The notes under the pieces: model-generated | Seen by the model: the letters and a program-made list of their open reading frames with translations, nothing else | What the model was told of the DNA's origin: nothing | Databases searched by the model: none | From: an uncultured virus (IMG/VR IMGVR_UViG_3300033153_001312) | Lineage: Duplodnaviria; Heunggongvirae; Uroviricota; Caudoviricetes; Crassvirales | Direction: 5' to 3' (one strand) | Virus record (IMG/VR): IMGVR_UViG_3300033153_001312 | Length of the DNA stretch: 64,000 nt | Translations under genes and position numbers: made by a program | In this document: positions 1 through 64,000 of the stretch, piece after piece | Layout: the number at the start of each line of letters is the position of its first letter | How positions within the stretch are numbered: the stretch's first letter is position 1

Positions 1-3
1 TTA

Positions 4-300
4 TTAGCATCTCCAACGTCTTAAAGCCATAGCTTTTCTGGTTGGCCTACCTTTTTTATCTTTTAATGGTCCTTTCATTCCTTTCATTCTTGCACAGAAT
101 GATCTTCTACGTGCAGCTCTTTTACCTGTAGCATTCTTTTCAGTTACAGCAGTTTTTAATTTACTACCAGGATTTGCTCTTCTATATGCAGCGACACCTT
201 TTTTAGTCATTCCTGCACCAGATTTAGTAGAACGATAGTTACCTCCTTTTCCTGTTGTTCTTCTTATTTGTCCTTTTTTTGTTCTGCCTTTTGTTGCCAT
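4..300 (-). CDS. Small Lys/Arg-rich phage protein (DUF6321-like)
   Basis: Very basic; C-terminal SFCARMKGM...ALRRWRC resembles a family common in aquatic phages. Confidence 0.6.
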   Translation of the reverse strand: MATKGRTKKGQIRRTTGKGGNYRSTKSGAGMTKKGVAAYRRANPGSKLKTAVTEKNATGKRAARRRSFCARMKGMKGPLKDKKGRPTRKAMALRRWRC

Positions 301-452
301 TACTTTTTCTTTGGCAATGATTTAATTTTTCCGTTTTCAGTACGTGCATATCTATGAGTTGAAGTTTCCATACTTGGTATTAATGTACCACAGTACCTAC
401 CACTACCATATTTCCAACATACTTTTTTTCCTGTTCTCATTTTCTTTGCCAT
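300..452 (-). CDS. Small basic hypothetical protein (50 aa, not in ORF track)
   Basis: MAKKMRTGKKVCWKYGSGRYCG...; TAA overlaps the next ATG (TAATG coupling). Confidence 0.65.
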   Translation of the reverse strand: MAKKMRTGKKVCWKYGSGRYCGTLIPSMETSTHRYARTENGKIKSLPKKK

Positions 453-458
453 AGTATT

Positions 459-761
459 TTATCTTGTTCTTCTAATTCTCATTTTTGTACTTGTTCTTCT
501 TGATTTAGGAGGTGGAAAGAAATCTGTCTTTGTAGACATCCTTTCCTTTTTTACGTTTCCATCTTTATCAAGATTCACTTTTTTTCTTTTTGATGCAGCT
601 AAATCTTCTTGAGCAGATTTGTTTTTATTAATTTTCTTCTGAATTCTTTTTCTTCTAAGGTTTCCAAAAATAGTTTTCTTTCCTTCTTCTTTTCTTTTCT
701 TAAGCTTTTCTCTTTTCTTAATTAGCTTATTTAATTTTTCTCTTGAAGTTTTTTTAGCCAT
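459..761 (-). CDS. Highly basic hypothetical protein
   Basis: 100-aa K/R-rich ORF with TATCTTTG promoter at 782-789. Confidence 0.65.
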   Translation of the reverse strand: MAKKTSREKLNKLIKKREKLKKRKEEGKKTIFGNLRRKRIQKKINKNKSAQEDLAASKRKKVNLDKDGNVKKERMSTKTDFFPPPKSRRTSTKMRIRRTR

Positions 762-790
762 AATATTTTTTTTTATTTAAACAAAGATAA

Positions 791-1210
791 TTATAATTTT
801 ATATTTTTTTTAAACCATTTGAATGCTTTGTTAACTAAAGTGTTTTCTTTTTTCTTTTGTATTTCTCTACAGTTAACACACAAAGAATCGCTAACAGTAA
901 TCCTAACACTGTCTACTATTTCCTTTACAACTATCTTATAATCAAAGACTAAACTGTCTTCACTTATAAGTTTTAAGTTGTTTAACTCATAAACACTTTC
1001 GTTAAACTTCTTTTCTATTTCTTTTATATCTCTTTTTTTACGCCAAAGATCTTGCTCAAGTAAAACTTTTTGTTTTTTCTGTTTGTTTACTTGTTCTATT
1101 GTAGCATCAGCGAGACTATCTATATCTATTGTTGGTTCTTCTGTTTCAATAATTAATTCTTCTGGTTGTGTACAAGAAAACAATAACATTATGAGAACAA
1201 ACCTATTCAT
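791..1210 (-). CDS. Putative lipoprotein with coiled coil (possible o-spanin)
   Basis: MNRFVLIMLLFSC lipobox-like signal followed by a helical region. Confidence 0.5.
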   Translation of the reverse strand: MNRFVLIMLLFSCTQPEELIIETEEPTIDIDSLADATIEQVNKQKKQKVLLEQDLWRKKRDIKEIEKKFNESVYELNNLKLISEDSLVFDYKIVVKEIVDSVRITVSDSLCVNCREIQKKKENTLVNKAFKWFKKNIKL

Positions 1211-1418
1211 TTATTTCTTGTAAAGTTTTTATAAACTTATCATTTAGCTTTTTATAATCACTTCGTAAAGTAATTACTTCTTCTTGTAATGCTTTAATTT
1301 GATTTGTAAGAGTTGTTTTATTATCAATATATAAATAACCAATTGCAATTAAACAAAAGAATAGTAATCCTGTTACAGGGTTAGCCGCAAAATCTTTAAA
1401 GTCTATTGGTGACTTCAT
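1203..1418 (-). CDS. Single-TM coiled-coil protein (possible i-spanin or holin-like)
   Basis: Hydrophobic VTGLLFFCLIAIGYLYI followed by heptad-like repeats; overlaps lipoprotein gene by 8 nt. Confidence 0.5.
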   Translation of the reverse strand: MKSPIDFKDFAANPVTGLLFFCLIAIGYLYIDNKTTLTNQIKALQEEVITLRSDYKKLNDKFIKTLQEINE

Positions 1419-1618
1419 TCTATAATTAGTGTATCTCCGTTTGCCTTCATACTTGCAGCTACTTCTTCATCTGTAAAAGTATATGATGTGTCTGTATCTA
1501 CCATATCTACAAATAAATCTACATCAAGAGTGAATATTTCATAAAGCTCTTGACCATCGGGTATCATATACTGCATAACATAATCATAATACTCTTGAGA
1601 TCCTTTTACTATTTCCAT
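1415..1618 (-). CDS. Acidic hypothetical protein (likely start MEIVK)
   Basis: Promoter motif at 1633-1640 lies inside the longer ORF call, favouring the ATG at 1618. Confidence 0.55.
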   Translation of the reverse strand: MEIVKGSQEYYDYVMQYMIPDGQELYEIFTLDVDLFVDMVDTDTSYTFTDEEVAASMKANGDTLIIE

Positions 1619-1653
1619 TTTTTGTATTTTTACAAAGATATAAATTAAATTAA

Positions 1654-2094
1654 ATGCCAAAGTCTACTCACAACTACCTAAAGTATTGGAGAGTTATACG
1701 CTATTGGGTAAAGGCTAAATACAATCTTACAACCCCTGATATAGAAATGATTCTATTTTTATATAGCGAAGAGTATTTCAATAAAACTAAATTTAAAGAA
1801 TTTGAAGAATTAATGTCTTGGGATGTAAAAAGATTTGACAGACTTTTAAGAGACGGTTGGATTCATGTGTGGAGAAAAGGATATGGTAAACATACAACCT
1901 TATACGAGCTTTCCTATAAAGGGAAGCGAGTGGCGAGTACAATTTATAAAAAACTTAATGGTGAAGAGATAGCAGAATCACCATCTATCAATCCTTTATT
2001 TAGAACGGATGCTTCTTATATGGATAAGGTTTATAGAAATTCTATAAAAGAACTTAATGAGTTTATAAAACAACAACGATATCTCTCTCAGTAA
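1654..2094 (+). CDS. Winged-helix (MarR-like) DNA-binding protein
   Basis: YNLTTPDIEMILFL...FDRLLRDGWI...YELSYKGKR pattern; TAAATTAAATTAA leader. Confidence 0.6.
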   Translation: MPKSTHNYLKYWRVIRYWVKAKYNLTTPDIEMILFLYSEEYFNKTKFKEFEELMSWDVKRFDRLLRDGWIHVWRKGYGKHTTLYELSYKGKRVASTIYKKLNGEEIAESPSINPLFRTDASYMDKVYRNSIKELNEFIKQQRYLSQ

Positions 2095-2320
2095 TAACAG
2101 TAAAACTATCATTATGTATAAGCATACTAAACCCAGCAGACTTATCATAATAAATAATTTGACCTTCTTTGATTTCTGAGACATCAGTACCTGGTTTTAT
2201 TACTTTACCTTTTTTATATCTAAACTCATCTGCATCTTCTGCAGTAAGTATTAACCCTGACTTAGTTTTTAATTCTTCTTTTACAGGTTTAATTATAACA
2301 TACTTGCCAATTGGTTTCAT
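2063..2320 (-). CDS. groES: Co-chaperonin GroES (Cpn10)
   Basis: MKPIGKYVIIKP, mobile loop KTKSGLIL, VITERDI. Confidence 0.9.
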   Translation of the reverse strand: MKPIGKYVIIKPVKEELKTKSGLILTAEDADEFRYKKGKVIKPGTDVSEIKEGQIIYYDKSAGFSMLIHNDSFTVITERDIVVVL

Positions 2321-2323
2321 ATC

Positions 2324-2494
2324 TTAATGTTTAAATATAGCATAAATTTTTGCTTTTCTTGATTGCTCAGTAATACGTCCTTTTATAGTTCTTGTAGGAA
2401 CTTCACATATTAATTCTTTACGAGGTTCTTCTTCTATTATTTGAGCCGAAGGCTCAAATTTTGGATTTTTTGAGTTAAGCTTTCTTCTTTTCAT
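2324..2494 (-). CDS. Hypothetical protein (56 aa, not in ORF track)
   Basis: MKRRKLNSKNPKFEP...IYAIFKH fills the groEL-groES gap. Confidence 0.5.
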   Translation of the reverse strand: MKRRKLNSKNPKFEPSAQIIEEEPRKELICEVPTRTIKGRITEQSRKAKIYAIFKH

Positions 2495-2563
2495 GTTTCT
2501 CCATGTTTTTAATTATGTTGTTTGTTTCTGTTTTTACACCAAACAGTTTTAAAATAAACTCTA

Positions 2564-4153
2564 TCATGCTCTCATATTTGTTACAATAGCATTAGTGCTA
2601 AGTATAGTTGTTGCTACACTTACTGCATTAGTCAGTGCGTTCTTTGTTACTTTCAGTGGATCAATAACACCCATCTCATACATATCTCCGTATTTATTAT
2701 TCTTTACATCATAACCGTAGTTATATTTTTTATCAAATATTTGATCAATAACTTTGTCATTATTTTTACCAGCGTTATTTAATATCTGCATAAGAGGTGA
2801 ACGAAGTGCCGATTCTAATATTAAAACTGCATCTTTCTCATCTTGGTTTTTAGTTTTAGCTTTTAACTTTAAAGATTCTCTAAATAATGCTATACCTCCA
2901 CCAGCCAATATACCTTCTTCAAGTGCAGATCTTACAGCACAAACAGAATCATCTACTCTGTCATACTTTTCTTTTTGTTCCATTTCAGAGTTACCTCCAA
3001 CATAAATACAACCAATAGCACCCGCTAAACTTGCTATACGTTCTTTTATAAATTCACGTGATGCTTTGTCTTTGGTATTTTTTTGTTGAACTTTTAACTC
3101 AGCAATTCTATCGTTTAACTCTGGTGTTATATTATCCTTTTTAAAAATTACAGTTGAATGCTCACCTACAATAACTTTATCTGCACTACCTAAGTCATTA
3201 GGCATAATTAAACTTAAATCATCACCAGTCTTCTCTGAATAGTATTTAGCTCCAACTGACATAGCGATATCTTGCATAAGCTCATGTTGCTTGTATCCAA
3301 ACTGTGGAGGAGCTATATTACAAAACTTTAAACCGTTACGAACTACGTTTGCCGCTAAAGTATTTATAACATTAGTAGAACATGGTGCAATAATTAACAG
3401 TTTATCTCCGTTGTTTATTACAGGCTTCAATACATTTTCTATTTGAAGTATGCTGTTAATCTCTGCATCGCACACTAAAATCTTAACATCATCAAGAATA
3501 CATTCATCTTTCTTTTGATTATTAATAAATAAATTAGATGACCAACCTCTTGCAATTTTAATTCCGTTAGTAACCTCTGCATATGTTTCAGATGTCATAG
3601 ACTTTTCTACAGTTACCATACCGTTGATTCCAACTTGTGTATATGCGTCTTTTATAATTTTACCAATATCTTTATCATTGTTAGCTGATATTGATGCAAC
3701 ATCTAACAACCTATCTTCTGTTACTTTTTTTGAATTACTTTTTAAATTAGATATAATTTTAGATGCATGAGTATTGATATGTCTAATAACTTCAGTTGTG
3801 TTTGACTCTGATGTTAATGTTTGTTGACCAGCTTTTACTAAAGCTTCTGTTAGTACAATAGCTGTTGTTGTACCATCACCCGCTGACTGAGCTGTACGAC
3901 TTGACGCTTCCTTCATCATCCTAACTGCTAAGTTTTCTATAGGATCATTTAAAAACACAGACTCAGCAACTGTTACACCGTCCTTAGTTACTGTCATGCC
4001 TGATGTATGATTTGGTGATTCTAACAACACTGTCTTGCCTAAAGGTCCCAATGTACTTTTGACTGCTTTAGAAATTTTAGTGATTCCTGTTATTAATTTT
4101 TGACGAGCTTCATCATCAAAGCTAAGTGTCTTTGGTATATAACCTTGTTCCAT
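2564..4153 (-). CDS. groEL: Chaperonin GroEL (Cpn60)
   Basis: STLGPLG, VTKDGVTVA, AGDGTTTA, EEGILAGGG, GVIDPLKV; lacks the GGM tail. Confidence 0.97.
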   Translation of the reverse strand: MEQGYIPKTLSFDDEARQKLITGITKISKAVKSTLGPLGKTVLLESPNHTSGMTVTKDGVTVAESVFLNDPIENLAVRMMKEASSRTAQSAGDGTTTAIVLTEALVKAGQQTLTSESNTTEVIRHINTHASKIISNLKSNSKKVTEDRLLDVASISANNDKDIGKIIKDAYTQVGINGMVTVEKSMTSETYAEVTNGIKIARGWSSNLFINNQKKDECILDDVKILVCDAEINSILQIENVLKPVINNGDKLLIIAPCSTNVINTLAANVVRNGLKFCNIAPPQFGYKQHELMQDIAMSVGAKYYSEKTGDDLSLIMPNDLGSADKVIVGEHSTVIFKKDNITPELNDRIAELKVQQKNTKDKASREFIKERIASLAGAIGCIYVGGNSEMEQKEKYDRVDDSVCAVRSALEEGILAGGGIALFRESLKLKAKTKNQDEKDAVLILESALRSPLMQILNNAGKNNDKVIDQIFDKKYNYGYDVKNNKYGDMYEMGVIDPLKVTKNALTNAVSVATTILSTNAIVTNMRA

Positions 4154-4403
4154 TGTATTAAATTTAATTTGAACAAATATAATAAATAATTATAATAAAT
4201 CACATTCCACTCTCCAAAGTTTTTTTTGGTATTAGTGGTTTGAAATTTTTTTATATATATATTATTATATATTATTTTTTTTTAACGTACCCAAGTATGG
4301 AATAAATAAAGAATAATAAGATAAGTAGTTAGAAATCAAAAAGTTACAAAATTTTTTGTTTGGAATATCTTTGGAATATCTCTGGTTTTAATCCGGAGTA
4401 TAT

Positions 4404-4430
4404 AAAAAAAAGAGGAGACAAAGCTCCTCT
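4404..4430 (-). terminator. Intrinsic terminator
   Basis: AGAGGAG-acaaag-CTCCTCT with A-run on the left, downstream of the 4457 gene. Confidence 0.7.
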
Positions 4431-4456
4431 AATTTTCAAACAAACAAATTAAATCT

Positions 4457-4654
4457 TTAGTACTCGTATATATTACGATCACCATCCATACGCATCTTTG
4501 CTCTTTCAATACCGTCAGCGATACAGTCTATCTTATATTGTTTTTTCATTTGTTGTCTCATCATAGACGCTCTCTCAATACCTGACACACCATCTGGGCG
4601 TTCATTTATTAAGCGACCATCTTTTATAGTTAGGCCTTGATAGTTATTAGTCAT
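4457..4654 (-). CDS. Hypothetical protein (likely start MTNNY)
   Basis: ORF between a TATCTTTA promoter-like motif (~4670) and a terminator. Confidence 0.55.
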   Translation of the reverse strand: MTNNYQGLTIKDGRLINERPDGVSGIERASMMRQQMKKQYKIDCIADGIERAKMRMDGDRNIYEY

Positions 4655-5070
4655 AGTCTGATTTTTTTGTAAAGATAATAAATTTTTATTAGACATTTAG
4701 GGGTTGAGGGTTCTACATACTTATACACATAACTACTGCTTACGGAAATGGAATTTTTTTGTTAGGGGGGGTAGGAATTTTGTTTCGTTTTATAGGAATT
4801 TTTTGTCTTTTTGTTTCACCCCACACGCACTTACACACCCCCACTCACGTACTCCCAGAGCTGTCTGTCGTTCGTTCTAACGCACTAACTAAAAACGTTT
4901 GACATCCCACATTACTTACTGTCAAAGTTAAAGAGAGGCAAGGAGACTTCCCTTAGCCACAGTCCGACTCACACACACATCAAACAAATCACACTGACAA
5001 ACTTGACTCAAGATATTCACTGTCAATATATTAAAAGAGAACTTCAATATTAAAATCCGACATCAATATA

Positions 5071-5102
5071 TTTGCATAGTTATTAAGTATTTTGTAACTT
5101 TG
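5071..5102 (+). promoter_or_regulatory. Bacteroidota primary-sigma promoter (TTTG-N20-TAACTTTG)
   Basis: Matches the -33 TTTG / -7 TAnnTTTG consensus, upstream of the first early gene. Confidence 0.75.
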
Positions 5103-5143
5103 TATTAATTAACAGAGGGTTACACCTCACTAAAAACAAACAG

Positions 5144-5509
5144 ATGAAAAACTTAGAAAACTTTATTAATGATGCATTCAATAAATGCGTAGATGATATT
5201 GAAAATAGACTTGAGAAGAATACTGATGAGTATCAATCACAATTTGAGACAGAGACAGAAAGACTTGAACGTGAAGAGAGAGAAGAAATGGAGGAACAAT
5301 CTATGATAGAAATATATCGTAACTACAATGATGATATTAAACTTAGACATGAACTAACTGAATTTGAGTTATGGAAAGAAGACAATGTTGTAACAATAAA
5401 AACTGTAAATGATTGTCCAATATACAGTACTCAAGATGCATTATATCGTAATAGACTTAAAGGTGATAAAGCACTATATGATTATTTCGTAAAAGAATTC
5501 CGTTGCTAA
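5144..5509 (+). CDS. Early hypothetical acidic protein
   Basis: First ORF after the promoter; A-rich leader. Confidence 0.7.
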   Translation: MKNLENFINDAFNKCVDDIENRLEKNTDEYQSQFETETERLEREEREEMEEQSMIEIYRNYNDDIKLRHELTEFELWKEDNVVTIKTVNDCPIYSTQDALYRNRLKGDKALYDYFVKEFRC

Positions 5510-5522
5510 AACCAACAGACTT

Positions 5523-5562
5523 ACGACACCTCAATGTTAATCGCATTGAGGTTTTCGTGGTA
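5523..5562 (+). repeat. Conserved intergenic hairpin, copy 1
   Basis: ACCTCAATG-ttaatcg-CATTGAGGT with outer ACGA/TCGT, then GGTA. Confidence 0.8.
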
Positions 5563-5596
5563 GAGGACTAATCCTCGCAAAATTAAATCAAACAAA

Positions 5597-6130
5597 ATGA
5601 ACGTAGAACAATTTAAAAACATAGATAAATATAAAGTAACTGAATTAAGTGATGCAATTGATAAAGCAATTGATGTATCATTTAGTCAAATGATTGACAC
5701 AGTAAGAACTCAATGTTATATGTCACAAACACAAGATAATTGGGAAGACTGTGATGATTTAGAATTTCTTGAAGACATTCCAATGTTATTCACTGATGGT
5801 AGAGATATCAAAGAGTCAATTAAAAATCAAATGAAACGTGTTGTTATATCAACACTAACTGATTCAGATTGGGTAGGTAAGAATGATGCAATGTACAACC
5901 ATGTACGTGATAACTCTTGGGTAAGTGATGATGAACGTGCAAAACGTAATCCTAATAAATTTAGACAACCACCAACATCTACAGATGCTAAAATTTATGC
6001 TGAAGATATGATGAGACACTATCGTAAAATGGAGAGAGTTGTTCAAGGTAACTTTGGTTCTGAAATTGCAATGGAATTCCGTAAATACTTATTCTTTTTA
6101 ATTACAAAAATGTCCAAATCTGGAAATTAA
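5597..6130 (+). CDS. Early hypothetical protein
   Basis: 177-aa ORF with A-rich leader. Confidence 0.7.
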   Translation: MNVEQFKNIDKYKVTELSDAIDKAIDVSFSQMIDTVRTQCYMSQTQDNWEDCDDLEFLEDIPMLFTDGRDIKESIKNQMKRVVISTLTDSDWVGKNDAMYNHVRDNSWVSDDERAKRNPNKFRQPPTSTDAKIYAEDMMRHYRKMERVVQGNFGSEIAMEFRKYLFFLITKMSKSGN

Positions 6131-6150
6131 TTTTTGATCATAGAAACTTT

Positions 6151-6191
6151 CCACGTGCCTCACTACTAATCGTAGTGGGGATTTCGTGGTA
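6151..6191 (+). repeat. Conserved intergenic hairpin, copy 2
   Basis: CCACG-tg-CCTCACTAC-taatc-GTAGTGGGG-attt-CGTGG-ta. Confidence 0.8.
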
Positions 6192-6220
6192 AAAAACAAA
6201 TAATAATAAAATATAATATC

Positions 6221-6865
6221 ATGAAAAATACAGTAAAAAAACTTGTTATGAGGGAAATGAGAATGCCTCATATACACTTTATAACTAAACAAGGAAAAGC
6301 AATCGTAAGAAAAAAAGAGTTGCAACACATAATATGTGAGGCACAGAAAAAGATTGAACATAAAAATAAACCACTTGGTGAAAATTCAGAATCAGTAACT
6401 GAAAAGATTGATGACAATGGTAGAAAATACTACACTCATTCAAGTGGGTTTTATAATGTCACAATTGGAAAATGGGTTGATGAAGGTTTGTTGACTCGTA
6501 GTAAGGAAGATGGATATAAATTAACAGAGTTAGGTAGATTATTTGCATCCACAGATACACGTGCATATGAGATTGAAAAGTGGAAACGTAAATTCAAATT
6601 AGAAAAGGCACGTGCTGATAGATTAAATTCTCACACTAATGATTTGTTAATTCAGAAAAGAAAATTACAAGACAGAATTGATGAGATTTATTTTGGAAAA
6701 GAATTTATGGATTCAGATGACAAAGGTAGTCTACAAGAATATTTTGTTACAGATGAGTGTCAATCTATTGTGACATCATCACCACCAAATTCAATCATCA
6801 ACACTTGCTTAACTAATATGCAAGAAAGTTTAAATTGCATAACACAACATATTAATAAAGAATAA
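6221..6865 (+). CDS. Early protein with wHTH-like segment and coiled coil
   Basis: KWVDEGLLTRSKEDGYKLTELGR wing motif. Confidence 0.5.
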   Translation: MKNTVKKLVMREMRMPHIHFITKQGKAIVRKKELQHIICEAQKKIEHKNKPLGENSESVTEKIDDNGRKYYTHSSGFYNVTIGKWVDEGLLTRSKEDGYKLTELGRLFASTDTRAYEIEKWKRKFKLEKARADRLNSHTNDLLIQKRKLQDRIDEIYFGKEFMDSDDKGSLQEYFVTDECQSIVTSSPPNSIINTCLTNMQESLNCITQHINKE

Positions 6866-6882
6866 TTTTGTTTGTTTTTGTT

Positions 6883-6923
6883 CCACCAACCTCACTGTTA
6901 GTCGCAGTGGGGTTTTGGTGGTA
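6883..6923 (+). repeat. Conserved intergenic hairpin, copy 3
   Basis: CCACCA-a-CCTCACTG-ttagtcg-CAGTGGGG-ttt-TGGTGG-ta. Confidence 0.8.
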
Positions 6924-6959
6924 GTGGGCAATAGTGCTTACAAATAAAATTACAAACAA

Positions 6960-7259
6960 ATGAAAAAATTAACTGACACAACTGATATGCTTAATGAAGT
7001 GTACAAAGTTGTACTTAATAACTATGTTTCAATTGGAAAAGATAACACAAAATGTATTTTTGATAAGATAGATGATTTGCAAAGAACAATTTTGAATAGT
7101 ATTGCTATCATTCCTATTAATGAGTATGAACTCACGGATTCGGGAGATTTAAAATTATATAGAAACGGAGTTCTGTGGAATACTTATTATAATGTAGACA
7201 GTATTGCACAAGCTAAAATATTAATCGCTGATGAAAATAAAAAACTTGGTTATGAATAA
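6960..7259 (+). CDS. Hypothetical protein
   Basis: ORF with A-rich leader. Confidence 0.65.
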   Translation: MKKLTDTTDMLNEVYKVVLNNYVSIGKDNTKCIFDKIDDLQRTILNSIAIIPINEYELTDSGDLKLYRNGVLWNTYYNVDSIAQAKILIADENKKLGYE

Positions 7260-7617
7260 TATAGAGATAAATAAAAATGATGTGATTAGATTTAAACACA
7301 CAAAAAATATGTGGACAATAAAATATCCACGTGGATGTGGCTATATGTATAAAGACAGATGTGATAGTTGCGTTGGACACGTGAATAAAGATTGGTTACA
7401 TTATATGATTCGCACAGAAAAAGCAGAATTAATTAAATCAAAAACCACAAAGAAAAAGTATCTATTAATGACTGAAAATGAATTTGATGATGGTGATAGA
7501 TTTATAATTACTGCTAACAGTTATAAAGATGCTAAAGAACAAGCAGATATGTGGAATGCAGAAATTCTTTGGGAAATAGGAATAAACGGAAACATTATTC
7601 AATTACCATCAGCATAA
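7252..7617 (+). CDS. Hypothetical protein (likely start MNNIE)
   Basis: Start overlaps the upstream stop region. Confidence 0.6.
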   Translation: MNNIEINKNDVIRFKHTKNMWTIKYPRGCGYMYKDRCDSCVGHVNKDWLHYMIRTEKAELIKSKTTKKKYLLMTENEFDDGDRFIITANSYKDAKEQADMWNAEILWEIGINGNIIQLPSA

Positions 7618-7626
7618 ATTAATTAT

Positions 7627-7740
7627 ACGACATTTTACCTTGTAGAAAGGTTTGGGTTAGACGTTTTACGAAAACTCCATCTGACGTAAAAAAAACCGTC
7701 AGTAGATAAAATCTACAAAGTAAGATGTCGTTTTTTTTTT
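7627..7740 (+). ncRNA. Candidate multibranch structured RNA or complex terminator
   Basis: Closing stem ACGACATTTTAC-c-TTGTAGA / TCTACAA-a-GTAAGATGTCGT, two inner hairpins, poly-T. Confidence 0.45.
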
Positions 7741-7855
7741 GATCATAGGTACTTACGAGCTTTTAGTACTTACGAGAAATTTATTTGATATTCAGTAGGA
7801 TATTAAGTATTTTTTATGTATTTTTACCAAACTTATTAATTAAAATTACTTACGA

Positions 7856-8083
7856 ATGAAATCTAAACATAGTACTTACGACTATTTATTAACACCTAAT
7901 AATAACATAGTTGTTCATTATGAACTTTATGAACAACCAGAGGCAGAAGACAGATCAACGCCAGAGAAAAAAGAAATAATAATAAACAAACTCGTACTTC
8001 ACGGTGATGAAGTGCAAGATGAATTAGATTTCTTAATAGAAAACATAGAATCAGATATGGACTTAAATTATGAAAAATTATGA
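7856..8083 (+). CDS. Hypothetical protein
   Basis: 75-aa ORF after a promoter-like motif. Confidence 0.6.
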   Translation: MKSKHSTYDYLLTPNNNIVVHYELYEQPEAEDRSTPEKKEIIINKLVLHGDEVQDELDFLIENIESDMDLNYEKL

Positions 8084-8241
8084 AGACAACAAAATTTAAA
8101 ATAACTATTACTTTAGATGTCGCTGAACAAAGTATAGAAGATATGACTCACAATGCACAAAACTACATTAAAGAAGAAATAGAAGATGATTGTTTATACA
8201 TTGATGATATTGAAATATTGACTAACGAAAAACTTACATAA
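8080..8241 (+). CDS. Hypothetical protein (53 aa, not in ORF track)
   Basis: MKTTKFKITITLDVAEQ...; ATGA overlap with the upstream gene. Confidence 0.6.
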   Translation: MKTTKFKITITLDVAEQSIEDMTHNAQNYIKEEIEDDCLYIDDIEILTNEKLT

Positions 8242-8243
8242 TT

Positions 8244-8999
8244 ATGAAGATATTAGAATTATTTAGTGGTAGTCGTTCTATAGGAAAGGTTGCTGAAGAA
8301 AAAGGATACGAAGTATTTTCTGTAGATGCTATAGGTTACCCAAACACAGATTGGGTTGGAGATATTTTAGATTGGGACTACAGACTTAATGAAATGAATG
8401 TAGGTGAGTTAGATAAGCTTTGGATACCCGATGTAATCTGGGCATCACCACCTTGCACAGATTTTTCTGTAGCTTGTATTGGTAAGAAATGGGTTAGTGG
8501 ACATGAGTATCAACCAAGAGATCCTGAGCTCTTAGGTATTAAAATTTTCAATAAAACCTTAGAGATTATAGCATCATATTTAGAAAAAAATCCTAATCTT
8601 GTTTGGTACATAGAGAATCCACGTGGTAAGATGAGAAAGTCCCCAGAGTGGGCTAATTTACAACACGTTAGACATACTGTATCATATTGTTCTTACGGAG
8701 ATACACGTATGAAACCAACTGACATATGGACTAATGCATTAAATTGGAAACCAAAACCATTATGTAAAAATTATAAATACGATGCTGATGGAAATATTAT
8801 TAATAGACACTGTCATCACGAGGCATCTCAGAGAGGAGAGACAGTGAGGAAACTTAGAGAGAGAGGTATAGATGCTAAGAAAGGAGGTACAGAGTCACTT
8901 AAAAATAATCATGAACGTAGTAAGATACCAAGAGAGTTATGCGAAGAGATAGTTGATAATATGCTTTTTGAATACGAGGGGAGCTTACTACCATTTTAA
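8244..8999 (+). CDS. Short DNA cytosine-C5 methyltransferase-like protein
   Basis: Motif I LELFSG, motif IV ASPPC, motif VI IENP, terminal RSKIP. Confidence 0.85.
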   Translation: MKILELFSGSRSIGKVAEEKGYEVFSVDAIGYPNTDWVGDILDWDYRLNEMNVGELDKLWIPDVIWASPPCTDFSVACIGKKWVSGHEYQPRDPELLGIKIFNKTLEIIASYLEKNPNLVWYIENPRGKMRKSPEWANLQHVRHTVSYCSYGDTRMKPTDIWTNALNWKPKPLCKNYKYDADGNIINRHCHHEASQRGETVRKLRERGIDAKKGGTESLKNNHERSKIPRELCEEIVDNMLFEYEGSLLPF

Positions 9000-9026
9000 A
9001 TAAATAATTAATAAATAAATAAAAAA

Positions 9027-9467
9027 ATGAGTAAAATAAATACTGACAGATATATGTCTACAAATGATTTTGTCTATAAAAACAAATTAGATAAAGAAGC
9101 TATTGAACTTTTTGGTGAAGGTTGGGAAGCCGAAGATGATATAGATCAGATAGAAAAATTATGTGAACACGTTAGTCCTAATAAATACATGGTTTGTTCT
9201 ATACATGGATTAAAATATGAGGATGATATTGAAGTTCGTGAAATAGATGGACTTACGACTAAAGAAGATATTATGGAGTTCTGTGATGATTTAGCTACAC
9301 AAATAACTGAGGATATACATGGAGATTTAACTTACATTGACATCCCTATAAGTGATGACACAAAAACTTTAATGAGTGAAGATAGTCTTAAATCATATCA
9401 TAATATTTACGGAGTTATAGAAGATTATATAGATAAAAATTATATCCTTAACTTTGTAAGAAAGTAA
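9027..9467 (+). CDS. Acidic hypothetical protein
   Basis: 146-aa ORF. Confidence 0.65.
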   Translation: MSKINTDRYMSTNDFVYKNKLDKEAIELFGEGWEAEDDIDQIEKLCEHVSPNKYMVCSIHGLKYEDDIEVREIDGLTTKEDIMEFCDDLATQITEDIHGDLTYIDIPISDDTKTLMSEDSLKSYHNIYGVIEDYIDKNYILNFVRK

Positions 9468-9471
9468 AATT

Positions 9472-10140
9472 ATGGATAAATTTATAGCAATAGTATCATG
9501 CAACTCTCAAAGCAGCTCTTATGGAGTAAGGGAAAAGTTAAGAAAACCTACATCTTACATTGATGTTGGTTATTCTCACAGCACAGAAGCTGTACTACAC
9601 AGTGCCTTGAATTCTTGGAAAAAAGGAAAAGATTTATGGTTCTGGAAAACCTATCCTAAACCTCTTAATTTTTTAGAGGTAGTTTTGAAATCATCAGCAA
9701 ATGAAGAAATTGAAATAGCACGTAGATTAAAAAACATTCCTTATACTCATTTTTATTATATGACAGACAATTTCTTGAAATTGACTGATGGTTATAATTC
9801 TCAAGTCTTATCAGTTATACCATACGATGAGGATATTTACGGAGTCATTACGGACATAGACACTTTAGATCCTAAGTTTGTAAATCGTGAAATTTATAAT
9901 AAAATTCGTGATAATGCAAACAACATTATTAAGATGTATTTTGATTCAGAGGGACTTACTGGCGATATTTATACATATCCTAAAGAGCTTCATTTGTCAC
10001 CACATAAAAATGAATTCAGAGTTCCTAATGAAGTAATTGACTATAATAAATTTAATTATGAGAATGGTATGGTAAGGGGTGACAGCTATAGTTTTGAGGC
10101 AAAAGAAAACTTTTTACATTTTGATTTGGTTAGTAAGTAA
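9472..10140 (+). CDS. Hypothetical protein
   Basis: 222-aa ORF with TAACTTTG at 9449-9456 upstream. Confidence 0.7.
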   Translation: MDKFIAIVSCNSQSSSYGVREKLRKPTSYIDVGYSHSTEAVLHSALNSWKKGKDLWFWKTYPKPLNFLEVVLKSSANEEIEIARRLKNIPYTHFYYMTDNFLKLTDGYNSQVLSVIPYDEDIYGVITDIDTLDPKFVNREIYNKIRDNANNIIKMYFDSEGLTGDIYTYPKELHLSPHKNEFRVPNEVIDYNKFNYENGMVRGDSYSFEAKENFLHFDLVSK

Positions 10141-10188
10141 TTTTTATGTATTTTTAAACCGAATTTAAAATTGTTTTCATTTTAGGGT

Positions 10189-10315
10189 TGAGTCCATCAG
10201 AGGACTTATTAAATGAGGATCTATTTGTGATCAATGCCCACTACACGAGTTGATGTTAGGCGAAATCAACAACGTAATTAGAAACTGTATGGCGTGTTTC
10301 TTCCTCGTTTTTTTT
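10189..10315 (+). ncRNA. Candidate structured RNA
   Basis: Hairpin TGAGTCC/GGACTTA, then closing GAGGA/TCCTC around GTTGAT/ATCAAC and GAAAC/GTTTC, then poly-T. Confidence 0.35.
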
Positions 10316-10331
10316 AACTAATATAAAAATT

Positions 10332-10508
10332 ATGAATAAAGAATATCAAATAAAATTAGGCAACTACAAATTTCCAGTATTAGATTACAACAGTTGGAGT
10401 CAATACATTAAGGAAGAATACCAAAAGACAGCTCTTAAGAATATAAACAAAAAAGCAAAAAAACAAAGAGAGCAAGTTAAAAATAGCCCTTTAAATTTTT
10501 GCATATAA
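10332..10508 (+). CDS. Hypothetical protein (58 aa, not in ORF track)
   Basis: MNKEYQIKLGNYKFP...; TAATG-coupled to the next ORF. Confidence 0.55.
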   Translation: MNKEYQIKLGNYKFPVLDYNSWSQYIKEEYQKTALKNINKKAKKQREQVKNSPLNFCI

Positions 10509-10642
10509 TGAAAGAGGTTCACGAGTTGATCTTGAAGGAAAAGTTAAAAGAAAAGCCAAACATAAGATATATACAATGGCTACAAAAACTTAATCAAGAT
10601 ATACTTAAACAAATTATTATAAATAATTACAAAACAAAATAA
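10508..10642 (+). CDS. Hypothetical protein (44 aa, not in ORF track)
   Basis: MKEVHELILKEKLKEKPNIRYIQWLQ... Confidence 0.55.
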   Translation: MKEVHELILKEKLKEKPNIRYIQWLQKLNQDILKQIIINNYKTK

Positions 10643-10762
10643 CAAGTCGGGAATAATCCCATAATTTTATAGGTGTAAGATACCTTAATATTAAATGTTT
10701 GACTTGTTGTATTTAGGGAGGTAGGACACGTTAATACACTTATCTACCTCCTAAAAATTTAA

Positions 10763-11092
10763 TTGAATAAAATGAAAAGATTAGCACAATATTTAGTGGA
10801 CCAAGTCAAGTCCGAACAACACTTACGCAACTACAACAAAGCTCATAGATTAGATACTATTGAAATGAATAATTTCTTTAAAGAGTGTGATAAAATAGAA
10901 ATAAAAGGTAAATTTGTTTCTGCGTGTAAATACGCAATTCCACTGCCTGAAAAAGTCATTATAAAAAATGACATGAGTAAATATAAATTAAATAAAACAT
11001 TAACCGAAGAATTTATAAATAGATATGAAAGAAACAAGCAAAAAAACAAAAGAAGAAATAAAAAAATACGCTTATCACACAGACGTACCTGA
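10763..11092 (+). CDS. Hypothetical basic protein
   Basis: ORF; true start probably ATG at 10772. Confidence 0.55.
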   Translation: MNKMKRLAQYLVDQVKSEQHLRNYNKAHRLDTIEMNNFFKECDKIEIKGKFVSACKYAIPLPEKVIIKNDMSKYKLNKTLTEEFINRYERNKQKNKRRNKKIRLSHRRT

Positions 11093-11321
11093 TTACTATG
11101 TTGGAGACACCTACAGAGAAGGATACTACCAAGCAAGATATGTTGTAGAAGATTTTAATTGTACGTGGAATGTGGGCAATGTTGTAACTTACTGTTTACG
11201 CAGCTCTGAAAAACATGAGAGTCCAATAGAATGTTTAAAAAAATCAATCAATCACTTAAAGTTTGAAATAGAAAGATTAGAAAAATTAGAAAAAAAAAGA
11301 AATGAAAAAAGAAATATTTAA
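11025..11321 (+). CDS. DUF3310-like protein
   Basis: PDYY...GNVVTYCLRS.EKHESPIECLKKSINHL pattern. Confidence 0.75.
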   Translation: MKETSKKTKEEIKKYAYHTDVPDYYVGDTYREGYYQARYVVEDFNCTWNVGNVVTYCLRSSEKHESPIECLKKSINHLKFEIERLEKLEKKRNEKRNI

Positions 11322-11598
11322 CGTTTACGCCACTTTAGTTGCAGATAAATTTTACATTTCACTGCAAGATATGTTTTCCAAGTCACGTGTTCATCCACGT
11401 CCAGAAGCACGACAGATGCTCTATTACTTAGCGTATGAACGCCCTATAAAGATCAGTAGTATTAGAAGGTTCATGGAGGAGAATGGGTTACCAGTGCAAC
11501 ACAACACTATTATGAAGGGTTATGAAAAAGCTAAAAAGACAATTGCTTCTGATAAAGATTATCAAGCATTTGTAAAAAGAGTACAAAATGTACAGTAA
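11302..11598 (+). CDS. DnaA C-terminal-like HTH protein
   Basis: DMFSKSR...EARQMLYYLA...HNTIM resembles DnaA domain IV. Confidence 0.7.
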   Translation: MKKEIFNVYATLVADKFYISLQDMFSKSRVHPRPEARQMLYYLAYERPIKISSIRRFMEENGLPVQHNTIMKGYEKAKKTIASDKDYQAFVKRVQNVQ

Positions 11599-11980
11599 AA
11601 AAGATATATTTAATCAAGCATTAAATGATGATGCAATATACTACCAAAGAAATGGTGGGATAAGTATGATTAATATCGGGGTTAAAATTAGTAAGTACCC
11701 AAGTAAATTAGAAATACTTAACTGTTCTAAAAATGGAGATTACTATCAAGAACTTACTGAAAATGAATATAATATATTTTATGTTAATGGTTGGGAAAAA
11801 GGTTGTAGATTGTTAGCTTTAGAAAACTGTAAACGTAAAGTTGATCTTATTAAAAATAAGATGAAGACAGAAGTAAACACACGTAAAAACGATAAGTACA
11901 TAAAAAATCTTAAATCAAAAAGAGATACTATTATGAAAAAATACGCTTATCACACAAATAAACTAATTAAATTAAATTAA
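11588..11980 (+). CDS. Hypothetical protein
   Basis: Coupled ORF in the operon. Confidence 0.65.
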   Translation: MYSKKDIFNQALNDDAIYYQRNGGISMINIGVKISKYPSKLEILNCSKNGDYYQELTENEYNIFYVNGWEKGCRLLALENCKRKVDLIKNKMKTEVNTRKNDKYIKNLKSKRDTIMKKYAYHTNKLIKLN

Positions 11981-11985
11981 ATAAA

Positions 11986-12561
11986 ATGGAAAAGAAAAAC
12001 ATTTATAAAGCTCTTGCTGATTTTCAACAAGAAGTTCCTGTACTATTAAAAGGTACAGACGGATATGGTTACAAGTATATAAGACTTGAGCATATGATAG
12101 CACAAATAAATCCTTTATTAAAAAAACATAATTTAGGATTTACTCAATTAGTTCAAGGAGATGGACTTACTACAATATTATTTCACACTCTTACGGGAGA
12201 GACTATAGAAAGCCATGCTAATATACCTGACTGCGATCAGAAGGGAATGAACAAACATCAATCAGCTGGTGCAGGTATAACGTATTACAGAAGATATTCT
12301 TTAAGTTCTATGCTCGGTATTATAACAGATAAAGATACAGATGCAAACATCTACGATACTGTTAAGCCAGAGGTAAAGAAAAAACCTGTAATAAATACTA
12401 AAGTAGAGTTGGAAGTAGGAGGAGATGATTGGAAAAATGTATTATCATATATTGCTGATCCAAAAATAAAAGCATTAGGACTTCCTGTAATTGTAGAACA
12501 CGTACAACAAAAATTTAAGGTTTCAGCAAAGACTAAAAAAGAGCTTTCTAAGCATTTATAA
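11986..12561 (+). CDS. erf: ERF-family ssDNA-annealing protein
   Basis: NIYKALADFQ, YGYKY, PLLKKHNLGFTQ, GAGITYYRRYSLSSMLGI..DKDTD. Confidence 0.9.
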   Translation: MEKKNIYKALADFQQEVPVLLKGTDGYGYKYIRLEHMIAQINPLLKKHNLGFTQLVQGDGLTTILFHTLTGETIESHANIPDCDQKGMNKHQSAGAGITYYRRYSLSSMLGIITDKDTDANIYDTVKPEVKKKPVINTKVELEVGGDDWKNVLSYIADPKIKALGLPVIVEHVQQKFKVSAKTKKELSKHL

Positions 12562-13316
12562 TGGAATTACATAAATTAGTTGAGGTAATTAACAACCTTA
12601 AAAACGATTCTTATTATTATGGTACTTACGGGAAACAATGGCTATCAAATTCTGACATTGGAACTCTTTTAAAAAACCCAAAAAACTTTAGAAAACCTCA
12701 GCCAGAAACTAAGGCAATGATTGAGGGTAGATATTTCCACACTGCTATGTTAGAGCCACATAAGTTAGAAGATTTTGTGTGTTTAACACTTGCAAGTAGA
12801 AATACAAAAGCATATAAAGATTATGTTGCAGCTAATGATAAAGAAATATATTTATTAGCTAAAGAAGTAACTGCATTAAATGTTATTGTTGAGGTTATGA
12901 AAAAAAATCATCAAATGTCAAAAGCTATATATGATGAAAATAATATGTATGAAGTGCCTATGGTTAAAGAAATTGGAGGATTAAATTGGAAGGGTAAGGC
13001 TGACATTGTATGTAAGGATCAGTTAATTGATATTAAAACTACTTCTGATATATCTAAATTTAAATTTTCTGCACGTAAATATAATTATGATAGCCAAGCA
13101 TATATCTATCAAGAGTTATTTGGTAAACCATTAGTTTTTTACGTTATAGATAAGTTGACTCATGATTTAGGTATATATGAACCTTCTGTAGATTTTTTAA
13201 ATAGAGGTAAAGAAAAAGTAGAACAAGCTATAGAAATATATAATAAATTCTTTAATGAAAATGGTCCTCATATGTTAGCTGATATAAATCAATATGTACA
13301 TTATGAAACACTATAG
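12561..13316 (+). CDS. PD-(D/E)XK exonuclease (RecE/DUF3799-like)
   Basis: LSNSDI, GRYFHTAMLEP, KGKADI...IDIKTT, YDSQAYIY; adjacent to ERF. Confidence 0.85.
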   Translation: MELHKLVEVINNLKNDSYYYGTYGKQWLSNSDIGTLLKNPKNFRKPQPETKAMIEGRYFHTAMLEPHKLEDFVCLTLASRNTKAYKDYVAANDKEIYLLAKEVTALNVIVEVMKKNHQMSKAIYDENNMYEVPMVKEIGGLNWKGKADIVCKDQLIDIKTTSDISKFKFSARKYNYDSQAYIYQELFGKPLVFYVIDKLTHDLGIYEPSVDFLNRGKEKVEQAIEIYNKFFNENGPHMLADINQYVHYETL

Positions 13317-13515
13317 ACATATTATTTGGCATAGAAAAATATTTTTTGTTTTAAAGATTGTTTTTAAGGTAATTAAACACTATCTTTCAAAGCTCTCTTG
13401 GAAACGAGAAATCTTTATAGTAGAAGTTCCAACTACTATGAAAAGCGAACAGGATAAGCAAAAACTTATGGCTGACGTTTTAGACATTTTGGAGCATGAA
13501 ATTAAAATACATTAA
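13294..13515 (+). CDS. Hypothetical protein
   Basis: Overlapping ORF in the operon. Confidence 0.5.
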   Translation: MYIMKHYRHIIWHRKIFFVLKIVFKVIKHYLSKLSWKREIFIVEVPTTMKSEQDKQKLMADVLDILEHEIKIH

Positions 13516-13516
13516 A

Positions 13517-13771
13517 ATGGAAGATAAAAAAATTTTTGTAGGATCAGGTATATCAAAGTTTGAGGGAAATCTTGTGTCTTGTAGTATATGTCTATCTGAT
13601 TTACCATCAGAACATATATTTGAATACAATTCTAAGAAATACATTAAACTGAATGTCCAAAAGAAAAAAGAAATAGATCAGTATGGTAAATCACATTCTG
13701 TATCTATTGACACTTGGAAACCAGAACCAAAAAAAGTAGAGGTGGATTCCAGCGATGACTTACCTTTCTAA
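13517..13771 (+). CDS. Putative ssDNA-binding protein
   Basis: Beta-rich small protein with acidic DDLPF tail, next to recombination genes. Confidence 0.6.
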   Translation: MEDKKIFVGSGISKFEGNLVSCSICLSDLPSEHIFEYNSKKYIKLNVQKKKEIDQYGKSHSVSIDTWKPEPKKVEVDSSDDLPF

Positions 13772-13785
13772 TAGTTGTGTGTAGG

Positions 13786-13822
13786 AAAAGAGAGGGGGAG
13801 ATATTTCTTTCCCTCTTTTTTT
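13786..13822 (+). terminator. Intrinsic terminator
   Basis: GAGGGGGAGA-tatt-TCTTTCCCTC followed by a T-run. Confidence 0.7.
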
Positions 13823-13904
13823 ACTATATTCTATGGAATATAATAAATAATAATATAATATAATAATAATCAATTAGTTAGCTAAAAAATAGCTTGGAAT
13901 AAGT

Positions 13905-16289
13905 ATGGAAATAACAATTTTTAAAGACATAAAAAATACTGATCAACCTTTTTACAGAGAAGTAGAAGTTACATTAGAGAGAATAGAAAAAGGTAATTCT
14001 TCTGAAATAGTAAAAAAGATTAGAGAAGAAAAAGATAAAGATAAAAGAAACGAATTAAAAAAATTATTACCAGCTATATGTTTTAGTGGTAAGTTTAATA
14101 AAAGAAATGACAAATCATTACTTGAGCATAGTGGCTTAATATGTTTAGATTTTGATGGATATAAAACAAACAAAGAATTATTACAAGAAAAAGAAAAATT
14201 AACTAAGAACAAGTTTATTTTTAGTGTTTTTGTTTCGCCAAGTGGAAAAGGGCTAAAGGCATTAGTAAAAATTCCTCCTATAGTAGAAAACCATAAAAGA
14301 TATTTTAAATCTTTACAAAAATATTTAGACTCCCCTTATTTTGATTCAACTTCACAAAATGTTTCACGTGTATGTTACGAAAGCTATGATCCTCTTATAT
14401 ACATTAATAAAACCTCAAGTCTTTGGGATAAAATTGAAGAAACAGAGTTTGTAGAAGTTAATAAACAAATAGATAAACCAACTATCCCTATCACTGATGA
14501 AAATAAAATTGTAGATATATTAGTTAAATGGTGGGAAAAGAAATATGGATTAAAAAACGGAGAGAGAAATAATAATGTATACATTCTGGCAGCTGCCTTT
14601 AATGATTTTGGTGTTCCTCAAAATTTAGCTGAGTATGTCATGGGTAATTTTGATAGTAAAGATTTTAATTTAAATGAAATAAAAAGAACTATACAGTCTG
14701 CATATGCAAACACACAAAATTTTGGAACAAAATATTATGAAGACGAAGATAGGGTAAACTTAATTAAACAACAGCTGAGAAGAGGAGTGCCAAAAAAAGA
14801 AATACGATGTCAATTAGAAGACGAAAATATTGATGTCGTAGATATTGAAAATGTAATGGTTCGTCTTGAAGAAGAACAAGCAGTTCATCAGTTTTGGACA
14901 AAGAGTGACAAAGGAGTTGTAAAAATTACTCATATATTATTTAAAAACTTTTTAGAGGACAACGGTTTTTATAAATTTAATCCGGAAGGAAGTAAGAACT
15001 ATGTATTTGTAAGAGTCACTAATAATTTAATTGATCATACTTCAGAAAAAGAAATTAAAGATTTTGTTTTAAGCTATTTATTAACTATAGATGATTTATC
15101 TGTTTATAATTATTTTGCAGAAAAAACTAAATATTTTAGAGAAGAATTTTTAACCTTATTGTCATCTATCAATGTGTTTTTTATTGAAGACACAAAGACA
15201 ACAGCGTATTTATATTACATGAATTGTGCTGTTAAAATTACAGTTGATGAAATTACTTTAATAGACTATATTGATTTAGGTGGTTATGTATGGAGAGACC
15301 ATGTCATTGATAGAAATTTTACTATGTGTAAGGTTGGTAAGTGTGATTATAAAACTTTTATATCTAATATTTGTGGAGAAGATATAAGCCGAATAGCTTC
15401 TATGGAATCTACAATAGGTTACTTACTACATGGATGGAAAAATTTATCATATTGTCCTGCAGTAATATTAAATGACGAAGTTATTTCTGACAATCCTGAA
15501 GGAGGTACAGGTAAAGGTTTGTTTATGAATGGCCTGTCTCATATGAAAAAAAACGTAACAATTGATGGCAAATCATTTGCTTTTGAAAAGTCATTTGCAT
15601 ATCAATTAGTTTCTGCAGATACGCAAATACTATGTTTTGATGACGTAAAAAAATCATTTGATTTTGAGCGATTGTTTTCTGTAATCACAGAAGGATTAAC
15701 TTTAGAAAAGAAAAATAAAGATGCAATTAAAATACCTTTTTCTAAATCACCTAAAGTAGCATTAACAACAAACTATGCAATAAAAGGTAAAGGATCTTCA
15801 TTTGAAAGAAGAAAGTGGGAGTTAGAGCTTGCACAGCATTACACTAAAGAATTTACTCCATTGGTAGAATTTGGTAAACTTATGTTTGGTGAATGGGATG
15901 ATGAGGAATGGTGTCAATTTGATAATTATATGATACAAAACTTACAAATTTATTTAGGTAAAGGTTTACTTAAAAGTCAGTTTGTAAATCTTAAAATTAG
16001 AAAATTATCTGCTGAGACTTGTCATGAGTTTATTGAATGGTGTGGGTTAATAGCTGGTAGTCAGCCTAATGAAATGTTAAAACCTAATTCAAGAATATAT
16101 AAACAAGATTTGTATGAAGATTTTATTAATGAACATCCTGATTTTGCTCCAAAATCTAAATTTACTATTTCACGTATTAAGTTTTGGGGGTGGATTAGAT
16201 CTTATTCTGTATTCAAATATAATGTAGAATTTTTAGAGGGTAGAGATATGAGTGGTAGATATATTGAATTTAAAATTCCAGAAGAATGA
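13905..16289 (+). CDS. Primase-helicase (BT4734/VirE-N AEP-like domain + PriCT + P-loop NTPase)
   Basis: LKKLLPAICFSG, SGLICLDFD, SPSGKGLK, RVCYESYDP; GERNNN; Walker A GGTGKG, Walker B LCFDD, LTTN. Confidence 0.88.
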   Translation: MEITIFKDIKNTDQPFYREVEVTLERIEKGNSSEIVKKIREEKDKDKRNELKKLLPAICFSGKFNKRNDKSLLEHSGLICLDFDGYKTNKELLQEKEKLTKNKFIFSVFVSPSGKGLKALVKIPPIVENHKRYFKSLQKYLDSPYFDSTSQNVSRVCYESYDPLIYINKTSSLWDKIEETEFVEVNKQIDKPTIPITDENKIVDILVKWWEKKYGLKNGERNNNVYILAAAFNDFGVPQNLAEYVMGNFDSKDFNLNEIKRTIQSAYANTQNFGTKYYEDEDRVNLIKQQLRRGVPKKEIRCQLEDENIDVVDIENVMVRLEEEQAVHQFWTKSDKGVVKITHILFKNFLEDNGFYKFNPEGSKNYVFVRVTNNLIDHTSEKEIKDFVLSYLLTIDDLSVYNYFAEKTKYFREEFLTLLSSINVFFIEDTKTTAYLYYMNCAVKITVDEITLIDYIDLGGYVWRDHVIDRNFTMCKVGKCDYKTFISNICGEDISRIASMESTIGYLLHGWKNLSYCPAVILNDEVISDNPEGGTGKGLFMNGLSHMKKNVTIDGKSFAFEKSFAYQLVSADTQILCFDDVKKSFDFERLFSVITEGLTLEKKNKDAIKIPFSKSPKVALTTNYAIKGKGSSFERRKWELELAQHYTKEFTPLVEFGKLMFGEWDDEEWCQFDNYMIQNLQIYLGKGLLKSQFVNLKIRKLSAETCHEFIEWCGLIAGSQPNEMLKPNSRIYKQDLYEDFINEHPDFAPKSKFTISRIKFWGWIRSYSVFKYNVEFLEGRDMSGRYIEFKIPEE

Positions 16290-16921
16290 AAATATTAATA
16301 GCTTGTGAAGAATCACAAACCATAACAAACTTGTATAGAGAGAATGGTTATGAAGCATATTCATGTGATTTGTTAGATTGTAGTGGGGGTAACCCACAGT
16401 GGCATATTAAAGGAGATGCAATAGAAGAAGCATATAGTGGTAAATACGATATGATGATTGCTCATCCTCCATGCACTTACTTAGCTGTCAGTGGAGCCAG
16501 ATGGATGTATAACAAAGATGGAAGTGTTAATCAAGAAAGGTTAAATAATCAAAACAAAGCAATAGAATTTGTAAAAAAATTAATGAATGCACCTATTGAT
16601 AAAATAGCTGTAGAAAACCCTATTAGCGTTCTAAGTTCTAAAATTAGAAAGCCCGATCAAATAGTCCATCCTTATTGGTTTGGAGATAAAGCATCAAAAT
16701 CTACTTGTTTTTGGTTAAAAAACTTACCTCTACTTACACCTACAAATATGGTTAGTAAAGGAGAGTTTTTTGAATGGGTAGATAAAAATGGTAAAAAGAA
16801 ACGTCAAGCACAATGGTATATGGATGCATTAAAAAAAGCAAAAACACCAGAGCAGCGTAGAACTTTAAGAAGTAAAACATTTGAAGGAATGGCTAAAGCA
16901 ATTACAGAACAATGGAAATAA
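16286..16921 (+). CDS. Second short C5 methyltransferase-like protein
   Basis: ILIACEESQ, AHPPCTYL, VENP, RSKTFEGMAKA. Confidence 0.8.
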   Translation: MKILIACEESQTITNLYRENGYEAYSCDLLDCSGGNPQWHIKGDAIEEAYSGKYDMMIAHPPCTYLAVSGARWMYNKDGSVNQERLNNQNKAIEFVKKLMNAPIDKIAVENPISVLSSKIRKPDQIVHPYWFGDKASKSTCFWLKNLPLLTPTNMVSKGEFFEWVDKNGKKKRQAQWYMDALKKAKTPEQRRTLRSKTFEGMAKAITEQWK

Positions 16922-18153
16922 AATTTAGAGATTATCAATCAGATATAATAAAAAAAGCTGTTAACATATTAATGTATGGCTATAGTAATTTTGTTTACTT
17001 AGCTATGGAAGTTAGGACTGGTAAAACATTAACTGCATTAGGTATTTGTTCTGAACTAAACGCTAAGAATGTTTTGTTTATTACAAAGAAAAAAGCTATT
17101 TCAAGTATAGAGCATGATTTTTATTTATTAAAACCTCCATATTATTTGGAAGTAATAAATTATGAGTCTTTACATAAAATACCACAAACAAATTGGGATG
17201 TAGTTATATGTGACGAGGCACATTCATTGGGTGCGTTTCCTCGTCCTAATAAAAGAGCGAAACAAGTGAAGGAAATATTTAGAAGATCTACGCCTTATGT
17301 ATTGTTTCTTTCGGGGACACCAACACCAGAGTCATACAGCCAAATGTATCATCAAGTATATGGTGTACGCAATAACCCATTTTATAAGTTTAAAAATTTT
17401 TATGCTTTTGCTAAAACCTATGTAAACGTATCACAGCGTAAAATAAATAGTATGATGATTAATGACTACTCAAAAGGATTAAAGTCTATTATAGAGGCTA
17501 TAAACCCCTTTAAAATTAATTATACGCAACGCTCTGCAGGTTTTAAAACACAAACAGAGGAAAAAATATTATATGTAGAGTTAGAAGAACAGACTAAACA
17601 ATTAATTAGAAGATTAAAAAGAGATAGAGTAGTTGAAGGAGAAGGAGAGGTAATATTAGGAGACACAGGTGTAAAACTAATGTCAAAAGTACACCAACTT
17701 TGTTCGGGAACTGTAAAATTTGAAAGTGGAAACTCAATGACAGTAGATTACAGTAAAGTTAATTTTATTAAAAAATATTTTAAAGATAAAAAAATAGCTA
17801 TCTTTTATAAATTCACACAAGAGTATAAAGCTCTAAAAGAAATTTATGGTGATGAATTGACTAATGACTTGCAAGAGTTTAAAGAGACAGACAAATGTAT
17901 TGCATTACAAATAGTAGCTGGTAGAGAGGGTGTCAGTTTAAAAGAGGCAGAAGCTCTGGTGTACTATAATATTGATTTCAGTGCTACTTCTTATTTCCAA
18001 AGTCGTGATAGGATGACTACAAAAGATAGAAAGTATAATAAAATTTATTGGATTTTTAGTAATAAAGGAATTGAAAATGACATCTACAAAGCTGTAGTCA
18101 AAAAGAAAGATTATACGTTGTCACACTTTAAAAGAGATTCATTAGATTTGTAA
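16912..18153 (+). CDS. SF2 (SNF2-like) helicase
   Basis: FRDYQ, RTGKT, DEAH, SGTP, EGVSL, QSRDR. Confidence 0.9.
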   Translation: MEIKFRDYQSDIIKKAVNILMYGYSNFVYLAMEVRTGKTLTALGICSELNAKNVLFITKKKAISSIEHDFYLLKPPYYLEVINYESLHKIPQTNWDVVICDEAHSLGAFPRPNKRAKQVKEIFRRSTPYVLFLSGTPTPESYSQMYHQVYGVRNNPFYKFKNFYAFAKTYVNVSQRKINSMMINDYSKGLKSIIEAINPFKINYTQRSAGFKTQTEEKILYVELEEQTKQLIRRLKRDRVVEGEGEVILGDTGVKLMSKVHQLCSGTVKFESGNSMTVDYSKVNFIKKYFKDKKIAIFYKFTQEYKALKEIYGDELTNDLQEFKETDKCIALQIVAGREGVSLKEAEALVYYNIDFSATSYFQSRDRMTTKDRKYNKIYWIFSNKGIENDIYKAVVKKKDYTLSHFKRDSLDL

Positions 18154-18154
18154 A

Positions 18155-18397
18155 ATGACTGAGAATCAAATCCAATTAAAAAGAATAAAACAATTGGAGG
18201 AGTTAGGTTATTATGTAATTAAATTAACAGTAACAAATAAAAACGGAATACCAGATTTAATAGCTATTCCCAAAGACTCAGACGTATTATTTTCTGAAAT
18301 AAAAAAACCAAGAGGTAAAGTGTCTGCTATACAACAGTTTAGAATAAAACAATTAAAAGATCATGGAATTAAAACAGAAATCTACAGAGGCGATTAA
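18155..18397 (+). CDS. VRR-NUC nuclease
   Basis: GIPDLI...FSEIKKPRGKVSAIQ. Confidence 0.85.
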   Translation: MTENQIQLKRIKQLEELGYYVIKLTVTNKNGIPDLIAIPKDSDVLFSEIKKPRGKVSAIQQFRIKQLKDHGIKTEIYRGD

Positions 18398-18701
18398 ATG
18401 GAGTGTTGATGATGATTTTATTGAAAACTTACAAGAAGAATTTAAAATAGTAAGAGCTGTAAAAATAGCAACATTCATACAAAAATATTTACCAGAAATA
18501 CCAAAAAACAATCTAACGTCACAGATTTTAGGGGGATGTATTGTTGATATTGATGATTCTCACATTACTTTTGCTATTGAAATTATACGTCAAGATAATG
18601 GTCCTACTATCTTAAGTGACATAACAATGATATCTATGGATGAGTATTTAGATTTACGATTATTAAATTGTTATATAAAAAATCCCGAAGAATTAGGATA
18701 A
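18363..18701 (+). CDS. Hypothetical protein
   Basis: ORF followed by a hairpin and T-run. Confidence 0.6.
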   Translation: MELKQKSTEAIKWSVDDDFIENLQEEFKIVRAVKIATFIQKYLPEIPKNNLTSQILGGCIVDIDDSHITFAIEIIRQDNGPTILSDITMISMDEYLDLRLLNCYIKNPEELG

Positions 18702-18716
18702 GTCCTATTTTTTTTT
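18694..18716 (+). terminator. Terminator abutting a TATATTTG promoter (18716-18723)
   Basis: TAGGA-taag-TCCTA plus T-run. Confidence 0.5.
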
Positions 18717-18739
18717 ATATTTGATAAAATCAAGTATAA

Positions 18740-18931
18740 ATGTCCCGAATTGCACGTGAAGATAAATCTACAATAAGTCACATTACTTATGTGACTGATC
18801 GTATACATGGCTTTGGAGACGAGCTGTATGAGGATTTGATGGAACGTGAACACGAAAAAGCTAAAGAGAAGGCACAAGATTTAATGAAGGTTTTAGCTGA
18901 CTTAATCAACTCCCTGACTGATGAAATCTAA
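18740..18931 (+). CDS. Hypothetical protein
   Basis: 63-aa helical ORF after the promoter motif. Confidence 0.6.
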   Translation: MSRIAREDKSTISHITYVTDRIHGFGDELYEDLMEREHEKAKEKAQDLMKVLADLINSLTDEI

Positions 18932-18961
18932 TATAACAAAAATAATAATAATCTGGCCATC

Positions 18962-19357
18962 ATGAACAAAGAACGAGCAAAAGAATTAGACGTGTTCTGC
19001 AAAACAGTTGCAGAAAGATTTTCAAACAAAACAAGACAAGGTAATATTAATAATGAAACATTTAGTGTAGATGAAATTATACCTACATCAGATGATTCAG
19101 CTGTGGTAAACTTTAAAAAAAATACAGGTAAATTAGCTGTAGCTTTTTGTTACTATATAAATAGAGGAAGGTCTAAAGGTTGGAAATATTTTTTTCCGAC
19201 TGATGCACATACTGTGGGTATGAATGCTTTTTCATTCTATAAGTTAGAGGCCGAAAGAAAAAATTACAAGAAGAATTTTGAGAGTGATTTAATCTCTCAA
19301 TATAATAGAAATAGAAGCCACAGTGATCATATAACATCTATTGACGAAATTAATTAA
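18962..19357 (+). CDS. Hypothetical protein
   Basis: Last plus-strand ORF, converging on the late block. Confidence 0.65.
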   Translation: MNKERAKELDVFCKTVAERFSNKTRQGNINNETFSVDEIIPTSDDSAVVNFKKNTGKLAVAFCYYINRGRSKGWKYFFPTDAHTVGMNAFSFYKLEAERKNYKKNFESDLISQYNRNRSHSDHITSIDEIN

Positions 19358-19607
19358 ACAAAGATTGTTTTAGTTTTTCTTGAATTTCTACAATTTCAGC
19401 ACACTTTTCATATTCTTCAGTATAGATGAAATAATTTATAAGCTCTGTATATATAGGGTCGTTATATCTTAATTTTTCTTTGTTAGGGTCGTGAAGAAAC
19501 CATAATTCATCTTCTGTATCTAAAAAATCTATTAAAGTTCTTTTACCTGTAATTAATTCATACGTGTTATTAAAACACTTGTCTTCATCAAAATTATTCG
19601 TTTCCAT
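19350..19607 (-). CDS. Small protein with UVR-like C-terminal helix
   Basis: EEYEKCAEIVEIQEKL. Confidence 0.55.
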   Translation of the reverse strand: METNNFDEDKCFNNTYELITGKRTLIDFLDTEDELWFLHDPNKEKLRYNDPIYTELINYFIYTEEYEKCAEIVEIQEKLKQSLFN

Positions 19608-22600
19608 ATAAACTGTAGTATAATTCTGGTTGTTCTCTTTTCATTTGTGCTTTTGGCATCAATTTATTTCCACTCTGTAATCTTTTCTGTTCTTGTAATA
19701 TTTTATATAACTCAGGATCTGTTTCTTTAATAATTTTCATATCTTCTGGAGAGAATGACATACTTAAGGCTGGTTGATAAGAGGAACTAATACCTAATAT
19801 ATCATAGATAGCCTCTTCTTGTTTTGTGCCATCTTTTGCTATAGCATTATAAACTCCAACAAAAGGGTCAATCTGTGCTCCCATTAAAATCTCAACTAAC
19901 GGTTGTATACCCTCACCTGAGCTTGTTGCTTTTGATATTTTTCTAAATATTGATTTGTATGGATTTACAACATCATCGCCATAACCTCTTCTTCCTTTTA
20001 ACTTATTAATAGCTTCTTCAGATGCACCACCTATAAATGGAATCATGTAAAGTAAGTTTAATCCATACATAGCATCTTTAATTCTATCCATAGCTTTTTC
20101 TTGATCGTCATCATTACCCTTCATTAGTAAAGCTAAATTAGCTGCTATAGCAAACAAAACGTTAGCACCTGCGTAGTTTAATGCTAATCCTTTTATATCT
20201 TTAGAACGTACGTTTCGCACACCACCCTTTTCCTTAAGTGATCTCATTATATTTGTTGTTGTTTGCAATACTTTATTTATTTGTAAAAATATTGTACTAC
20301 CAAACATAGTAAATGCTCTTGCAAGTGGTTCTTGACTTTGTTGTAAAGGTATTTTATCTGTTCCTCTTCGTGACTGCTGTGTTGCATTGTAATCTGCAAA
20401 TTGTTCAGCTGCTTCAGCCTTTGACATTCCATTCTCTATGTTTTGTACATAGTTTACCATATAACCCATAACCCCCATAACATCTCCTAATACAGTAGGC
20501 ATAGCTGCTGCTTGTTTAAAAAACTTCCAAGAACGATTCCATCTTGCTTCAAAACCTTTTCCTGCAGTTCTTTTTTCAACTGGTTTTAAAGTTCTACTTC
20601 CTGACTCTAAACGGTATATATCTCCTTCCAAACCTTTTCTCCAACGATCTTTAAAGTCGGGAGATATTGTTTGTGCAAGTTGCATATAATAAGGAAGTCT
20701 TGCAATAACTTTAGCCATCCCTATCATAAAGCTAACCATTTTAGGAACTCTACTTCCTTTTACTCCTGGATAATCTTCAAAAGCATTAACAAAAGAAGTT
20801 GACTGTTTTATTAACTGTACAATTTTAAAAGATAATGCATATCCGGTAAATCGTGTCATTAGTTTTGCCATAGCACCAGCTGGCATTGCATTAGCTGTAG
20901 GATTTATAGCTAAATTAATAGACTGATATAACACATCTCTAATATTTAATCTATCTAACAAAGCATTTACAGCTGGAACTTTAAAGATTGCTTGTAAGTT
21001 TTTCACTCCCATAGCGTAAGCTTTAAATCTTTCCATTTGAGTAATATGATTTTCTAATGATTCAGTAAAACTAAAATTTAAATCTACAGCACCAACTTCG
21101 TCAGTTCTGTTTTTAGTAGCTGGAGCTGTAACGTCATTAAAAACTTTCATAAAGTTTCCTTGAAGTAAATCTGTAACCATAGTTGTAGAAGAAATACTTT
21201 TTGTAGGAAAGTAATTTGGTATTTGATCTAAGTTTACATAATTAGCTTGTTTATATACGTCATTGACACTTTCAAAATATTCAAGACTTAAGTAATCTAC
21301 AATTTTATCTACAAACTCTACTGCTTGTTCGCCCAACTGATCTCTTATAAAATCTATCTGTTCCTTACCAAGCCCTTGTTGAGTTAATTTTTCTCGTTGA
21401 GTTTTGTTTTGAGATAAAGCATAAATCCTCATCATTTGATTCATGCTATAAGTATCTTTTTCTCCATTAGATTTTGTTACTTCTATTAACCCGAATTTAT
21501 CAAATTTATTTTTCAAATCTTGATAACTTTCAATACCATCTATAGTAGCTGCAATAGAGTTTAATATTTCTATTTGTTTATAATAACCTCTTAATGCTTT
21601 CGTGTGCATTCTATTTAATGCTTGATAAACATTTTCGTAAAAAAATGTATTACCTTTTGCTACGTTATCCATTAAATTTGTTAAAGTTCCTAAATGCGAA
21701 AGTCTATTTCTAAAGAATCGTGTTATACCTAAAGGAGATACAAAATCAAAGTCACGTAAAAAGTCTAATACTTTTTCTCTTAATTTTTTTAACACTCCTC
21801 TGTTTTCTTCTTGGTTTAATTGATTAGCATCTTTTATTTTACCAAAGTTAGGATTTGGTTCTCCATTAGGGAAAAATTCAACATTATCAAACAATTGAGG
21901 ATAATTTTCTCTTATTTCCTCAGTAGCTGCAGTATATATGGAATTGTTTACTTCTGCACGTTCTAAACGTGACATATTTAATAAAGCTATAGATGCTTTC
22001 TTAGTATCTTTTAGTTGTTTTAATATACCTTCAACTGCTTCTAATTCTAAATTTTGTATGTTAGCAAAAGTGTCAAAAGCTAAAGCTCTGTTAATTAATT
22101 TTACTTCAGCTACTGTTAGCTTCTCTCCTCTTCTTTGTTTTTCTAATGCTATATTAGTTAACTCTTCATTAGCCATCATTTCTTGTTGAAGTTGTCTAAG
22201 GCCTCTTGCACGTGGACTTAATATATCACCTTCTTTTACAGTGTCAGGCCTTGTAACAATTTGTATTATATCTACAATGTCTTTGAAAAACTGTTTACCT
22301 TGTGCTTCTAAATTTGTTGCTCTTTGTTTATTTGGAGTTCCTTGAGCTTGTTTTTTAATTAAAGCTTTAATTTCTTTAATTAAACTTTGTTTTACTTGAT
22401 TTCTTTTTCTATCAATTAAATCAAAAACCTTTTCACTTATGCTTAAAATATTTTTATTATTTGCTTGTGCTATTTGACTAATTAATCTATTTAATTCATT
22501 TTTAGTATATGTAGCTTCTTTTGGTGCATACTTTCTTATTAACTGATTTAGTTGTAATTGTATTCTTCTTAAATCTCTTGCACCTTGATTTTTTATATAC

Positions 22601-25600
22601 AAGTCTCTTTTTAACCTCGCTATTCTGTTTTTTACTTGACTACCTTGAACCCTGCTTACCACTCCTGCATAAGCTACTTCTAATTGAGTTTTAATTGTTT
22701 TGAATTGTCTTTTAAAAATATCATTATCTCTTAAAATCTCAAATGCTTTTTTACCAATAGTAAAAGGAGTAGCGTCAGGATTTTCGCTAATATATTTTTT
22801 TAATTCATAAGTAACTTCATTATATAAAGTTTGTCCTTCATTTATACCACCTTCAACATTTGTAAACTCTGATGGCATTCCTGAGTAAGCACCATCTTTA
22901 TTCTCTATTGCTGCACGAGCTTCATCTATTGTTAGCTTACGATTATTTCGTAAGTATTCGTATATAGCTGCGTCACTATAATCTCTTGCACGTGCTTTCG
23001 CAACAACATCATTAATAGTGTCAGATGTATTAAAAATTCTTGTCTTTTGTGATTTATCTGAAGACATTGGATTATAAAATCTTCCGTCTATTTGAAAACT
23101 ATAACTAACAAAACGTGGTACATCACCAGGAACTTTTACAAAGTTTTCTTTTACTGTTATACCTGTTCCTTTTAATGCTTGTCTAATAAAATATGGATCT
23201 GATACATTTTTAGCAGGAATAAAACCTTTTTTATTCATACCAAAGTTTTTACCAATTTCTTTTGGACTACGAATTTTTTGAGACTTATCACCTTTTTCTC
23301 CTTTATAACTTCCTTCTACAACTGAGACATTACGAACTGCGTAATCTTTTCCGGATTTTTGCACAAGAACTTTACTCCCCGACTCTCTGTTTTGTGGTAA
23401 ATGTAGTATAGGTTTACTACCGTCCTTTAATGATATATGAAATGGATAGCTTGGGTGTGTATCTTTCTTAACTTCTACAGGACCATTAACTTCAACTACA
23501 GCATATATATCTCCCGTCTTTAATCCTTTAGTTAATCTTTCAGCTGCCACTTGAGCAATTAATTCAACTAATGCTTGAGAACCAGGTTTTCCTGAAACTA
23601 ATTTAGTTTTACCTTTACCAACTGATCTTGATTTATCACCTCCTAAAAACTCAGCTATAGCTGCTTGATCTTCTTGAGGTAGATTTTTAGCTATTTCACC
23701 TACAATATCTTTAACCACAAATCCTCTTTTTTCAAACGTAGTTGTTTTAGGATCAGTAAAATATTTTTGTATATCAGTTTTTAAATCTTTAGCACTTTGT
23801 CTTAAATTTATAGTACCACCTGCTTTTTTTACAGCTGAAGAAACTGCATTTCTAAAATTAGATGGAGATATTAATTTATTATCTAACATAGTATTTAGAA
23901 TAGCTAAAGTAGAATTTACACCCGAAGCACTGCTAACTAATTTAGAGTCTGTTCCTTTTGTTAAAGTTAAAAAAGCCCTACCTCCATTTGCTTTTAATTG
24001 TTCATTTAATCCTCTCGCTATAGAGTTTGCTGTTCCTTTTTTTCCCGATGCCCAAACATCACCAAATTTAGTTACAAAAAACACACCACCTTCTCCTTCA
24101 AAAATAACTTTACCTTTATATTTAATTTCTCCTGCTAACATATCATCGGGAGATGTAATTACAGTTTCTAACCCTTCTAAAAATTTTAAATCTTTTGGTT
24201 CAGTAACTAAACCTTTTTTTATCATTTCAGCTATACTATCTTGTTGAGTATATGAAACTTCAAAACCACCAATCTTTTGTTCTTTTAATGCATTAGCAGG
24301 GTTTTTTACTGTTTTACCCATTTCTATAGTATCATCTACTATATAATCAAATTCTTTAAAAGTAACTTCATCTCCATATATACTTTCCTCTACAACCTCC
24401 CCTTCTCTTACAGCACGTGATAAATTGTTTAATAAAGCTATAATAGCTGTGTCCTTTTTTAAAGTGCTAAATCCTATATCAGCATACTTTAGGCCTAATA
24501 ATTCAGCTAATTTCATTAAAAATCTTTGTACTAAGTTTTTGTTTTTTACATTTAAGGTAGTATATTCTTCTGCGAGCATACCAAAAAGTTCTGACACATA
24601 CTCTTCATTTTTCACTCCCTTATCATATAACTTTACAAATTCTTCTAATTTTCTTTTAGTTGCATTGTCTATGTCAGAATTTATTAGTGCTTCTATAAAT
24701 CTTCCCATAGCTGCTTCTATACGAACATCAGTCCCAAACTTTTCATATAATATAGCATGAAAAATTTCATGAGCAATAGTATATGGTTTCATATTAGACA
24801 CATTAATATGAATAGAATTAGTTTGTGACGAGAATAATCCCGCTGTCCCAGGTCTACCTGTTATATTATTATATTCATTTTGATCTGTATGTAGAAATAT
24901 TTTAGTCTTAGGTGCTATTTTAGATATTGCTTTAATAGCTTTTTTTGCTTTATCTACCACCTTGTCTAATTTAGACTTCTCTATTTTTGTTTTACCTTTT
25001 TTATTTATGTAAACATTTTTTTGAGGATTGTCTTTTTTAGTAGATTGTTTTATAATCTTATCTTCTTTACTTTTTCTACTCTCTACTTTCTTTTTCTTTT
25101 TCGTGTCTTTAGTAGTGTCTTTACTTTTGGTTTTTTCTTTACTCTTTTGGGTAGGCTGTTCGGGTCCAGTGTTTCGTTCAGAAATTTCTGAAACAGACTC
25201 GGTTTGTTTTTGGCCATCCACTTGAGTTGTGCTTGACTCTTGAAGGGCATTTTGTTTTTCTTTTATTTGTTGTGGTGTTGGATTATCCACACCTTCCTTT
25301 TTTAATTCGTTTATTGCTTGTTCTTCAGTAATTTCTGTTACCTCTGGTTGTACTGTTTCATCAACAACTTCTGTTTCAGTAGTCTGAGTTGTTTCAGTTG
25401 TTTCAGTTGTTTCAGTTGTTTCTTCCGTAGAACCAGGACGTGTTCCTCCTGCTTGAGGATCTCGTTCTATAGGTTTACCCTCGTCAAGTTCAATAGCTTC
25501 AGCTAATTCATCTGCTTCTTCTTTAACTTCTGGAGACGTTTCTTCTTCTGTAGTTTCAGTAGTCTCAGTTGTCTCACTACTTTTTTTCTTACTTTCAGAC

Positions 25601-27468
25601 ATTTGTTCTTGAGCTGCAATCTTTTCTTGCAACATTTTCTGTCTTTTCTTCTCTATATTTTCTTCTGACAATATTTGTAAGTCGGGAGCAGGCAACCCTT
25701 TTTGCTTCATTTCCATAGCAAGATCATTATCAGCCTCTAACGCTTTTTTAGCTTCTTCCCTTGTTACCTCTACTTCTGTTTTTTCAGTAGCAACACCATC
25801 TTCAATAGCATTCATTTCAGCAATAATCTCAGCACGTCTTTTTTTAGCTACTTGTGATTTATTACCATCTAATCTATTTAACTCTTCTTGTAAAGGAGTT
25901 AACTTATCTAATTGTGATTTTTGTATATCTGGTTTTGCTTGAAGTATTTCTCTTTGTGCAGCTTGTCTACTGTGTATTTTTGTTTTACGTTCTTTTATTG
26001 CTGCATCTAATTGTGGATTATTTACAGCAGTAAGCTCCATCTTTGAAAATTCTGCATCTGTAGAGTTATACACAGCATCCATCATTTGGTCTTGGTCTAC
26101 TCTTGCAAGTTCTTTAGCACTATCATCGTATTGACTTTTATTTATGTAATATTTAGGTCGTCTGTATGCAGCTAAACCTAATGTTACAGGTAATGTAGCT
26201 GTTCCTGCTACTCCCTCAAATAATATTTCAGCTGTATCCATTTCTTGACCTGCAGCTAATCTACCACCAACCTCACCAACTGAACCACCAACAGCTTCTA
26301 TAGCCGCTACTTTTCCTGTAGCTTTTAATTTTGTACCTAAACCATATGCTTTTTTTCCTAAAGTACTCGCTCCAACCTTAATTCCTACTTTTGATGCTAA
26401 AGCGTCAATAGCTCCAATTGTTACCCCTCTTGCAGCTGATTTGTTACGAATGCTACTCATAGCACTTTTGCTTTCTAACACTTTACGAATTCCTTCTTCA
26501 TCTAAATCATAACCTCTTTCTTGAACTTCTTTTTGTAGTAACTCTGCAAAAGTTAATCCTGTTTCTAATGTTGTTGAAGCACCTATAAAAAAACCTGTTG
26601 TTCCCCCACCTACAGCACCTAAAAAACTACCTACAGGACCACCTATTGAACCTCCTGCCGCTGCAACTCCTGCACCTGCTGCTGCACCTGCCGCTCCTCC
26701 CGCAAGAGTAGCTGGAGTTAACATAGCACTCATAGAAGAAACAAATAGCTGTGGCACTACAGTTGGGTTTGCCCAAACTCCTTTTAACCATCCCATAACA
26801 CCTCCACCATTGGCTTGATAGATTTGATTAAAACTTTTCATTTCATCAGACTCACCTTGCTGTTGCATTCTTTCTTGAGCTGCTAAAAAGTCTTCTATAT
26901 CTTCTGATGTAATTTTTGCTCCAACACGTGATTTTCCTAATAACTCTAATGATTCATCAACTGAACCTCCTTGTGCTTGTCCTGCTGCACCAGCACGATA
27001 CATATCACCAAATAAATCGGTTAATTCATTTTTTCCAAAAACTCTTTCTATAAATGTATCTTTTTCTCCAACTGATAAGTCTTGACGGTTCATTTCAGAA
27101 CCCATTGGATTATATCTTCTTACCTCTGCAGGACCAAAATCAAGTTCTTGATTTAAAGACTCCGAAGAAATAGGTACTCCCTCCTCTTCTTGTAAAACTT
27201 CCTCCGTAATTTCCGTTTCCCCAGAACCATCTGAATCCACTTGAACGGGTTGTTGAGGAGTTTCTTTTTTTTTTACTTGTTTATTTAAGCCAAATAAAAT
27301 CCCAAAATCGTCTTCAGAACCATTATAACCTGTTTTCTTAAAATATAGATAAGTGTCCTTGACAGCATTAGGATTAGTAGCCATCAACTGAATATAATCT
27401 TCTAAACTACCTTTGTATCCCGTTTGTACAAAGTAGTCATACCCGTCTTTTATTGCTTGTTCGTTCAT
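19594..27468 (-). CDS. Giant (2624 aa) putative internal virion / ejected polyvalent protein with zincin motif
   Basis: HEIFH plus downstream EEYVSE; Gly/Ala hydrophobic segment; ETT repeats; last large gene of the virion block. Confidence 0.7.
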   Translation of the reverse strand: MNEQAIKDGYDYFVQTGYKGSLEDYIQLMATNPNAVKDTYLYFKKTGYNGSEDDFGILFGLNKQVKKKETPQQPVQVDSDGSGETEITEEVLQEEEGVPISSESLNQELDFGPAEVRRYNPMGSEMNRQDLSVGEKDTFIERVFGKNELTDLFGDMYRAGAAGQAQGGSVDESLELLGKSRVGAKITSEDIEDFLAAQERMQQQGESDEMKSFNQIYQANGGGVMGWLKGVWANPTVVPQLFVSSMSAMLTPATLAGGAAGAAAGAGVAAAGGSIGGPVGSFLGAVGGGTTGFFIGASTTLETGLTFAELLQKEVQERGYDLDEEGIRKVLESKSAMSSIRNKSAARGVTIGAIDALASKVGIKVGASTLGKKAYGLGTKLKATGKVAAIEAVGGSVGEVGGRLAAGQEMDTAEILFEGVAGTATLPVTLGLAAYRRPKYYINKSQYDDSAKELARVDQDQMMDAVYNSTDAEFSKMELTAVNNPQLDAAIKERKTKIHSRQAAQREILQAKPDIQKSQLDKLTPLQEELNRLDGNKSQVAKKRRAEIIAEMNAIEDGVATEKTEVEVTREEAKKALEADNDLAMEMKQKGLPAPDLQILSEENIEKKRQKMLQEKIAAQEQMSESKKKSSETTETTETTEEETSPEVKEEADELAEAIELDEGKPIERDPQAGGTRPGSTEETTETTETTETTQTTETEVVDETVQPEVTEITEEQAINELKKEGVDNPTPQQIKEKQNALQESSTTQVDGQKQTESVSEISERNTGPEQPTQKSKEKTKSKDTTKDTKKKKKVESRKSKEDKIIKQSTKKDNPQKNVYINKKGKTKIEKSKLDKVVDKAKKAIKAISKIAPKTKIFLHTDQNEYNNITGRPGTAGLFSSQTNSIHINVSNMKPYTIAHEIFHAILYEKFGTDVRIEAAMGRFIEALINSDIDNATKRKLEEFVKLYDKGVKNEEYVSELFGMLAEEYTTLNVKNKNLVQRFLMKLAELLGLKYADIGFSTLKKDTAIIALLNNLSRAVREGEVVEESIYGDEVTFKEFDYIVDDTIEMGKTVKNPANALKEQKIGGFEVSYTQQDSIAEMIKKGLVTEPKDLKFLEGLETVITSPDDMLAGEIKYKGKVIFEGEGGVFFVTKFGDVWASGKKGTANSIARGLNEQLKANGGRAFLTLTKGTDSKLVSSASGVNSTLAILNTMLDNKLISPSNFRNAVSSAVKKAGGTINLRQSAKDLKTDIQKYFTDPKTTTFEKRGFVVKDIVGEIAKNLPQEDQAAIAEFLGGDKSRSVGKGKTKLVSGKPGSQALVELIAQVAAERLTKGLKTGDIYAVVEVNGPVEVKKDTHPSYPFHISLKDGSKPILHLPQNRESGSKVLVQKSGKDYAVRNVSVVEGSYKGEKGDKSQKIRSPKEIGKNFGMNKKGFIPAKNVSDPYFIRQALKGTGITVKENFVKVPGDVPRFVSYSFQIDGRFYNPMSSDKSQKTRIFNTSDTINDVVAKARARDYSDAAIYEYLRNNRKLTIDEARAAIENKDGAYSGMPSEFTNVEGGINEGQTLYNEVTYELKKYISENPDATPFTIGKKAFEILRDNDIFKRQFKTIKTQLEVAYAGVVSRVQGSQVKNRIARLKRDLYIKNQGARDLRRIQLQLNQLIRKYAPKEATYTKNELNRLISQIAQANNKNILSISEKVFDLIDRKRNQVKQSLIKEIKALIKKQAQGTPNKQRATNLEAQGKQFFKDIVDIIQIVTRPDTVKEGDILSPRARGLRQLQQEMMANEELTNIALEKQRRGEKLTVAEVKLINRALAFDTFANIQNLELEAVEGILKQLKDTKKASIALLNMSRLERAEVNNSIYTAATEEIRENYPQLFDNVEFFPNGEPNPNFGKIKDANQLNQEENRGVLKKLREKVLDFLRDFDFVSPLGITRFFRNRLSHLGTLTNLMDNVAKGNTFFYENVYQALNRMHTKALRGYYKQIEILNSIAATIDGIESYQDLKNKFDKFGLIEVTKSNGEKDTYSMNQMMRIYALSQNKTQREKLTQQGLGKEQIDFIRDQLGEQAVEFVDKIVDYLSLEYFESVNDVYKQANYVNLDQIPNYFPTKSISSTTMVTDLLQGNFMKVFNDVTAPATKNRTDEVGAVDLNFSFTESLENHITQMERFKAYAMGVKNLQAIFKVPAVNALLDRLNIRDVLYQSINLAINPTANAMPAGAMAKLMTRFTGYALSFKIVQLIKQSTSFVNAFEDYPGVKGSRVPKMVSFMIGMAKVIARLPYYMQLAQTISPDFKDRWRKGLEGDIYRLESGSRTLKPVEKRTAGKGFEARWNRSWKFFKQAAAMPTVLGDVMGVMGYMVNYVQNIENGMSKAEAAEQFADYNATQQSRRGTDKIPLQQSQEPLARAFTMFGSTIFLQINKVLQTTTNIMRSLKEKGGVRNVRSKDIKGLALNYAGANVLFAIAANLALLMKGNDDDQEKAMDRIKDAMYGLNLLYMIPFIGGASEEAINKLKGRRGYGDDVVNPYKSIFRKISKATSSGEGIQPLVEILMGAQIDPFVGVYNAIAKDGTKQEEAIYDILGISSSYQPALSMSFSPEDMKIIKETDPELYKILQEQKRLQSGNKLMPKAQMKREQPELYYSLYGNE

Positions 27469-29162
27469 CAGTTATTATATCGTGATCCTGCACCTCCACC
27501 TCCACCAGGTCTTTGTTGATTATAAATATCAAAATACATATCATCATTATATCGGTCAACAGCTCTATTAATTACATTTTCTTGTATTGAAATCCAAACT
27601 TCGTCTGTTCTTCTACCTCTAATATTTGGTATTGTATAATTAATACCACCAAATTCAATTGTCATAAATTCATTATTACGTCCCATGTCAGGTAAATTTT
27701 CTTTAGCTTCATCTTCGCTATTAAAGCTATTTTTAATTGGACTATCTTGAGTAGAACCTGGTATTTGGTTGTCTTTCATTTTAACTCGTGTCCCATCATG
27801 ATCAATATAATAATTACTAAACGTTCCATCACCATTATCTTGAACTTCAACCTCGTCAAAATATTGAACCAATAAAGGATTTCTTCCAAAGTGTTGTTTT
27901 ACTTTTGGAGGTAAATAAGAATTTGTAACACTAAAGAATCTATTTTGTATATCAGCATCAGTATCGCTGGATATGGATATACCATCAGGAGCACGACCAA
28001 CAAACTTTCCTAAACCATCAGATCCTTCTGTTAAGTATTTAATACCTGTTTGTACATCACCACCAACTTGTACAGGATTAGTATATACAGGTAATGGTTG
28101 TTCTATTTTATCATAATCCCTGTCTTTTCTTGAATTTTTTGCATCTGTAGACTCAAAATTAGTTCTGATTGCTTTTGCTTTATTATCAATCATATCCTTC
28201 ATAGTAGTCTTCATATATTTTCTTGCAACTTCTTTTTGCTCATCCCATCTATCTCCTTTAACAACTGTTGGTTGATTATTTTGTGAGTAATCTAAGTGAA
28301 TAGCTAATGGATTTGTATCATTTAAATCTGTTGTAGTATAATATCCGTCACCCATAGTGTCTTCTAATACTGTAGCAACATCTAAATCTTTTACCATAAA
28401 GCCATCTACATATTTATCTAAACCAGCTGTTGCTGTTTCTACAAAAAGTGTTGCGTCACCAATTGATCCGTCAGCTGCTATAGAAACTCCTAAATTATCT
28501 ACAATAGATTTTTGTTCATAAGCTAAATTAAACTGATCTAATTCATAATTTAATCTGTTATTCATACCATTAAAAGGCATATGCTCAGACGGATTTTTAG
28601 GTATATTTCCATCGTCATCTAACCTTACTAATGATATATCACCTGTAGTAGGATTTACATACTCCACTACACCATTTAAATTACCAAAAGCTAAAGCACC
28701 TTCAGCAAATTTTTGTTCAATAGAAGATGAACCTAAATAATTTTTAGATGGATCAGCCTTTAGCCTATCTTTATATTTTTTATAAGAAGCGTCATAGTTT
28801 TTTGCAGCCTTATTAAAATCTTTAAAATTACCCGATATACGATCCATATCTTTTGTATATTGAGTTTCTGAAATTAACCCTCTTCTAAACATTTCATTTC
28901 TAACACTCAAATAATCTTGAGCTGAACCAGATGCACTAATAACTAATTGGTTTAAAGTGTTATTATCATAAGTTTCTAAATCACCAAGCTCTCTATTTCT
29001 TTTGTAGGTATCATCTTCATACTCAGAACGTTTATCTTCACGTTCTTTTTTTATTGCTGATAATTCTTTAGTTAGTCCTGTGGCTACAGTACCCCAATCT
29101 ATTTGAGTTTTTGTTAAATCTTTAGGAACAAAGGTATTAAAATTTATGTTTTGTCTTGCCAT
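27468..29162 (-). CDS. Putative internal virion/ejection protein
   Basis: Position upstream of the giant gene; helical N-terminus. Confidence 0.5.
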   Translation of the reverse strand: MARQNINFNTFVPKDLTKTQIDWGTVATGLTKELSAIKKEREDKRSEYEDDTYKRNRELGDLETYDNNTLNQLVISASGSAQDYLSVRNEMFRRGLISETQYTKDMDRISGNFKDFNKAAKNYDASYKKYKDRLKADPSKNYLGSSSIEQKFAEGALAFGNLNGVVEYVNPTTGDISLVRLDDDGNIPKNPSEHMPFNGMNNRLNYELDQFNLAYEQKSIVDNLGVSIAADGSIGDATLFVETATAGLDKYVDGFMVKDLDVATVLEDTMGDGYYTTTDLNDTNPLAIHLDYSQNNQPTVVKGDRWDEQKEVARKYMKTTMKDMIDNKAKAIRTNFESTDAKNSRKDRDYDKIEQPLPVYTNPVQVGGDVQTGIKYLTEGSDGLGKFVGRAPDGISISSDTDADIQNRFFSVTNSYLPPKVKQHFGRNPLLVQYFDEVEVQDNGDGTFSNYYIDHDGTRVKMKDNQIPGSTQDSPIKNSFNSEDEAKENLPDMGRNNEFMTIEFGGINYTIPNIRGRRTDEVWISIQENVINRAVDRYNDDMYFDIYNQQRPGGGGGAGSRYNN

Positions 29163-29171
29163 AATTATATT

Positions 29172-30302
29172 TTAGAAGTTAGGTGGAGCAATTCCATATT
29201 TAGTAAGAATATCTTCATATGATGGTGCTGTATAACCAGGGATAAAACCTTGCATCCCTATCTCTGGACCTAATTGTAATTGTGGTCTTAAACTTCCCCC
29301 TGCTGCTAAAATGTCTTGCTGTCTTTGTTGCACACCTGGAGGTAATCCTGCAGGACCAACATTATAAGTTGGCATCATAATTTTTAAATTTTCATCCATT
29401 TCTTCAGTAGTTAAAGGACTCATAGGTCTAATATAACCAGGATTTGGCATTATTGATGCTCTAAATGGAGAGTTAGGGTCTGTAATATATTTTTGAGTTG
29501 TATTAGACATATCAACACCTTTTATCATTTTATCTTCAGTCAACCCACTACTTGTAGGAAGTAGATTAGGTGAGGGTGTAACGGAAATAGGAGTAGTTAA
29601 GTCAGTAACACCTTCTGTTAATATATTTGAACCATCCGAATTAAAAATTATATTACGATATTTATCTGGGTCTAATTGATACATTTCTTTAGTAATCCCC
29701 GCTTTCTCTAATAATGATTTATTAGCATCAAAAACTTTACCTGCCTCTCTTGCAGCTTTATCCATTTTATTTAAAGGTTGCATTTTAGCTGCTGATGACA
29801 ATGCACTTGTTAAAGAATTTATACCACTCATTGTAGCACCCGCAACTGCTTGATCAGTTTGTGCGTCTCTTGCTGCTTTGTCTTGCACTTGTGCAGTTTC
29901 TATTGCTAATAGTTGTTGGTTTATATCTGAAGCTTCTTCTATTTGTTTTTCTTCTATATCTTGCAATCTTCCTTGTTTAGCTATACGAATTGCTTCTGTT
30001 TGTTGTGCTTGAGATGCACCTATTTTTCCTGCTAATGCCGCAACCTCTCTTGGTCCTGCTTCTTGTGCTGCATTAATTAAATCAGCACTAACTTGCATTT
30101 GTTGTTCAAATTGTTGTGCAAATAAATCATTGTTTAGGCTAAGACCATCTGTAAATTTTACTTCAGCTCTGTCTTTTAGTTTTTGCATCTCAGCTGCCGC
30201 TTTACGATTTGCCTCTCTATTATCGTTAGCTAATTTAGCAGCTTGAGCAAAACTCAATCCTGCACCTGCAGCTCCAATCGCTAATGTTGTAACTACTCCC
30301 AT
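29172..30302 (-). CDS. Putative internal virion/ejection protein
   Basis: Hydrophobic Gly/Ala N-terminus and Ala/Gln coiled coil, typical of podovirus core proteins. Confidence 0.55.
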   Translation of the reverse strand: MGVVTTLAIGAAGAGLSFAQAAKLANDNREANRKAAAEMQKLKDRAEVKFTDGLSLNNDLFAQQFEQQMQVSADLINAAQEAGPREVAALAGKIGASQAQQTEAIRIAKQGRLQDIEEKQIEEASDINQQLLAIETAQVQDKAARDAQTDQAVAGATMSGINSLTSALSSAAKMQPLNKMDKAAREAGKVFDANKSLLEKAGITKEMYQLDPDKYRNIIFNSDGSNILTEGVTDLTTPISVTPSPNLLPTSSGLTEDKMIKGVDMSNTTQKYITDPNSPFRASIMPNPGYIRPMSPLTTEEMDENLKIMMPTYNVGPAGLPPGVQQRQQDILAAGGSLRPQLQLGPEIGMQGFIPGYTAPSYEDILTKYGIAPPNF

Positions 30303-30303
30303 T

Positions 30304-30705
30304 TTATAATTTTTTTATCATTTCTGTTGCGTTTGAATCACCCTCTGTATAACCTAACTCTTTATATAAATCTATCAAAGACTTGCTTTTTAAAAGTGAA
30401 TATATATATTTTTTTCCTAATCCTTCAGCTAATGACGTTATAGTTTCTATCAACATTAATAATGCTTCTTTTCTAATTTCTTTATTTTTAAATTTAAAAT
30501 TAGATATAATCCACTCTAATAAAACTACATTAGAGTTAGTCATATAAACATATCCTGCACATATTGGTTCGTCATTATAATAAACCATATAGCCTGTATC
30601 TGGCAAAAAATCTTTTGCAGGAGGTGTCCATCTCCAATCTTTCCACCACTCACATAATACACTTTCATAATCTTTTTCTGTAAGAGGTTTAATATTTAAA
30701 CTCAT
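30304..30705 (-). CDS. GNAT-fold acetyltransferase-like protein
   Basis: LNIKPLTEKDY...PICAGYVY...LYKELGY; position before the ejection genes. Confidence 0.6.
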   Translation of the reverse strand: MSLNIKPLTEKDYESVLCEWWKDWRWTPPAKDFLPDTGYMVYYNDEPICAGYVYMTNSNVVLLEWIISNFKFKNKEIRKEALLMLIETITSLAEGLGKKYIYSLLKSKSLIDLYKELGYTEGDSNATEMIKKL

Positions 30706-30725
30706 ACATACAAAGATAATAAAAT

Positions 30726-31508
30726 CTATGGAAAGCTTTGCATGATACTACTCCCTACAGAAAACAACTCAACAGGTGTTGTAACGCTTGTAGGAAGCTC
30801 TATTTCAAACTGTAAAAAATATCCTCTTGCACCATTAGATTCTACAACAGGATTTTTATAATAAAATAAAAAGTCCCCTATATTTACTGTAGGAATACCT
30901 CCTGTAAACTCTATATCTAACTTATTAATATCTAAATATATATTACTAACAGTTCCAACTAAAGTGTTTACTGTACCATTTTGAACATATACTTGGTCTC
31001 CATAACTAATTATATTTCCTACAGAAACACCAAAAGTAACTTGTATTGTGTTGGGAATTGTTGAAATAGTCACATCTGTTAACTCACCAATACCGTTTGC
31101 TGATCGTAGTTTAAAGTCTAAAGTAGATTCTTTATTTCTAATGTAACTAAACCATTCTCCTTCTTTTTGTTCAAAGTATGTATCTAACATTGAACCTTGA
31201 CTAAGATCAGTAATTAATTCTTTACATTCCCAAGCGTTAGTACTTTCAAAAGAAATAGTTTTAAATACTTTTACAAGTTGTGGTCTTACATTAAATACAC
31301 CTGTTATTGAAGATGCATATTGTGTTCCGTAATAATTATTTCTTAAAGTATTTGTGTTATGACGGTAAAGATTACCTCCATCAAATGAATAGAAGTAACT
31401 ATTCATTCCCATCATATATTCAGGAATAAAAGAATAAAATGAAGGCCATCCTTTAGCACTTTCGCTGTATGATAATGTTTCTTTTATTGATGTGTTTTTT
31501 ATTGCCAT
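30726..31508 (-). CDS. Tail stabilisation/nozzle-like protein, C-terminal part
   Basis: TLSYSESAKGWPSFYSFIP, KVFKTI, KEGEWF, RGYF motifs. Confidence 0.55.
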   Translation of the reverse strand: MAIKNTSIKETLSYSESAKGWPSFYSFIPEYMMGMNSYFYSFDGGNLYRHNTNTLRNNYYGTQYASSITGVFNVRPQLVKVFKTISFESTNAWECKELITDLSQGSMLDTYFEQKEGEWFSYIRNKESTLDFKLRSANGIGELTDVTISTIPNTIQVTFGVSVGNIISYGDQVYVQNGTVNTLVGTVSNIYLDINKLDIEFTGGIPTVNIGDFLFYYKNPVVESNGARGYFLQFEIELPTSVTTPVELFSVGSSIMQSFP

Positions 31509-31523
31509 AATTTTAATTACATA

Positions 31524-31697
31524 TTAACATATTATACAAGGTCCTAAAACCATTAATGATGCGTCCCAATATCTTTTGTAGCCTTGAAAAGCATACCATT
31601 TAGTTGGTGCATAAGTAGTTAAGTTTGCATCAGTAAACATTGCAGTTGCTGTACAAAAAAAATCCCCATCCCAATATATATCTACGTTTGTTGCCAT
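31524..31697 (-). CDS. Small Cys/aromatic-rich protein (57 aa, not in ORF track)
   Basis: MATNVDIYWDGDFFCTATAMFTDANL...LGPCIIC. Confidence 0.65.
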   Translation of the reverse strand: MATNVDIYWDGDFFCTATAMFTDANLTTYAPTKWYAFQGYKRYWDASLMVLGPCIIC

Positions 31698-31700
31698 ATT

Positions 31701-34700
31701 TTAACAGTTTATTGTTTGTCTACCTACACATATTCCATTGACTACTTGCATTACTTCATTTGAATTATTTGCAAATTGATCTTGCATCCAATAGTATCCA
31801 TCAGCTAATAAATTTGTAGGATCACAAGCAGCTGTTCTATACACCGTATTACCTATTATAGGCAGTGGTGTTGCTCCACTATGAGCTACTCCTATTAACG
31901 TGTTGCCTTGCCCTGGTAATTGTTGTAAACAAGCGTTTAAATAACTACTTGCAGGATTTGTTGAACTAATAAAAGGCGTGCATACTCCACTACAATTACA
32001 AGCTGTAGCTTGTACAGTGTCTTCACATACTGTATTACCTACTTTTTTTCTCATATCATATACCAACACAACTTGATTTAAATTACTTCTTCTAATTGTA
32101 TATCCTTCGTTTTGAAAAACAATTGTAGTTGGCACACCACTCACTCCTGTCTGTACTAAATTAGCCGCTACACTTAAAACAGTTCCTACTACACCTGCTG
32201 AAGATGTTACAGAATCACCCACTGAAATTTGTTCGTCAATAAAATTAACACTTAAATCAGCTATATAATTAGCAGGAGCTGTAGATGCATTAGTTCCTGA
32301 AAATGTTGTTCCTGTTAATTTTAAATTTTCTAATTTTCCTTGATATTTATCTCCCGAAACATTTGTTACTGTTAAAGGAGTTTTATTTGTTAAGTCAGCT
32401 AATATTTCGTTACATCCACTAACTAATTGTTTCTGAGTATATGCGTATAATTTATGTCCACGTGCAGGATTCCAAATATACGTGTCTCCAGGTTTTTTAT
32501 CTACAAACATTTTTATTGTAGTCCCTCCATAAGGAATTAATCCCGAAGATGCTATTCCTGAATTTACCTTTGTACTTAATATCCCTGATGCTGCAAAACA
32601 TTCTCTATCTCCCGCCAGTTCAATTATAGCTAACTCTTCATCAATTGGACTATCAAATACTCCATCTGTCCAACTATAACCATAATGAAATTTTCCACCA
32701 CCTGACTGTACTAAAACAAATTGAGTTACTTGCGTTATTGCTCTTGAGGTAATACAAGCAGGAGTTATTGTGTAAGAACATTCTTCCGAAGGTAAAACTG
32801 TAATATCTACAGTAGTAGGATATACTGATGTTTTTTGAACTTTTAAATTACCAACACCAGAAACACTTGATACGCTTGTAGTAACTCCATTAAAAATTGC
32901 TACTATATCTAAAGTTGCTGTAGAAGGTGATAAAACATTATAACCTATATTGAAATCTCCTACAACAGCTCCAACTTCTATACTTATAGAATATGAACTT
33001 GAAGTTTCTGAAGGAGTTAAAACTCTTCCACATGGTGACACTACATTATCTATAGGGATTTCTGTAGTATTAGTTGAAAAAACATATTCATCCATATATG
33101 GATCATACCCCCCTAATTTTTGTGTGTTTAATTGAGATATAAATTTATCTCTAAAATATGAACGCATTCCTTTATCAGAAATTACATTTAAGGTATCTGT
33201 TTTAATTGAACCACCTGAGAGTTGAATAATCGCAGCTCTTTTGGTATCACTGAAATACATATTATTACCCCAAGAAGTAAAACTTTCAGGGTTAAAACTT
33301 ATACCATATTCTTCTATACGTGCTATCTGTTGTCCTAAAACTTCAGGAACTGAAACAATTGCTCCACCTCCTACAGAATCACTAATTAAATTTTTACCTA
33401 ATAACACATAAGATATTCTGTCTTCTTGTAAACATAATATATCAGTTTCTCTTGCATGAAGTTTCATTACAGGACCAAAGTTTGTTTCTAAATCTTTAAA
33501 GTTTGCTAACCCTAAATTAAATTCATTACTATTATTTATACCTGATGATGGATAATAAATACCACTGTATGTTATACTTGCTTTTCTTTCTTGTTTTGCG
33601 TAAGGTTCTGTAGAAATAGCTGTAGTTCTTTGTCCTAAAGCCAACGCTTTTCCTGTTGCAGCATCTTCTATTTTATAACTTTCAGCACCATTATAATATG
33701 TAAAGCAATTAAAATGAGGAAGTTGACTAATAGCAGGAACATTAGCAGAAACAACTTGATTTTGTATTTCTCCCGCATGAGATAAATCTCCATTTATATC
33801 TTCTTTAATATCATACATTTCTGAAGAATCAAAAAATAAATTAGGATCAGCATCAGGTGGAGAGGTTTCAAATATTAATAAGTTGTCTTGACTATAAAAC
33901 TCTATAGACATATCTACATGACAAGGACGTTTATCAACTAAACTACCACCTTGATTAACATTTGCACGTAGTTGTAAAAAGTATCTTTTACGAACTTCTC
34001 CTGTTTGACCAACAGCTTCGTAAAAGGCATATTTTGCTCCAAAACCAGGGATACCTGAAATAGGGATACCTTCTTCAATAGGACCATTTTGACCAACACC
34101 ATTAATAAATGGAGCTGATGGTGGACCATGTAACACATCAATTGGTGTAAAAAGCTGTATTTGCCCATCGTTAGAAGAACCTTGTGCAAATGAAATTATA
34201 TTTTCACCTTTCCACCACTCGTAAAAATTATCATATTTTACAGGACTAACAAAAGATTGTGACCATCTCCAATCTATACTTTCGTCTTTAATCCCTAACC
34301 ACGGATCCCATTCAGTTCTCCAAATTCTAAAGTTAATTTTTATTACTGCACCTTGTGCTACTTCAGCTAAATCATACTCATCAGTCAAAGGATTGTAAAT
34401 TTGAGGTACAGGGTAGTTAAAAAACGGGTCTTTACCAACATTGTCTTCGCTTACGTTTCCAGGGTTTTGGCCAAAATTTATAGAATTTTGAACAGGAACT
34501 CCAAATTCATCTAATTCTTCTCTAACATTAAAATTATTAGGCTTAATACACATATATAATCCTGACAAGCTTATGTCTGTTAATAACTCACCTCGTATTT
34601 TAGGCTCTACTTCTAATACAGTTGCAACAGCTAACTGATCCAATGGTCCTGAAACATCTCTTTTAACAATTAATTGATCACCTTCATTTACTAAAGCCTT

Positions 34701-36935
34701 ATCTTCTCCTTCTAAAGCAAACCAATATAATGATGTGTCATTTGTATCTTGATAAAACCTTCTTATATATATAGTGTCATATGTTCCTCTTGATTGTTTT
34801 AAAACAAACTTATATTTTTTTGCCCAAAAAGGTGGTTTATTATTAACACTAACATTAATTCTGTTTGCTGTTATAGAATTTTCACATGGTATAAAAACTG
34901 TATTTGTTGGACAAACTAATGCTGTAGTAGCACGACCAAATCCATCCATATAAACAATACCTGCCTCGTAATCTCTATTACTGTGTAATGATCTGTTGTT
35001 AAATGTTTGATCTATAACTAACCCACTTGACTGAATAACAGGTCGTAAACTGTAAGATGAAAATAAAGGAGTGTACGGATTAGGATTTCCTGACTGAACA
35101 TCTTCTAAAACAAATCTATAATAATTAAAAATAGAATTAAATCCAGGAGTCATAGATATAGGGTCAAAACGTGTTGCTGGAAAAACAATTCCAAAACAAT
35201 TGTCAACCCCCGAACCACCGCTGGTGCTTGGTATTGGTCCTGTATACTGTAATACTTGATTACTTGCTGATGAGCTTATAGATTCAAAAACAAACTCATA
35301 ATCATCATTAAAACCATTAGCTATTGTTACATTAGATACTTGTTCTAACATAATCCTGTTAAATTGATCCATTAATGTACCCCCCGTAGATGCGTTAGCT
35401 ATTGCAGTTGTAGGGTCTACATATTCACCAACTGCAGTTCTAAAAGAATCATGAGATAACATTTCAGAAATTGAATTAAACTGTTGAGGTGCTGTATAGT
35501 TTAAAGTTAAAGTTATTGGTTGTGTTGCAGTTCCTACCACATATCGTTCATTTGGATTTAAAGCCGAACCATTAAATCCTGTTGTTTCAAAAGCATATAT
35601 CTGCATTTGAAAAACAAATTCAATACCTTGTAATACTGGTAATGGAACATTTGATAAATCAAACATTGCTCTTGAATATGTGGAACAAGTTGAATAAGGA
35701 GGAGGAATTATTGGTCCTGCAACTGTATAACACACAGTGGTATTTGTACCTGTTGATGTTGCATAAGTAAAAGGTGCGTTAATAACTCCCGTGCTTACTT
35801 GTTGAGTAGATAAAGAAGTTTCAAAATCTATCGGAATAGGCTGACCATTTAAAGTAGTAATATCATATCCTTCTGTATAATTACCTAACATAACTCTATT
35901 TCCTTGAACTGTTAGAGCTTTAGCTAATAAAGGAACATTGTCAAATTGTCTTAATAATTCATCAGATCCTAATGTTCCGTAAACTTTATTAGATGTAAAC
36001 GTAAAAGTTTTTATATCATTATCTCCCCATCCTAAATCTGCTTTTATAAATGTTTCTACTATGTATATTACATTAGATGAAGATTCTTTATATAATAACT
36101 GTATTTCTTTAACTTTCTCTGATCCCGTGCTGTATTGTATTTGAGCGGAATTAGCTCTATTTTCCATTCCCTCATTAATCATAGCTTCTGGTTCTATATT
36201 AAAATCTAAGGTGTCAAAAGCTGCTAAAGTAAATAAAGAAGTAGCACTATACTGTTTGTCTTCATATCTATATCTATAAGCAAATGATATAAAACGATCA
36301 GATAAAAAGTTTTCTTCTTGTGAAGCGGTTTTATATAAGGTTACAGAGGGAGCTGCTAAATCAAAAACAGTTTGTCCAAATGTATTTACATAAGAATGAT
36401 ATCCGGGAGGTTTTACAATTAAACTTATATCTTCTTCTGTAAAATTATCATTTAAACCTGTTGGTGTAGGGTAAGCAGTGTTTATATTTATAACTCTTGG
36501 TGGGTTATAATTATCAGTAAAAAATAATAAATCTTCTACTAACTGTACACCTGTTATTAAATATTTTGGATTAAAATTTAAAACACTTACACTTACAACA
36601 TGGTAAGTTAGTAATTGAGATACTGTATTGTAAGATACTATTAAGTTTACAGTTGTACCATTAGGATTGTTGTCGTGGATAAACCAATACATTTGCTCTC
36701 TAATAGCATCTGCATAAGCTCCAATACAAGTAGCATTAGTTGAAAGAGGATTTCCATCATATTCAACTGTAGTTAATTTTGTATTACCTTTTGAATTTTC
36801 AACTGCACCTATATCTGTGGTTTCTGTTGATCCTAAACGTACATTTAAAGCATTTTTATATTCTCCTGGTGGAATTAAGCGTTCATCAACGCTTTTGTTC
36901 ATTCGTCCCGCTATAAAATTAGTAGTAATATCCAT
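31701..36935 (-). CDS. Tail stabilisation/nozzle-like protein (1744 aa)
   Basis: MNKSVDERLIPPGEYKNALN, LLFFTDNYNPPRVIN, FAYRYRY, YGISFNPESF; resembles crAss-related tail proteins. Confidence 0.65.
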   Translation of the reverse strand: MDITTNFIAGRMNKSVDERLIPPGEYKNALNVRLGSTETTDIGAVENSKGNTKLTTVEYDGNPLSTNATCIGAYADAIREQMYWFIHDNNPNGTTVNLIVSYNTVSQLLTYHVVSVSVLNFNPKYLITGVQLVEDLLFFTDNYNPPRVININTAYPTPTGLNDNFTEEDISLIVKPPGYHSYVNTFGQTVFDLAAPSVTLYKTASQEENFLSDRFISFAYRYRYEDKQYSATSLFTLAAFDTLDFNIEPEAMINEGMENRANSAQIQYSTGSEKVKEIQLLYKESSSNVIYIVETFIKADLGWGDNDIKTFTFTSNKVYGTLGSDELLRQFDNVPLLAKALTVQGNRVMLGNYTEGYDITTLNGQPIPIDFETSLSTQQVSTGVINAPFTYATSTGTNTTVCYTVAGPIIPPPYSTCSTYSRAMFDLSNVPLPVLQGIEFVFQMQIYAFETTGFNGSALNPNERYVVGTATQPITLTLNYTAPQQFNSISEMLSHDSFRTAVGEYVDPTTAIANASTGGTLMDQFNRIMLEQVSNVTIANGFNDDYEFVFESISSSASNQVLQYTGPIPSTSGGSGVDNCFGIVFPATRFDPISMTPGFNSIFNYYRFVLEDVQSGNPNPYTPLFSSYSLRPVIQSSGLVIDQTFNNRSLHSNRDYEAGIVYMDGFGRATTALVCPTNTVFIPCENSITANRINVSVNNKPPFWAKKYKFVLKQSRGTYDTIYIRRFYQDTNDTSLYWFALEGEDKALVNEGDQLIVKRDVSGPLDQLAVATVLEVEPKIRGELLTDISLSGLYMCIKPNNFNVREELDEFGVPVQNSINFGQNPGNVSEDNVGKDPFFNYPVPQIYNPLTDEYDLAEVAQGAVIKINFRIWRTEWDPWLGIKDESIDWRWSQSFVSPVKYDNFYEWWKGENIISFAQGSSNDGQIQLFTPIDVLHGPPSAPFINGVGQNGPIEEGIPISGIPGFGAKYAFYEAVGQTGEVRKRYFLQLRANVNQGGSLVDKRPCHVDMSIEFYSQDNLLIFETSPPDADPNLFFDSSEMYDIKEDINGDLSHAGEIQNQVVSANVPAISQLPHFNCFTYYNGAESYKIEDAATGKALALGQRTTAISTEPYAKQERKASITYSGIYYPSSGINNSNEFNLGLANFKDLETNFGPVMKLHARETDILCLQEDRISYVLLGKNLISDSVGGGAIVSVPEVLGQQIARIEEYGISFNPESFTSWGNNMYFSDTKRAAIIQLSGGSIKTDTLNVISDKGMRSYFRDKFISQLNTQKLGGYDPYMDEYVFSTNTTEIPIDNVVSPCGRVLTPSETSSSYSISIEVGAVVGDFNIGYNVLSPSTATLDIVAIFNGVTTSVSSVSGVGNLKVQKTSVYPTTVDITVLPSEECSYTITPACITSRAITQVTQFVLVQSGGGKFHYGYSWTDGVFDSPIDEELAIIELAGDRECFAASGILSTKVNSGIASSGLIPYGGTTIKMFVDKKPGDTYIWNPARGHKLYAYTQKQLVSGCNEILADLTNKTPLTVTNVSGDKYQGKLENLKLTGTTFSGTNASTAPANYIADLSVNFIDEQISVGDSVTSSAGVVGTVLSVAANLVQTGVSGVPTTIVFQNEGYTIRRSNLNQVVLVYDMRKKVGNTVCEDTVQATACNCSGVCTPFISSTNPASSYLNACLQQLPGQGNTLIGVAHSGATPLPIIGNTVYRTAACDPTNLLADGYYWMQDQFANNSNEVMQVVNGICVGRQTINC

Positions 36936-36936
36936 A

Positions 36937-37857
36937 TTATTTCAGCCATTTATCTTTACCTCTCATATTCATTAATAACCTTCCTGGCTGAATATTACTT
37001 AATCTAATTTTTGCATTTCTTAATAATGATGATTTATCTTTTCTTGCTCTATTTACAATATATTCTTGTACTCCTAATTTATTATTTAGAATTGAATATC
37101 TAATATAAGCATAAAGATATTCTTCAAATAATTTATTTACACTTATACTTGTATCATCACCATTATTCATACCATCACTTACATACTCCATAACTACTGA
37201 AGACCCCGACATACCCGAGCTAAAATAAATAGCACCTGATTGTCTGTCAATAGTAAATGTTGGATTTATATTTGCTGTTTCTGTATTTAAACCAAATCTT
37301 TCTCCTACACCCCATGTAAAATACCAATCTCCCTCACAACAATAACCCATTTGACCATGATAGGGACCAGGACCTAAATACAACTTTGATCCTCCACCTT
37401 TTATTCTATCTAAATCTAATTCAGAATTCTGTGGCCTTGTAGCGTTACCTTCTGCATCAAATATAACTTCTGCATTAGCGTCTTGTAAATACGATTGAGC
37501 GTACATTGTTTGTATGTTTTCTACTAAAGGAAATAATACACCATTAGCATACTTGGATATTCTAACATAATTAACATAATCTGGTGGTAAAACAAACCTT
37601 ATTTGAGAGTCTACTGTCATTTGTAGAATCTTAATTTGTTTCATTGCATCGTAGTTTAACTCTTGTATCCCTCTTTTAGCATGAAATATAACTTGATATC
37701 TTTCTATGTTGTTTATTATTTCATTGTTACCTTGATACATTAACATAAAATTAGACACTATGTCATCTAAACCTACATACTGATATGAACCCCAATTTTT
37801 ATCTGTTGGGTTTACACCATTGTTTTCGTAATATTTATAATCAGTAATATATGCCAT
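36937..37857 (-). CDS. Tail ring/adaptor protein
   Basis: LPPDYVNYVRIS; virion block position. Confidence 0.55.
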   Translation of the reverse strand: MAYITDYKYYENNGVNPTDKNWGSYQYVGLDDIVSNFMLMYQGNNEIINNIERYQVIFHAKRGIQELNYDAMKQIKILQMTVDSQIRFVLPPDYVNYVRISKYANGVLFPLVENIQTMYAQSYLQDANAEVIFDAEGNATRPQNSELDLDRIKGGGSKLYLGPGPYHGQMGYCCEGDWYFTWGVGERFGLNTETANINPTFTIDRQSGAIYFSSGMSGSSVVMEYVSDGMNNGDDTSISVNKLFEEYLYAYIRYSILNNKLGVQEYIVNRARKDKSSLLRNAKIRLSNIQPGRLLMNMRGKDKWLK

Positions 37858-37860
37858 CTT

Positions 37861-38829
37861 TTATGATTGTGTTTGTGAATCAATTAAATCTTCTGTTTGT
37901 CCAAATTTATACACCATATCTTCTCTTATCTCAATACCAACATATTGGCAAATTTTTGATATTAAACCAGGTTTGTCTGATTCTGGTAATTCAAAATCTT
38001 GAAAACCAGGTAAGCTTGGATTAAATAATGGTGCTCCTCCGGATATTGTATTGTATGTCCATTGTGGTGCTTTTGGATACCTTACATACTGTGCTTTTAT
38101 TTGCCCTGCATTCATTATTGTTGTTGGATAAACGGTAATAATATTTGCATCTAATACATATGCAGGATACTGATTAGATGGTGTTGTTATTGTAGAGCTT
38201 GTTAAATAAAATATTTTATTTTGACTAACTCTTTCAACTTCTGTTATATTAGCATTATCATAAACAGCATAGCCCTCACCACCCGCAGGAACATTAAATA
38301 TAGATGAAGAAAGAGTTAATTGACTTGTTGTTGGCACAGCTGTTACATATGCTTCAGCTAAAGAAGTTGAATCAGTGTTTACTACTAAAGCACCCGTATT
38401 TGGAAATTGTGCAATATTAAAACCACCAAGAGGAACGAAAGGTGTTCCTGTAGAATTTAATGTATTGGGTAAATTACCTAAACTTGACAAGCCACTAACT
38501 AATAAAGTTGGATAATAAAATACTTTATTAATTAAATAATAATCAGCTGGTAAATTAAAAGTATTTGCATTTGCTTGTGTTAAAAAAACTTGTTTAGAAA
38601 AAGAATCTATAACTTCTACTAATCCTTTTACAATATCTGCATAACCCGTACCTGATTGTCTAACGTTTTCTTTATTTATCCAACTATTATACTGATAAAA
38701 ATAATCTTCATATATATCCAACTGAGCTTGAGTTGCATATAAATTAAAGTCTTGAGGTGATAAATATCCGTAATTATTTTTATTAATAATTGCTAATACT
38801 GTATTCCTCACATCGTCAATCATAGCCAT
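37861..38829 (-). CDS. Tail ring/adaptor protein
   Basis: NKNNYGYLSPQDFN, LPADYY, YVRYPKAP, DFELP. Confidence 0.55.
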   Translation of the reverse strand: MAMIDDVRNTVLAIINKNNYGYLSPQDFNLYATQAQLDIYEDYFYQYNSWINKENVRQSGTGYADIVKGLVEVIDSFSKQVFLTQANANTFNLPADYYLINKVFYYPTLLVSGLSSLGNLPNTLNSTGTPFVPLGGFNIAQFPNTGALVVNTDSTSLAEAYVTAVPTTSQLTLSSSIFNVPAGGEGYAVYDNANITEVERVSQNKIFYLTSSTITTPSNQYPAYVLDANIITVYPTTIMNAGQIKAQYVRYPKAPQWTYNTISGGAPLFNPSLPGFQDFELPESDKPGLISKICQYVGIEIREDMVYKFGQTEDLIDSQTQS

Positions 38830-38862
38830 AGAAAATACTTTTTAATCTTTTACAAATATAGC

Positions 38863-38895
38863 AAAAAAAAAGAGGCTACTTTTTTTGTAGCCTCT
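38863..38895 (-). terminator. Intrinsic terminator
   Basis: AGAGGCTAC/GTAGCCTCT stem with A-run on the left. Confidence 0.75.
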
Positions 38896-38916
38896 CTTAA
38901 ATATTGTGTTATATAG

Positions 38917-40143
38917 TTATCCTACAACTACACTTTCAACAACCACTTGACTGTTTGCAAAGATTGGCATCAGTACACGTGTTACAGCTGGTCCTGGAGG
39001 TTCTGGTAGGTTAACTCCTACAGCTCCTCTAACTAAAGCAGTCTCAATTGCCGAAGCAACAATTCTACCTGTACCTGCATCTGAATGGTTTATTGTAACT
39101 GTATCAGCATTTGCATTTATAGAGTTTAAATACATTACTGTTTTAAAGTTATCTGCACCTCTGTCAACACCTATAATTTGATCAATTTGATACAATTTAT
39201 TAGAAGTTGAAGTTTGGTCGTAAACTTTGTAAGAATCACCGTCTCCAAACATTGCACCTTGAGTTGTACTAAGTCTAAAATCATCAAGAATTGCTGAAAT
39301 AGAACCTGTAACACTATCTGACGTGTTTTCTACTACATCATCTAAAGTAACAGTAGTTGTAAATGATGCTGTTGGATCATAAACTTCTGTAGCTAAAGGA
39401 GTGATAGTAAAATTATCATCAAATTCACCTGCAGCTGCAAAAATATCATTTGTAAGTGTTAATGCGTTTTCATCAATTAAAGCAGCTACAGTAGTGCTTG
39501 TTCCTGCTGTAGTGTTGTCAACTTTATCACCAACTCTTACTTTACGTGATGTAAATGTAGCTCCTGTACTATTTAATTGCTTACCTTTTCTCATGTTCCA
39601 CGTTTCCCCACCTGAAGGAAATATAGCAGCATTACAAGTAACTTGTGTTGCTGATTGAAAAGAAGCAATAGTGCTTACACCTGAAGTACCGCTGTATATT
39701 ACATTACCAACATCGGCAGATGTAAATGATGCACCAGAATCTTTAAGAACTGTTGGTGCAGCCGAGTTATTTACAGATGCAATTACATACGTTGCAGTAC
39801 CACTACCAGTAGTAATAGTACCTGTATCTCCAACTGCATATCCTGCACCTGCTTGTACAATAACTATCGTATTAGTTTGTACAACACCACCTGCTTGTGT
39901 AAATGTTACCGTCATTCCACTTCCATTCCCTGGTTGTGAACCACCTGTAGCGGTAGCTACACCCCCACCAGGAGGAGTAGGATAACCCGTTCCACCTTGA
40001 GGATTAGTTGCTGTAGCTACATTTCCTAAAGAACTGTTAGTACCATTTGCAAGAGTAGTTGACGCTCTGGAATTTATTACCAAATCCATAGTGCCAGAGG
40101 CCGCCTGTGAATTTATAGGTATTTCTAAATATTTAGCTGTCAT
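38917..40143 (-). CDS. Structural/decoration protein with inserted repeats
   Basis: Thr/Gly/Ser-rich; termini resemble the 40168-40530 protein. Confidence 0.55.
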   Translation of the reverse strand: MTAKYLEIPINSQAASGTMDLVINSRASTTLANGTNSSLGNVATATNPQGGTGYPTPPGGGVATATGGSQPGNGSGMTVTFTQAGGVVQTNTIVIVQAGAGYAVGDTGTITTGSGTATYVIASVNNSAAPTVLKDSGASFTSADVGNVIYSGTSGVSTIASFQSATQVTCNAAIFPSGGETWNMRKGKQLNSTGATFTSRKVRVGDKVDNTTAGTSTTVAALIDENALTLTNDIFAAAGEFDDNFTITPLATEVYDPTASFTTTVTLDDVVENTSDSVTGSISAILDDFRLSTTQGAMFGDGDSYKVYDQTSTSNKLYQIDQIIGVDRGADNFKTVMYLNSINANADTVTINHSDAGTGRIVASAIETALVRGAVGVNLPEPPGPAVTRVLMPIFANSQVVVESVVVG

Positions 40144-40167
40144 GTTATCTTATTTTTTTAGTTAATA

Positions 40168-40530
40168 CTATTGCCAAGCGATGCTTGTAATCACAACTTG
40201 TGTTCCTGCTGCTGCTGCTACCAACTCAGTTGGTCCAGGAATAACTAAATTAAATATAGGACTTGTCCATCCCGTTGATAATGATGACGCTACAGTATCT
40301 ATAATTAAATCTCTCATAGCTGTACACTGATTAGGTGTTGCTGCATTATAAGCAGGAAGAGCTGTATGATTAATTAATAATTCATCATAATCTGCTGAAT
40401 GATTTTTGAAAGATACAGTTACTCTTGTAGCTGAAGTTTGTATTACTGTAGCAACGTCTGCTGAAGGGAATATATTTAGTCCTCCCGCAATTGAAGCTGC
40501 AGTGTTTGTGAATGATATAAATTTTTCCAT
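40168..40530 (-). CDS. Small structural protein
   Basis: Downstream of the capsid gene with its own TATATTTG promoter (40568-40575). Confidence 0.55.
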   Translation of the reverse strand: MEKFISFTNTAASIAGGLNIFPSADVATVIQTSATRVTVSFKNHSADYDELLINHTALPAYNAATPNQCTAMRDLIIDTVASSLSTGWTSPIFNLVIPGPTELVAAAAGTQVVITSIAWQ

Positions 40531-40584
40531 AATAAAAATATGATTAAGGGTATTAGTTAATAAAGTACAAATATAAAGAAATTA

Positions 40585-41339
40585 CTATTCTTTATTTAAG
40601 GTCTTTTTTAACATTTTAAAAGTTTCTAATCCTTCATCACTTTGAAAATAAGAAGCCACAATATAGTAAGGATCTTCACCAAAAGGTACAGTTAACATAC
40701 GTTTTTTATTTTTCTTGTAGTTAAAGTGTACGTCTTTTTGCCCATTTTTAAATTGTAACAAGTTAGATGAGAACATTTGTATTACAGTGTCTTGTAGTTC
40801 TAATAATGGATCATTTAATATATTCATAAACTCTTCTGGCTGAGATTTAGAAAACATTAAAACGTCTCTTTTTAATTCTGCTGTAGACATTTTATCTACA
40901 CTACCTCCTAAGAAAACTCTACATACAGTTACAAGTTTATCTGTAGATAANNNNNNNNNTGAATTTGAGCATTAAGTTGCATTTCTGCTAACTCTAACTC
41001 TTCTTGAGCATCTCTTGCATTATTTATTTCTTCAAATACCATACCATTTTGTGGATGATAATGTAAAAATTGTTGTAATACTTGATTTTGTTTTTCCACA
41101 GTTAGAAAGCCATCTTCAAATACTACAGGTTCTAATATTGCATTTCCATCTTGCTCGTCTTCAAAAGGTGATTTTTGATTACGTGCATAACGTAATGGCC
41201 TGTTAGTTCCTGTTTCTTCGTCAAAATGTAATAATGGAAATCTTGATGAGTGTCTTGACGCTAACATATAAGATAATGGTGCGTCTTGTCTTTTTAGTCT
41301 ATAAGACTTTGATACGAATTTTTCGTGTGTTTTTTTCAT
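40585..41339 (-). CDS. Virion-block protein; single gene interrupted by an N gap (40951-40959)
   Basis: Frame of the 40585 ORF stays open up to the gap (LSTDKLVTVCRVFLGG...). Confidence 0.7.
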
Positions 41340-41372
41340 AATAATATTTAATTTAATTTAATTTAAAAATAA

Positions 41373-41392
41373 AGGGGGGACGAATCCCCCCT
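41373..41392 (-). terminator. Terminator-like hairpin after the major capsid gene
   Basis: AGGGGGGA-ttcg-TCCCCCCT on the minus strand, followed by TTATTTTT. Confidence 0.75.
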
Positions 41393-41410
41393 ATATTAGT
41401 TTACTTCAGT

Positions 41411-42850
41411 TTAAGCATTGAATAGGAAGAAGTTGTTCGCACCTAAAGTACAAACAGCTCTTTCTGTTAAGAAGTTAACTGTCATAGCATCTATATCAGA
41501 TGTAGCAGCACCTCCCGCAGAACCTGTAATCCAAGTCTTGTAACGTCTATTCTCAGTCTCAGACGCTCTGTATCTCACGTGTAAGAATGGTCTCTTAGCG
41601 TTTTTACCTAAGATTTGGTCATAAACTGATGTTGATCCTGCAGGAACTAAAAGTCCATTCACACCACCACCAACTAAACCACCTCTCATTGTAGGGTCAT
41701 TTAGGTATTTCCAGTCAGACTTATAGAAGTCATAACCTCTTCTAAATCCTGTGAAACCTAAGTTTAACGCCATATCCTTATCATTGTCAAATAGACCATA
41801 TGAAGTTCCACCCGCTCCGTAAGAGTTTTGTGCAGCTAACATATCATCAATATCAAATGAGAAGTTTCTGTTACAGAAAATTACATTTTCTTCAATAGCA
41901 CCTTGCTTGTCAAGTCTTTGAATCATAGAATCAAAACCTGCAAGAGTAGTTGGGTTTCCTCCACCCCAAACATTTCCTCTATTGTTTACTGCAAAGAATA
42001 CTCCTTCAGAACCAGCGTGTGGGAATGCACCCCCTGTAGCTGAACTTAAGTAAGTTTCTGCACCAGAACCTGTTCCCGCAGGTACAGCCTCAATCATTGC
42101 AGTTTCCATGTAGTCTTCAAAACGTAATCTTGTTTCATGCTCAGACTTTAAATACCATAAGTATCCGTTAGCACCATTTTCAGTTTGGATTTCTACCCAA
42201 CCGATTTGTGCCATATCAGAACCAGAAACTGCGTAAGTGTCTTTCATGATAATAGGCTTATTAGAAAAGAATACATCATCAGCTTCTAAAGATCCTTGCA
42301 TTCCTGGTGTTCCTTTTGCAAATTCAGAACCATAAACAAATACAGAGACTGTTACACCTGCAGCAAAAGTTTGTCCTCCCGCTTCGTAATACTCTACTAC
42401 AAATGTATTAGCACCTGGAGTTGGAGCAGTTGAGATAACACCTTTGTTAGATAATGTAGAACCAGGCGTGTTATCAGAAATCATAACTGTCTGACCTACT
42501 CTTAGTCCAATACTTGTTTGGTTAGCAACTAATCCTGGTATGTTAGGATCAGCAATAGTAATTGTTGCTGTATTTACACCAGCTGCTTGACCAGAAGAAC
42601 AGTTTACATATTTAGTATGTAATCTTCCTTGTTCTGCCCACTTAATCATATCTGAATTAGTTGGCATTTCAGCACCTACCATTCTTAAGAATGAAGCTAC
42701 TGTTCTATTTCCATAACGCTCAAATTCCTTTTCATAAGTATCAGGAAGATACTGATTTAAGAAATCAAAATTAGTTATGTAGTTTGTAGATAGAACTTGC
42801 TTTTGAGCTGATGGCTGTAAAGCAAATCCTGGGTTTAATTGTACTGACAT
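41411..42850 (-). CDS. Major capsid protein
   Basis: 479 aa after scaffold and portal, followed by a strong hairpin; KWAEQGRLH, LGFTGFRRGYDF. Confidence 0.8.
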   Translation of the reverse strand: MSVQLNPGFALQPSAQKQVLSTNYITNFDFLNQYLPDTYEKEFERYGNRTVASFLRMVGAEMPTNSDMIKWAEQGRLHTKYVNCSSGQAAGVNTATITIADPNIPGLVANQTSIGLRVGQTVMISDNTPGSTLSNKGVISTAPTPGANTFVVEYYEAGGQTFAAGVTVSVFVYGSEFAKGTPGMQGSLEADDVFFSNKPIIMKDTYAVSGSDMAQIGWVEIQTENGANGYLWYLKSEHETRLRFEDYMETAMIEAVPAGTGSGAETYLSSATGGAFPHAGSEGVFFAVNNRGNVWGGGNPTTLAGFDSMIQRLDKQGAIEENVIFCNRNFSFDIDDMLAAQNSYGAGGTSYGLFDNDKDMALNLGFTGFRRGYDFYKSDWKYLNDPTMRGGLVGGGVNGLLVPAGSTSVYDQILGKNAKRPFLHVRYRASETENRRYKTWITGSAGGAATSDIDAMTVNFLTERAVCTLGANNFFLFNA

Positions 42851-42871
42851 TTTTTAATTTTTTTTTAAAAT

Positions 42872-44014
42872 TTATACTCGTTTTATACTTTTAATTTTGA
42901 GTCCTCTACCACTGCTTGTATCACCGATAGCTCTTATTTTTAAACCATCTTTTGACACACTCTGAGAAGCTTGTCTGATATCCATGTTAATGTTTTTTGA
43001 TTTTTTAGAAACATCAGCCACAGCATCAGCCATACCTTGCTCATAAAAAAACTTGGCGTATTTTTCGGGATTCATAGCAATTGATAATGCTTTATGGTAT
43101 CCCTTCGCATCGTTAATTAAACCGTTTTTGTCCATATATTTGCCAACAAAATTATTGACATCACTTTGAACATTTTTAATTTCCGATGCATCACCAGGCT
43201 TGTAAGTAAAATTTTTATCCCCGACATTAAATTCAAAACCTTTGAACTCATTGTTGAAAACCTCATCAGTTTTCTTGAGAAACCAATCATACTTCTTTTT
43301 CTGAGCTTCTTGCACAGTTTTAGATTCATCAATATAACTTGTATAAGCATCTAATCTTTCTCTGTCTTTGTCAGATAACCCATTCCCACTTGACTCAAGA
43401 GGAACTTTATATTTATCTTTTTGATCATTGAAATACTTTTTTGCTTTCGCAAGTTCTCTTTTTTTAGCTAACTTTCTTTTTTTAATATCTTTTGGATCAT
43501 CTAATTCATTATCAAAACTAAATTTATCTTCTAATAAATCTTGTATATCAAAACTATCCAGACCTTCCTCAATATTAGCATAGTAGTCAGCTAAAACTTG
43601 ATCATCTTCCATGGTAGTGTAGTCTTTTTGTAATTTATAAAAGTCTTCAATACCACGTCCTGTTTCTTTTTTATATTTTAAATATGTAGACACATCTTCT
43701 GGTAACTCTTCATTTACTTCTTTTTGTGCAAATAAATCGTCAACAGAGCTGATATCTCTATCATATCTATTTTTAATATATTCAAGAACGTCTTCGTCAT
43801 TTAACTCTGACGAGGGAGTTTCTTGTTGAACCTGAACTTCTTCTTTTACTTCTTCTTTTTCTACTACTTCAGGCTCTGTTTCTGTTGTTTGTTCAGCTAC
43901 AACATTAGTAGCGTTTTCTGCTTCTTCGTGTTCTTTTAGAAGTTTTTCTTCTATTTCTGCTTGAGATTTATTTTCTTCAATAAACTCTACAGCTTTTACT
44001 TTAATATTATCCAT
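42872..44014 (-). CDS. Putative scaffolding protein
   Basis: Acidic and helical, between portal and capsid genes. Confidence 0.6.
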   Translation of the reverse strand: MDNIKVKAVEFIEENKSQAEIEEKLLKEHEEAENATNVVAEQTTETEPEVVEKEEVKEEVQVQQETPSSELNDEDVLEYIKNRYDRDISSVDDLFAQKEVNEELPEDVSTYLKYKKETGRGIEDFYKLQKDYTTMEDDQVLADYYANIEEGLDSFDIQDLLEDKFSFDNELDDPKDIKKRKLAKKRELAKAKKYFNDQKDKYKVPLESSGNGLSDKDRERLDAYTSYIDESKTVQEAQKKKYDWFLKKTDEVFNNEFKGFEFNVGDKNFTYKPGDASEIKNVQSDVNNFVGKYMDKNGLINDAKGYHKALSIAMNPEKYAKFFYEQGMADAVADVSKKSKNINMDIRQASQSVSKDGLKIRAIGDTSSGRGLKIKSIKRV

Positions 44015-44067
44015 TTAATTTAATTTAATTTATACAAAGTTAATAATTATACAATAACTTTTTTAAG

Positions 44068-46506
44068 CTATCGTGGGTCAAACTCAGCTAAGTCAAAACC
44101 ATCCATACTATCTTCATTAGACTCAAAACTTATAGGTGGTAAATTATTTTTACGCTGGTCAATTAATTTTGATTGTTGTGAGGATTGCTGACTAATTCTG
44201 TTGTCTTTTGCTTTTTCTCTGTTTCTCTCTCTCATATCTATTTGAGATTGTTCAAGTCCTTTTAGCTGCATATTCATTTGGAATTCAGTCTGCATTAATT
44301 GTTCTTTCAATGCAGCCTCATTTTTCATTTTTTCTATTTCAAAACCAATCTCAGCTTGTTTTATTTGCATTTTAGATTGTGTTTCCATTTGAATTTTTTG
44401 CATAGCAATTTGTGCAGCTGCTTGTTGCGACTGCATATTTACTTGAGCTTGCATTTGTTGCTCTTGTTGTTTTTGCTGTTGATCTTGTAAAGCCTTTTGT
44501 TTTCTTTTAACTTTTAACAATTGATTAGCCATTTTAAGATTTTTTATTTCTCTAATATCAATAGCGTCTTCTAAGTTTATATCTTGTTTGTTCAGAGCTG
44601 TTTGAATATTAGCTTCTAACAATGCTTGTTGTTCTTCATCAGGTGAAACCTCTATAAATATACCAAAGTCATATATGTATAGGTTTTTTATATCATCTAA
44701 TAAACCTACATTATATTTTCCTATTTGCATAGCAAACTCATCTGCAAAATCCGAATACTCTAATACGTCAGCTGTTCTAATAGACAAGGCTTCAGCTAAA
44801 GTTTGAGTTAAATATAAACTTCCTTCTAATATATGTCTTGTTGCTGTGTTTGAATTTAAAGCAGCTAATTTTTGAACCCCTACTAATGAATTAGGGTCAG
44901 GCGTACTACCATCTCTTGCCTCATTTAATCCTGTTACTTGCCTAATCATATTCATATAATGATTATAATTACCAATTAACATTTGCATTTTTTGAGAGCC
45001 ACTTGAAGATGTAAGTTGTGTAATAGGAACTTTAGCATTATTAAACTCACCGTCTTGAGTAAAACTTCTACCTATAACACTACCCGTTTGAAAATATAAT
45101 CTTAATGCATCTTCAGGATTATAAGCATTTCCTGTACCTAAATCTACTTCGTTTAATCCATCGGCATCTATAAATACACCATCAGGAACAACTCTTGAAA
45201 TTACTTGTTGTAATTTTAAATGAGTCATTTGTATTAAATCAGTAAAAGGTATCATTCTTCTGACTAATGATTCAATATTACCTTTGTACATTCTTGGAGC
45301 TGTTGCTATATAATTAGGCATAGCATACTGACTTGCTGATTGAGGCCTAACCATGTTTTGTGCCATTTCCCATTTCAACAATATATTTGTACCCATAACC
45401 ATTATACCGTCATACCATACATCTATTTTTTTTGTAACTTTTTCAAACTTACCTTCCTCCATCATTTCTTCTGGCGGATTAAAATCATCATCTTTGGGAA
45501 CTACCTTATAATTACCCGTAGCTGTTTGTTTCTTTTTATATACAAAAGTGTTAGTGGTTTTATAATTAAAATACATTAATGTTACTGTATCTCTATAAAA
45601 CATAGAGTTTTCATACATTGCAGCTACATTATAATATTGATACCATGCTTGACTGTATTTAGATATTTCTTCTAAATCTTCATTAGTCAAGTCAGGCTTT
45701 ATTTTTATCAATTCACCAATAGGTACAGTTTTAATTTCTCCCCAATAAAAACAATCTTTAAAATATGGGTTTTCAGTATAGCTATAAACTACATTGGCAG
45801 GATCAACATACTCTACTCTTATACCATCTCCTAACTGAAAATTATGTTTGACAACTGATAAACCTAAAGTCATTAAATCCATATCACATCTTTTACGAGT
45901 ATGTGAATAATGATTTTCTTCTAATAATGTATTTATTGCAACTTCGTTTGCAATTTCAATAGCAGGTTTATAATTCATTTGCATATAAAGCTCCATCTCT
46001 AAATCACTTTCTGGTAATTCATCAGGATTCATAGAAAATAACTTTACATCAAAGTCTTTTTCTATTTGCTTGAATAAATCTTTTGATATAACATTTTTTT
46101 CAACCATGTTTTGAAACTCCCCTCTTTTTTCTGATGACATGGCATCTTGAGCATATGCTTTTACTTTAAATAATCTATCAGACATTCCATTGACAACAAT
46201 GTCAACAAATTTAGGAATGACAGGGACGGGTGTCCAATCTAAATTTAAATATGATAAATCTCCATCTACAGCTAATTCGTTTTTATATTTTGCTATTGAT
46301 TGCTCACCTCTTGCGTACAATCTTAGACGATTAAACTCCCACCATTGACTGTAAAATCTACACTGATTTACCCCTTCTTTCCTGAACCATTCATACTGAA
46401 TAGCTTGACCCACTTGTAATCCAAATTCTTTTGTTTTCTTTTTTGAATCAGATACAAACTGATCGGGAAAAGCAGCGGATTTTATATCTATACTTATTCC
46501 TTTCAT
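44068..46506 (-). CDS. Portal protein
   Basis: 812 aa directly after terminase; PVIPKFVDIVV; Gln-rich C-terminal coiled coil. Confidence 0.8.
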   Translation of the reverse strand: MKGISIDIKSAAFPDQFVSDSKKKTKEFGLQVGQAIQYEWFRKEGVNQCRFYSQWWEFNRLRLYARGEQSIAKYKNELAVDGDLSYLNLDWTPVPVIPKFVDIVVNGMSDRLFKVKAYAQDAMSSEKRGEFQNMVEKNVISKDLFKQIEKDFDVKLFSMNPDELPESDLEMELYMQMNYKPAIEIANEVAINTLLEENHYSHTRKRCDMDLMTLGLSVVKHNFQLGDGIRVEYVDPANVVYSYTENPYFKDCFYWGEIKTVPIGELIKIKPDLTNEDLEEISKYSQAWYQYYNVAAMYENSMFYRDTVTLMYFNYKTTNTFVYKKKQTATGNYKVVPKDDDFNPPEEMMEEGKFEKVTKKIDVWYDGIMVMGTNILLKWEMAQNMVRPQSASQYAMPNYIATAPRMYKGNIESLVRRMIPFTDLIQMTHLKLQQVISRVVPDGVFIDADGLNEVDLGTGNAYNPEDALRLYFQTGSVIGRSFTQDGEFNNAKVPITQLTSSSGSQKMQMLIGNYNHYMNMIRQVTGLNEARDGSTPDPNSLVGVQKLAALNSNTATRHILEGSLYLTQTLAEALSIRTADVLEYSDFADEFAMQIGKYNVGLLDDIKNLYIYDFGIFIEVSPDEEQQALLEANIQTALNKQDINLEDAIDIREIKNLKMANQLLKVKRKQKALQDQQQKQQEQQMQAQVNMQSQQAAAQIAMQKIQMETQSKMQIKQAEIGFEIEKMKNEAALKEQLMQTEFQMNMQLKGLEQSQIDMRERNREKAKDNRISQQSSQQSKLIDQRKNNLPPISFESNEDSMDGFDLAEFDPR

Positions 46507-48753
46507 TTATCTTATTAATTGACTAATGGAACTCTTATTATCATATCTTGCAAAGTTAACACTTATTTTTGATTTTTGTTTAGTAGGTGTGTACAGGTGC
46601 TTTTGATTTGCCATTATAGCTAACCCCGAACTAATTGCAGCATCAAATCTTGTTCTATTTGTTATATCAAACTTTGCCCAATCTTCTAAAGTACGTTGAA
46701 ATGGCATAGTTCCCATTACATCTGTATCTCTAAAAGTACCATCTAAATCTAACCCTATATGTTTTTCTATATAAGATTCTATTGCTGCAGCGTGTGATTG
46801 CTTTACGTCTTCAGATGAATTAGGTATACCACCTAACTCTCGTTCTGTTTTTGAAAGTTTATTATACCTTTTGTCTGGTCTATTCATACAAAAACCTCTA
46901 TAACCTCTATTTTTAAAATGATACAATAATCTTGGTTTATTATTTTCACATAAAATTGGCATACCGTAAAATACGCAAGCCATTAAAACTTCTTCAAAAA
47001 ATATTTCTGCTGTTTGTGGCCGAGCTATATATTCTAAAAAAAATTCATTAGACGGTGCGTCATCCATGTTAAATTTACACATTCCATGTAAAGCACCGTT
47101 AGAACCCTTACCCACTACAACTCCTGATATGTCATAACTATCACATCCAAAAGAACCAATATGATCATTACCAGGATATTTAATTCCTTGTTTTAAAAAA
47201 ACTTTATTTTGCAAATGTTTTGCTGGTGTCCAAGATACTAAAAATCTACCACTTTTATTTGGACTAAATATTACTTTGCTATCTTTTACTCCATTCTCCC
47301 ATTGAAACGAACCCCTTGTTGTGTGTTGACCTAATATTAAAGAATCATTATAATCTATTTGCTGATATATTTTAGTTAAATTAAATAATGATTGTTTGCT
47401 TTCATCTCTAAAAGCATGAGACTCTGTTCTTGGAAATTGTCTGTAAAATTCATTTAAAGCATCGGGGTCAGAAGATAATGATTCTACTTCATTCTTCCAA
47501 TAATTTATTGCACCTGTATTTATATCTTCACCATCCATTCCTATTACCGTTTTTTCTGGTGTAAATAAAACAGGCATACCATACTTATCAATATACCCTT
47601 CAAAATTCCATTCCATAGGTATAAATAAATTGTACAATCCTGATTTTGTTTGTCCGTTTTGATTTCTCTTTGCTGCATTAGAATCTTCAAATAATTTTTT
47701 AAAATTACCTCCTCCTTTATCTAATGCATTAGAGGTTGACCCCATCATACACTTTCCTATAATTTTACTTCCTAATCGTAAACAAGTCTTTGTAACTCTC
47801 CAATTATTTAAAATGTTTTCGGGACGTTCCCATTTACCACTTTCATCATGTAATAAGTATTGTAATTTTTCACCATCATAAGAGTTGTCTGATGTGTTTT
47901 TCCAATCTATAGTTGTATCTAACCCGTCTAAATCTTCATTATCAGTTATATACATATTTTTTTTAGTAATCTTAGATGCAGGAACACGATAAGCTAATTC
48001 TGTTTTTGGTTTATCCATACCGTCTTGTATAGGTTTAAAAAAGAATGGATAATTGTTTGATATTGGAACTACTTTATCAGTAAACATTTTTTTTGCATCA
48101 GCTCCTGTTTTTGATAAAATACCTATACGTGCATCTCTTGTTATCGTTGCTTGATTTACACCTTCAGATGAACTCATAAATGAAAATCCAGAACGTCTTA
48201 TTTTTAAATAACACATACCAAAGCTACGACTGTCAGCCTTACAAGCTTCCCAAAAAATATAAAATATTCTATTAGCTTCTCTAAAATCAGGATGTCCTAC
48301 GTCAATTTTTGTCCATTGTAAATACATATAATGTGTACCTGTAATATAAGTTGGTATGCCATTATTTAAAAACCAATAACCTTCTTCTCTTTTATCAAAT
48401 TCTTTTTCTATATAATCTACCCAAGAATTTTTAAAATTAGAAGGCATTTCATTCCATTGAAATATAGATTGTATTCTTTTTAATACTTTTGGTTGCACTG
48501 TAGGTGACCAAACTTGATTTTCTTTTTTTTCTTTTTGATTATCAAAAGTTTTAGGTGTTTTAGGAAGGCCTATTATTACATTACTGATTTCATAAATATC
48601 TCCTAAAGTTCCATCTTTGGATATAATTACTAATTTATATTTTTCATTATATCCGTATTTCCATGTTTTAGCTTTATTTTTATTTGCCATAACACTATTT
48701 GGAATATAGTTTTTTAAAACTTTATATATTCTATTTTGATCTTGACTCTGCAA
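46507..48753 (-). CDS. terL: Terminase large subunit
   Basis: KIRRSGFS (Walker A), LLHDESGK (Walker B), GSTSN, nuclease FGCDSYD. Confidence 0.88.
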   Translation of the reverse strand: MQSQDQNRIYKVLKNYIPNSVMANKNKAKTWKYGYNEKYKLVIISKDGTLGDIYEISNVIIGLPKTPKTFDNQKEKKENQVWSPTVQPKVLKRIQSIFQWNEMPSNFKNSWVDYIEKEFDKREEGYWFLNNGIPTYITGTHYMYLQWTKIDVGHPDFREANRIFYIFWEACKADSRSFGMCYLKIRRSGFSFMSSSEGVNQATITRDARIGILSKTGADAKKMFTDKVVPISNNYPFFFKPIQDGMDKPKTELAYRVPASKITKKNMYITDNEDLDGLDTTIDWKNTSDNSYDGEKLQYLLHDESGKWERPENILNNWRVTKTCLRLGSKIIGKCMMGSTSNALDKGGGNFKKLFEDSNAAKRNQNGQTKSGLYNLFIPMEWNFEGYIDKYGMPVLFTPEKTVIGMDGEDINTGAINYWKNEVESLSSDPDALNEFYRQFPRTESHAFRDESKQSLFNLTKIYQQIDYNDSLILGQHTTRGSFQWENGVKDSKVIFSPNKSGRFLVSWTPAKHLQNKVFLKQGIKYPGNDHIGSFGCDSYDISGVVVGKGSNGALHGMCKFNMDDAPSNEFFLEYIARPQTAEIFFEEVLMACVFYGMPILCENNKPRLLYHFKNRGYRGFCMNRPDKRYNKLSKTERELGGIPNSSEDVKQSHAAAIESYIEKHIGLDLDGTFRDTDVMGTMPFQRTLEDWAKFDITNRTRFDAAISSGLAIMANQKHLYTPTKQKSKISVNFARYDNKSSISQLIR

Positions 48754-49009
48754 ATCCTTTTAATGTATTGTTTTTACTGTCCGATATATTTCCTTCTAAT
48801 AAATCTCTTTCTTCTTCTATTTTTTTTATAATCTCAAAAGCATCCATTATACATAGTTTTTTTGTAGCTGCAGCATTTTTTAATCTGTCAGCTGCTAATT
48901 CATCTTCTGCATCATATTTAATAATATCTTCTTTAGCTACTTTTACTAATTGTTTTACAGCCTTTTCTCCTGCTTCAATAATTTGTAGTTTTAATTCTTT
49001 ATTTGTCAT
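48731..49009 (-). CDS. Possible terminase small subunit
   Basis: Small helical protein overlapping the terL start. Confidence 0.4.
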   Translation of the reverse strand: MTNKELKLQIIEAGEKAVKQLVKVAKEDIIKYDAEDELAADRLKNAAATKKLCIMDAFEIIKKIEEERDLLEGNISDSKNNTLKGFAESRSK

Positions 49010-49571
49010 TTAATATTACTGTTATATTATTAGTAAACATTCTGTATAATATTTCATCTTCTACGGTAAACTCATATTCGCTTTCAGGTTCAAAAATTAC
49101 TTCGTCACCTTCTTTTACACCTAACTCCAAGAGTTGGTCGTTAATATATTTAATAACACCTATCAACGGTTCGTATTTTGTGTGTTTATCTAAAAAAGTT
49201 TCTTTTTTCTTTACAGGTTTTACAAAACAATATTTACCATGTGCTTTCCATTTACCGTTTTGTTTGTATAAAAAAAACTGATCTTCTTCAATAAAAAACA
49301 TATTTTCTTTAAAAAAACTTTTACCACTTTTTGTTTTACCATACATATCATTATAAAACTTAAATACATTATGATGAACTAATAGTGTATCTCCAACTTT
49401 TACATCACCTTTATAATGAAGTGGTAAAGATAAAACTTCAGCATAACGATTAGATACAGTAAAGTCTTCTTCAGAAACACTTGTTACAAACTCTAAACCT
49501 CCAATAGATTTTATATTATCATATCTTCGGTTATTGTAAGGCTTTACGATAAACGAATATAAAGCTCTCAT
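48999..49571 (-). CDS. Tandem GroES-like protein
   Basis: Two units: FIVKP...KSIGGLEF...VKVGDTLL and CFVKP...GVKEGDEVIF...YEFTVEDEILYRM. Confidence 0.6.
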   Translation of the reverse strand: MRALYSFIVKPYNNRRYDNIKSIGGLEFVTSVSEEDFTVSNRYAEVLSLPLHYKGDVKVGDTLLVHHNVFKFYNDMYGKTKSGKSFFKENMFFIEEDQFFLYKQNGKWKAHGKYCFVKPVKKKETFLDKHTKYEPLIGVIKYINDQLLELGVKEGDEVIFEPESEYEFTVEDEILYRMFTNNITVILNDK

Positions 49572-49795
49572 TAAAAGTTTATATTATATTCTAATGTAAT
49601 AGGCAACGTATAAAGAAATTCTTTCCATATAAATATTTCTTGGTTTTTTTCTACCCAAAGTTTATAAGACTGAGTTTCTTCGCTTGCTTGTATTAAGTGT
49701 ATTTTATATTCACCACCCAGAACAGGTTGATTTATTATATAGTGCATTGAACCTGATTTATAATCAGAACCAACGGAAATCTTTCTAATATCCAT
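49571..49795 (-). CDS. Hypothetical protein
   Basis: MDIRKISVGSDYK; coupled to the next gene. Confidence 0.65.
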   Translation of the reverse strand: MDIRKISVGSDYKSGSMHYIINQPVLGGEYKIHLIQASEETQSYKLWVEKNQEIFIWKEFLYTLPITLEYNINF

Positions 49796-49801
49796 TTAAT
49801 T

Positions 49802-49936
49802 TTATTTTTTTTCGTCTACTAAACCTTTATTTATCTCAACGGTTATTTCTTCTACTATAGCTAATGTGCTAATAGGTAGTGATTGTAATAAGCGATTGAT
49901 ATTTTTAATAGATTCTTCATTTAATTCTACTCTCAT
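49802..49936 (-). CDS. Hypothetical protein (44 aa, not in ORF track)
   Basis: MRVELNEESIKNINRLLQSLP...; TAAATTAAATTAA leader. Confidence 0.6.
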   Translation of the reverse strand: MRVELNEESIKNINRLLQSLPISTLAIVEEITVEINKGLVDEKK

Positions 49937-49946
49937 TTAATTTAAT

Positions 49947-52900
49947 TTATACTTCTACCATTGGAATTTTATAAGTAACTCCATTTATAATTACAGTCCA
50001 TGTGTGGTCTGGAGTAATAGTACCAGAATTTACAGTTCCTACATTATAAGAAGATGATCCTACAACAAATTGATTTGCGTCTGTTGCTGTTGCTCCTCTT
50101 CCTAATGCTATTGAATAGTTAAATTGTGCAGAAGCTTGTAATCCTATTGCAATACCTCCAATCTTTCCATTATCTCCTGCTACTGATAATCGTCCTATTG
50201 CTATAGATTCTTGTCCCTCAGCCATAGCACTTGTACCTATTGCTATTGTATTACCTTGTACTACACCTCCTGATACCCCACTTGCTTGATATCCTATTGC
50301 TATATTACCTACACCTGATCTTGTTATACCTACTGTTTGAGTCGTTGTTCCTTCTGCTTCATATCCTAATGCAATACCAAATGTTGATGTGTTGTATGTA
50401 TCTATATTAGCTGATGAACTACCTATAGAAGCTCCATGACCAATTGCTATATACCCTTTTCTTCCTCCTGCACCATATTGCATTGCAGACGAACCAACAA
50501 CAACGTGTTCTCCACTGTCATATACTGACCTAAATGCTGTAGTGTTTACAACACCCTGTCCTGCTGTTGTACCTATATAAATACCATTTCCAGAAGAATT
50601 GGTATTTGTAGTTTTTTGATATGCAGCAGCTGCAGCACCAATCGCAATATCACCATTATTGTATCTTATTCTTGTATCATTAGATGTGTTTTGTCCCGTC
50701 ATTGCTTGATACCCAATAGCTATTCTATTCATTTGGACTGAAGAAGTAGGATCAGCAGTGTTGTTAATCATATTAGAACCTGCTAAGTATCCCATAGAAA
50801 TATCCATTGATCCGTAAGCATTTGCAGCAGCTGTGTTACCAATAGCTATACTGTTATCAACAACACGATTCGCACTTATACCATTTCCATATGTGTTATC
50901 TCCTATTGCTATGTTATTTGAACCCGTTTGTAAATCTTGTAGTACTCTGGCTCCAATAGCTATATTATCATCACCTGTAGTTATACCTTGTAAACCTGAA
51001 TGACCAATTGCTATGTTGTTTTGTGCTCCTGTACCAAACCCTGACTGTGCGTAACCTAATCTTATATTAGGAAAGTTTTTAGTAGTAACAGAACCAATAT
51101 CTCCTTGAACATAAATTTGATGACCGTTTCTTGGAACAGCATTAAAGTTTCCAAATCTTAAACCTGTTTCTGTAAAAGAACCTGTCCCATCTCCGTCAAT
51201 TTCTGAAAGACTACTACTGTATGCAATCAAATCAGACTCAAAACGAGGAAGATTACTTGTTTTTACACCTGATTGGGTACTTGAAGCTATTCCTGATAAA
51301 CCTCTCCAAGAATTAATTCCTATAGATGTAGTAGCTACTACACTAACCACTTGACATCTACATAGTGTTGTTCCAAAATCAATAGTAAAGGTATCTGTTG
51401 CAGTCCAATTTCTTCCTGCAGAATATAAATCAACACCTGTCACACCACCAACTCCGTCAACTGAAGTAACTTTAACGACTATACCTTGAGCGTTTGAATC
51501 AGCTGCAACTAATTTTGTAGTAGGATAGTATTGACCAGCTACATAACCCGTTCCTAATTGACCACCAACTACAGCAATAGTAGCTGCAGCTTTTAACCCA
51601 ACAACTGTATCTCCACTTTCATTTAATACTACATTACCTGTTAAAGTATTTAATGAAGATATACCCGTTGTTGATGCTGGTATTCCCCAAGTATTATCAG
51701 CTCTTAAAAAGTGTGTTACTTTAGTATTATCATCTAATGCTGAAGTATCAGCATTTAACCCAACAGAAAGTTGATTTGATGATGGAGCAATTGATAGAGA
51801 TATATATTTTAAATTTGCTGATGAACCAATGGTTACTTCTTTTTCTTTAAAAGTTAATGCGTTATTTGTTGCATCTATTAATCCAACTTGTGTTGATGGT
51901 ACTGTTCCTATATCAAATGAAAAAGTACCTAATGCTGAAATTTCTATTTGATTAGCACCGTTATCTTTTAATACAATATTTGACCCTTCTTTTAGTATAA
52001 CAGAGTCTGTTGTTCCTGTTGATGGTATTAAATTAACTTTAGCTGAAGCAGCTGAAACTTCACTAACCACACCAGTAACATCATTACCTGGACCATTTAC
52101 AGTAAATGTGTCTCCAGGTGAATATCCCGTTCCTGCAGCAACAACTGTAATTTGATTAGTTCCAATAACACCACCAGTTGTAACTGTTCCAACTAATACA
52201 GTTAAATTCCCATCACCTCCACCTGTAACAACTGATGTAGGAAGTGTTGATCCCGCTATATAACCTGTTCCTCCTGATGGGTTTGTCATTAATGTTACAG
52301 GACCAGTTTGAGAAGATGTTAAATCATATGTTGTGTTTGAACCAGCACTACCATTTGCAGCTGCTGTAATTCTACCATATGCATCAACTGTAAGATTAGT
52401 TGCTGTATATGAACCTGCAGTAACACTTGTAGCTGGAAGTTCTATATCTAAAGTACCTGATGTTGTAATTGGACTCCCTCCTATTAAAAGAGTAGAGTTG
52501 GTGCTTGTTGCACCTACTGAAGTAACTGAACCTCCTCCTGAACTTGAATTTATTGTAACCTCACCACTGTTTATACTTCTTACAAATTCTATATTAGTTC
52601 CTTGTTTAAATGTTACTTCACTACTTCGTGTTCCATCTGAATTTCTTAATGTGCTATCTCCTTTTACAGTATCTACTACTACAGTAGTTCCTGAACCCGT
52701 ACCTCCTGATAAACCTGAGAATGACGTACCTGCTGAATAGTTTGTTCCTGGAGTAGTAATTGTAGCTGTTTGTGCTACTCCACCTGATGTATTTAAAGTT
52801 ACAACCAAACCATTTGAACCTACAGCTACTCCTGTAGTAGTTGGGTCAGAGTATCCTGAACCTCCTTGACCAGATGCTATTGAGACTGTAACAGGTATAC

Positions 52901-54626
52901 CTGTAGCAGCATTTGTAAAAGCTAAATCCCAATCAGCTCCTTGAGGTAATGAAAATTTACCTCTATCGTCATAATATCTATCGGATGCAACATTAAAAAT
53001 TTGTATTATAGCTGTTACACCTCCTGATGAACCAGGCACTTCTACTGTATCACCATTAGCATATCCCGAACCTCCCGATACCATCTCATAGTCTGTAGTA
53101 TTTTGAAGTGAAGTGCTTAATACGTTTATTGTAAATCCTGAACCTGAACCTGTAACTGTACCACATACAACATTGTTTGTTGGTGTATAATTTGTACCAT
53201 TTACAGATATATCTGAACCAATAGCAACTCCTGTTCCTATCGCTGTTGAAGTTCCCGTAAGACTTAAAGATGCAAGTATTGTAGGGTCAGCTGCTGTTCC
53301 TCCTGTTGTTGTTGCTATGTAATTTGAATTAATTCCTGTTACACTATCAACTGTTCCGCTTCCACTAACAGTTGTCCATGTTGGTGTTAAAAATGGTCCC
53401 GCTGATGTTAACACTTGACCAGCTGAACCTGGTGTAGCACCTAAATATATTGGAGTATAACTTCCTGTTAAATATAAAGCTCCTGCATTTAGTGTTAATA
53501 TACCCTCAGTTGAAGCTACTGTTAAGTCTCCATTACCAGTTAAAGTAATATTAGCGTTTGCACCATTAGCTGTGTTACCACTATCTAAAACACTTTGTAA
53601 ATCTTGATTTAATCCTGATATGGTACTCCAAATTGGAGTTTGTAAACTTCCTTGTGAAACTAAAAGTTGACCTAATGTACCTGGATTACCTTTTAATCTA
53701 AACTCAGTGTAATCTCCTTTTATATCTATAGCACCCCCATTAATATTTAAAAAACCTTGTGTTGTTGGTACAGTTATATCAGCATTTCCTACTATATTAA
53801 CAGTTCCTGTAGATTGTAGAATTGTATTTTCATCAAAATCAGTTGTGCTTCCCGCATTTGTACCTACAAAACTAATACCAACTCCTGTTAATACATTATC
53901 TCCTGATGAGGTAGGTGTGCATACATCTTGAAGTGTTGGAGAGGTTAATGAAGGTGCTGATGACCATTGTACACCAGTTGCTGTAGACATAAGAAATTGT
54001 CCTGCAACACCTTTGCTTTGAGTACCAGGCGTCACACCATCTTCCACCCATAATTCTGTTAATTGTTGCAGTTGTAGTTTATAACCTCCTGCCGATCCCG
54101 TTGGATCACCAATTAAAACATTGTTTCTAAAGTCAGCAATTCCCGCCCAATTTAATGTTGTATTTACATCTCCCGATAATTGAGCTGCTACTGAACCTGG
54201 TTGTGTAATAGTAAAACTACCATCAGATAAAAATATATTTTGTGAAGAAACTGTATTTCCATTACTAACAGCATCGTTCCAAGTTACCGTACCTCCTGAA
54301 GGAGTATTCCATTGTAAACCTGTACCCGTAGACATAAGAAACTGTCCATTTGTACCATGTGCTCCTTGAACCCCTGCAGAAATAACAGTAGGGAATACAT
54401 CAACTGCTGTCAGTATTCCCGTACCTGTTAGTGTTATATTGTTAGATGCAGTGTTTCCTACACCAAGAACAGAGGCTAAGTCTTGTGCTGCACCTCCTCC
54501 TCCTACTATATCGCTAATTTTAAATGTTACGGTTTTGTTGTTATCGCTTACATCTGTTCCTATTAATAAATCAGTTGCTGCAGGAACAATAGTAGGATAT
54601 ACCGTAGTATTGAATATTTTAGCCAT
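49947..54626 (-). CDS. Tail fibre/adhesin with YadA-head-like repeats
   Basis: C-terminal NIAIG/SIAIG repeats; LQSVLDSGNTA and GGTGY repeats. Confidence 0.75.
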   Translation of the reverse strand: MAKIFNTTVYPTIVPAATDLLIGTDVSDNNKTVTFKISDIVGGGGAAQDLASVLGVGNTASNNITLTGTGILTAVDVFPTVISAGVQGAHGTNGQFLMSTGTGLQWNTPSGGTVTWNDAVSNGNTVSSQNIFLSDGSFTITQPGSVAAQLSGDVNTTLNWAGIADFRNNVLIGDPTGSAGGYKLQLQQLTELWVEDGVTPGTQSKGVAGQFLMSTATGVQWSSAPSLTSPTLQDVCTPTSSGDNVLTGVGISFVGTNAGSTTDFDENTILQSTGTVNIVGNADITVPTTQGFLNINGGAIDIKGDYTEFRLKGNPGTLGQLLVSQGSLQTPIWSTISGLNQDLQSVLDSGNTANGANANITLTGNGDLTVASTEGILTLNAGALYLTGSYTPIYLGATPGSAGQVLTSAGPFLTPTWTTVSGSGTVDSVTGINSNYIATTTGGTAADPTILASLSLTGTSTAIGTGVAIGSDISVNGTNYTPTNNVVCGTVTGSGSGFTINVLSTSLQNTTDYEMVSGGSGYANGDTVEVPGSSGGVTAIIQIFNVASDRYYDDRGKFSLPQGADWDLAFTNAATGIPVTVSIASGQGGSGYSDPTTTGVAVGSNGLVVTLNTSGGVAQTATITTPGTNYSAGTSFSGLSGGTGSGTTVVVDTVKGDSTLRNSDGTRSSEVTFKQGTNIEFVRSINSGEVTINSSSGGGSVTSVGATSTNSTLLIGGSPITTSGTLDIELPATSVTAGSYTATNLTVDAYGRITAAANGSAGSNTTYDLTSSQTGPVTLMTNPSGGTGYIAGSTLPTSVVTGGGDGNLTVLVGTVTTGGVIGTNQITVVAAGTGYSPGDTFTVNGPGNDVTGVVSEVSAASAKVNLIPSTGTTDSVILKEGSNIVLKDNGANQIEISALGTFSFDIGTVPSTQVGLIDATNNALTFKEKEVTIGSSANLKYISLSIAPSSNQLSVGLNADTSALDDNTKVTHFLRADNTWGIPASTTGISSLNTLTGNVVLNESGDTVVGLKAAATIAVVGGQLGTGYVAGQYYPTTKLVAADSNAQGIVVKVTSVDGVGGVTGVDLYSAGRNWTATDTFTIDFGTTLCRCQVVSVVATTSIGINSWRGLSGIASSTQSGVKTSNLPRFESDLIAYSSSLSEIDGDGTGSFTETGLRFGNFNAVPRNGHQIYVQGDIGSVTTKNFPNIRLGYAQSGFGTGAQNNIAIGHSGLQGITTGDDNIAIGARVLQDLQTGSNNIAIGDNTYGNGISANRVVDNSIAIGNTAAANAYGSMDISMGYLAGSNMINNTADPTSSVQMNRIAIGYQAMTGQNTSNDTRIRYNNGDIAIGAAAAAYQKTTNTNSSGNGIYIGTTAGQGVVNTTAFRSVYDSGEHVVVGSSAMQYGAGGRKGYIAIGHGASIGSSSANIDTYNTSTFGIALGYEAEGTTTQTVGITRSGVGNIAIGYQASGVSGGVVQGNTIAIGTSAMAEGQESIAIGRLSVAGDNGKIGGIAIGLQASAQFNYSIALGRGATATDANQFVVGSSSYNVGTVNSGTITPDHTWTVIINGVTYKIPMVEV

Positions 54627-54638
54627 ATAGTTTCATTT

Positions 54639-54908
54639 TTATTTGGTTATCTTTAAATCAGGAGTTTCTTCTTGGTTTTCAGTTACTATACCTGTCTCTA
54701 AATTAATGGTAGCATTTTTTCCATACTTTTCCATTAATGGTCCTTCTTCTTCTGAAAAAGATTTTCTAATTTCTGCAACTTTTTCCATTAGTGCGTTTTG
54801 TTGTAATAAAGTATCGCCTAATTGCATTTTTATATTGTTATAATCTTTTTGAAGATTTTGTAATTTGTTTAATTCTTCTGTAGTTAATTTTACTTCTTTT
54901 TTTGCCAT
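54639..54908 (-). CDS. Small coiled-coil protein (possible fibre chaperone)
   Basis: Heptads plus KYGKNATINLETG; next to fibre genes. Confidence 0.55.
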   Translation of the reverse strand: MAKKEVKLTTEELNKLQNLQKDYNNIKMQLGDTLLQQNALMEKVAEIRKSFSEEEGPLMEKYGKNATINLETGIVTENQEETPDLKITK

Positions 54909-54981
54909 TATATTATTATTTAAATTAATATTTAATTAGTTATTATTTTAACAAAGATACAAATAATTTTTTATGTAGTTA

Positions 54982-55853
54982 TTATGGAGTATTGGTACTC
55001 CAAGTTGGTGTATTGACTCCTGATCCAGTAAATGAATTGGTAGAACTATCTGCGTAAGAAGTCCCTGTTCCTTCATTAAATCTCCACCATGCTATTAGGT
55101 TAGCTGACTGATTATAATTACCTGAATCTGTACTTAAATCTATTGGAGATCCTGAATTATAAATAGCTGATATATTAGTAGCGTTAAGTGCTGAAGAAAA
55201 TACTGCCATATTGTTTAACTCGCCATCAAAAAAGTTAACATTACTATTTCTTCTCCACACTCCTAAACTTGAATTACCATTGTATGCTAAAGTAACTGTT
55301 TGAAGTCCTGACTTAACATAAGTGCTTGGATTTACTACAGAACCATTTTTATAAATACGCCATTCGTCTCTATCTTGTGTAGAACCCATGCTGCCTGATG
55401 GTATAACAATAGCTAAGTGGAATTAGCTGTTCTTATAGTATTTCTGTTATTACTACCTGCACCTGCAAAACCTTGATTTAATCCCATAACATGAAATACT
55501 AAAGCTCCATTTCCGTTAACCACCATTTTTAATCCATAGTAATTATTAGTACAACAATTTCCTAAATCATAAATAAAATCTCCACCACCCGTACCAAGAG
55601 TGTCTATGTATACCCAAGCTGTTAAAGTCAGTCCACTACTATTAATAGAAGCTTGAGATGGATTTAATACCGATGAAGTTTGATTTCCTAAATCAATATA
55701 TTGAGAACTACCATTTAACTCTACAGAATAATCTACTGTAAAACTTGCAGGAGTTTCAATAGTATTAATTTTTTCTATACTTGTTAAATTAACCGAATCA
55801 ACCTTATTGATAGCGGTTGTGGCTATAGTATTTAATTTAGATATAGTAGCCAT
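54982..55853 (-). pseudogene. LamG/concanavalin-like virion protein split by a frameshift near 55413-55420
   Basis: N-half LTLTAWVY; C-half HLAIV...IYKNG...FDGELNNMAVFSSAL...LIAWWRFNEG in a shifted frame. Confidence 0.65.
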
Positions 55854-55854
55854 A

Positions 55855-58737
55855 TTATGATAGCTCTATAAATGTATTGTCAGGATGGAAAAATATTTGA
55901 CCGTTAGTTGCGTCTAACTGTGTACCTACAATTCTTACAAACTTACCTGTTCCAGATGGCGGCTCATGTGTTACTACTCCCGAGCTTGCACTTTCTATAT
56001 ATAAAGGTGATCCCCCAGATGAACCTGTTGAAACATAACTTAAAGTATAAATACCTCTGGTTAACATACCAGCTGAAACTGAAGTTCCAAGTGCTATAGC
56101 TAATAATCCTGCTGTTTTACTTTGAGAATTTGCTTGAGCAGCAGCCCATTCAGCATCAGGTGTAGTTAGAACATATAGTTTTCCTTGAGTTAAGGTTCCT
56201 GATGCAGATCCAAAATAAACTACTTCACCTTGATAAGAGTAATCTGTGTTGTCAGTTAAATCTAATTGAGTATTAGCATTCCAAGTTCCACTTGTAACTC
56301 CTCCACCAGTGGCTGAAGATACTTTTGTTCCTGTTATCTGTCCTTGGTTTAGGTTTACTATTGGTGTTGTTGAAGCTGTACCCGAAATAAAAAGTGGAAA
56401 TCCTGCCGCACCACCACTATTCGGGTTGGCTGCACTAACTGAAGTTACCGTACCAGTATTTGTTGTATACCCTGCTCCGTTTGTTAATTGATTGTTATTA
56501 GTAATAGTATTTGTTATGGTAATACTTCCTGAAGAAGTTATCGGTGAGCCAGACACACTTATTCCTGTACCTGCTGTTATTCCTACCGAAGTAACCGTAC
56601 CTTGAGGTGCAAGAGCTGTTATTTCTTGTATTTCATATGTTCGTGTTTCACCTGATGCTGACGAATCTCTACCTACCATGATAAAATCGTTTTCATCTAT
56701 TGACCCTGTACCTCCTGGACAGTCAGCAATTAATCCATTTGAACCATAGTCTACGGATACAGTTCCTGTACTTGTTATTGTTCCACCAGTTAGTCCACTT
56801 CCTGTAGCTACTGAAGTTACTCCTGCTGGCGGTATAGTTGGGAAAGTAGCTAAACCTCCGTCTCCTCTTACATATTGAGATGAAGTTCCTGCACCTGCTA
56901 TTGTAAATGTCCCCGTTGTTGTTATAGGTGACCCCGAAACTGTAAAGGCCGATGGAACAGCTAAGCCAACACTAACAACTGTACCTGATGCCTGTGAATT
57001 TATAGTTATATTATTTCCTGAACGATGTGTTGTTATATTTGAACCTCCAATTATATCTATAGCATCACCATTAGCTATTGTTGCCGCACCACCAGTGTCA
57101 GCCTCAATAGTGAAATTAGTCATTTTATTATTGAAAGTTGTAAAATTTCCTGATGTTAAATATCCGTCAACCGAAGTAGTTGCCGCAGCCATAGAAATAG
57201 CAGGAGTTGTTCCTCCTGAAGAAACTACAGGTGCAGTACCCGTAACACTTGTAACTGTTCCTGTATTTGTGGTGTAACCCGCACCGTTTGTTATCTGATT
57301 GTTATTAATGTTAAAAGTTACGTTAGAAAGGCCAAGTCTTGAAAGGGTTACTACTCCTGATGATATACCACCACCAGTAACATAATTATTTGTGTCAGTT
57401 GGAATAGATGGGAATGCTACTAAATCACCCTCACCATTTACATATTGAGATGATGTTCCTTGCCACACTCCTGTCATAGTACCAGACCCTGTAACTGAAT
57501 TTGATGCTACGTTTAACGAGTTACCATCAGTTTTAAAGTTTACACTTGTTACTCCTACTGATGGCATTGTTACAGTTTTTGTATTTACATCTGTTACGTG
57601 ACCAGTAGCATTAGTTGTCATTGAGTCTATAACAGCAAATGTACCTGCTGAACCAGGAGATGCAGAACTTGTTGTATCAGTTCTTGTTGTAGCATCGTGA
57701 TTTACTGTTAAGGTTCTTGATGACTCAGATGTTGTTATATAAGTTCCTCCTGCAACATCCATTGTTTGTCCGTCTGATACAGATGAACTACCTGAATCAC
57801 CTTGAATTGTCCATGAAGACATTGATCCGCCTCCCCCCGTTGCAGCTATTGTTATTGTTCCACTACTATTTGTTGTTGTTATACCTGAACCAGCGGCTAT
57901 TGTTATAGTTCCGTTATTTGATATTGTTGTACTACCACCTGAAGTTCCTGCAACTGCTATTCCATCAAAAGGTTTAGAATTTGTTATTGTTACGGTTCTT
58001 GAGCTTTCAGCAGTAGTAATACCTGTTCCTCCTGCAATATCTACTGTATTTCCACTTGATACTGTTGAGCTTCCTGAATCACCTTGTATGGTAAAATTAG
58101 ACATTTTTCCATTAAATGTTGACCAATCTGATGATGATAAAGCACCTCTATTAGCTGATGAAGCAGTAGGAACATTTAAAGTTATTACAGGGGTAGAGGT
58201 AGAGTTTGCTACTGAACTGGATAAGTCGGTTCCAGATGTTCCTAATGTTAATGCCGCAACGCTTGTTACTGTTCCTGATCCTGCACCAATATCAGAAAGT
58301 ACCTCAGCTCCTGTTCTGTACTTAACTACTCCTCCGTCACTAACTAAAAACTTATCAGTATCACTGGTAGCATTATTTATAGTGCTTATGTCTAATTGAC
58401 CAGTTATGTCAACTCCACTTGATGTTGTTAATAATCTATTTGTAACCCCATTGTTAACGTGGTTAAGTGCAACTGCACCACCAGTAAAAGAAGCTAAAAG
58501 TCCATTAGCTGCGTGACCAGGAGATATTTCTTGACCTATGATCAATCCACCAGTATTGATACTCATAAGTTGATACTGATTCTCAAAATCCCAGTTACCT
58601 GAACCTGAATTACAACTCGCATGAGCTGTCCACTTAATGTACGGAAATCCTGTATATGAACCGCTACCATAGCAGACGTTACCAAATTGAACCTTTACAT
58701 CATCGCCATAGATATTGTCAGATAAAAAAAGTGCCAT
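55855..58737 (-). CDS. Tail fibre-like protein
   Basis: GTVTSV and WTIQGDSG repeats; Ser/Thr/Gly-rich. Confidence 0.7.
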   Translation of the reverse strand: MALFLSDNIYGDDVKVQFGNVCYGSGSYTGFPYIKWTAHASCNSGSGNWDFENQYQLMSINTGGLIIGQEISPGHAANGLLASFTGGAVALNHVNNGVTNRLLTTSSGVDITGQLDISTINNATSDTDKFLVSDGGVVKYRTGAEVLSDIGAGSGTVTSVAALTLGTSGTDLSSSVANSTSTPVITLNVPTASSANRGALSSSDWSTFNGKMSNFTIQGDSGSSTVSSGNTVDIAGGTGITTAESSRTVTITNSKPFDGIAVAGTSGGSTTISNNGTITIAAGSGITTTNSSGTITIAATGGGGSMSSWTIQGDSGSSSVSDGQTMDVAGGTYITTSESSRTLTVNHDATTRTDTTSSASPGSAGTFAVIDSMTTNATGHVTDVNTKTVTMPSVGVTSVNFKTDGNSLNVASNSVTGSGTMTGVWQGTSSQYVNGEGDLVAFPSIPTDTNNYVTGGGISSGVVTLSRLGLSNVTFNINNNQITNGAGYTTNTGTVTSVTGTAPVVSSGGTTPAISMAAATTSVDGYLTSGNFTTFNNKMTNFTIEADTGGAATIANGDAIDIIGGSNITTHRSGNNITINSQASGTVVSVGLAVPSAFTVSGSPITTTGTFTIAGAGTSSQYVRGDGGLATFPTIPPAGVTSVATGSGLTGGTITSTGTVSVDYGSNGLIADCPGGTGSIDENDFIMVGRDSSASGETRTYEIQEITALAPQGTVTSVGITAGTGISVSGSPITSSGSITITNTITNNNQLTNGAGYTTNTGTVTSVSAANPNSGGAAGFPLFISGTASTTPIVNLNQGQITGTKVSSATGGGVTSGTWNANTQLDLTDNTDYSYQGEVVYFGSASGTLTQGKLYVLTTPDAEWAAAQANSQSKTAGLLAIALGTSVSAGMLTRGIYTLSYVSTGSSGGSPLYIESASSGVVTHEPPSGTGKFVRIVGTQLDATNGQIFFHPDNTFIELS

Positions 58738-58814
58738 AAAAATAGATTTTTACAAATATACGAATTTAAATAAAAGCGTTTTGCTAATATTTAAACTCGT
58801 ATATGTAATTTTTA

Positions 58815-61460
58815 CTAAAGTATTTCAGTAATTAGTACTCTTGCCTCATTAGTATCTAAAGGTTCTACTGTACTAAGAGTAATTTGTGATGTAGAAGTTC
58901 TATCAACTTGAACACTTATATTGTCATAAGGAGATTCGTTACGGTAAACTTGCACCATAACATCTCTTGTTCCTAAATTATGAGTAATTGCATAAGAAGT
59001 TGCTGAATTATTACCTATGTTAGCTACAAAATTATGATTATCACCAATACACGTTGTTACAGCAGAACAGAAATCTGTAATTTGTGATGCTGGAATTGCA
59101 ATTGTATTTTCAGACATTGCAGTAACAAATCCTTTTGCATCAACTGTTGCATTTAATGATTTAGTTACACCACCGTATGATGCGGCTGATACTCCTGAAT
59201 TATCTATTGTTACAAATCCATTTGCTGTTACACCAAAGTTTGCCGAATCAAATCCTGCGACCCCTTTATTAGTAGCACCGTCAGTTGCTCCTGCTCCTGC
59301 AATGTTTTCATCAGCTATTACAATAGTATAATCTGATTTAGAAGGAGAAGAACTTGCTGCAATATTACTATTAGCAAATATAAAGTCTCCAGGTTCAAGT
59401 TGTGTACTAAAGAAAGCATTACCTGCTACACTTACTACATAGAAGTCACCTTGAGTTAACGCTACGTTAGATGCTCCCGATAAAGCAGGTGAGTTAGTGT
59501 TGGCATTATAAGCTCCTTGAAAAGCTCCAACTCCTGCAACTTGTGATAATACATATCCTTTAGATGCTGCATCTGTTGATGCAGAAGGTGTTGCTGGTAC
59601 AGTTAATTGACCTGCAACAGCTGATTGACCTGTGCTTGTTACATTTAATGCTCCTGTTGATTCTATTCCTCCACTCCCTACATTTAAACTTGACTGAATA
59701 GTTACATTACTTGGTAAACCAATAGTAATATCTCCACCATTTCCTGTTGATGGTGTAGTAATTTCTATTTCAGAAGTTGTTCCTGAGAATTTAGCTGTCG
59801 TTGTAGAACCACCTGAAGAACCAACTAAAGATAATGTGGATTCGTTTGATGACACCGCACCAACACTTAATGCATAATTAGCATCTGTATTAGTAGATGT
59901 GTTAGTTATTGTTACTGATCCTGTAGAAGCACTTACGCTAATACCTGTACCGCCTGTTAACGCAGTTACACCCGTGTTGGATATAGTAACATTTCCAGTT
60001 GCTCCACTTACTCCGATACCTGTTCCTGCAACATTACTTAAAACTCCTGAGTTAGTAATTGTTAAGTCATCGGTTGCTCCTACTGCAGTTGTTATACCTG
60101 AACCTCCAATAAAAGTTGCTGTATTACCAGATGCTATTGTTTGTGCAGATCCCGAATCTCCATCTAAAGTCCAACCTGCGTATACAGTTGGAGAAGTTGG
60201 CATAGTAACTGTTTTAACATTAATAGCTGTTAAGTGACCAGTTGCATTTGTGGATACACTATCAACTACGCTAAAAGTTCCTGCTGACCCAGGAGATGAT
60301 GAACTTGTTGTGTCACTTCTTGATGTTGAATCGTGAGTAAGAGTTACAGTTCTTGTTCCTCCAACTGCACCTGTAATATATGTACCACCAACTATATCTA
60401 CTGTTTGTCCATTTGTTACTGATTGATCAGTTCCCGATGTTGATCCAATCTTCCAAGAAGACATTGAACCTGAAGAACCACTGGATGCTGCAGTAATACG
60501 TCCTTGTTGGTCAACCGTAATACTTGCTAAGGTATATGAACCTGGTGTTACAGCTGTGTCATCAAGAGTAATAGTTAAATCATCAGTTGCACTTGCAGCT
60601 GTTGTTAAACCAGTACCACCAACAAATGTTGCAGTGTTTCCATTAGTTATACTTTGTGAACCACTGTCTCCAGCTAAAGTCCAAGAATCCATAGAACCTG
60701 TTCCACCTGTATAAGCAATAGTAACCGCACCTGTAGCACCTGATACACTAATATTTGACCCCGCAACTGCAGAAGTTACCCCCGTGTTTGTTAAAGTCAT
60801 TCCTGTTGCAGTTGTAGCTGAAGAAATTCCCGTTCCTCCCGCTATATCTACTGTAGTTCCGTCAGTAACCGTTAAGTTTGTTCCCGAATCACCTTGAAGT
60901 GTCCACGAAGTATATCCTCCTGGAATAGATGCCCAAACATTATCACCTCTTAAGAACGTAGAACTACTTGGAGTACCAGTTGCAGATAAATCTATAGTAC
61001 CCATAGTTACAGCACCAGTTGCTGCTGAGTTAGCTGTTCCTGCCGAAACAAATGTTCCGTTTGCATTAGTAAATGAAGTTACACCTAATGTTGCTGTACC
61101 ACTTGATGCTGCAGTAATAATACCTTGAGCATTTACTGTTATACTTGCATGAGTATAAGAAGTTGCAGTTACTCCAGAATTTGGCATATTAACTGATATC
61201 GTTCCACTACTTGTTATAGGTGAACTACCAATTGTCAAGTAATTACTTGAAACACCTACCGAAGTTACAGAACCACCTGTACTTAATTCTTCCCAAGAAT
61301 TTGATCCTTTGTGTAAATAAAGCTCATTTGTATCTGTTTTATATATTAACTGACCTTCTCCTGATAAACTTGAAGGAAGTGTACCTGTTAAGTTTTGTAC
61401 CTTAAAGTTTGTTAACTGAGTATTATTTAAGGATACGTCTTGTAAAAAATTAATTGCCAT
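58815..61460 (-). CDS. Tail fibre-like protein
   Basis: WTLQGDSG repeats, TVDQQGRITAA motifs, C-terminal THNLGTRDV. Confidence 0.7.
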   Translation of the reverse strand: MAINFLQDVSLNNTQLTNFKVQNLTGTLPSSLSGEGQLIYKTDTNELYLHKGSNSWEELSTGGSVTSVGVSSNYLTIGSSPITSSGTISVNMPNSGVTATSYTHASITVNAQGIITAASSGTATLGVTSFTNANGTFVSAGTANSAATGAVTMGTIDLSATGTPSSSTFLRGDNVWASIPGGYTSWTLQGDSGTNLTVTDGTTVDIAGGTGISSATTATGMTLTNTGVTSAVAGSNISVSGATGAVTIAYTGGTGSMDSWTLAGDSGSQSITNGNTATFVGGTGLTTAASATDDLTITLDDTAVTPGSYTLASITVDQQGRITAASSGSSGSMSSWKIGSTSGTDQSVTNGQTVDIVGGTYITGAVGGTRTVTLTHDSTSRSDTTSSSSPGSAGTFSVVDSVSTNATGHLTAINVKTVTMPTSPTVYAGWTLDGDSGSAQTIASGNTATFIGGSGITTAVGATDDLTITNSGVLSNVAGTGIGVSGATGNVTISNTGVTALTGGTGISVSASTGSVTITNTSTNTDANYALSVGAVSSNESTLSLVGSSGGSTTTAKFSGTTSEIEITTPSTGNGGDITIGLPSNVTIQSSLNVGSGGIESTGALNVTSTGQSAVAGQLTVPATPSASTDAASKGYVLSQVAGVGAFQGAYNANTNSPALSGASNVALTQGDFYVVSVAGNAFFSTQLEPGDFIFANSNIAASSSPSKSDYTIVIADENIAGAGATDGATNKGVAGFDSANFGVTANGFVTIDNSGVSAASYGGVTKSLNATVDAKGFVTAMSENTIAIPASQITDFCSAVTTCIGDNHNFVANIGNNSATSYAITHNLGTRDVMVQVYRNESPYDNISVQVDRTSTSQITLSTVEPLDTNEARVLITEIL

Positions 61461-61480
61461 GTCGTTTCTGTTTTTTTATA

Positions 61481-61873
61481 TTAAAATTTATAGGTTAAAC
61501 TTAATTTAAGTTCACCCTCACTGTCTTCGGATTCCATATCCATTAAATATGATGGTTCAATGTATAAATTATTCCATACATTTAATGCATAACCTACTCC
61601 TAAAGAAATTTCTTCTTCTTCAGTCATTAGTCCGTATGCATATAAATGTTCACCAAAAGAATATCTTGCTACTAAATTATAATCATCCCCATTCATCATT
61701 ATACCTGCACTTATTTTATCCATAGAATACATTACTCCTATGTTGTCTGTTAAATTATCTAAACTTATTTCTTCACCTTCAGCTGGTGAACTTACCATAC
61801 TTGTTACCATAAATTGTGCTGAAGCTACTGATGTAAATAAACTTAATAATACTACTAATAATATATTTTTCAT
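61481..61873 (-). CDS. Small outer-membrane beta-barrel protein
   Basis: Signal peptide ...SVASA|Q, alternating beta strands, C-terminal LSLTYKF beta-signal. Confidence 0.7.
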   Translation of the reverse strand: MKNILLVVLLSLFTSVASAQFMVTSMVSSPAEGEEISLDNLTDNIGVMYSMDKISAGIMMNGDDYNLVARYSFGEHLYAYGLMTEEEEISLGVGYALNVWNNLYIEPSYLMDMESEDSEGELKLSLTYKF

Positions 61874-61885
61874 TTTTTTGTTTTT

Positions 61886-62605
61886 TTAGTTTAAGTATGC
61901 TTTTCCATTAGTTGGATCAGCAAATGTTATTGTTACTTGATTCAAAGAATCATATTGTACATCACCGTAAACGGTTATATTAGCGTTATTGACTACACTT
62001 ACTGATGGGTATTTATTTAATCCATGATTTACCACCCAAGGGTTTGCATTTGTTGCTTGAGTGAACACATAATTTTTATCACCAGCAGTTTGTCCATACG
62101 TCAGCAAAGATATAAAATAATCTTTGTTGTTTATTAAGCTACCTGACCCTACTAAAGAGGTAAGTCCAATATCATAAAAAGTAGGTTCGGCACTGTCTTG
62201 ACTTACGCTTGTAAAGGTAAATAACCCAAAACTTGATGGATCATCACATTGAGAAATTAACACAGAAGAGTTTAATAAAGGTACTGAATAATAAGAAGAT
62301 ACGTCTACTGAAGAGTTTAACGTAAATTGACTTAACATAAAAGTAGTAAGACTTGTAAAATTAGGATTACCTGCGTCTGATGTTGCAAAAGAGATAGAAC
62401 CGTTATTTCTTGTTTCTCCTGTTTTCCAATTTTGATATCTATACCTTAATGCATTTACCTCTATTTTGTTAAAGGTATTTAGAAATATCGCAACATCATT
62501 AGCTGTAAAGTTTTTTGTTGCATCAGCATTTGCAGCATCTGTCCCAATCCATTTGTCTGCACCCAGAATTACACTTTGTATTGGATACGATGCTATTTTT
62601 GCCAT
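61886..62605 (-). CDS. Virion structural protein (fibre-associated)
   Basis: N-terminus like the 49947 fibre; C-terminal WVVNHGLNKYPSVSVV. Confidence 0.55.
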   Translation of the reverse strand: MAKIASYPIQSVILGADKWIGTDAANADATKNFTANDVAIFLNTFNKIEVNALRYRYQNWKTGETRNNGSISFATSDAGNPNFTSLTTFMLSQFTLNSSVDVSSYYSVPLLNSSVLISQCDDPSSFGLFTFTSVSQDSAEPTFYDIGLTSLVGSGSLINNKDYFISLLTYGQTAGDKNYVFTQATNANPWVVNHGLNKYPSVSVVNNANITVYGDVQYDSLNQVTITFADPTNGKAYLN

Positions 62606-63009
62606 TACTTATTTTTTATTTTAGTTCCTTTTTCATATGAACGACCACCGAAGTAGGCCGCAACAGTTGTCATAAGTAAAAGTTTTAATAATTCCTTCCA
62701 CTCATCATCTACTACAAAGGTAGTAAAACTTGAATCAATAAAAATAAGCACGGTTGTACAGAAAATTAAAAAAATTAATACAGCTGGTCTTACTGATTTA
62801 GACAAAGCATTATCAGATGTCATATCACTATTCCATCTTTCACTAATATTTTTTTGTTCGTCAGCAACTGCATTATTAAAAACGTCTAACATTGCTTTTT
62901 TTGCTTCTATTTTTTCATCTGGTGTGTGAACAAAGCGATCAACCACGTCACTAACCTTGTTAGCCACGTCAATTCCTTTGTTTCCGAGAATTTTTGCCCA
63001 TATATTCAT
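62605..63009 (-). CDS. Holin (GTA-type 3TM holin family)
   Basis: RWNSDMTSDN.LSKSVRP, hydrophobic helices, AYFGGRSYEK; next to the endolysin. Confidence 0.8.
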   Translation of the reverse strand: MNIWAKILGNKGIDVANKVSDVVDRFVHTPDEKIEAKKAMLDVFNNAVADEQKNISERWNSDMTSDNALSKSVRPAVLIFLIFCTTVLIFIDSSFTTFVVDDEWKELLKLLLMTTVAAYFGGRSYEKGTKIKNK

Positions 63010-63422
63010 TTTATATCTTTATATTCTTCTTTTGCATCAAAACTTGGACACATTTTTGAGGAAAAATCACAATGTCCGTAAATTATAGCTTCTTTATGTG
63101 CTTTTTTTAACATTTTTAGCAAAATAATTAATGATTCTTTTTGTTTTTCTGTTCTTGTGTCTTCCCATTCTGTCATTTCTTTATCCATCCCTCCAATATA
63201 ACAAATTCCTATGCTATCATAGTTGTGACTTGCAACGTGTGCTCCATATTTATCCACCATTCGGCCATATTCTATTGAGCCATCAAGTCTAATAACAAAA
63301 TGATATCCAATATCATCCCATCCATTTCCTTTTACGTGCCAATCACGTATATCTTCTGCTGAAAAATCTTTATTGCGTGGAGTAGCCGAACAATGAACAA
63401 TAATTTTTTTTATTGCTCTCAT
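63006..63422 (-). CDS. Endolysin, N-acetylmuramoyl-L-alanine amidase (T7 lysozyme-like)
   Basis: IIVHCSAT, GWDDIGYHF, GAHV, SIGICYIGG, GH...KMCPSF. Confidence 0.95.
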   Translation of the reverse strand: MRAIKKIIVHCSATPRNKDFSAEDIRDWHVKGNGWDDIGYHFVIRLDGSIEYGRMVDKYGAHVASHNYDSIGICYIGGMDKEMTEWEDTRTEKQKESLIILLKMLKKAHKEAIIYGHCDFSSKMCPSFDAKEEYKDIK

Positions 63423-63425
63423 TCA

Positions 63426-63692
63426 TTATTTTCTTAGTTGATATATTCTGTCGTCTAACCTATTTAGAGTTTCTTTCATTTCTAACATTTCTGTTTTTAT
63501 AAATACTAACTCTTTTTGAATTTCTATCATTTGCTCAGTAGGAGTCTGACTTGGTTTTGGTAATTCTTTTGCCTCTTCTATTTGGGCTTGCAAAGAATAA
63601 TACATTCCCACCATACTTCCTACTAACACTATTATAGTAAAAAAGTTTTTAGGACTTAAACTAAATTTGGTGTTTTCAGAAATAACTGTCAT
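63426..63692 (-). CDS. TM plus coiled-coil protein in the lysis cluster
   Basis: FFTIIVLVGSMVGMYY followed by heptads. Confidence 0.6.
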   Translation of the reverse strand: MTVISENTKFSLSPKNFFTIIVLVGSMVGMYYSLQAQIEEAKELPKPSQTPTEQMIEIQKELVFIKTEMLEMKETLNRLDDRIYQLRK

Positions 63693-63693
63693 A

Positions 63694-64000
63694 TTACCAA
63701 ATACCTATTGTGTTATCTCTAACTGCAGCGGTTGTATTCGTTTCATAAACTTGTAAAACTTGTACAGGTAAATAATTACCAACTATAAAATTTGTAAATT
63801 GAATAACATTTCCAGCTACAGTTTTTACTTGTACATTAACATACTCTTCACCAACATTAGATATCGTACCACTTTTTCCTATATATAATAAACATCCTTC
63901 TGAGGAAGCTATTCTTTCTGAAGCCAAAGGACCTCCTTGGAATATTGTGTAATCTTCATCTGTCGCAAAAACATTAGCAGAAACTGATAAGACATTTGCA
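63694..64000 (-). CDS. Structural protein, 5' end cut by the window edge
   Basis: Frame open to position 63999 (ANVLSVSANVFATDEDYTIFQGG...LYIG...LPVQVLQV). Confidence 0.6.
   Translation of the reverse strand, partial: ANVLSVSANVFATDEDYTIFQGGPLASERIASSEGCLLYIGKSGTISNVGEEYVNVQVKTVAGNVIQFTNFIVGNYLPVQVLQVYETNTTAAVRDNTIGIW

What the first reader, a model, noticed from the sequence alone, without database searches (positions are those of the whole stretch)
5523..6941. Three covarying bulged hairpins between consecutive early genes
Seen: three successive intergenic gaps (5523, 6151, 6883) each hold a ~40-nt element: outer stem, asymmetric internal loop, CCTCA-led inner stem, TA(A/G)TCG loop region, and a 3' GTGGTA. 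Stems show compensatory changes (AATG/CATT, ACTA/TAGT, ACTG/CAGT; ACGA/TCGT, CCACG/CGTGG, CCACCA/TGGTGG) and G-U pairs, which point to selection on RNA structure. Copies 1 and 3 are followed by a second small hairpin (GAGGA-ctaa-TCCTC; GTGGGCA-atag-TGCTTAC), and a similar one (GAGG-gttaca-CCTC) precedes gene 5144. Known analogues: T7 early RNase III sites and T4-type PeSL cassettes. Inference: an undescribed cis-RNA motif that processes, stabilises or antiterminates early mRNA, possibly also serving as a recombination point for single-gene cassettes.
Basis: partly seen in the sequence, partly recalled or inferred. Interest (0 to 1): 0.78.

Follow-up and report, generated by a model that had tools for sequence, protein, structure and literature searches.

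The report
Widespread intercistronic RNA hairpin of flavobacterial phages
The three hairpins are real copies of an uncatalogued, strongly conserved RNA structure that many uncultured phages of Bacteroidota, including unrelated ones, place between their small early genes, most likely to cut, protect or otherwise punctuate the long early message, though its function is untested.

Summary
Observation confirmed. Three sense-strand elements (5519-5565, 6148-6194, 6880-6926) fill all three intercistronic gaps of the first early operon of a flavobacterial podovirus. Each has an outer helix P1, a U-rich asymmetric internal loop and an inner helix P2. No other copy lies in the window and no Rfam family matches.

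The main new result is that they belong to a large family. The core is CCUC-stem-loop-stem-GGGG, then WUUU, N, GUGGUA. Each of two truncated IMG/VR scans found it in at least 128 DNA stretches. The scans yielded 82 distinct well-folded elements. Carriers include a tape-measure-bearing (long-tailed) phage that shares no detectable protein with this window.

Stems covary strongly. Loops vary and include GAAA and UUCG. The third P2 pair is U.G, C-G or U-A, never C.A. So the fold belongs to the sense RNA.

The 3' strand stays nearly invariant while early proteins are unrelated, and no phage protein co-occurs. This points to a conserved host machine or an RNA-only mechanism.

My best guess (about 0.4) is a processing and stability signal, like T7 early RNase III sites; GG|WUU also fits the RNase E consensus. 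Rivals are a leaky terminator or pause, a translation or insulation element, and a protein-loading site. Function is untested: no RNA data were available.

The parts
5519..5565 (+). Element copy 1: P1 (5523-5526 with 5555-5558), P2 (5529-5537 with 5543-5551), loop UAAUC, UUUU 5552-5555, tail CGUGGUA 5556-5562. It lies between gene 5144-5509 and gene 5597-6130.
   Evidence: z = -4.70; 53.9 bits; 49.9 bits. Its P1 register differs from the orthologous copies in relatives.
5563..5576 (+). Accessory hairpin GAGGA-CUAA-UCCUC directly after copy 1
   Evidence: It is conserved at the same place in relatives. A second hairpin of this kind follows 11 of 82 family members.
6148..6194 (+). Element copy 2: P1 CCACG/CGUGG, P2 CCUCACUAC/GUAGUGGGG, loop UAAUC, AUUU, tail CGUGGUA. 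It lies between gene 5597-6130 and gene 6221-6865.
   Evidence: z = -4.52; 72.7 bits; 61.5 bits
6880..6926 (+). Element copy 3: P1 CCACCA/UGGUGG, P2 CCUCACUGU/GCAGUGGGG, loop UAGUC, UUUU, tail GGUGGUA. It lies between gene 6221-6865 and gene 6960-7259.
   Evidence: z = -6.35, including a longer outer helix of the U-rich upstream tract with the A-rich leader; 68.3 bits; 57.9 bits
6924..6941 (+). Accessory hairpin GUGGGCA-AUAG-UGCUUAC directly after copy 3
   Evidence: GGCA-AUAR-UGCC versions recur in other contigs.
5071..5102 (+). Candidate host-type promoter of the early operon: TTTG, 20 nt, TAACTTTG. Assigned by reading only.
   Evidence: The motif alone occurs at chance level in the window (120 found against 109 expected), so the assignment is tentative. 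The Bacteroidota -33/-7 consensus is recalled.
5144..7617 (+). Early operon of five small ORFan genes (5144-5509, 5597-6130, 6221-6865, 6960-7259, 7231-7617). Three of its four junctions are about 90-nt gaps that hold the elements.
   Evidence: No Pfam or PHROG family matches any of the five.
7627..7740 (+). Operon-end compound hairpin followed by U10: a canonical terminator-like site of a different kind from the elements
   Evidence: -32.3 kcal/mol, z = -4.09

Best explanation
The three sites are copies of a widespread, uncatalogued structured RNA module carried by phages of Bacteroidota. The module is transcribed as part of a polycistronic early mRNA. It folds into an outer helix P1 of 3-7 bp, an internal loop whose 3' side is WUUU, and an inner helix P2 of 7-13 bp that starts C-G, C-G, U.G. 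A variable, often tetraloop-capped tip closes P2.

The 3' strand GGGG-WUUU-N-GUGGUA is nearly invariant. The 5' strand adapts to it.

I infer that the module is an intercistronic punctuation mark read by a conserved host machine. Most likely an endoribonuclease (RNase III or the RNase E/G homologue) cuts in or next to the U-rich internal loop. The upstream cistron would then end in the stable P2 hairpin, and the downstream cistron would gain a defined 5' end just ahead of its A-rich start region. Each small early gene would thus become a separately stabilised and translated message.

As a by-product, the conserved 15 nt form an island of homology at which early genes are exchanged between phages.

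Shown: the structure, its strand, the intercistronic position, and the spread across phages. Inferred: the cleavage, the enzyme, and the effects on stability and translation.
For: Structure and strand:
- Window clade: 94.6% of cells are paired against 81.5% in shuffles. 7 of 14 pairs show double changes. Covariation is 0.354 against 0.145, and 0 of 500 shuffles reach it.
- Wide family (77 sequences): 95.8% paired against 74.7%; covariation 0.511 against 0.113; 0 of 500 shuffles. Slid controls give at most 55% paired.
- Third P2 pair among 54 distinct elements with a stem of at least 7 bp: U.G 36, C-G 10, U-A 8, C.A 0.
- Loops among 82 distinct elements include 13 GNRA and 3 UNCG tetraloops in the sense reading, against 3 GNRA and 0 UNCG in the antisense reading.

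Position:
- All 19 copies in the window and 7 relatives lie between same-strand ORFs.
- Of 104 family members, 102 have an ORF start 0-44 nt downstream. 100 have an ORF of at least 40 codons ending within about 100 nt upstream.
- The first gene of the operon has no element. The operon ends in a different, canonical terminator. So the element is needed between cistrons.

Host factor rather than phage factor:
- Carriers have terminases 75% to 27% identical to the window's.
- G016 is a complete 48.7-kb genome with terminal repeats. It has a tape-measure protein, and tblastn finds no protein shared with any of the 69 window ORFs.
- No window ORF is present in all carriers.
- Downstream genes fall into 45 unrelated clusters.

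Enzymes and cleavage site:
- A Flavobacteriaceae genome encodes both an RNase E/G-family protein and RNase III.
- GG followed by WUU fits the RNase E core motif reported for Salmonella (PMC5222698, passages read).
- That position is A or U in 24 of the 25 copies found without constraining it.

Architecture:
- Two helices around an asymmetric internal loop, between early cistrons, parallels T7 early RNase III sites (recalled).
Against: - No RNA ends could be examined. No RNA run holds the region.
- P1 plus P2 is only 13-15 bp in the window. This is shorter than the roughly two helical turns usual for RNase III substrates (recalled).
- RNase III and RNase E have little sequence specificity. Neither explains the near-invariance of GUGGUA or of the U.G pair across unrelated phages.
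- P1 is weak or absent in some members. 13 of 82 have only a 2-bp Watson-Crick match to NGUGGUA. My first test, which allowed G-U pairs, barely exceeded shuffled flanks (5.93 against 5.51).
- The family alignments were gathered with patterns that fix the core, and rows with short stems were dropped: 29 of 133, and 47 of 101. Conservation of the core is therefore partly imposed.
- Cultured relatives lack the element, so no transcriptome applies.
Confidence: 0.4

Rival explanations
1. Leaky intrinsic terminator or hairpin-dependent pause (attenuator). The GC-based P2 hairpin plus U4 would make host RNA polymerase pause or partly terminate after each early cistron. This would grade expression along the operon. 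GUGGUA would be the pause or release context.
For: - P2 is a stable hairpin whose GC-rich base is followed directly by WUUU in all copies.
- GNRA and UUCG loops are common in terminator hairpins (the general point is recalled).
- Intercistronic attenuators are known from phage operons (recalled).
Against: - The simple terminator scan does not flag the three sites.
- The phage's own operon-end sites carry U8-U10.
- After U4 the tract is G-rich, which strengthens the RNA-DNA hybrid.
- 102 of 104 elements are followed within 44 nt by a same-strand ORF, so the family is not used at operon ends.
- A terminator does not need P1 or an invariant GUGGUA.
- Good copies are nearly absent from bacterial genomes: 11 of 121 matches have a stem of at least 7 bp. 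Hosts therefore do not use it as a terminator.
Confidence: 0.2
2. Translation or insulation element for the downstream cistron. In hosts that do not use Shine-Dalgarno pairing, the folded module would keep the A-rich start region free of upstream structure. Alternatively it would recruit the 30S subunit or protein S1 through the U/G-rich strand.
For: - An ORF start lies 0-44 nt downstream in 102 of 104 members.
- Hosts are Bacteroidota, whose start regions lack SD (recalled). The window genes have A-rich, SD-less leaders.
- Conservation across unrelated phages fits recognition by the ribosome.
Against: - The first gene of the operon and the tightly packed later operons lack the element.
- It is absent from structural (late) gene modules in the complete genomes examined.
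- Spacing to the ATG is not fixed, and an extra hairpin can intervene.
- Complementarity of the tail to a Flavobacteriaceae 16S rRNA is no better than at several other sites when G-U pairs are allowed.
Confidence: 0.15
3. Loading or binding site for a regulatory protein acting on transcription or mRNA. Examples are a host NusG paralogue or other elongation factor (ops- or nut-like antitermination), or an RNA-binding protein that recognises the U.G pair, the U-rich loop and GUGGUA.
For: - About 15 near-invariant nucleotides in one strand, presented by covarying helices, is the usual look of a specific protein site.
- One divergent copy has the tail GGCGGUAG. This equals the start of the enterobacterial ops element as I recall it.
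- A close relative, MW202828.1, has replaced the element at the same positions by another repeated hairpin, GUGUCGUUAACGACAC. Lambdoid phages swap nut specificities in the same way (recalled).
Against: - No phage protein co-occurs with the element.
- Antitermination sites are normally single and promoter-proximal, not between every cistron.
- Apical loops are not conserved across the family, unlike boxB.
- No host factor has been identified.
Confidence: 0.12
4. DNA-level element: a recombination site (attC- or PeSL-like cassette boundary), or a hairpin promoter for an injected phage polymerase as in N4.
For: - Mosaic breakpoints with relatives fall at the 5' edges of elements 1 and 2.
- The same element subtype occurs beside unrelated genes.
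- There are three copies before early genes, as with the three N4 early promoters (recalled).
- The phage has giant virion ORFs of unknown function.
Against: - U.G in 36 of 54 members means a C.A mismatch on the opposite strand.
- Orientation always follows the genes.
- No integrase or recombinase was found in the window.
- No host-type promoter adjoins the hairpins.
- The 2624-aa ORF has no D.D.D motif, no PDB sequence relative and no Pfam family.
- The operon has its own host-type promoter candidate.
Confidence: 0.05

Closest known systems
RNase III processing sites of the phage T7 early region (R0.3 to R1.3), and the analogous Bs-RNase III sites of Bacillus phage SP82. Both are recalled, not read here.
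   Same: - Repeated, related hairpins between consecutive early cistrons of a host-polymerase transcript.
- Two helices around an asymmetric internal loop.
- Presumed to yield separate messages with a 3' hairpin.
   Different: - The helices are shorter (13-15 bp in the window).
- One strand (GGGG-WUUU-N-GUGGUA) is nearly invariant across unrelated phages.
- Cleavage has not been demonstrated.
- The hosts are Bacteroidota.
PeSL (promoter-early stem-loop) cassettes of T4-type phages (PMC4122927, passages read; PMC2839356, search listing only)
   Same: - Conserved short regulatory motifs flank small variable early ORFs.
- They coincide with replacement boundaries between close relatives.
   Different: - A PeSL is a terminator stem-loop joined to a sigma-70 early promoter.
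- Here no promoter adjoins the hairpin.
- The element lies inside a polycistronic unit, and its hairpin lacks a full U tract.
Intercistronic mRNA stabilisers such as REP sequences in E. coli operons (recalled)
   Same: Stable hairpins between cistrons that could protect the upstream message from 3' exonucleases and set differential expression.
   Different: - REPs are host repeats found in either orientation.
- This family is phage-borne, always in the sense orientation, and has a conserved single-stranded tail.
Lambda nut / rrn boxB-boxA and the enterobacterial ops element (recalled)
   Same: A hairpin next to a conserved linear sequence in a phage early transcript. One copy carries an ops-like octamer.
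   Different: - There are several copies per operon, between the cistrons.
- The loop is not conserved.
- There is no cognate phage protein.
- No host counterpart has been identified.
RNase E cleavage motif RN|WUU (PMC5222698, passages read)
   Same: GG followed by (A/U)UU at the 3' foot of P2 fits the five-nucleotide core.
   Different: - The motif was defined in Salmonella.
- Here the site sits in a small internal loop, not in a long single strand.
- The Bacteroidota enzyme's preference is unknown.

Membership tests
T7-type RNase III processing site | Lies between cistrons of a polycistronic early transcript | tested here: met
   Three of the four junctions of the 5144-7617 operon hold an element. 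All 19 copies in the window and relatives are intergenic and same-strand.
T7-type RNase III processing site | Double-stranded region of about two helical turns interrupted by an internal loop | tested here: inconclusive
   The internal loop is present. P1 plus P2 is only 13-15 bp in the window. Copy 3 can extend through a U-rich/A-rich outer helix. The length requirement is recalled.
T7-type RNase III processing site | Cleaved by host RNase III | not testable with these tools
   No RNA run holds the region. The enzyme exists in a Flavobacteriaceae genome.
PeSL cassette | Stem-loop joined to a host-type early promoter | tested here: not met
   No -33/-7 pair lies next to any of the three hairpins. 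The only TAnnTTTG nearby (6863-6870) lacks a -33 partner at the right distance. The definition comes from PMC4122927.
PeSL cassette | Marks indel or replacement boundaries between close relatives | tested here: met
   Homology with L056, L058 and L061 resumes at 5507-5529 and 6120-6124. Gene 1 is replaced between 5142 and 5507.
Intrinsic terminator | GC-rich hairpin followed by a U tract (at least 5 U in 8) | tested here: inconclusive
   The hairpin is present. The tail UUUUNGUG is borderline, and the scan did not flag the sites.
Intrinsic terminator | Used at ends of transcription units | tested here: not met
   102 of 104 members are followed by a same-strand ORF within 44 nt. The window operon ends in a different hairpin with U10.
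N4-type hairpin promoter | Hairpin forms in the template strand | tested here: not met
   The third pair is U.G in 36 of 54 members, which is C.A on the template strand. GNRA and UUCG loops read in the sense strand.
N4-type hairpin promoter | Virion RNA polymerase encoded by the phage | tested here: inconclusive
   The giant ORFs have no Pfam or PDB sequence match and no D.D.D motif. One matches a PHROG of unknown function. No structure search was run.
Integron attC / cassette array | Tyrosine recombinase nearby, and a conserved R' core folded from the bottom strand | tested here: not met
   No integrase family was found among the window proteins scanned. The fold favours the top (sense) strand.
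Lambda nut-type antitermination site | Hairpin loop of conserved sequence bound by a cognate phage protein | tested here: not met
   Loops vary widely: GAAA, UUCG, UAAUC, CUGAAAYAAA and others. No phage ORF co-occurs with the element.
Any Rfam 15 family | Match to a curated covariance model | tested here: not met
   There were 0 matches at gathering scores in the window. In 4700-7900 at E up to 10, nine weak matches (eight snoRNA-like, one sRNA-like) appeared, none on an element.

The most novel reading that the evidence does not exclude
The element is a self-sufficient RNA signal read directly by a core host machine, with no phage protein involved. It could be a new small self-cleaving motif that separates cistrons. 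It could instead be a Shine-Dalgarno-independent element recognised by the ribosome or by RNA polymerase, which phages of Bacteroidota use to punctuate early polycistronic messages.

Three observations leave this open. About 15 nucleotides and a U.G pair are nearly invariant around a small internal loop. The helices covary freely. The element is shared by phages with no common proteins.
Probability: 0.12. Interest if true: 0.9.

Novelty: new variant of a known kind. Interest (0 to 1): 0.6.

Why it matters
Gene expression in Bacteroidota works by unusual rules: different promoters and no Shine-Dalgarno pairing. Almost nothing is known about how their phages organise early messages. This motif is short, sharply defined, abundant in marine and freshwater viral contigs, and shared by unrelated phages. 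It therefore gives a direct experimental handle on a host RNA-processing, transcription or translation step that these phages depend on. It is a ready candidate for a new RNA family. If it acts as a natural cistron separator or insulator, it could be used in genetic tools for Flavobacteria and Bacteroides. It also marks the borders at which early 'ORFan' genes are swapped.

Tried and rejected
- Known RNA family: none matched.
- RNA evidence: no RNA holder was listed for 5000-7800.
- The window's own assembly is not held. The nearest record, G001, lacks the region. blastn of the region against deposited phages found nothing.
- Cultured relatives (elemo, phi13:2, phi38:1, Gundel_1) and MW202828.1 have no convincing copy; the best hit scores 16.4 bits.
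- blastn of two family subtypes, and tblastn of one large G016 ORF (L470:1489-2862, a PHROG of unknown function), against deposited phages found nothing.
- Phage-encoded trans factor: no ORF is shared by all carriers. G016 shares none at all.
- Phage RNA polymerase, sigma factor or RNase: none was recognised among the window proteins scanned. The giant ORFs have no D.D.D motif.
- Host use of the motif: the genome-contig scan gave mostly chance matches. 110 of 121 had stems of 6 bp or fewer. A few probable Bacteroidota copies appeared, in a Mucilaginibacter MAG (two) and a Saprospiraceae MAG.
- Pairing of the tail with 16S rRNA: nothing stood out.
- Host-type promoter at the hairpins: not found. 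TAnnTTTG alone occurs at chance frequency.
- My first outer-stem test, which allowed G-U pairs, was uninformative. A reversed-flank control is invalid because the arm is nearly palindromic in reverse.
- tRNA-like readings: the window has no tRNA genes.
- Ideas weighed by thought only and dropped for lack of fit: CRISPR-repeat mimic, T-box-like tRNA-end pairing, group I P1 helix, Chi-like site.
- The metagenome-contig scan, structure prediction and protein-complex tools were not used.
Full report
WHAT THE WINDOW IS. The window is most of a phage genome of about 65 kb.
- Its large terminase is 73% identical to that of the uncultured podovirus MW202828.1.
- It is 45% identical to Flavobacterium phage elemo and 32-38% identical to Cellulophaga and Tenacibaculum phages.
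- The window encodes GroEL/GroES, an Erf-type recombinase, an exonuclease, a primase-helicase, a helicase and methyltransferases on one arm.
- Packaging, virion and lysis genes lie on the other arm.
- Genes have A-rich leaders without Shine-Dalgarno sequences, as expected for a Bacteroidota host (recalled).

THE OPERON. On the + strand, a candidate host-type promoter lies at 5071-5102 (TTTG, 20 nt, TAACTTTG). I assigned it by reading only, and the -7 word alone occurs at chance frequency. Five small genes without any family match follow: 5144, 5597, 6221, 6960 and 7231. A long compound hairpin with U10 follows them at 7627-7740 (z = -4.09). Elsewhere genes abut or overlap. Only this operon has three gaps of about 90 nt.

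THE OBSERVATION. Each of the three gaps holds one element.
- The elements lie at 5519-5565, 6148-6194 and 6880-6926.
- The core pattern occurs 3 times against 0.23 expected; 1 of 100 shuffles reached 3.
- The folds have z-scores of -4.7, -4.5 and -6.35.
- The accessory hairpins after copies 1 and 3 are present.
- The hairpin claimed before gene 5144 is not supported (z = -0.70).
- A covariance model built from 15 copies finds exactly these three in the window, at 54-73 bits. The next hit scores 11.5 bits.
- Rfam has nothing: 0 matches at gathering scores, and nine chance-level matches off the elements (eight snoRNA-like, one sRNA-like) at E up to 10.

CLOSE RELATIVES. A first exact-pattern scan of IMG/VR gave 42 stretches.
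- Of the 35 distinct matches printed, 15 had the full layout, including the window's three.
- Seven related contigs carry one to three copies at the same three positions. They also carry divergent copies with other loops (UGAAAG, a 9-nt loop, a 10-nt loop).
- In one copy P1 is fully compensated: CCUAC/GUAGG.
- On this 22-row alignment (15 distinct rows, fitted to the model) both helices are supported. 94.6% of cells are paired against 81.5% in shuffles. 7 of 14 pairs have double changes. 0 of 500 shuffles reach the covariation score.

THE WIDER FAMILY. I relaxed the pattern to CCTC, 11-25 nt, GGGG, WTTT, N, GTGGTA.
- A variant that leaves the third pair open hit 128, again at the limit.
- In the first set, 104 of 133 matches have a P2 of at least 6 bp, and 70 have at least 9 bp.
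- The same pattern in the far larger bacterial collection gave 121 matches. Only 11 of them have a stem of at least 7 bp, and several of those are GC-rich chance hits.
- The motif is therefore real and essentially viral.
- After dropping shorter stems and rows lacking enough flanking sequence, 82 distinct elements with a stem of at least 7 bp remain.
- P2 positions 5-8 covary massively in 77 aligned sequences: 95.8% paired; covariation 0.511 against 0.113; 0 of 500 shuffles; slid controls at most 55% paired.
- Caveat: the patterns fix the core, and I dropped short-stem rows. Conservation of the core and pairing of positions 1-6 are therefore partly imposed.

RNA, NOT DNA.
- In the scan that left the third pair free, the 54 distinct elements with a stem of at least 7 bp have U.G 36, C-G 10, U-A 8 and C.A 0. 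The pair is thus maintained through a wobble that would be a mismatch on the other strand.
- CM-found copies with a different P2 base (GCUG.../...CGGC, CCUG.../...CGGG) keep the U.G.
- Loops include 13 GNRA and 3 UNCG tetraloops in the sense reading, against 3 and 0 in the antisense reading. About 19 elements share a 10-nt loop CUGAAAYAAA over different stems.
- Orientation always follows the genes.

POSITION.
- Of 104 elements, 102 have the ATG of an ORF of at least 30 codons 0-44 nt downstream.
- 100 of 104 have an ORF of at least 40 codons ending within about 100 nt upstream.
- The 103 downstream ORFs fall into 45 clusters, most of them small ORFans.
- In complete genomes there are 1-4 copies on one strand, clustered near the replication and small-gene modules, never in the structural module.
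- In the window and its relatives the first cistron has no element, and the last is followed by an ordinary terminator. The element is specifically something placed between cistrons.

P1 IN THE WIDE FAMILY. The 3' strand is almost constant and the 5' arm adapts.
- Watson-Crick complementarity of the 16-nt upstream flank to NGUGGUA averages 3.77 bp. Shuffled flanks give 3.15 +/- 0.085, with a maximum of 3.45 in 500 shuffles.
- When N is G, the arm reads CACC in 22 of the 29 elements that have a CAC. When N is C, it reads CACG in 5 of 9.
- Single copies show CGUGU with ACACG and GUAGG with CCUAC.
- P1 is short, however. In 13 of 82 elements it is only 2 bp by this measure.

WHO READS IT.
- Carriers have terminases 75, 73, 73, 49 and 27% identical to the window's.
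- One complete 48.7-kb genome with terminal repeats (G016) has a tape-measure protein and other terminase and portal families. By tblastn it shares no homologue with any of the 69 window ORFs. It nevertheless has a 60.7-bit copy between two small ORFs.
- No window ORF is present in all carriers.
- MW202828.1 is as close to the window as three carriers are. At the same positions it has another repeated hairpin, the 16-nt palindrome GTGTCGTTAACGACAC, 16-25 nt before each early ATG.
- A conserved strand of about 15 nt without a conserved phage protein argues for a host machine or an RNA-only mechanism.

MECHANISM (INFERRED). I favour a processing and stability signal.
- The layout and position parallel T7 early RNase III sites (recalled).
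- GG followed by WUU fits the RNase E core motif RN|WUU (PMC5222698, passages read).
- That position is A or U in 24 of the 25 copies found without constraining it.
- A Flavobacteriaceae genome encodes both an RNase E/G homologue and RNase III.
- A cut there would leave P2 as a 3' cap on the upstream message and would start the downstream message just before its A-rich leader.

Against this reading:
- The helices are short for RNase III.
- Neither enzyme explains the invariance of GUGGUA or of the U.G pair.
- No RNA ends could be examined.

The rivals are a leaky terminator or pause, a translation or insulation element, a protein-loading site, a DNA-level site and a self-cleaving motif. I weigh them in their own sections. 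Only the DNA-level readings are clearly disfavoured.

RECOMBINATION.
- Against three relatives, nucleotide homology stops at the start codon of gene 1 (5142) and inside gene 2 (about 5900).
- It resumes at 5507-5529 and at 6120-6124, which are the 5' edges of elements 1 and 2.
- A piece of the window's gene 1 matches the 3' part of a relative's gene 2 (proteins).
- Nearly identical element subtypes stand beside unrelated genes in different contigs.
- This fits exchange of early genes at conserved regulatory islands, as proposed for PeSLs (PMC4122927). It does not show a dedicated recombination function.

NOVELTY CHECKS.
- Rfam 15 has no match.
- Full-text searches for five motif strings found only unrelated primers and similar (70 papers; the 15 listed were unrelated).
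- A search on Flavobacterium phage intergenic stem-loops found nothing relevant in the 12 listed of 2,209.
- Searches on Cellulophaga phage transcription gave nothing on such hairpins. The crAss-like phi14:2 preprint reports no common motif upstream of early transcripts (passages read).
- Earlier notes of this scan describe other intercistronic hairpin families in other phages, with the same T7-like reading, but none with this sequence. They are leads, not support.

Noticed in passing
window 7751-7881, also 5519-5526 and 9251-9258: The 8-mer ACTTACGA occurs 7 times against 1.36 expected; 0 of 100 shuffles reach 7. Four copies cluster around the promoter-like region and the start of gene 7856. 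One forms the unusual 5' arm of element copy 1. It may be an operator of a phage regulator.
   Followed up: partly
window 7777-7826 and 10107-10156: A repeat of about 50 nt (78% identical) ends in ...AGTAWTTTTTATGTATTTTTA. It lies in the two larger gaps that open the next + strand gene blocks. These are probably a second class of promoters.
   Followed up: no
L043 (MW202828.1) 43744-45900: The perfect 16-nt palindrome GTGTCGTTAACGACAC occurs at least 8 times in the early region of this close relative. Most copies lie 16-25 nt before a start codon, one is inside a gene and one is in the divergent control region. It takes the place of the window's element.
   Followed up: partly
window 6866-6959: The U/G-rich tract upstream of copy 3 can pair with the A-rich leader of gene 6960. 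This encloses the element and the accessory hairpin in a long helix (-38.7 kcal/mol, z = -6.35). Similar U-rich tracts precede some copies in relatives. The helix could mask the start region or lengthen an RNase III substrate.
   Followed up: no
loci L065, L083, L119, L132, L134, L192, L371, L388 and others: About 19 of 82 family members share a 10-nt apical loop CUGAAAYAAA over different, covarying stems and in different gene contexts. This points to a subfamily-specific function of the loop.
   Followed up: no
window 4800-4990: An unusual C/A-rich, G-poor tract (runs of CACAC and CCCAC) lies in the divergent control region between the - strand gene 4457-4696 and the early operon.
   Followed up: no
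window 2063-4153 and 48999-49571: The phage encodes GroEL (529 aa), GroES and a second GroES-like protein next to the terminase.
   Followed up: no
window 19594-27468 (-): A 2624-aa ORF has no Pfam family, no PDB sequence relative and no D.D.D motif. Only residues 131-557 match a PHROG of unknown function. Relatives carry even longer ORFs at this place.
   Followed up: partly
L474 (G017) 4450-4509: A divergent family member has the tail GGCGGUAG instead of GGUGGUAG.
   Followed up: no
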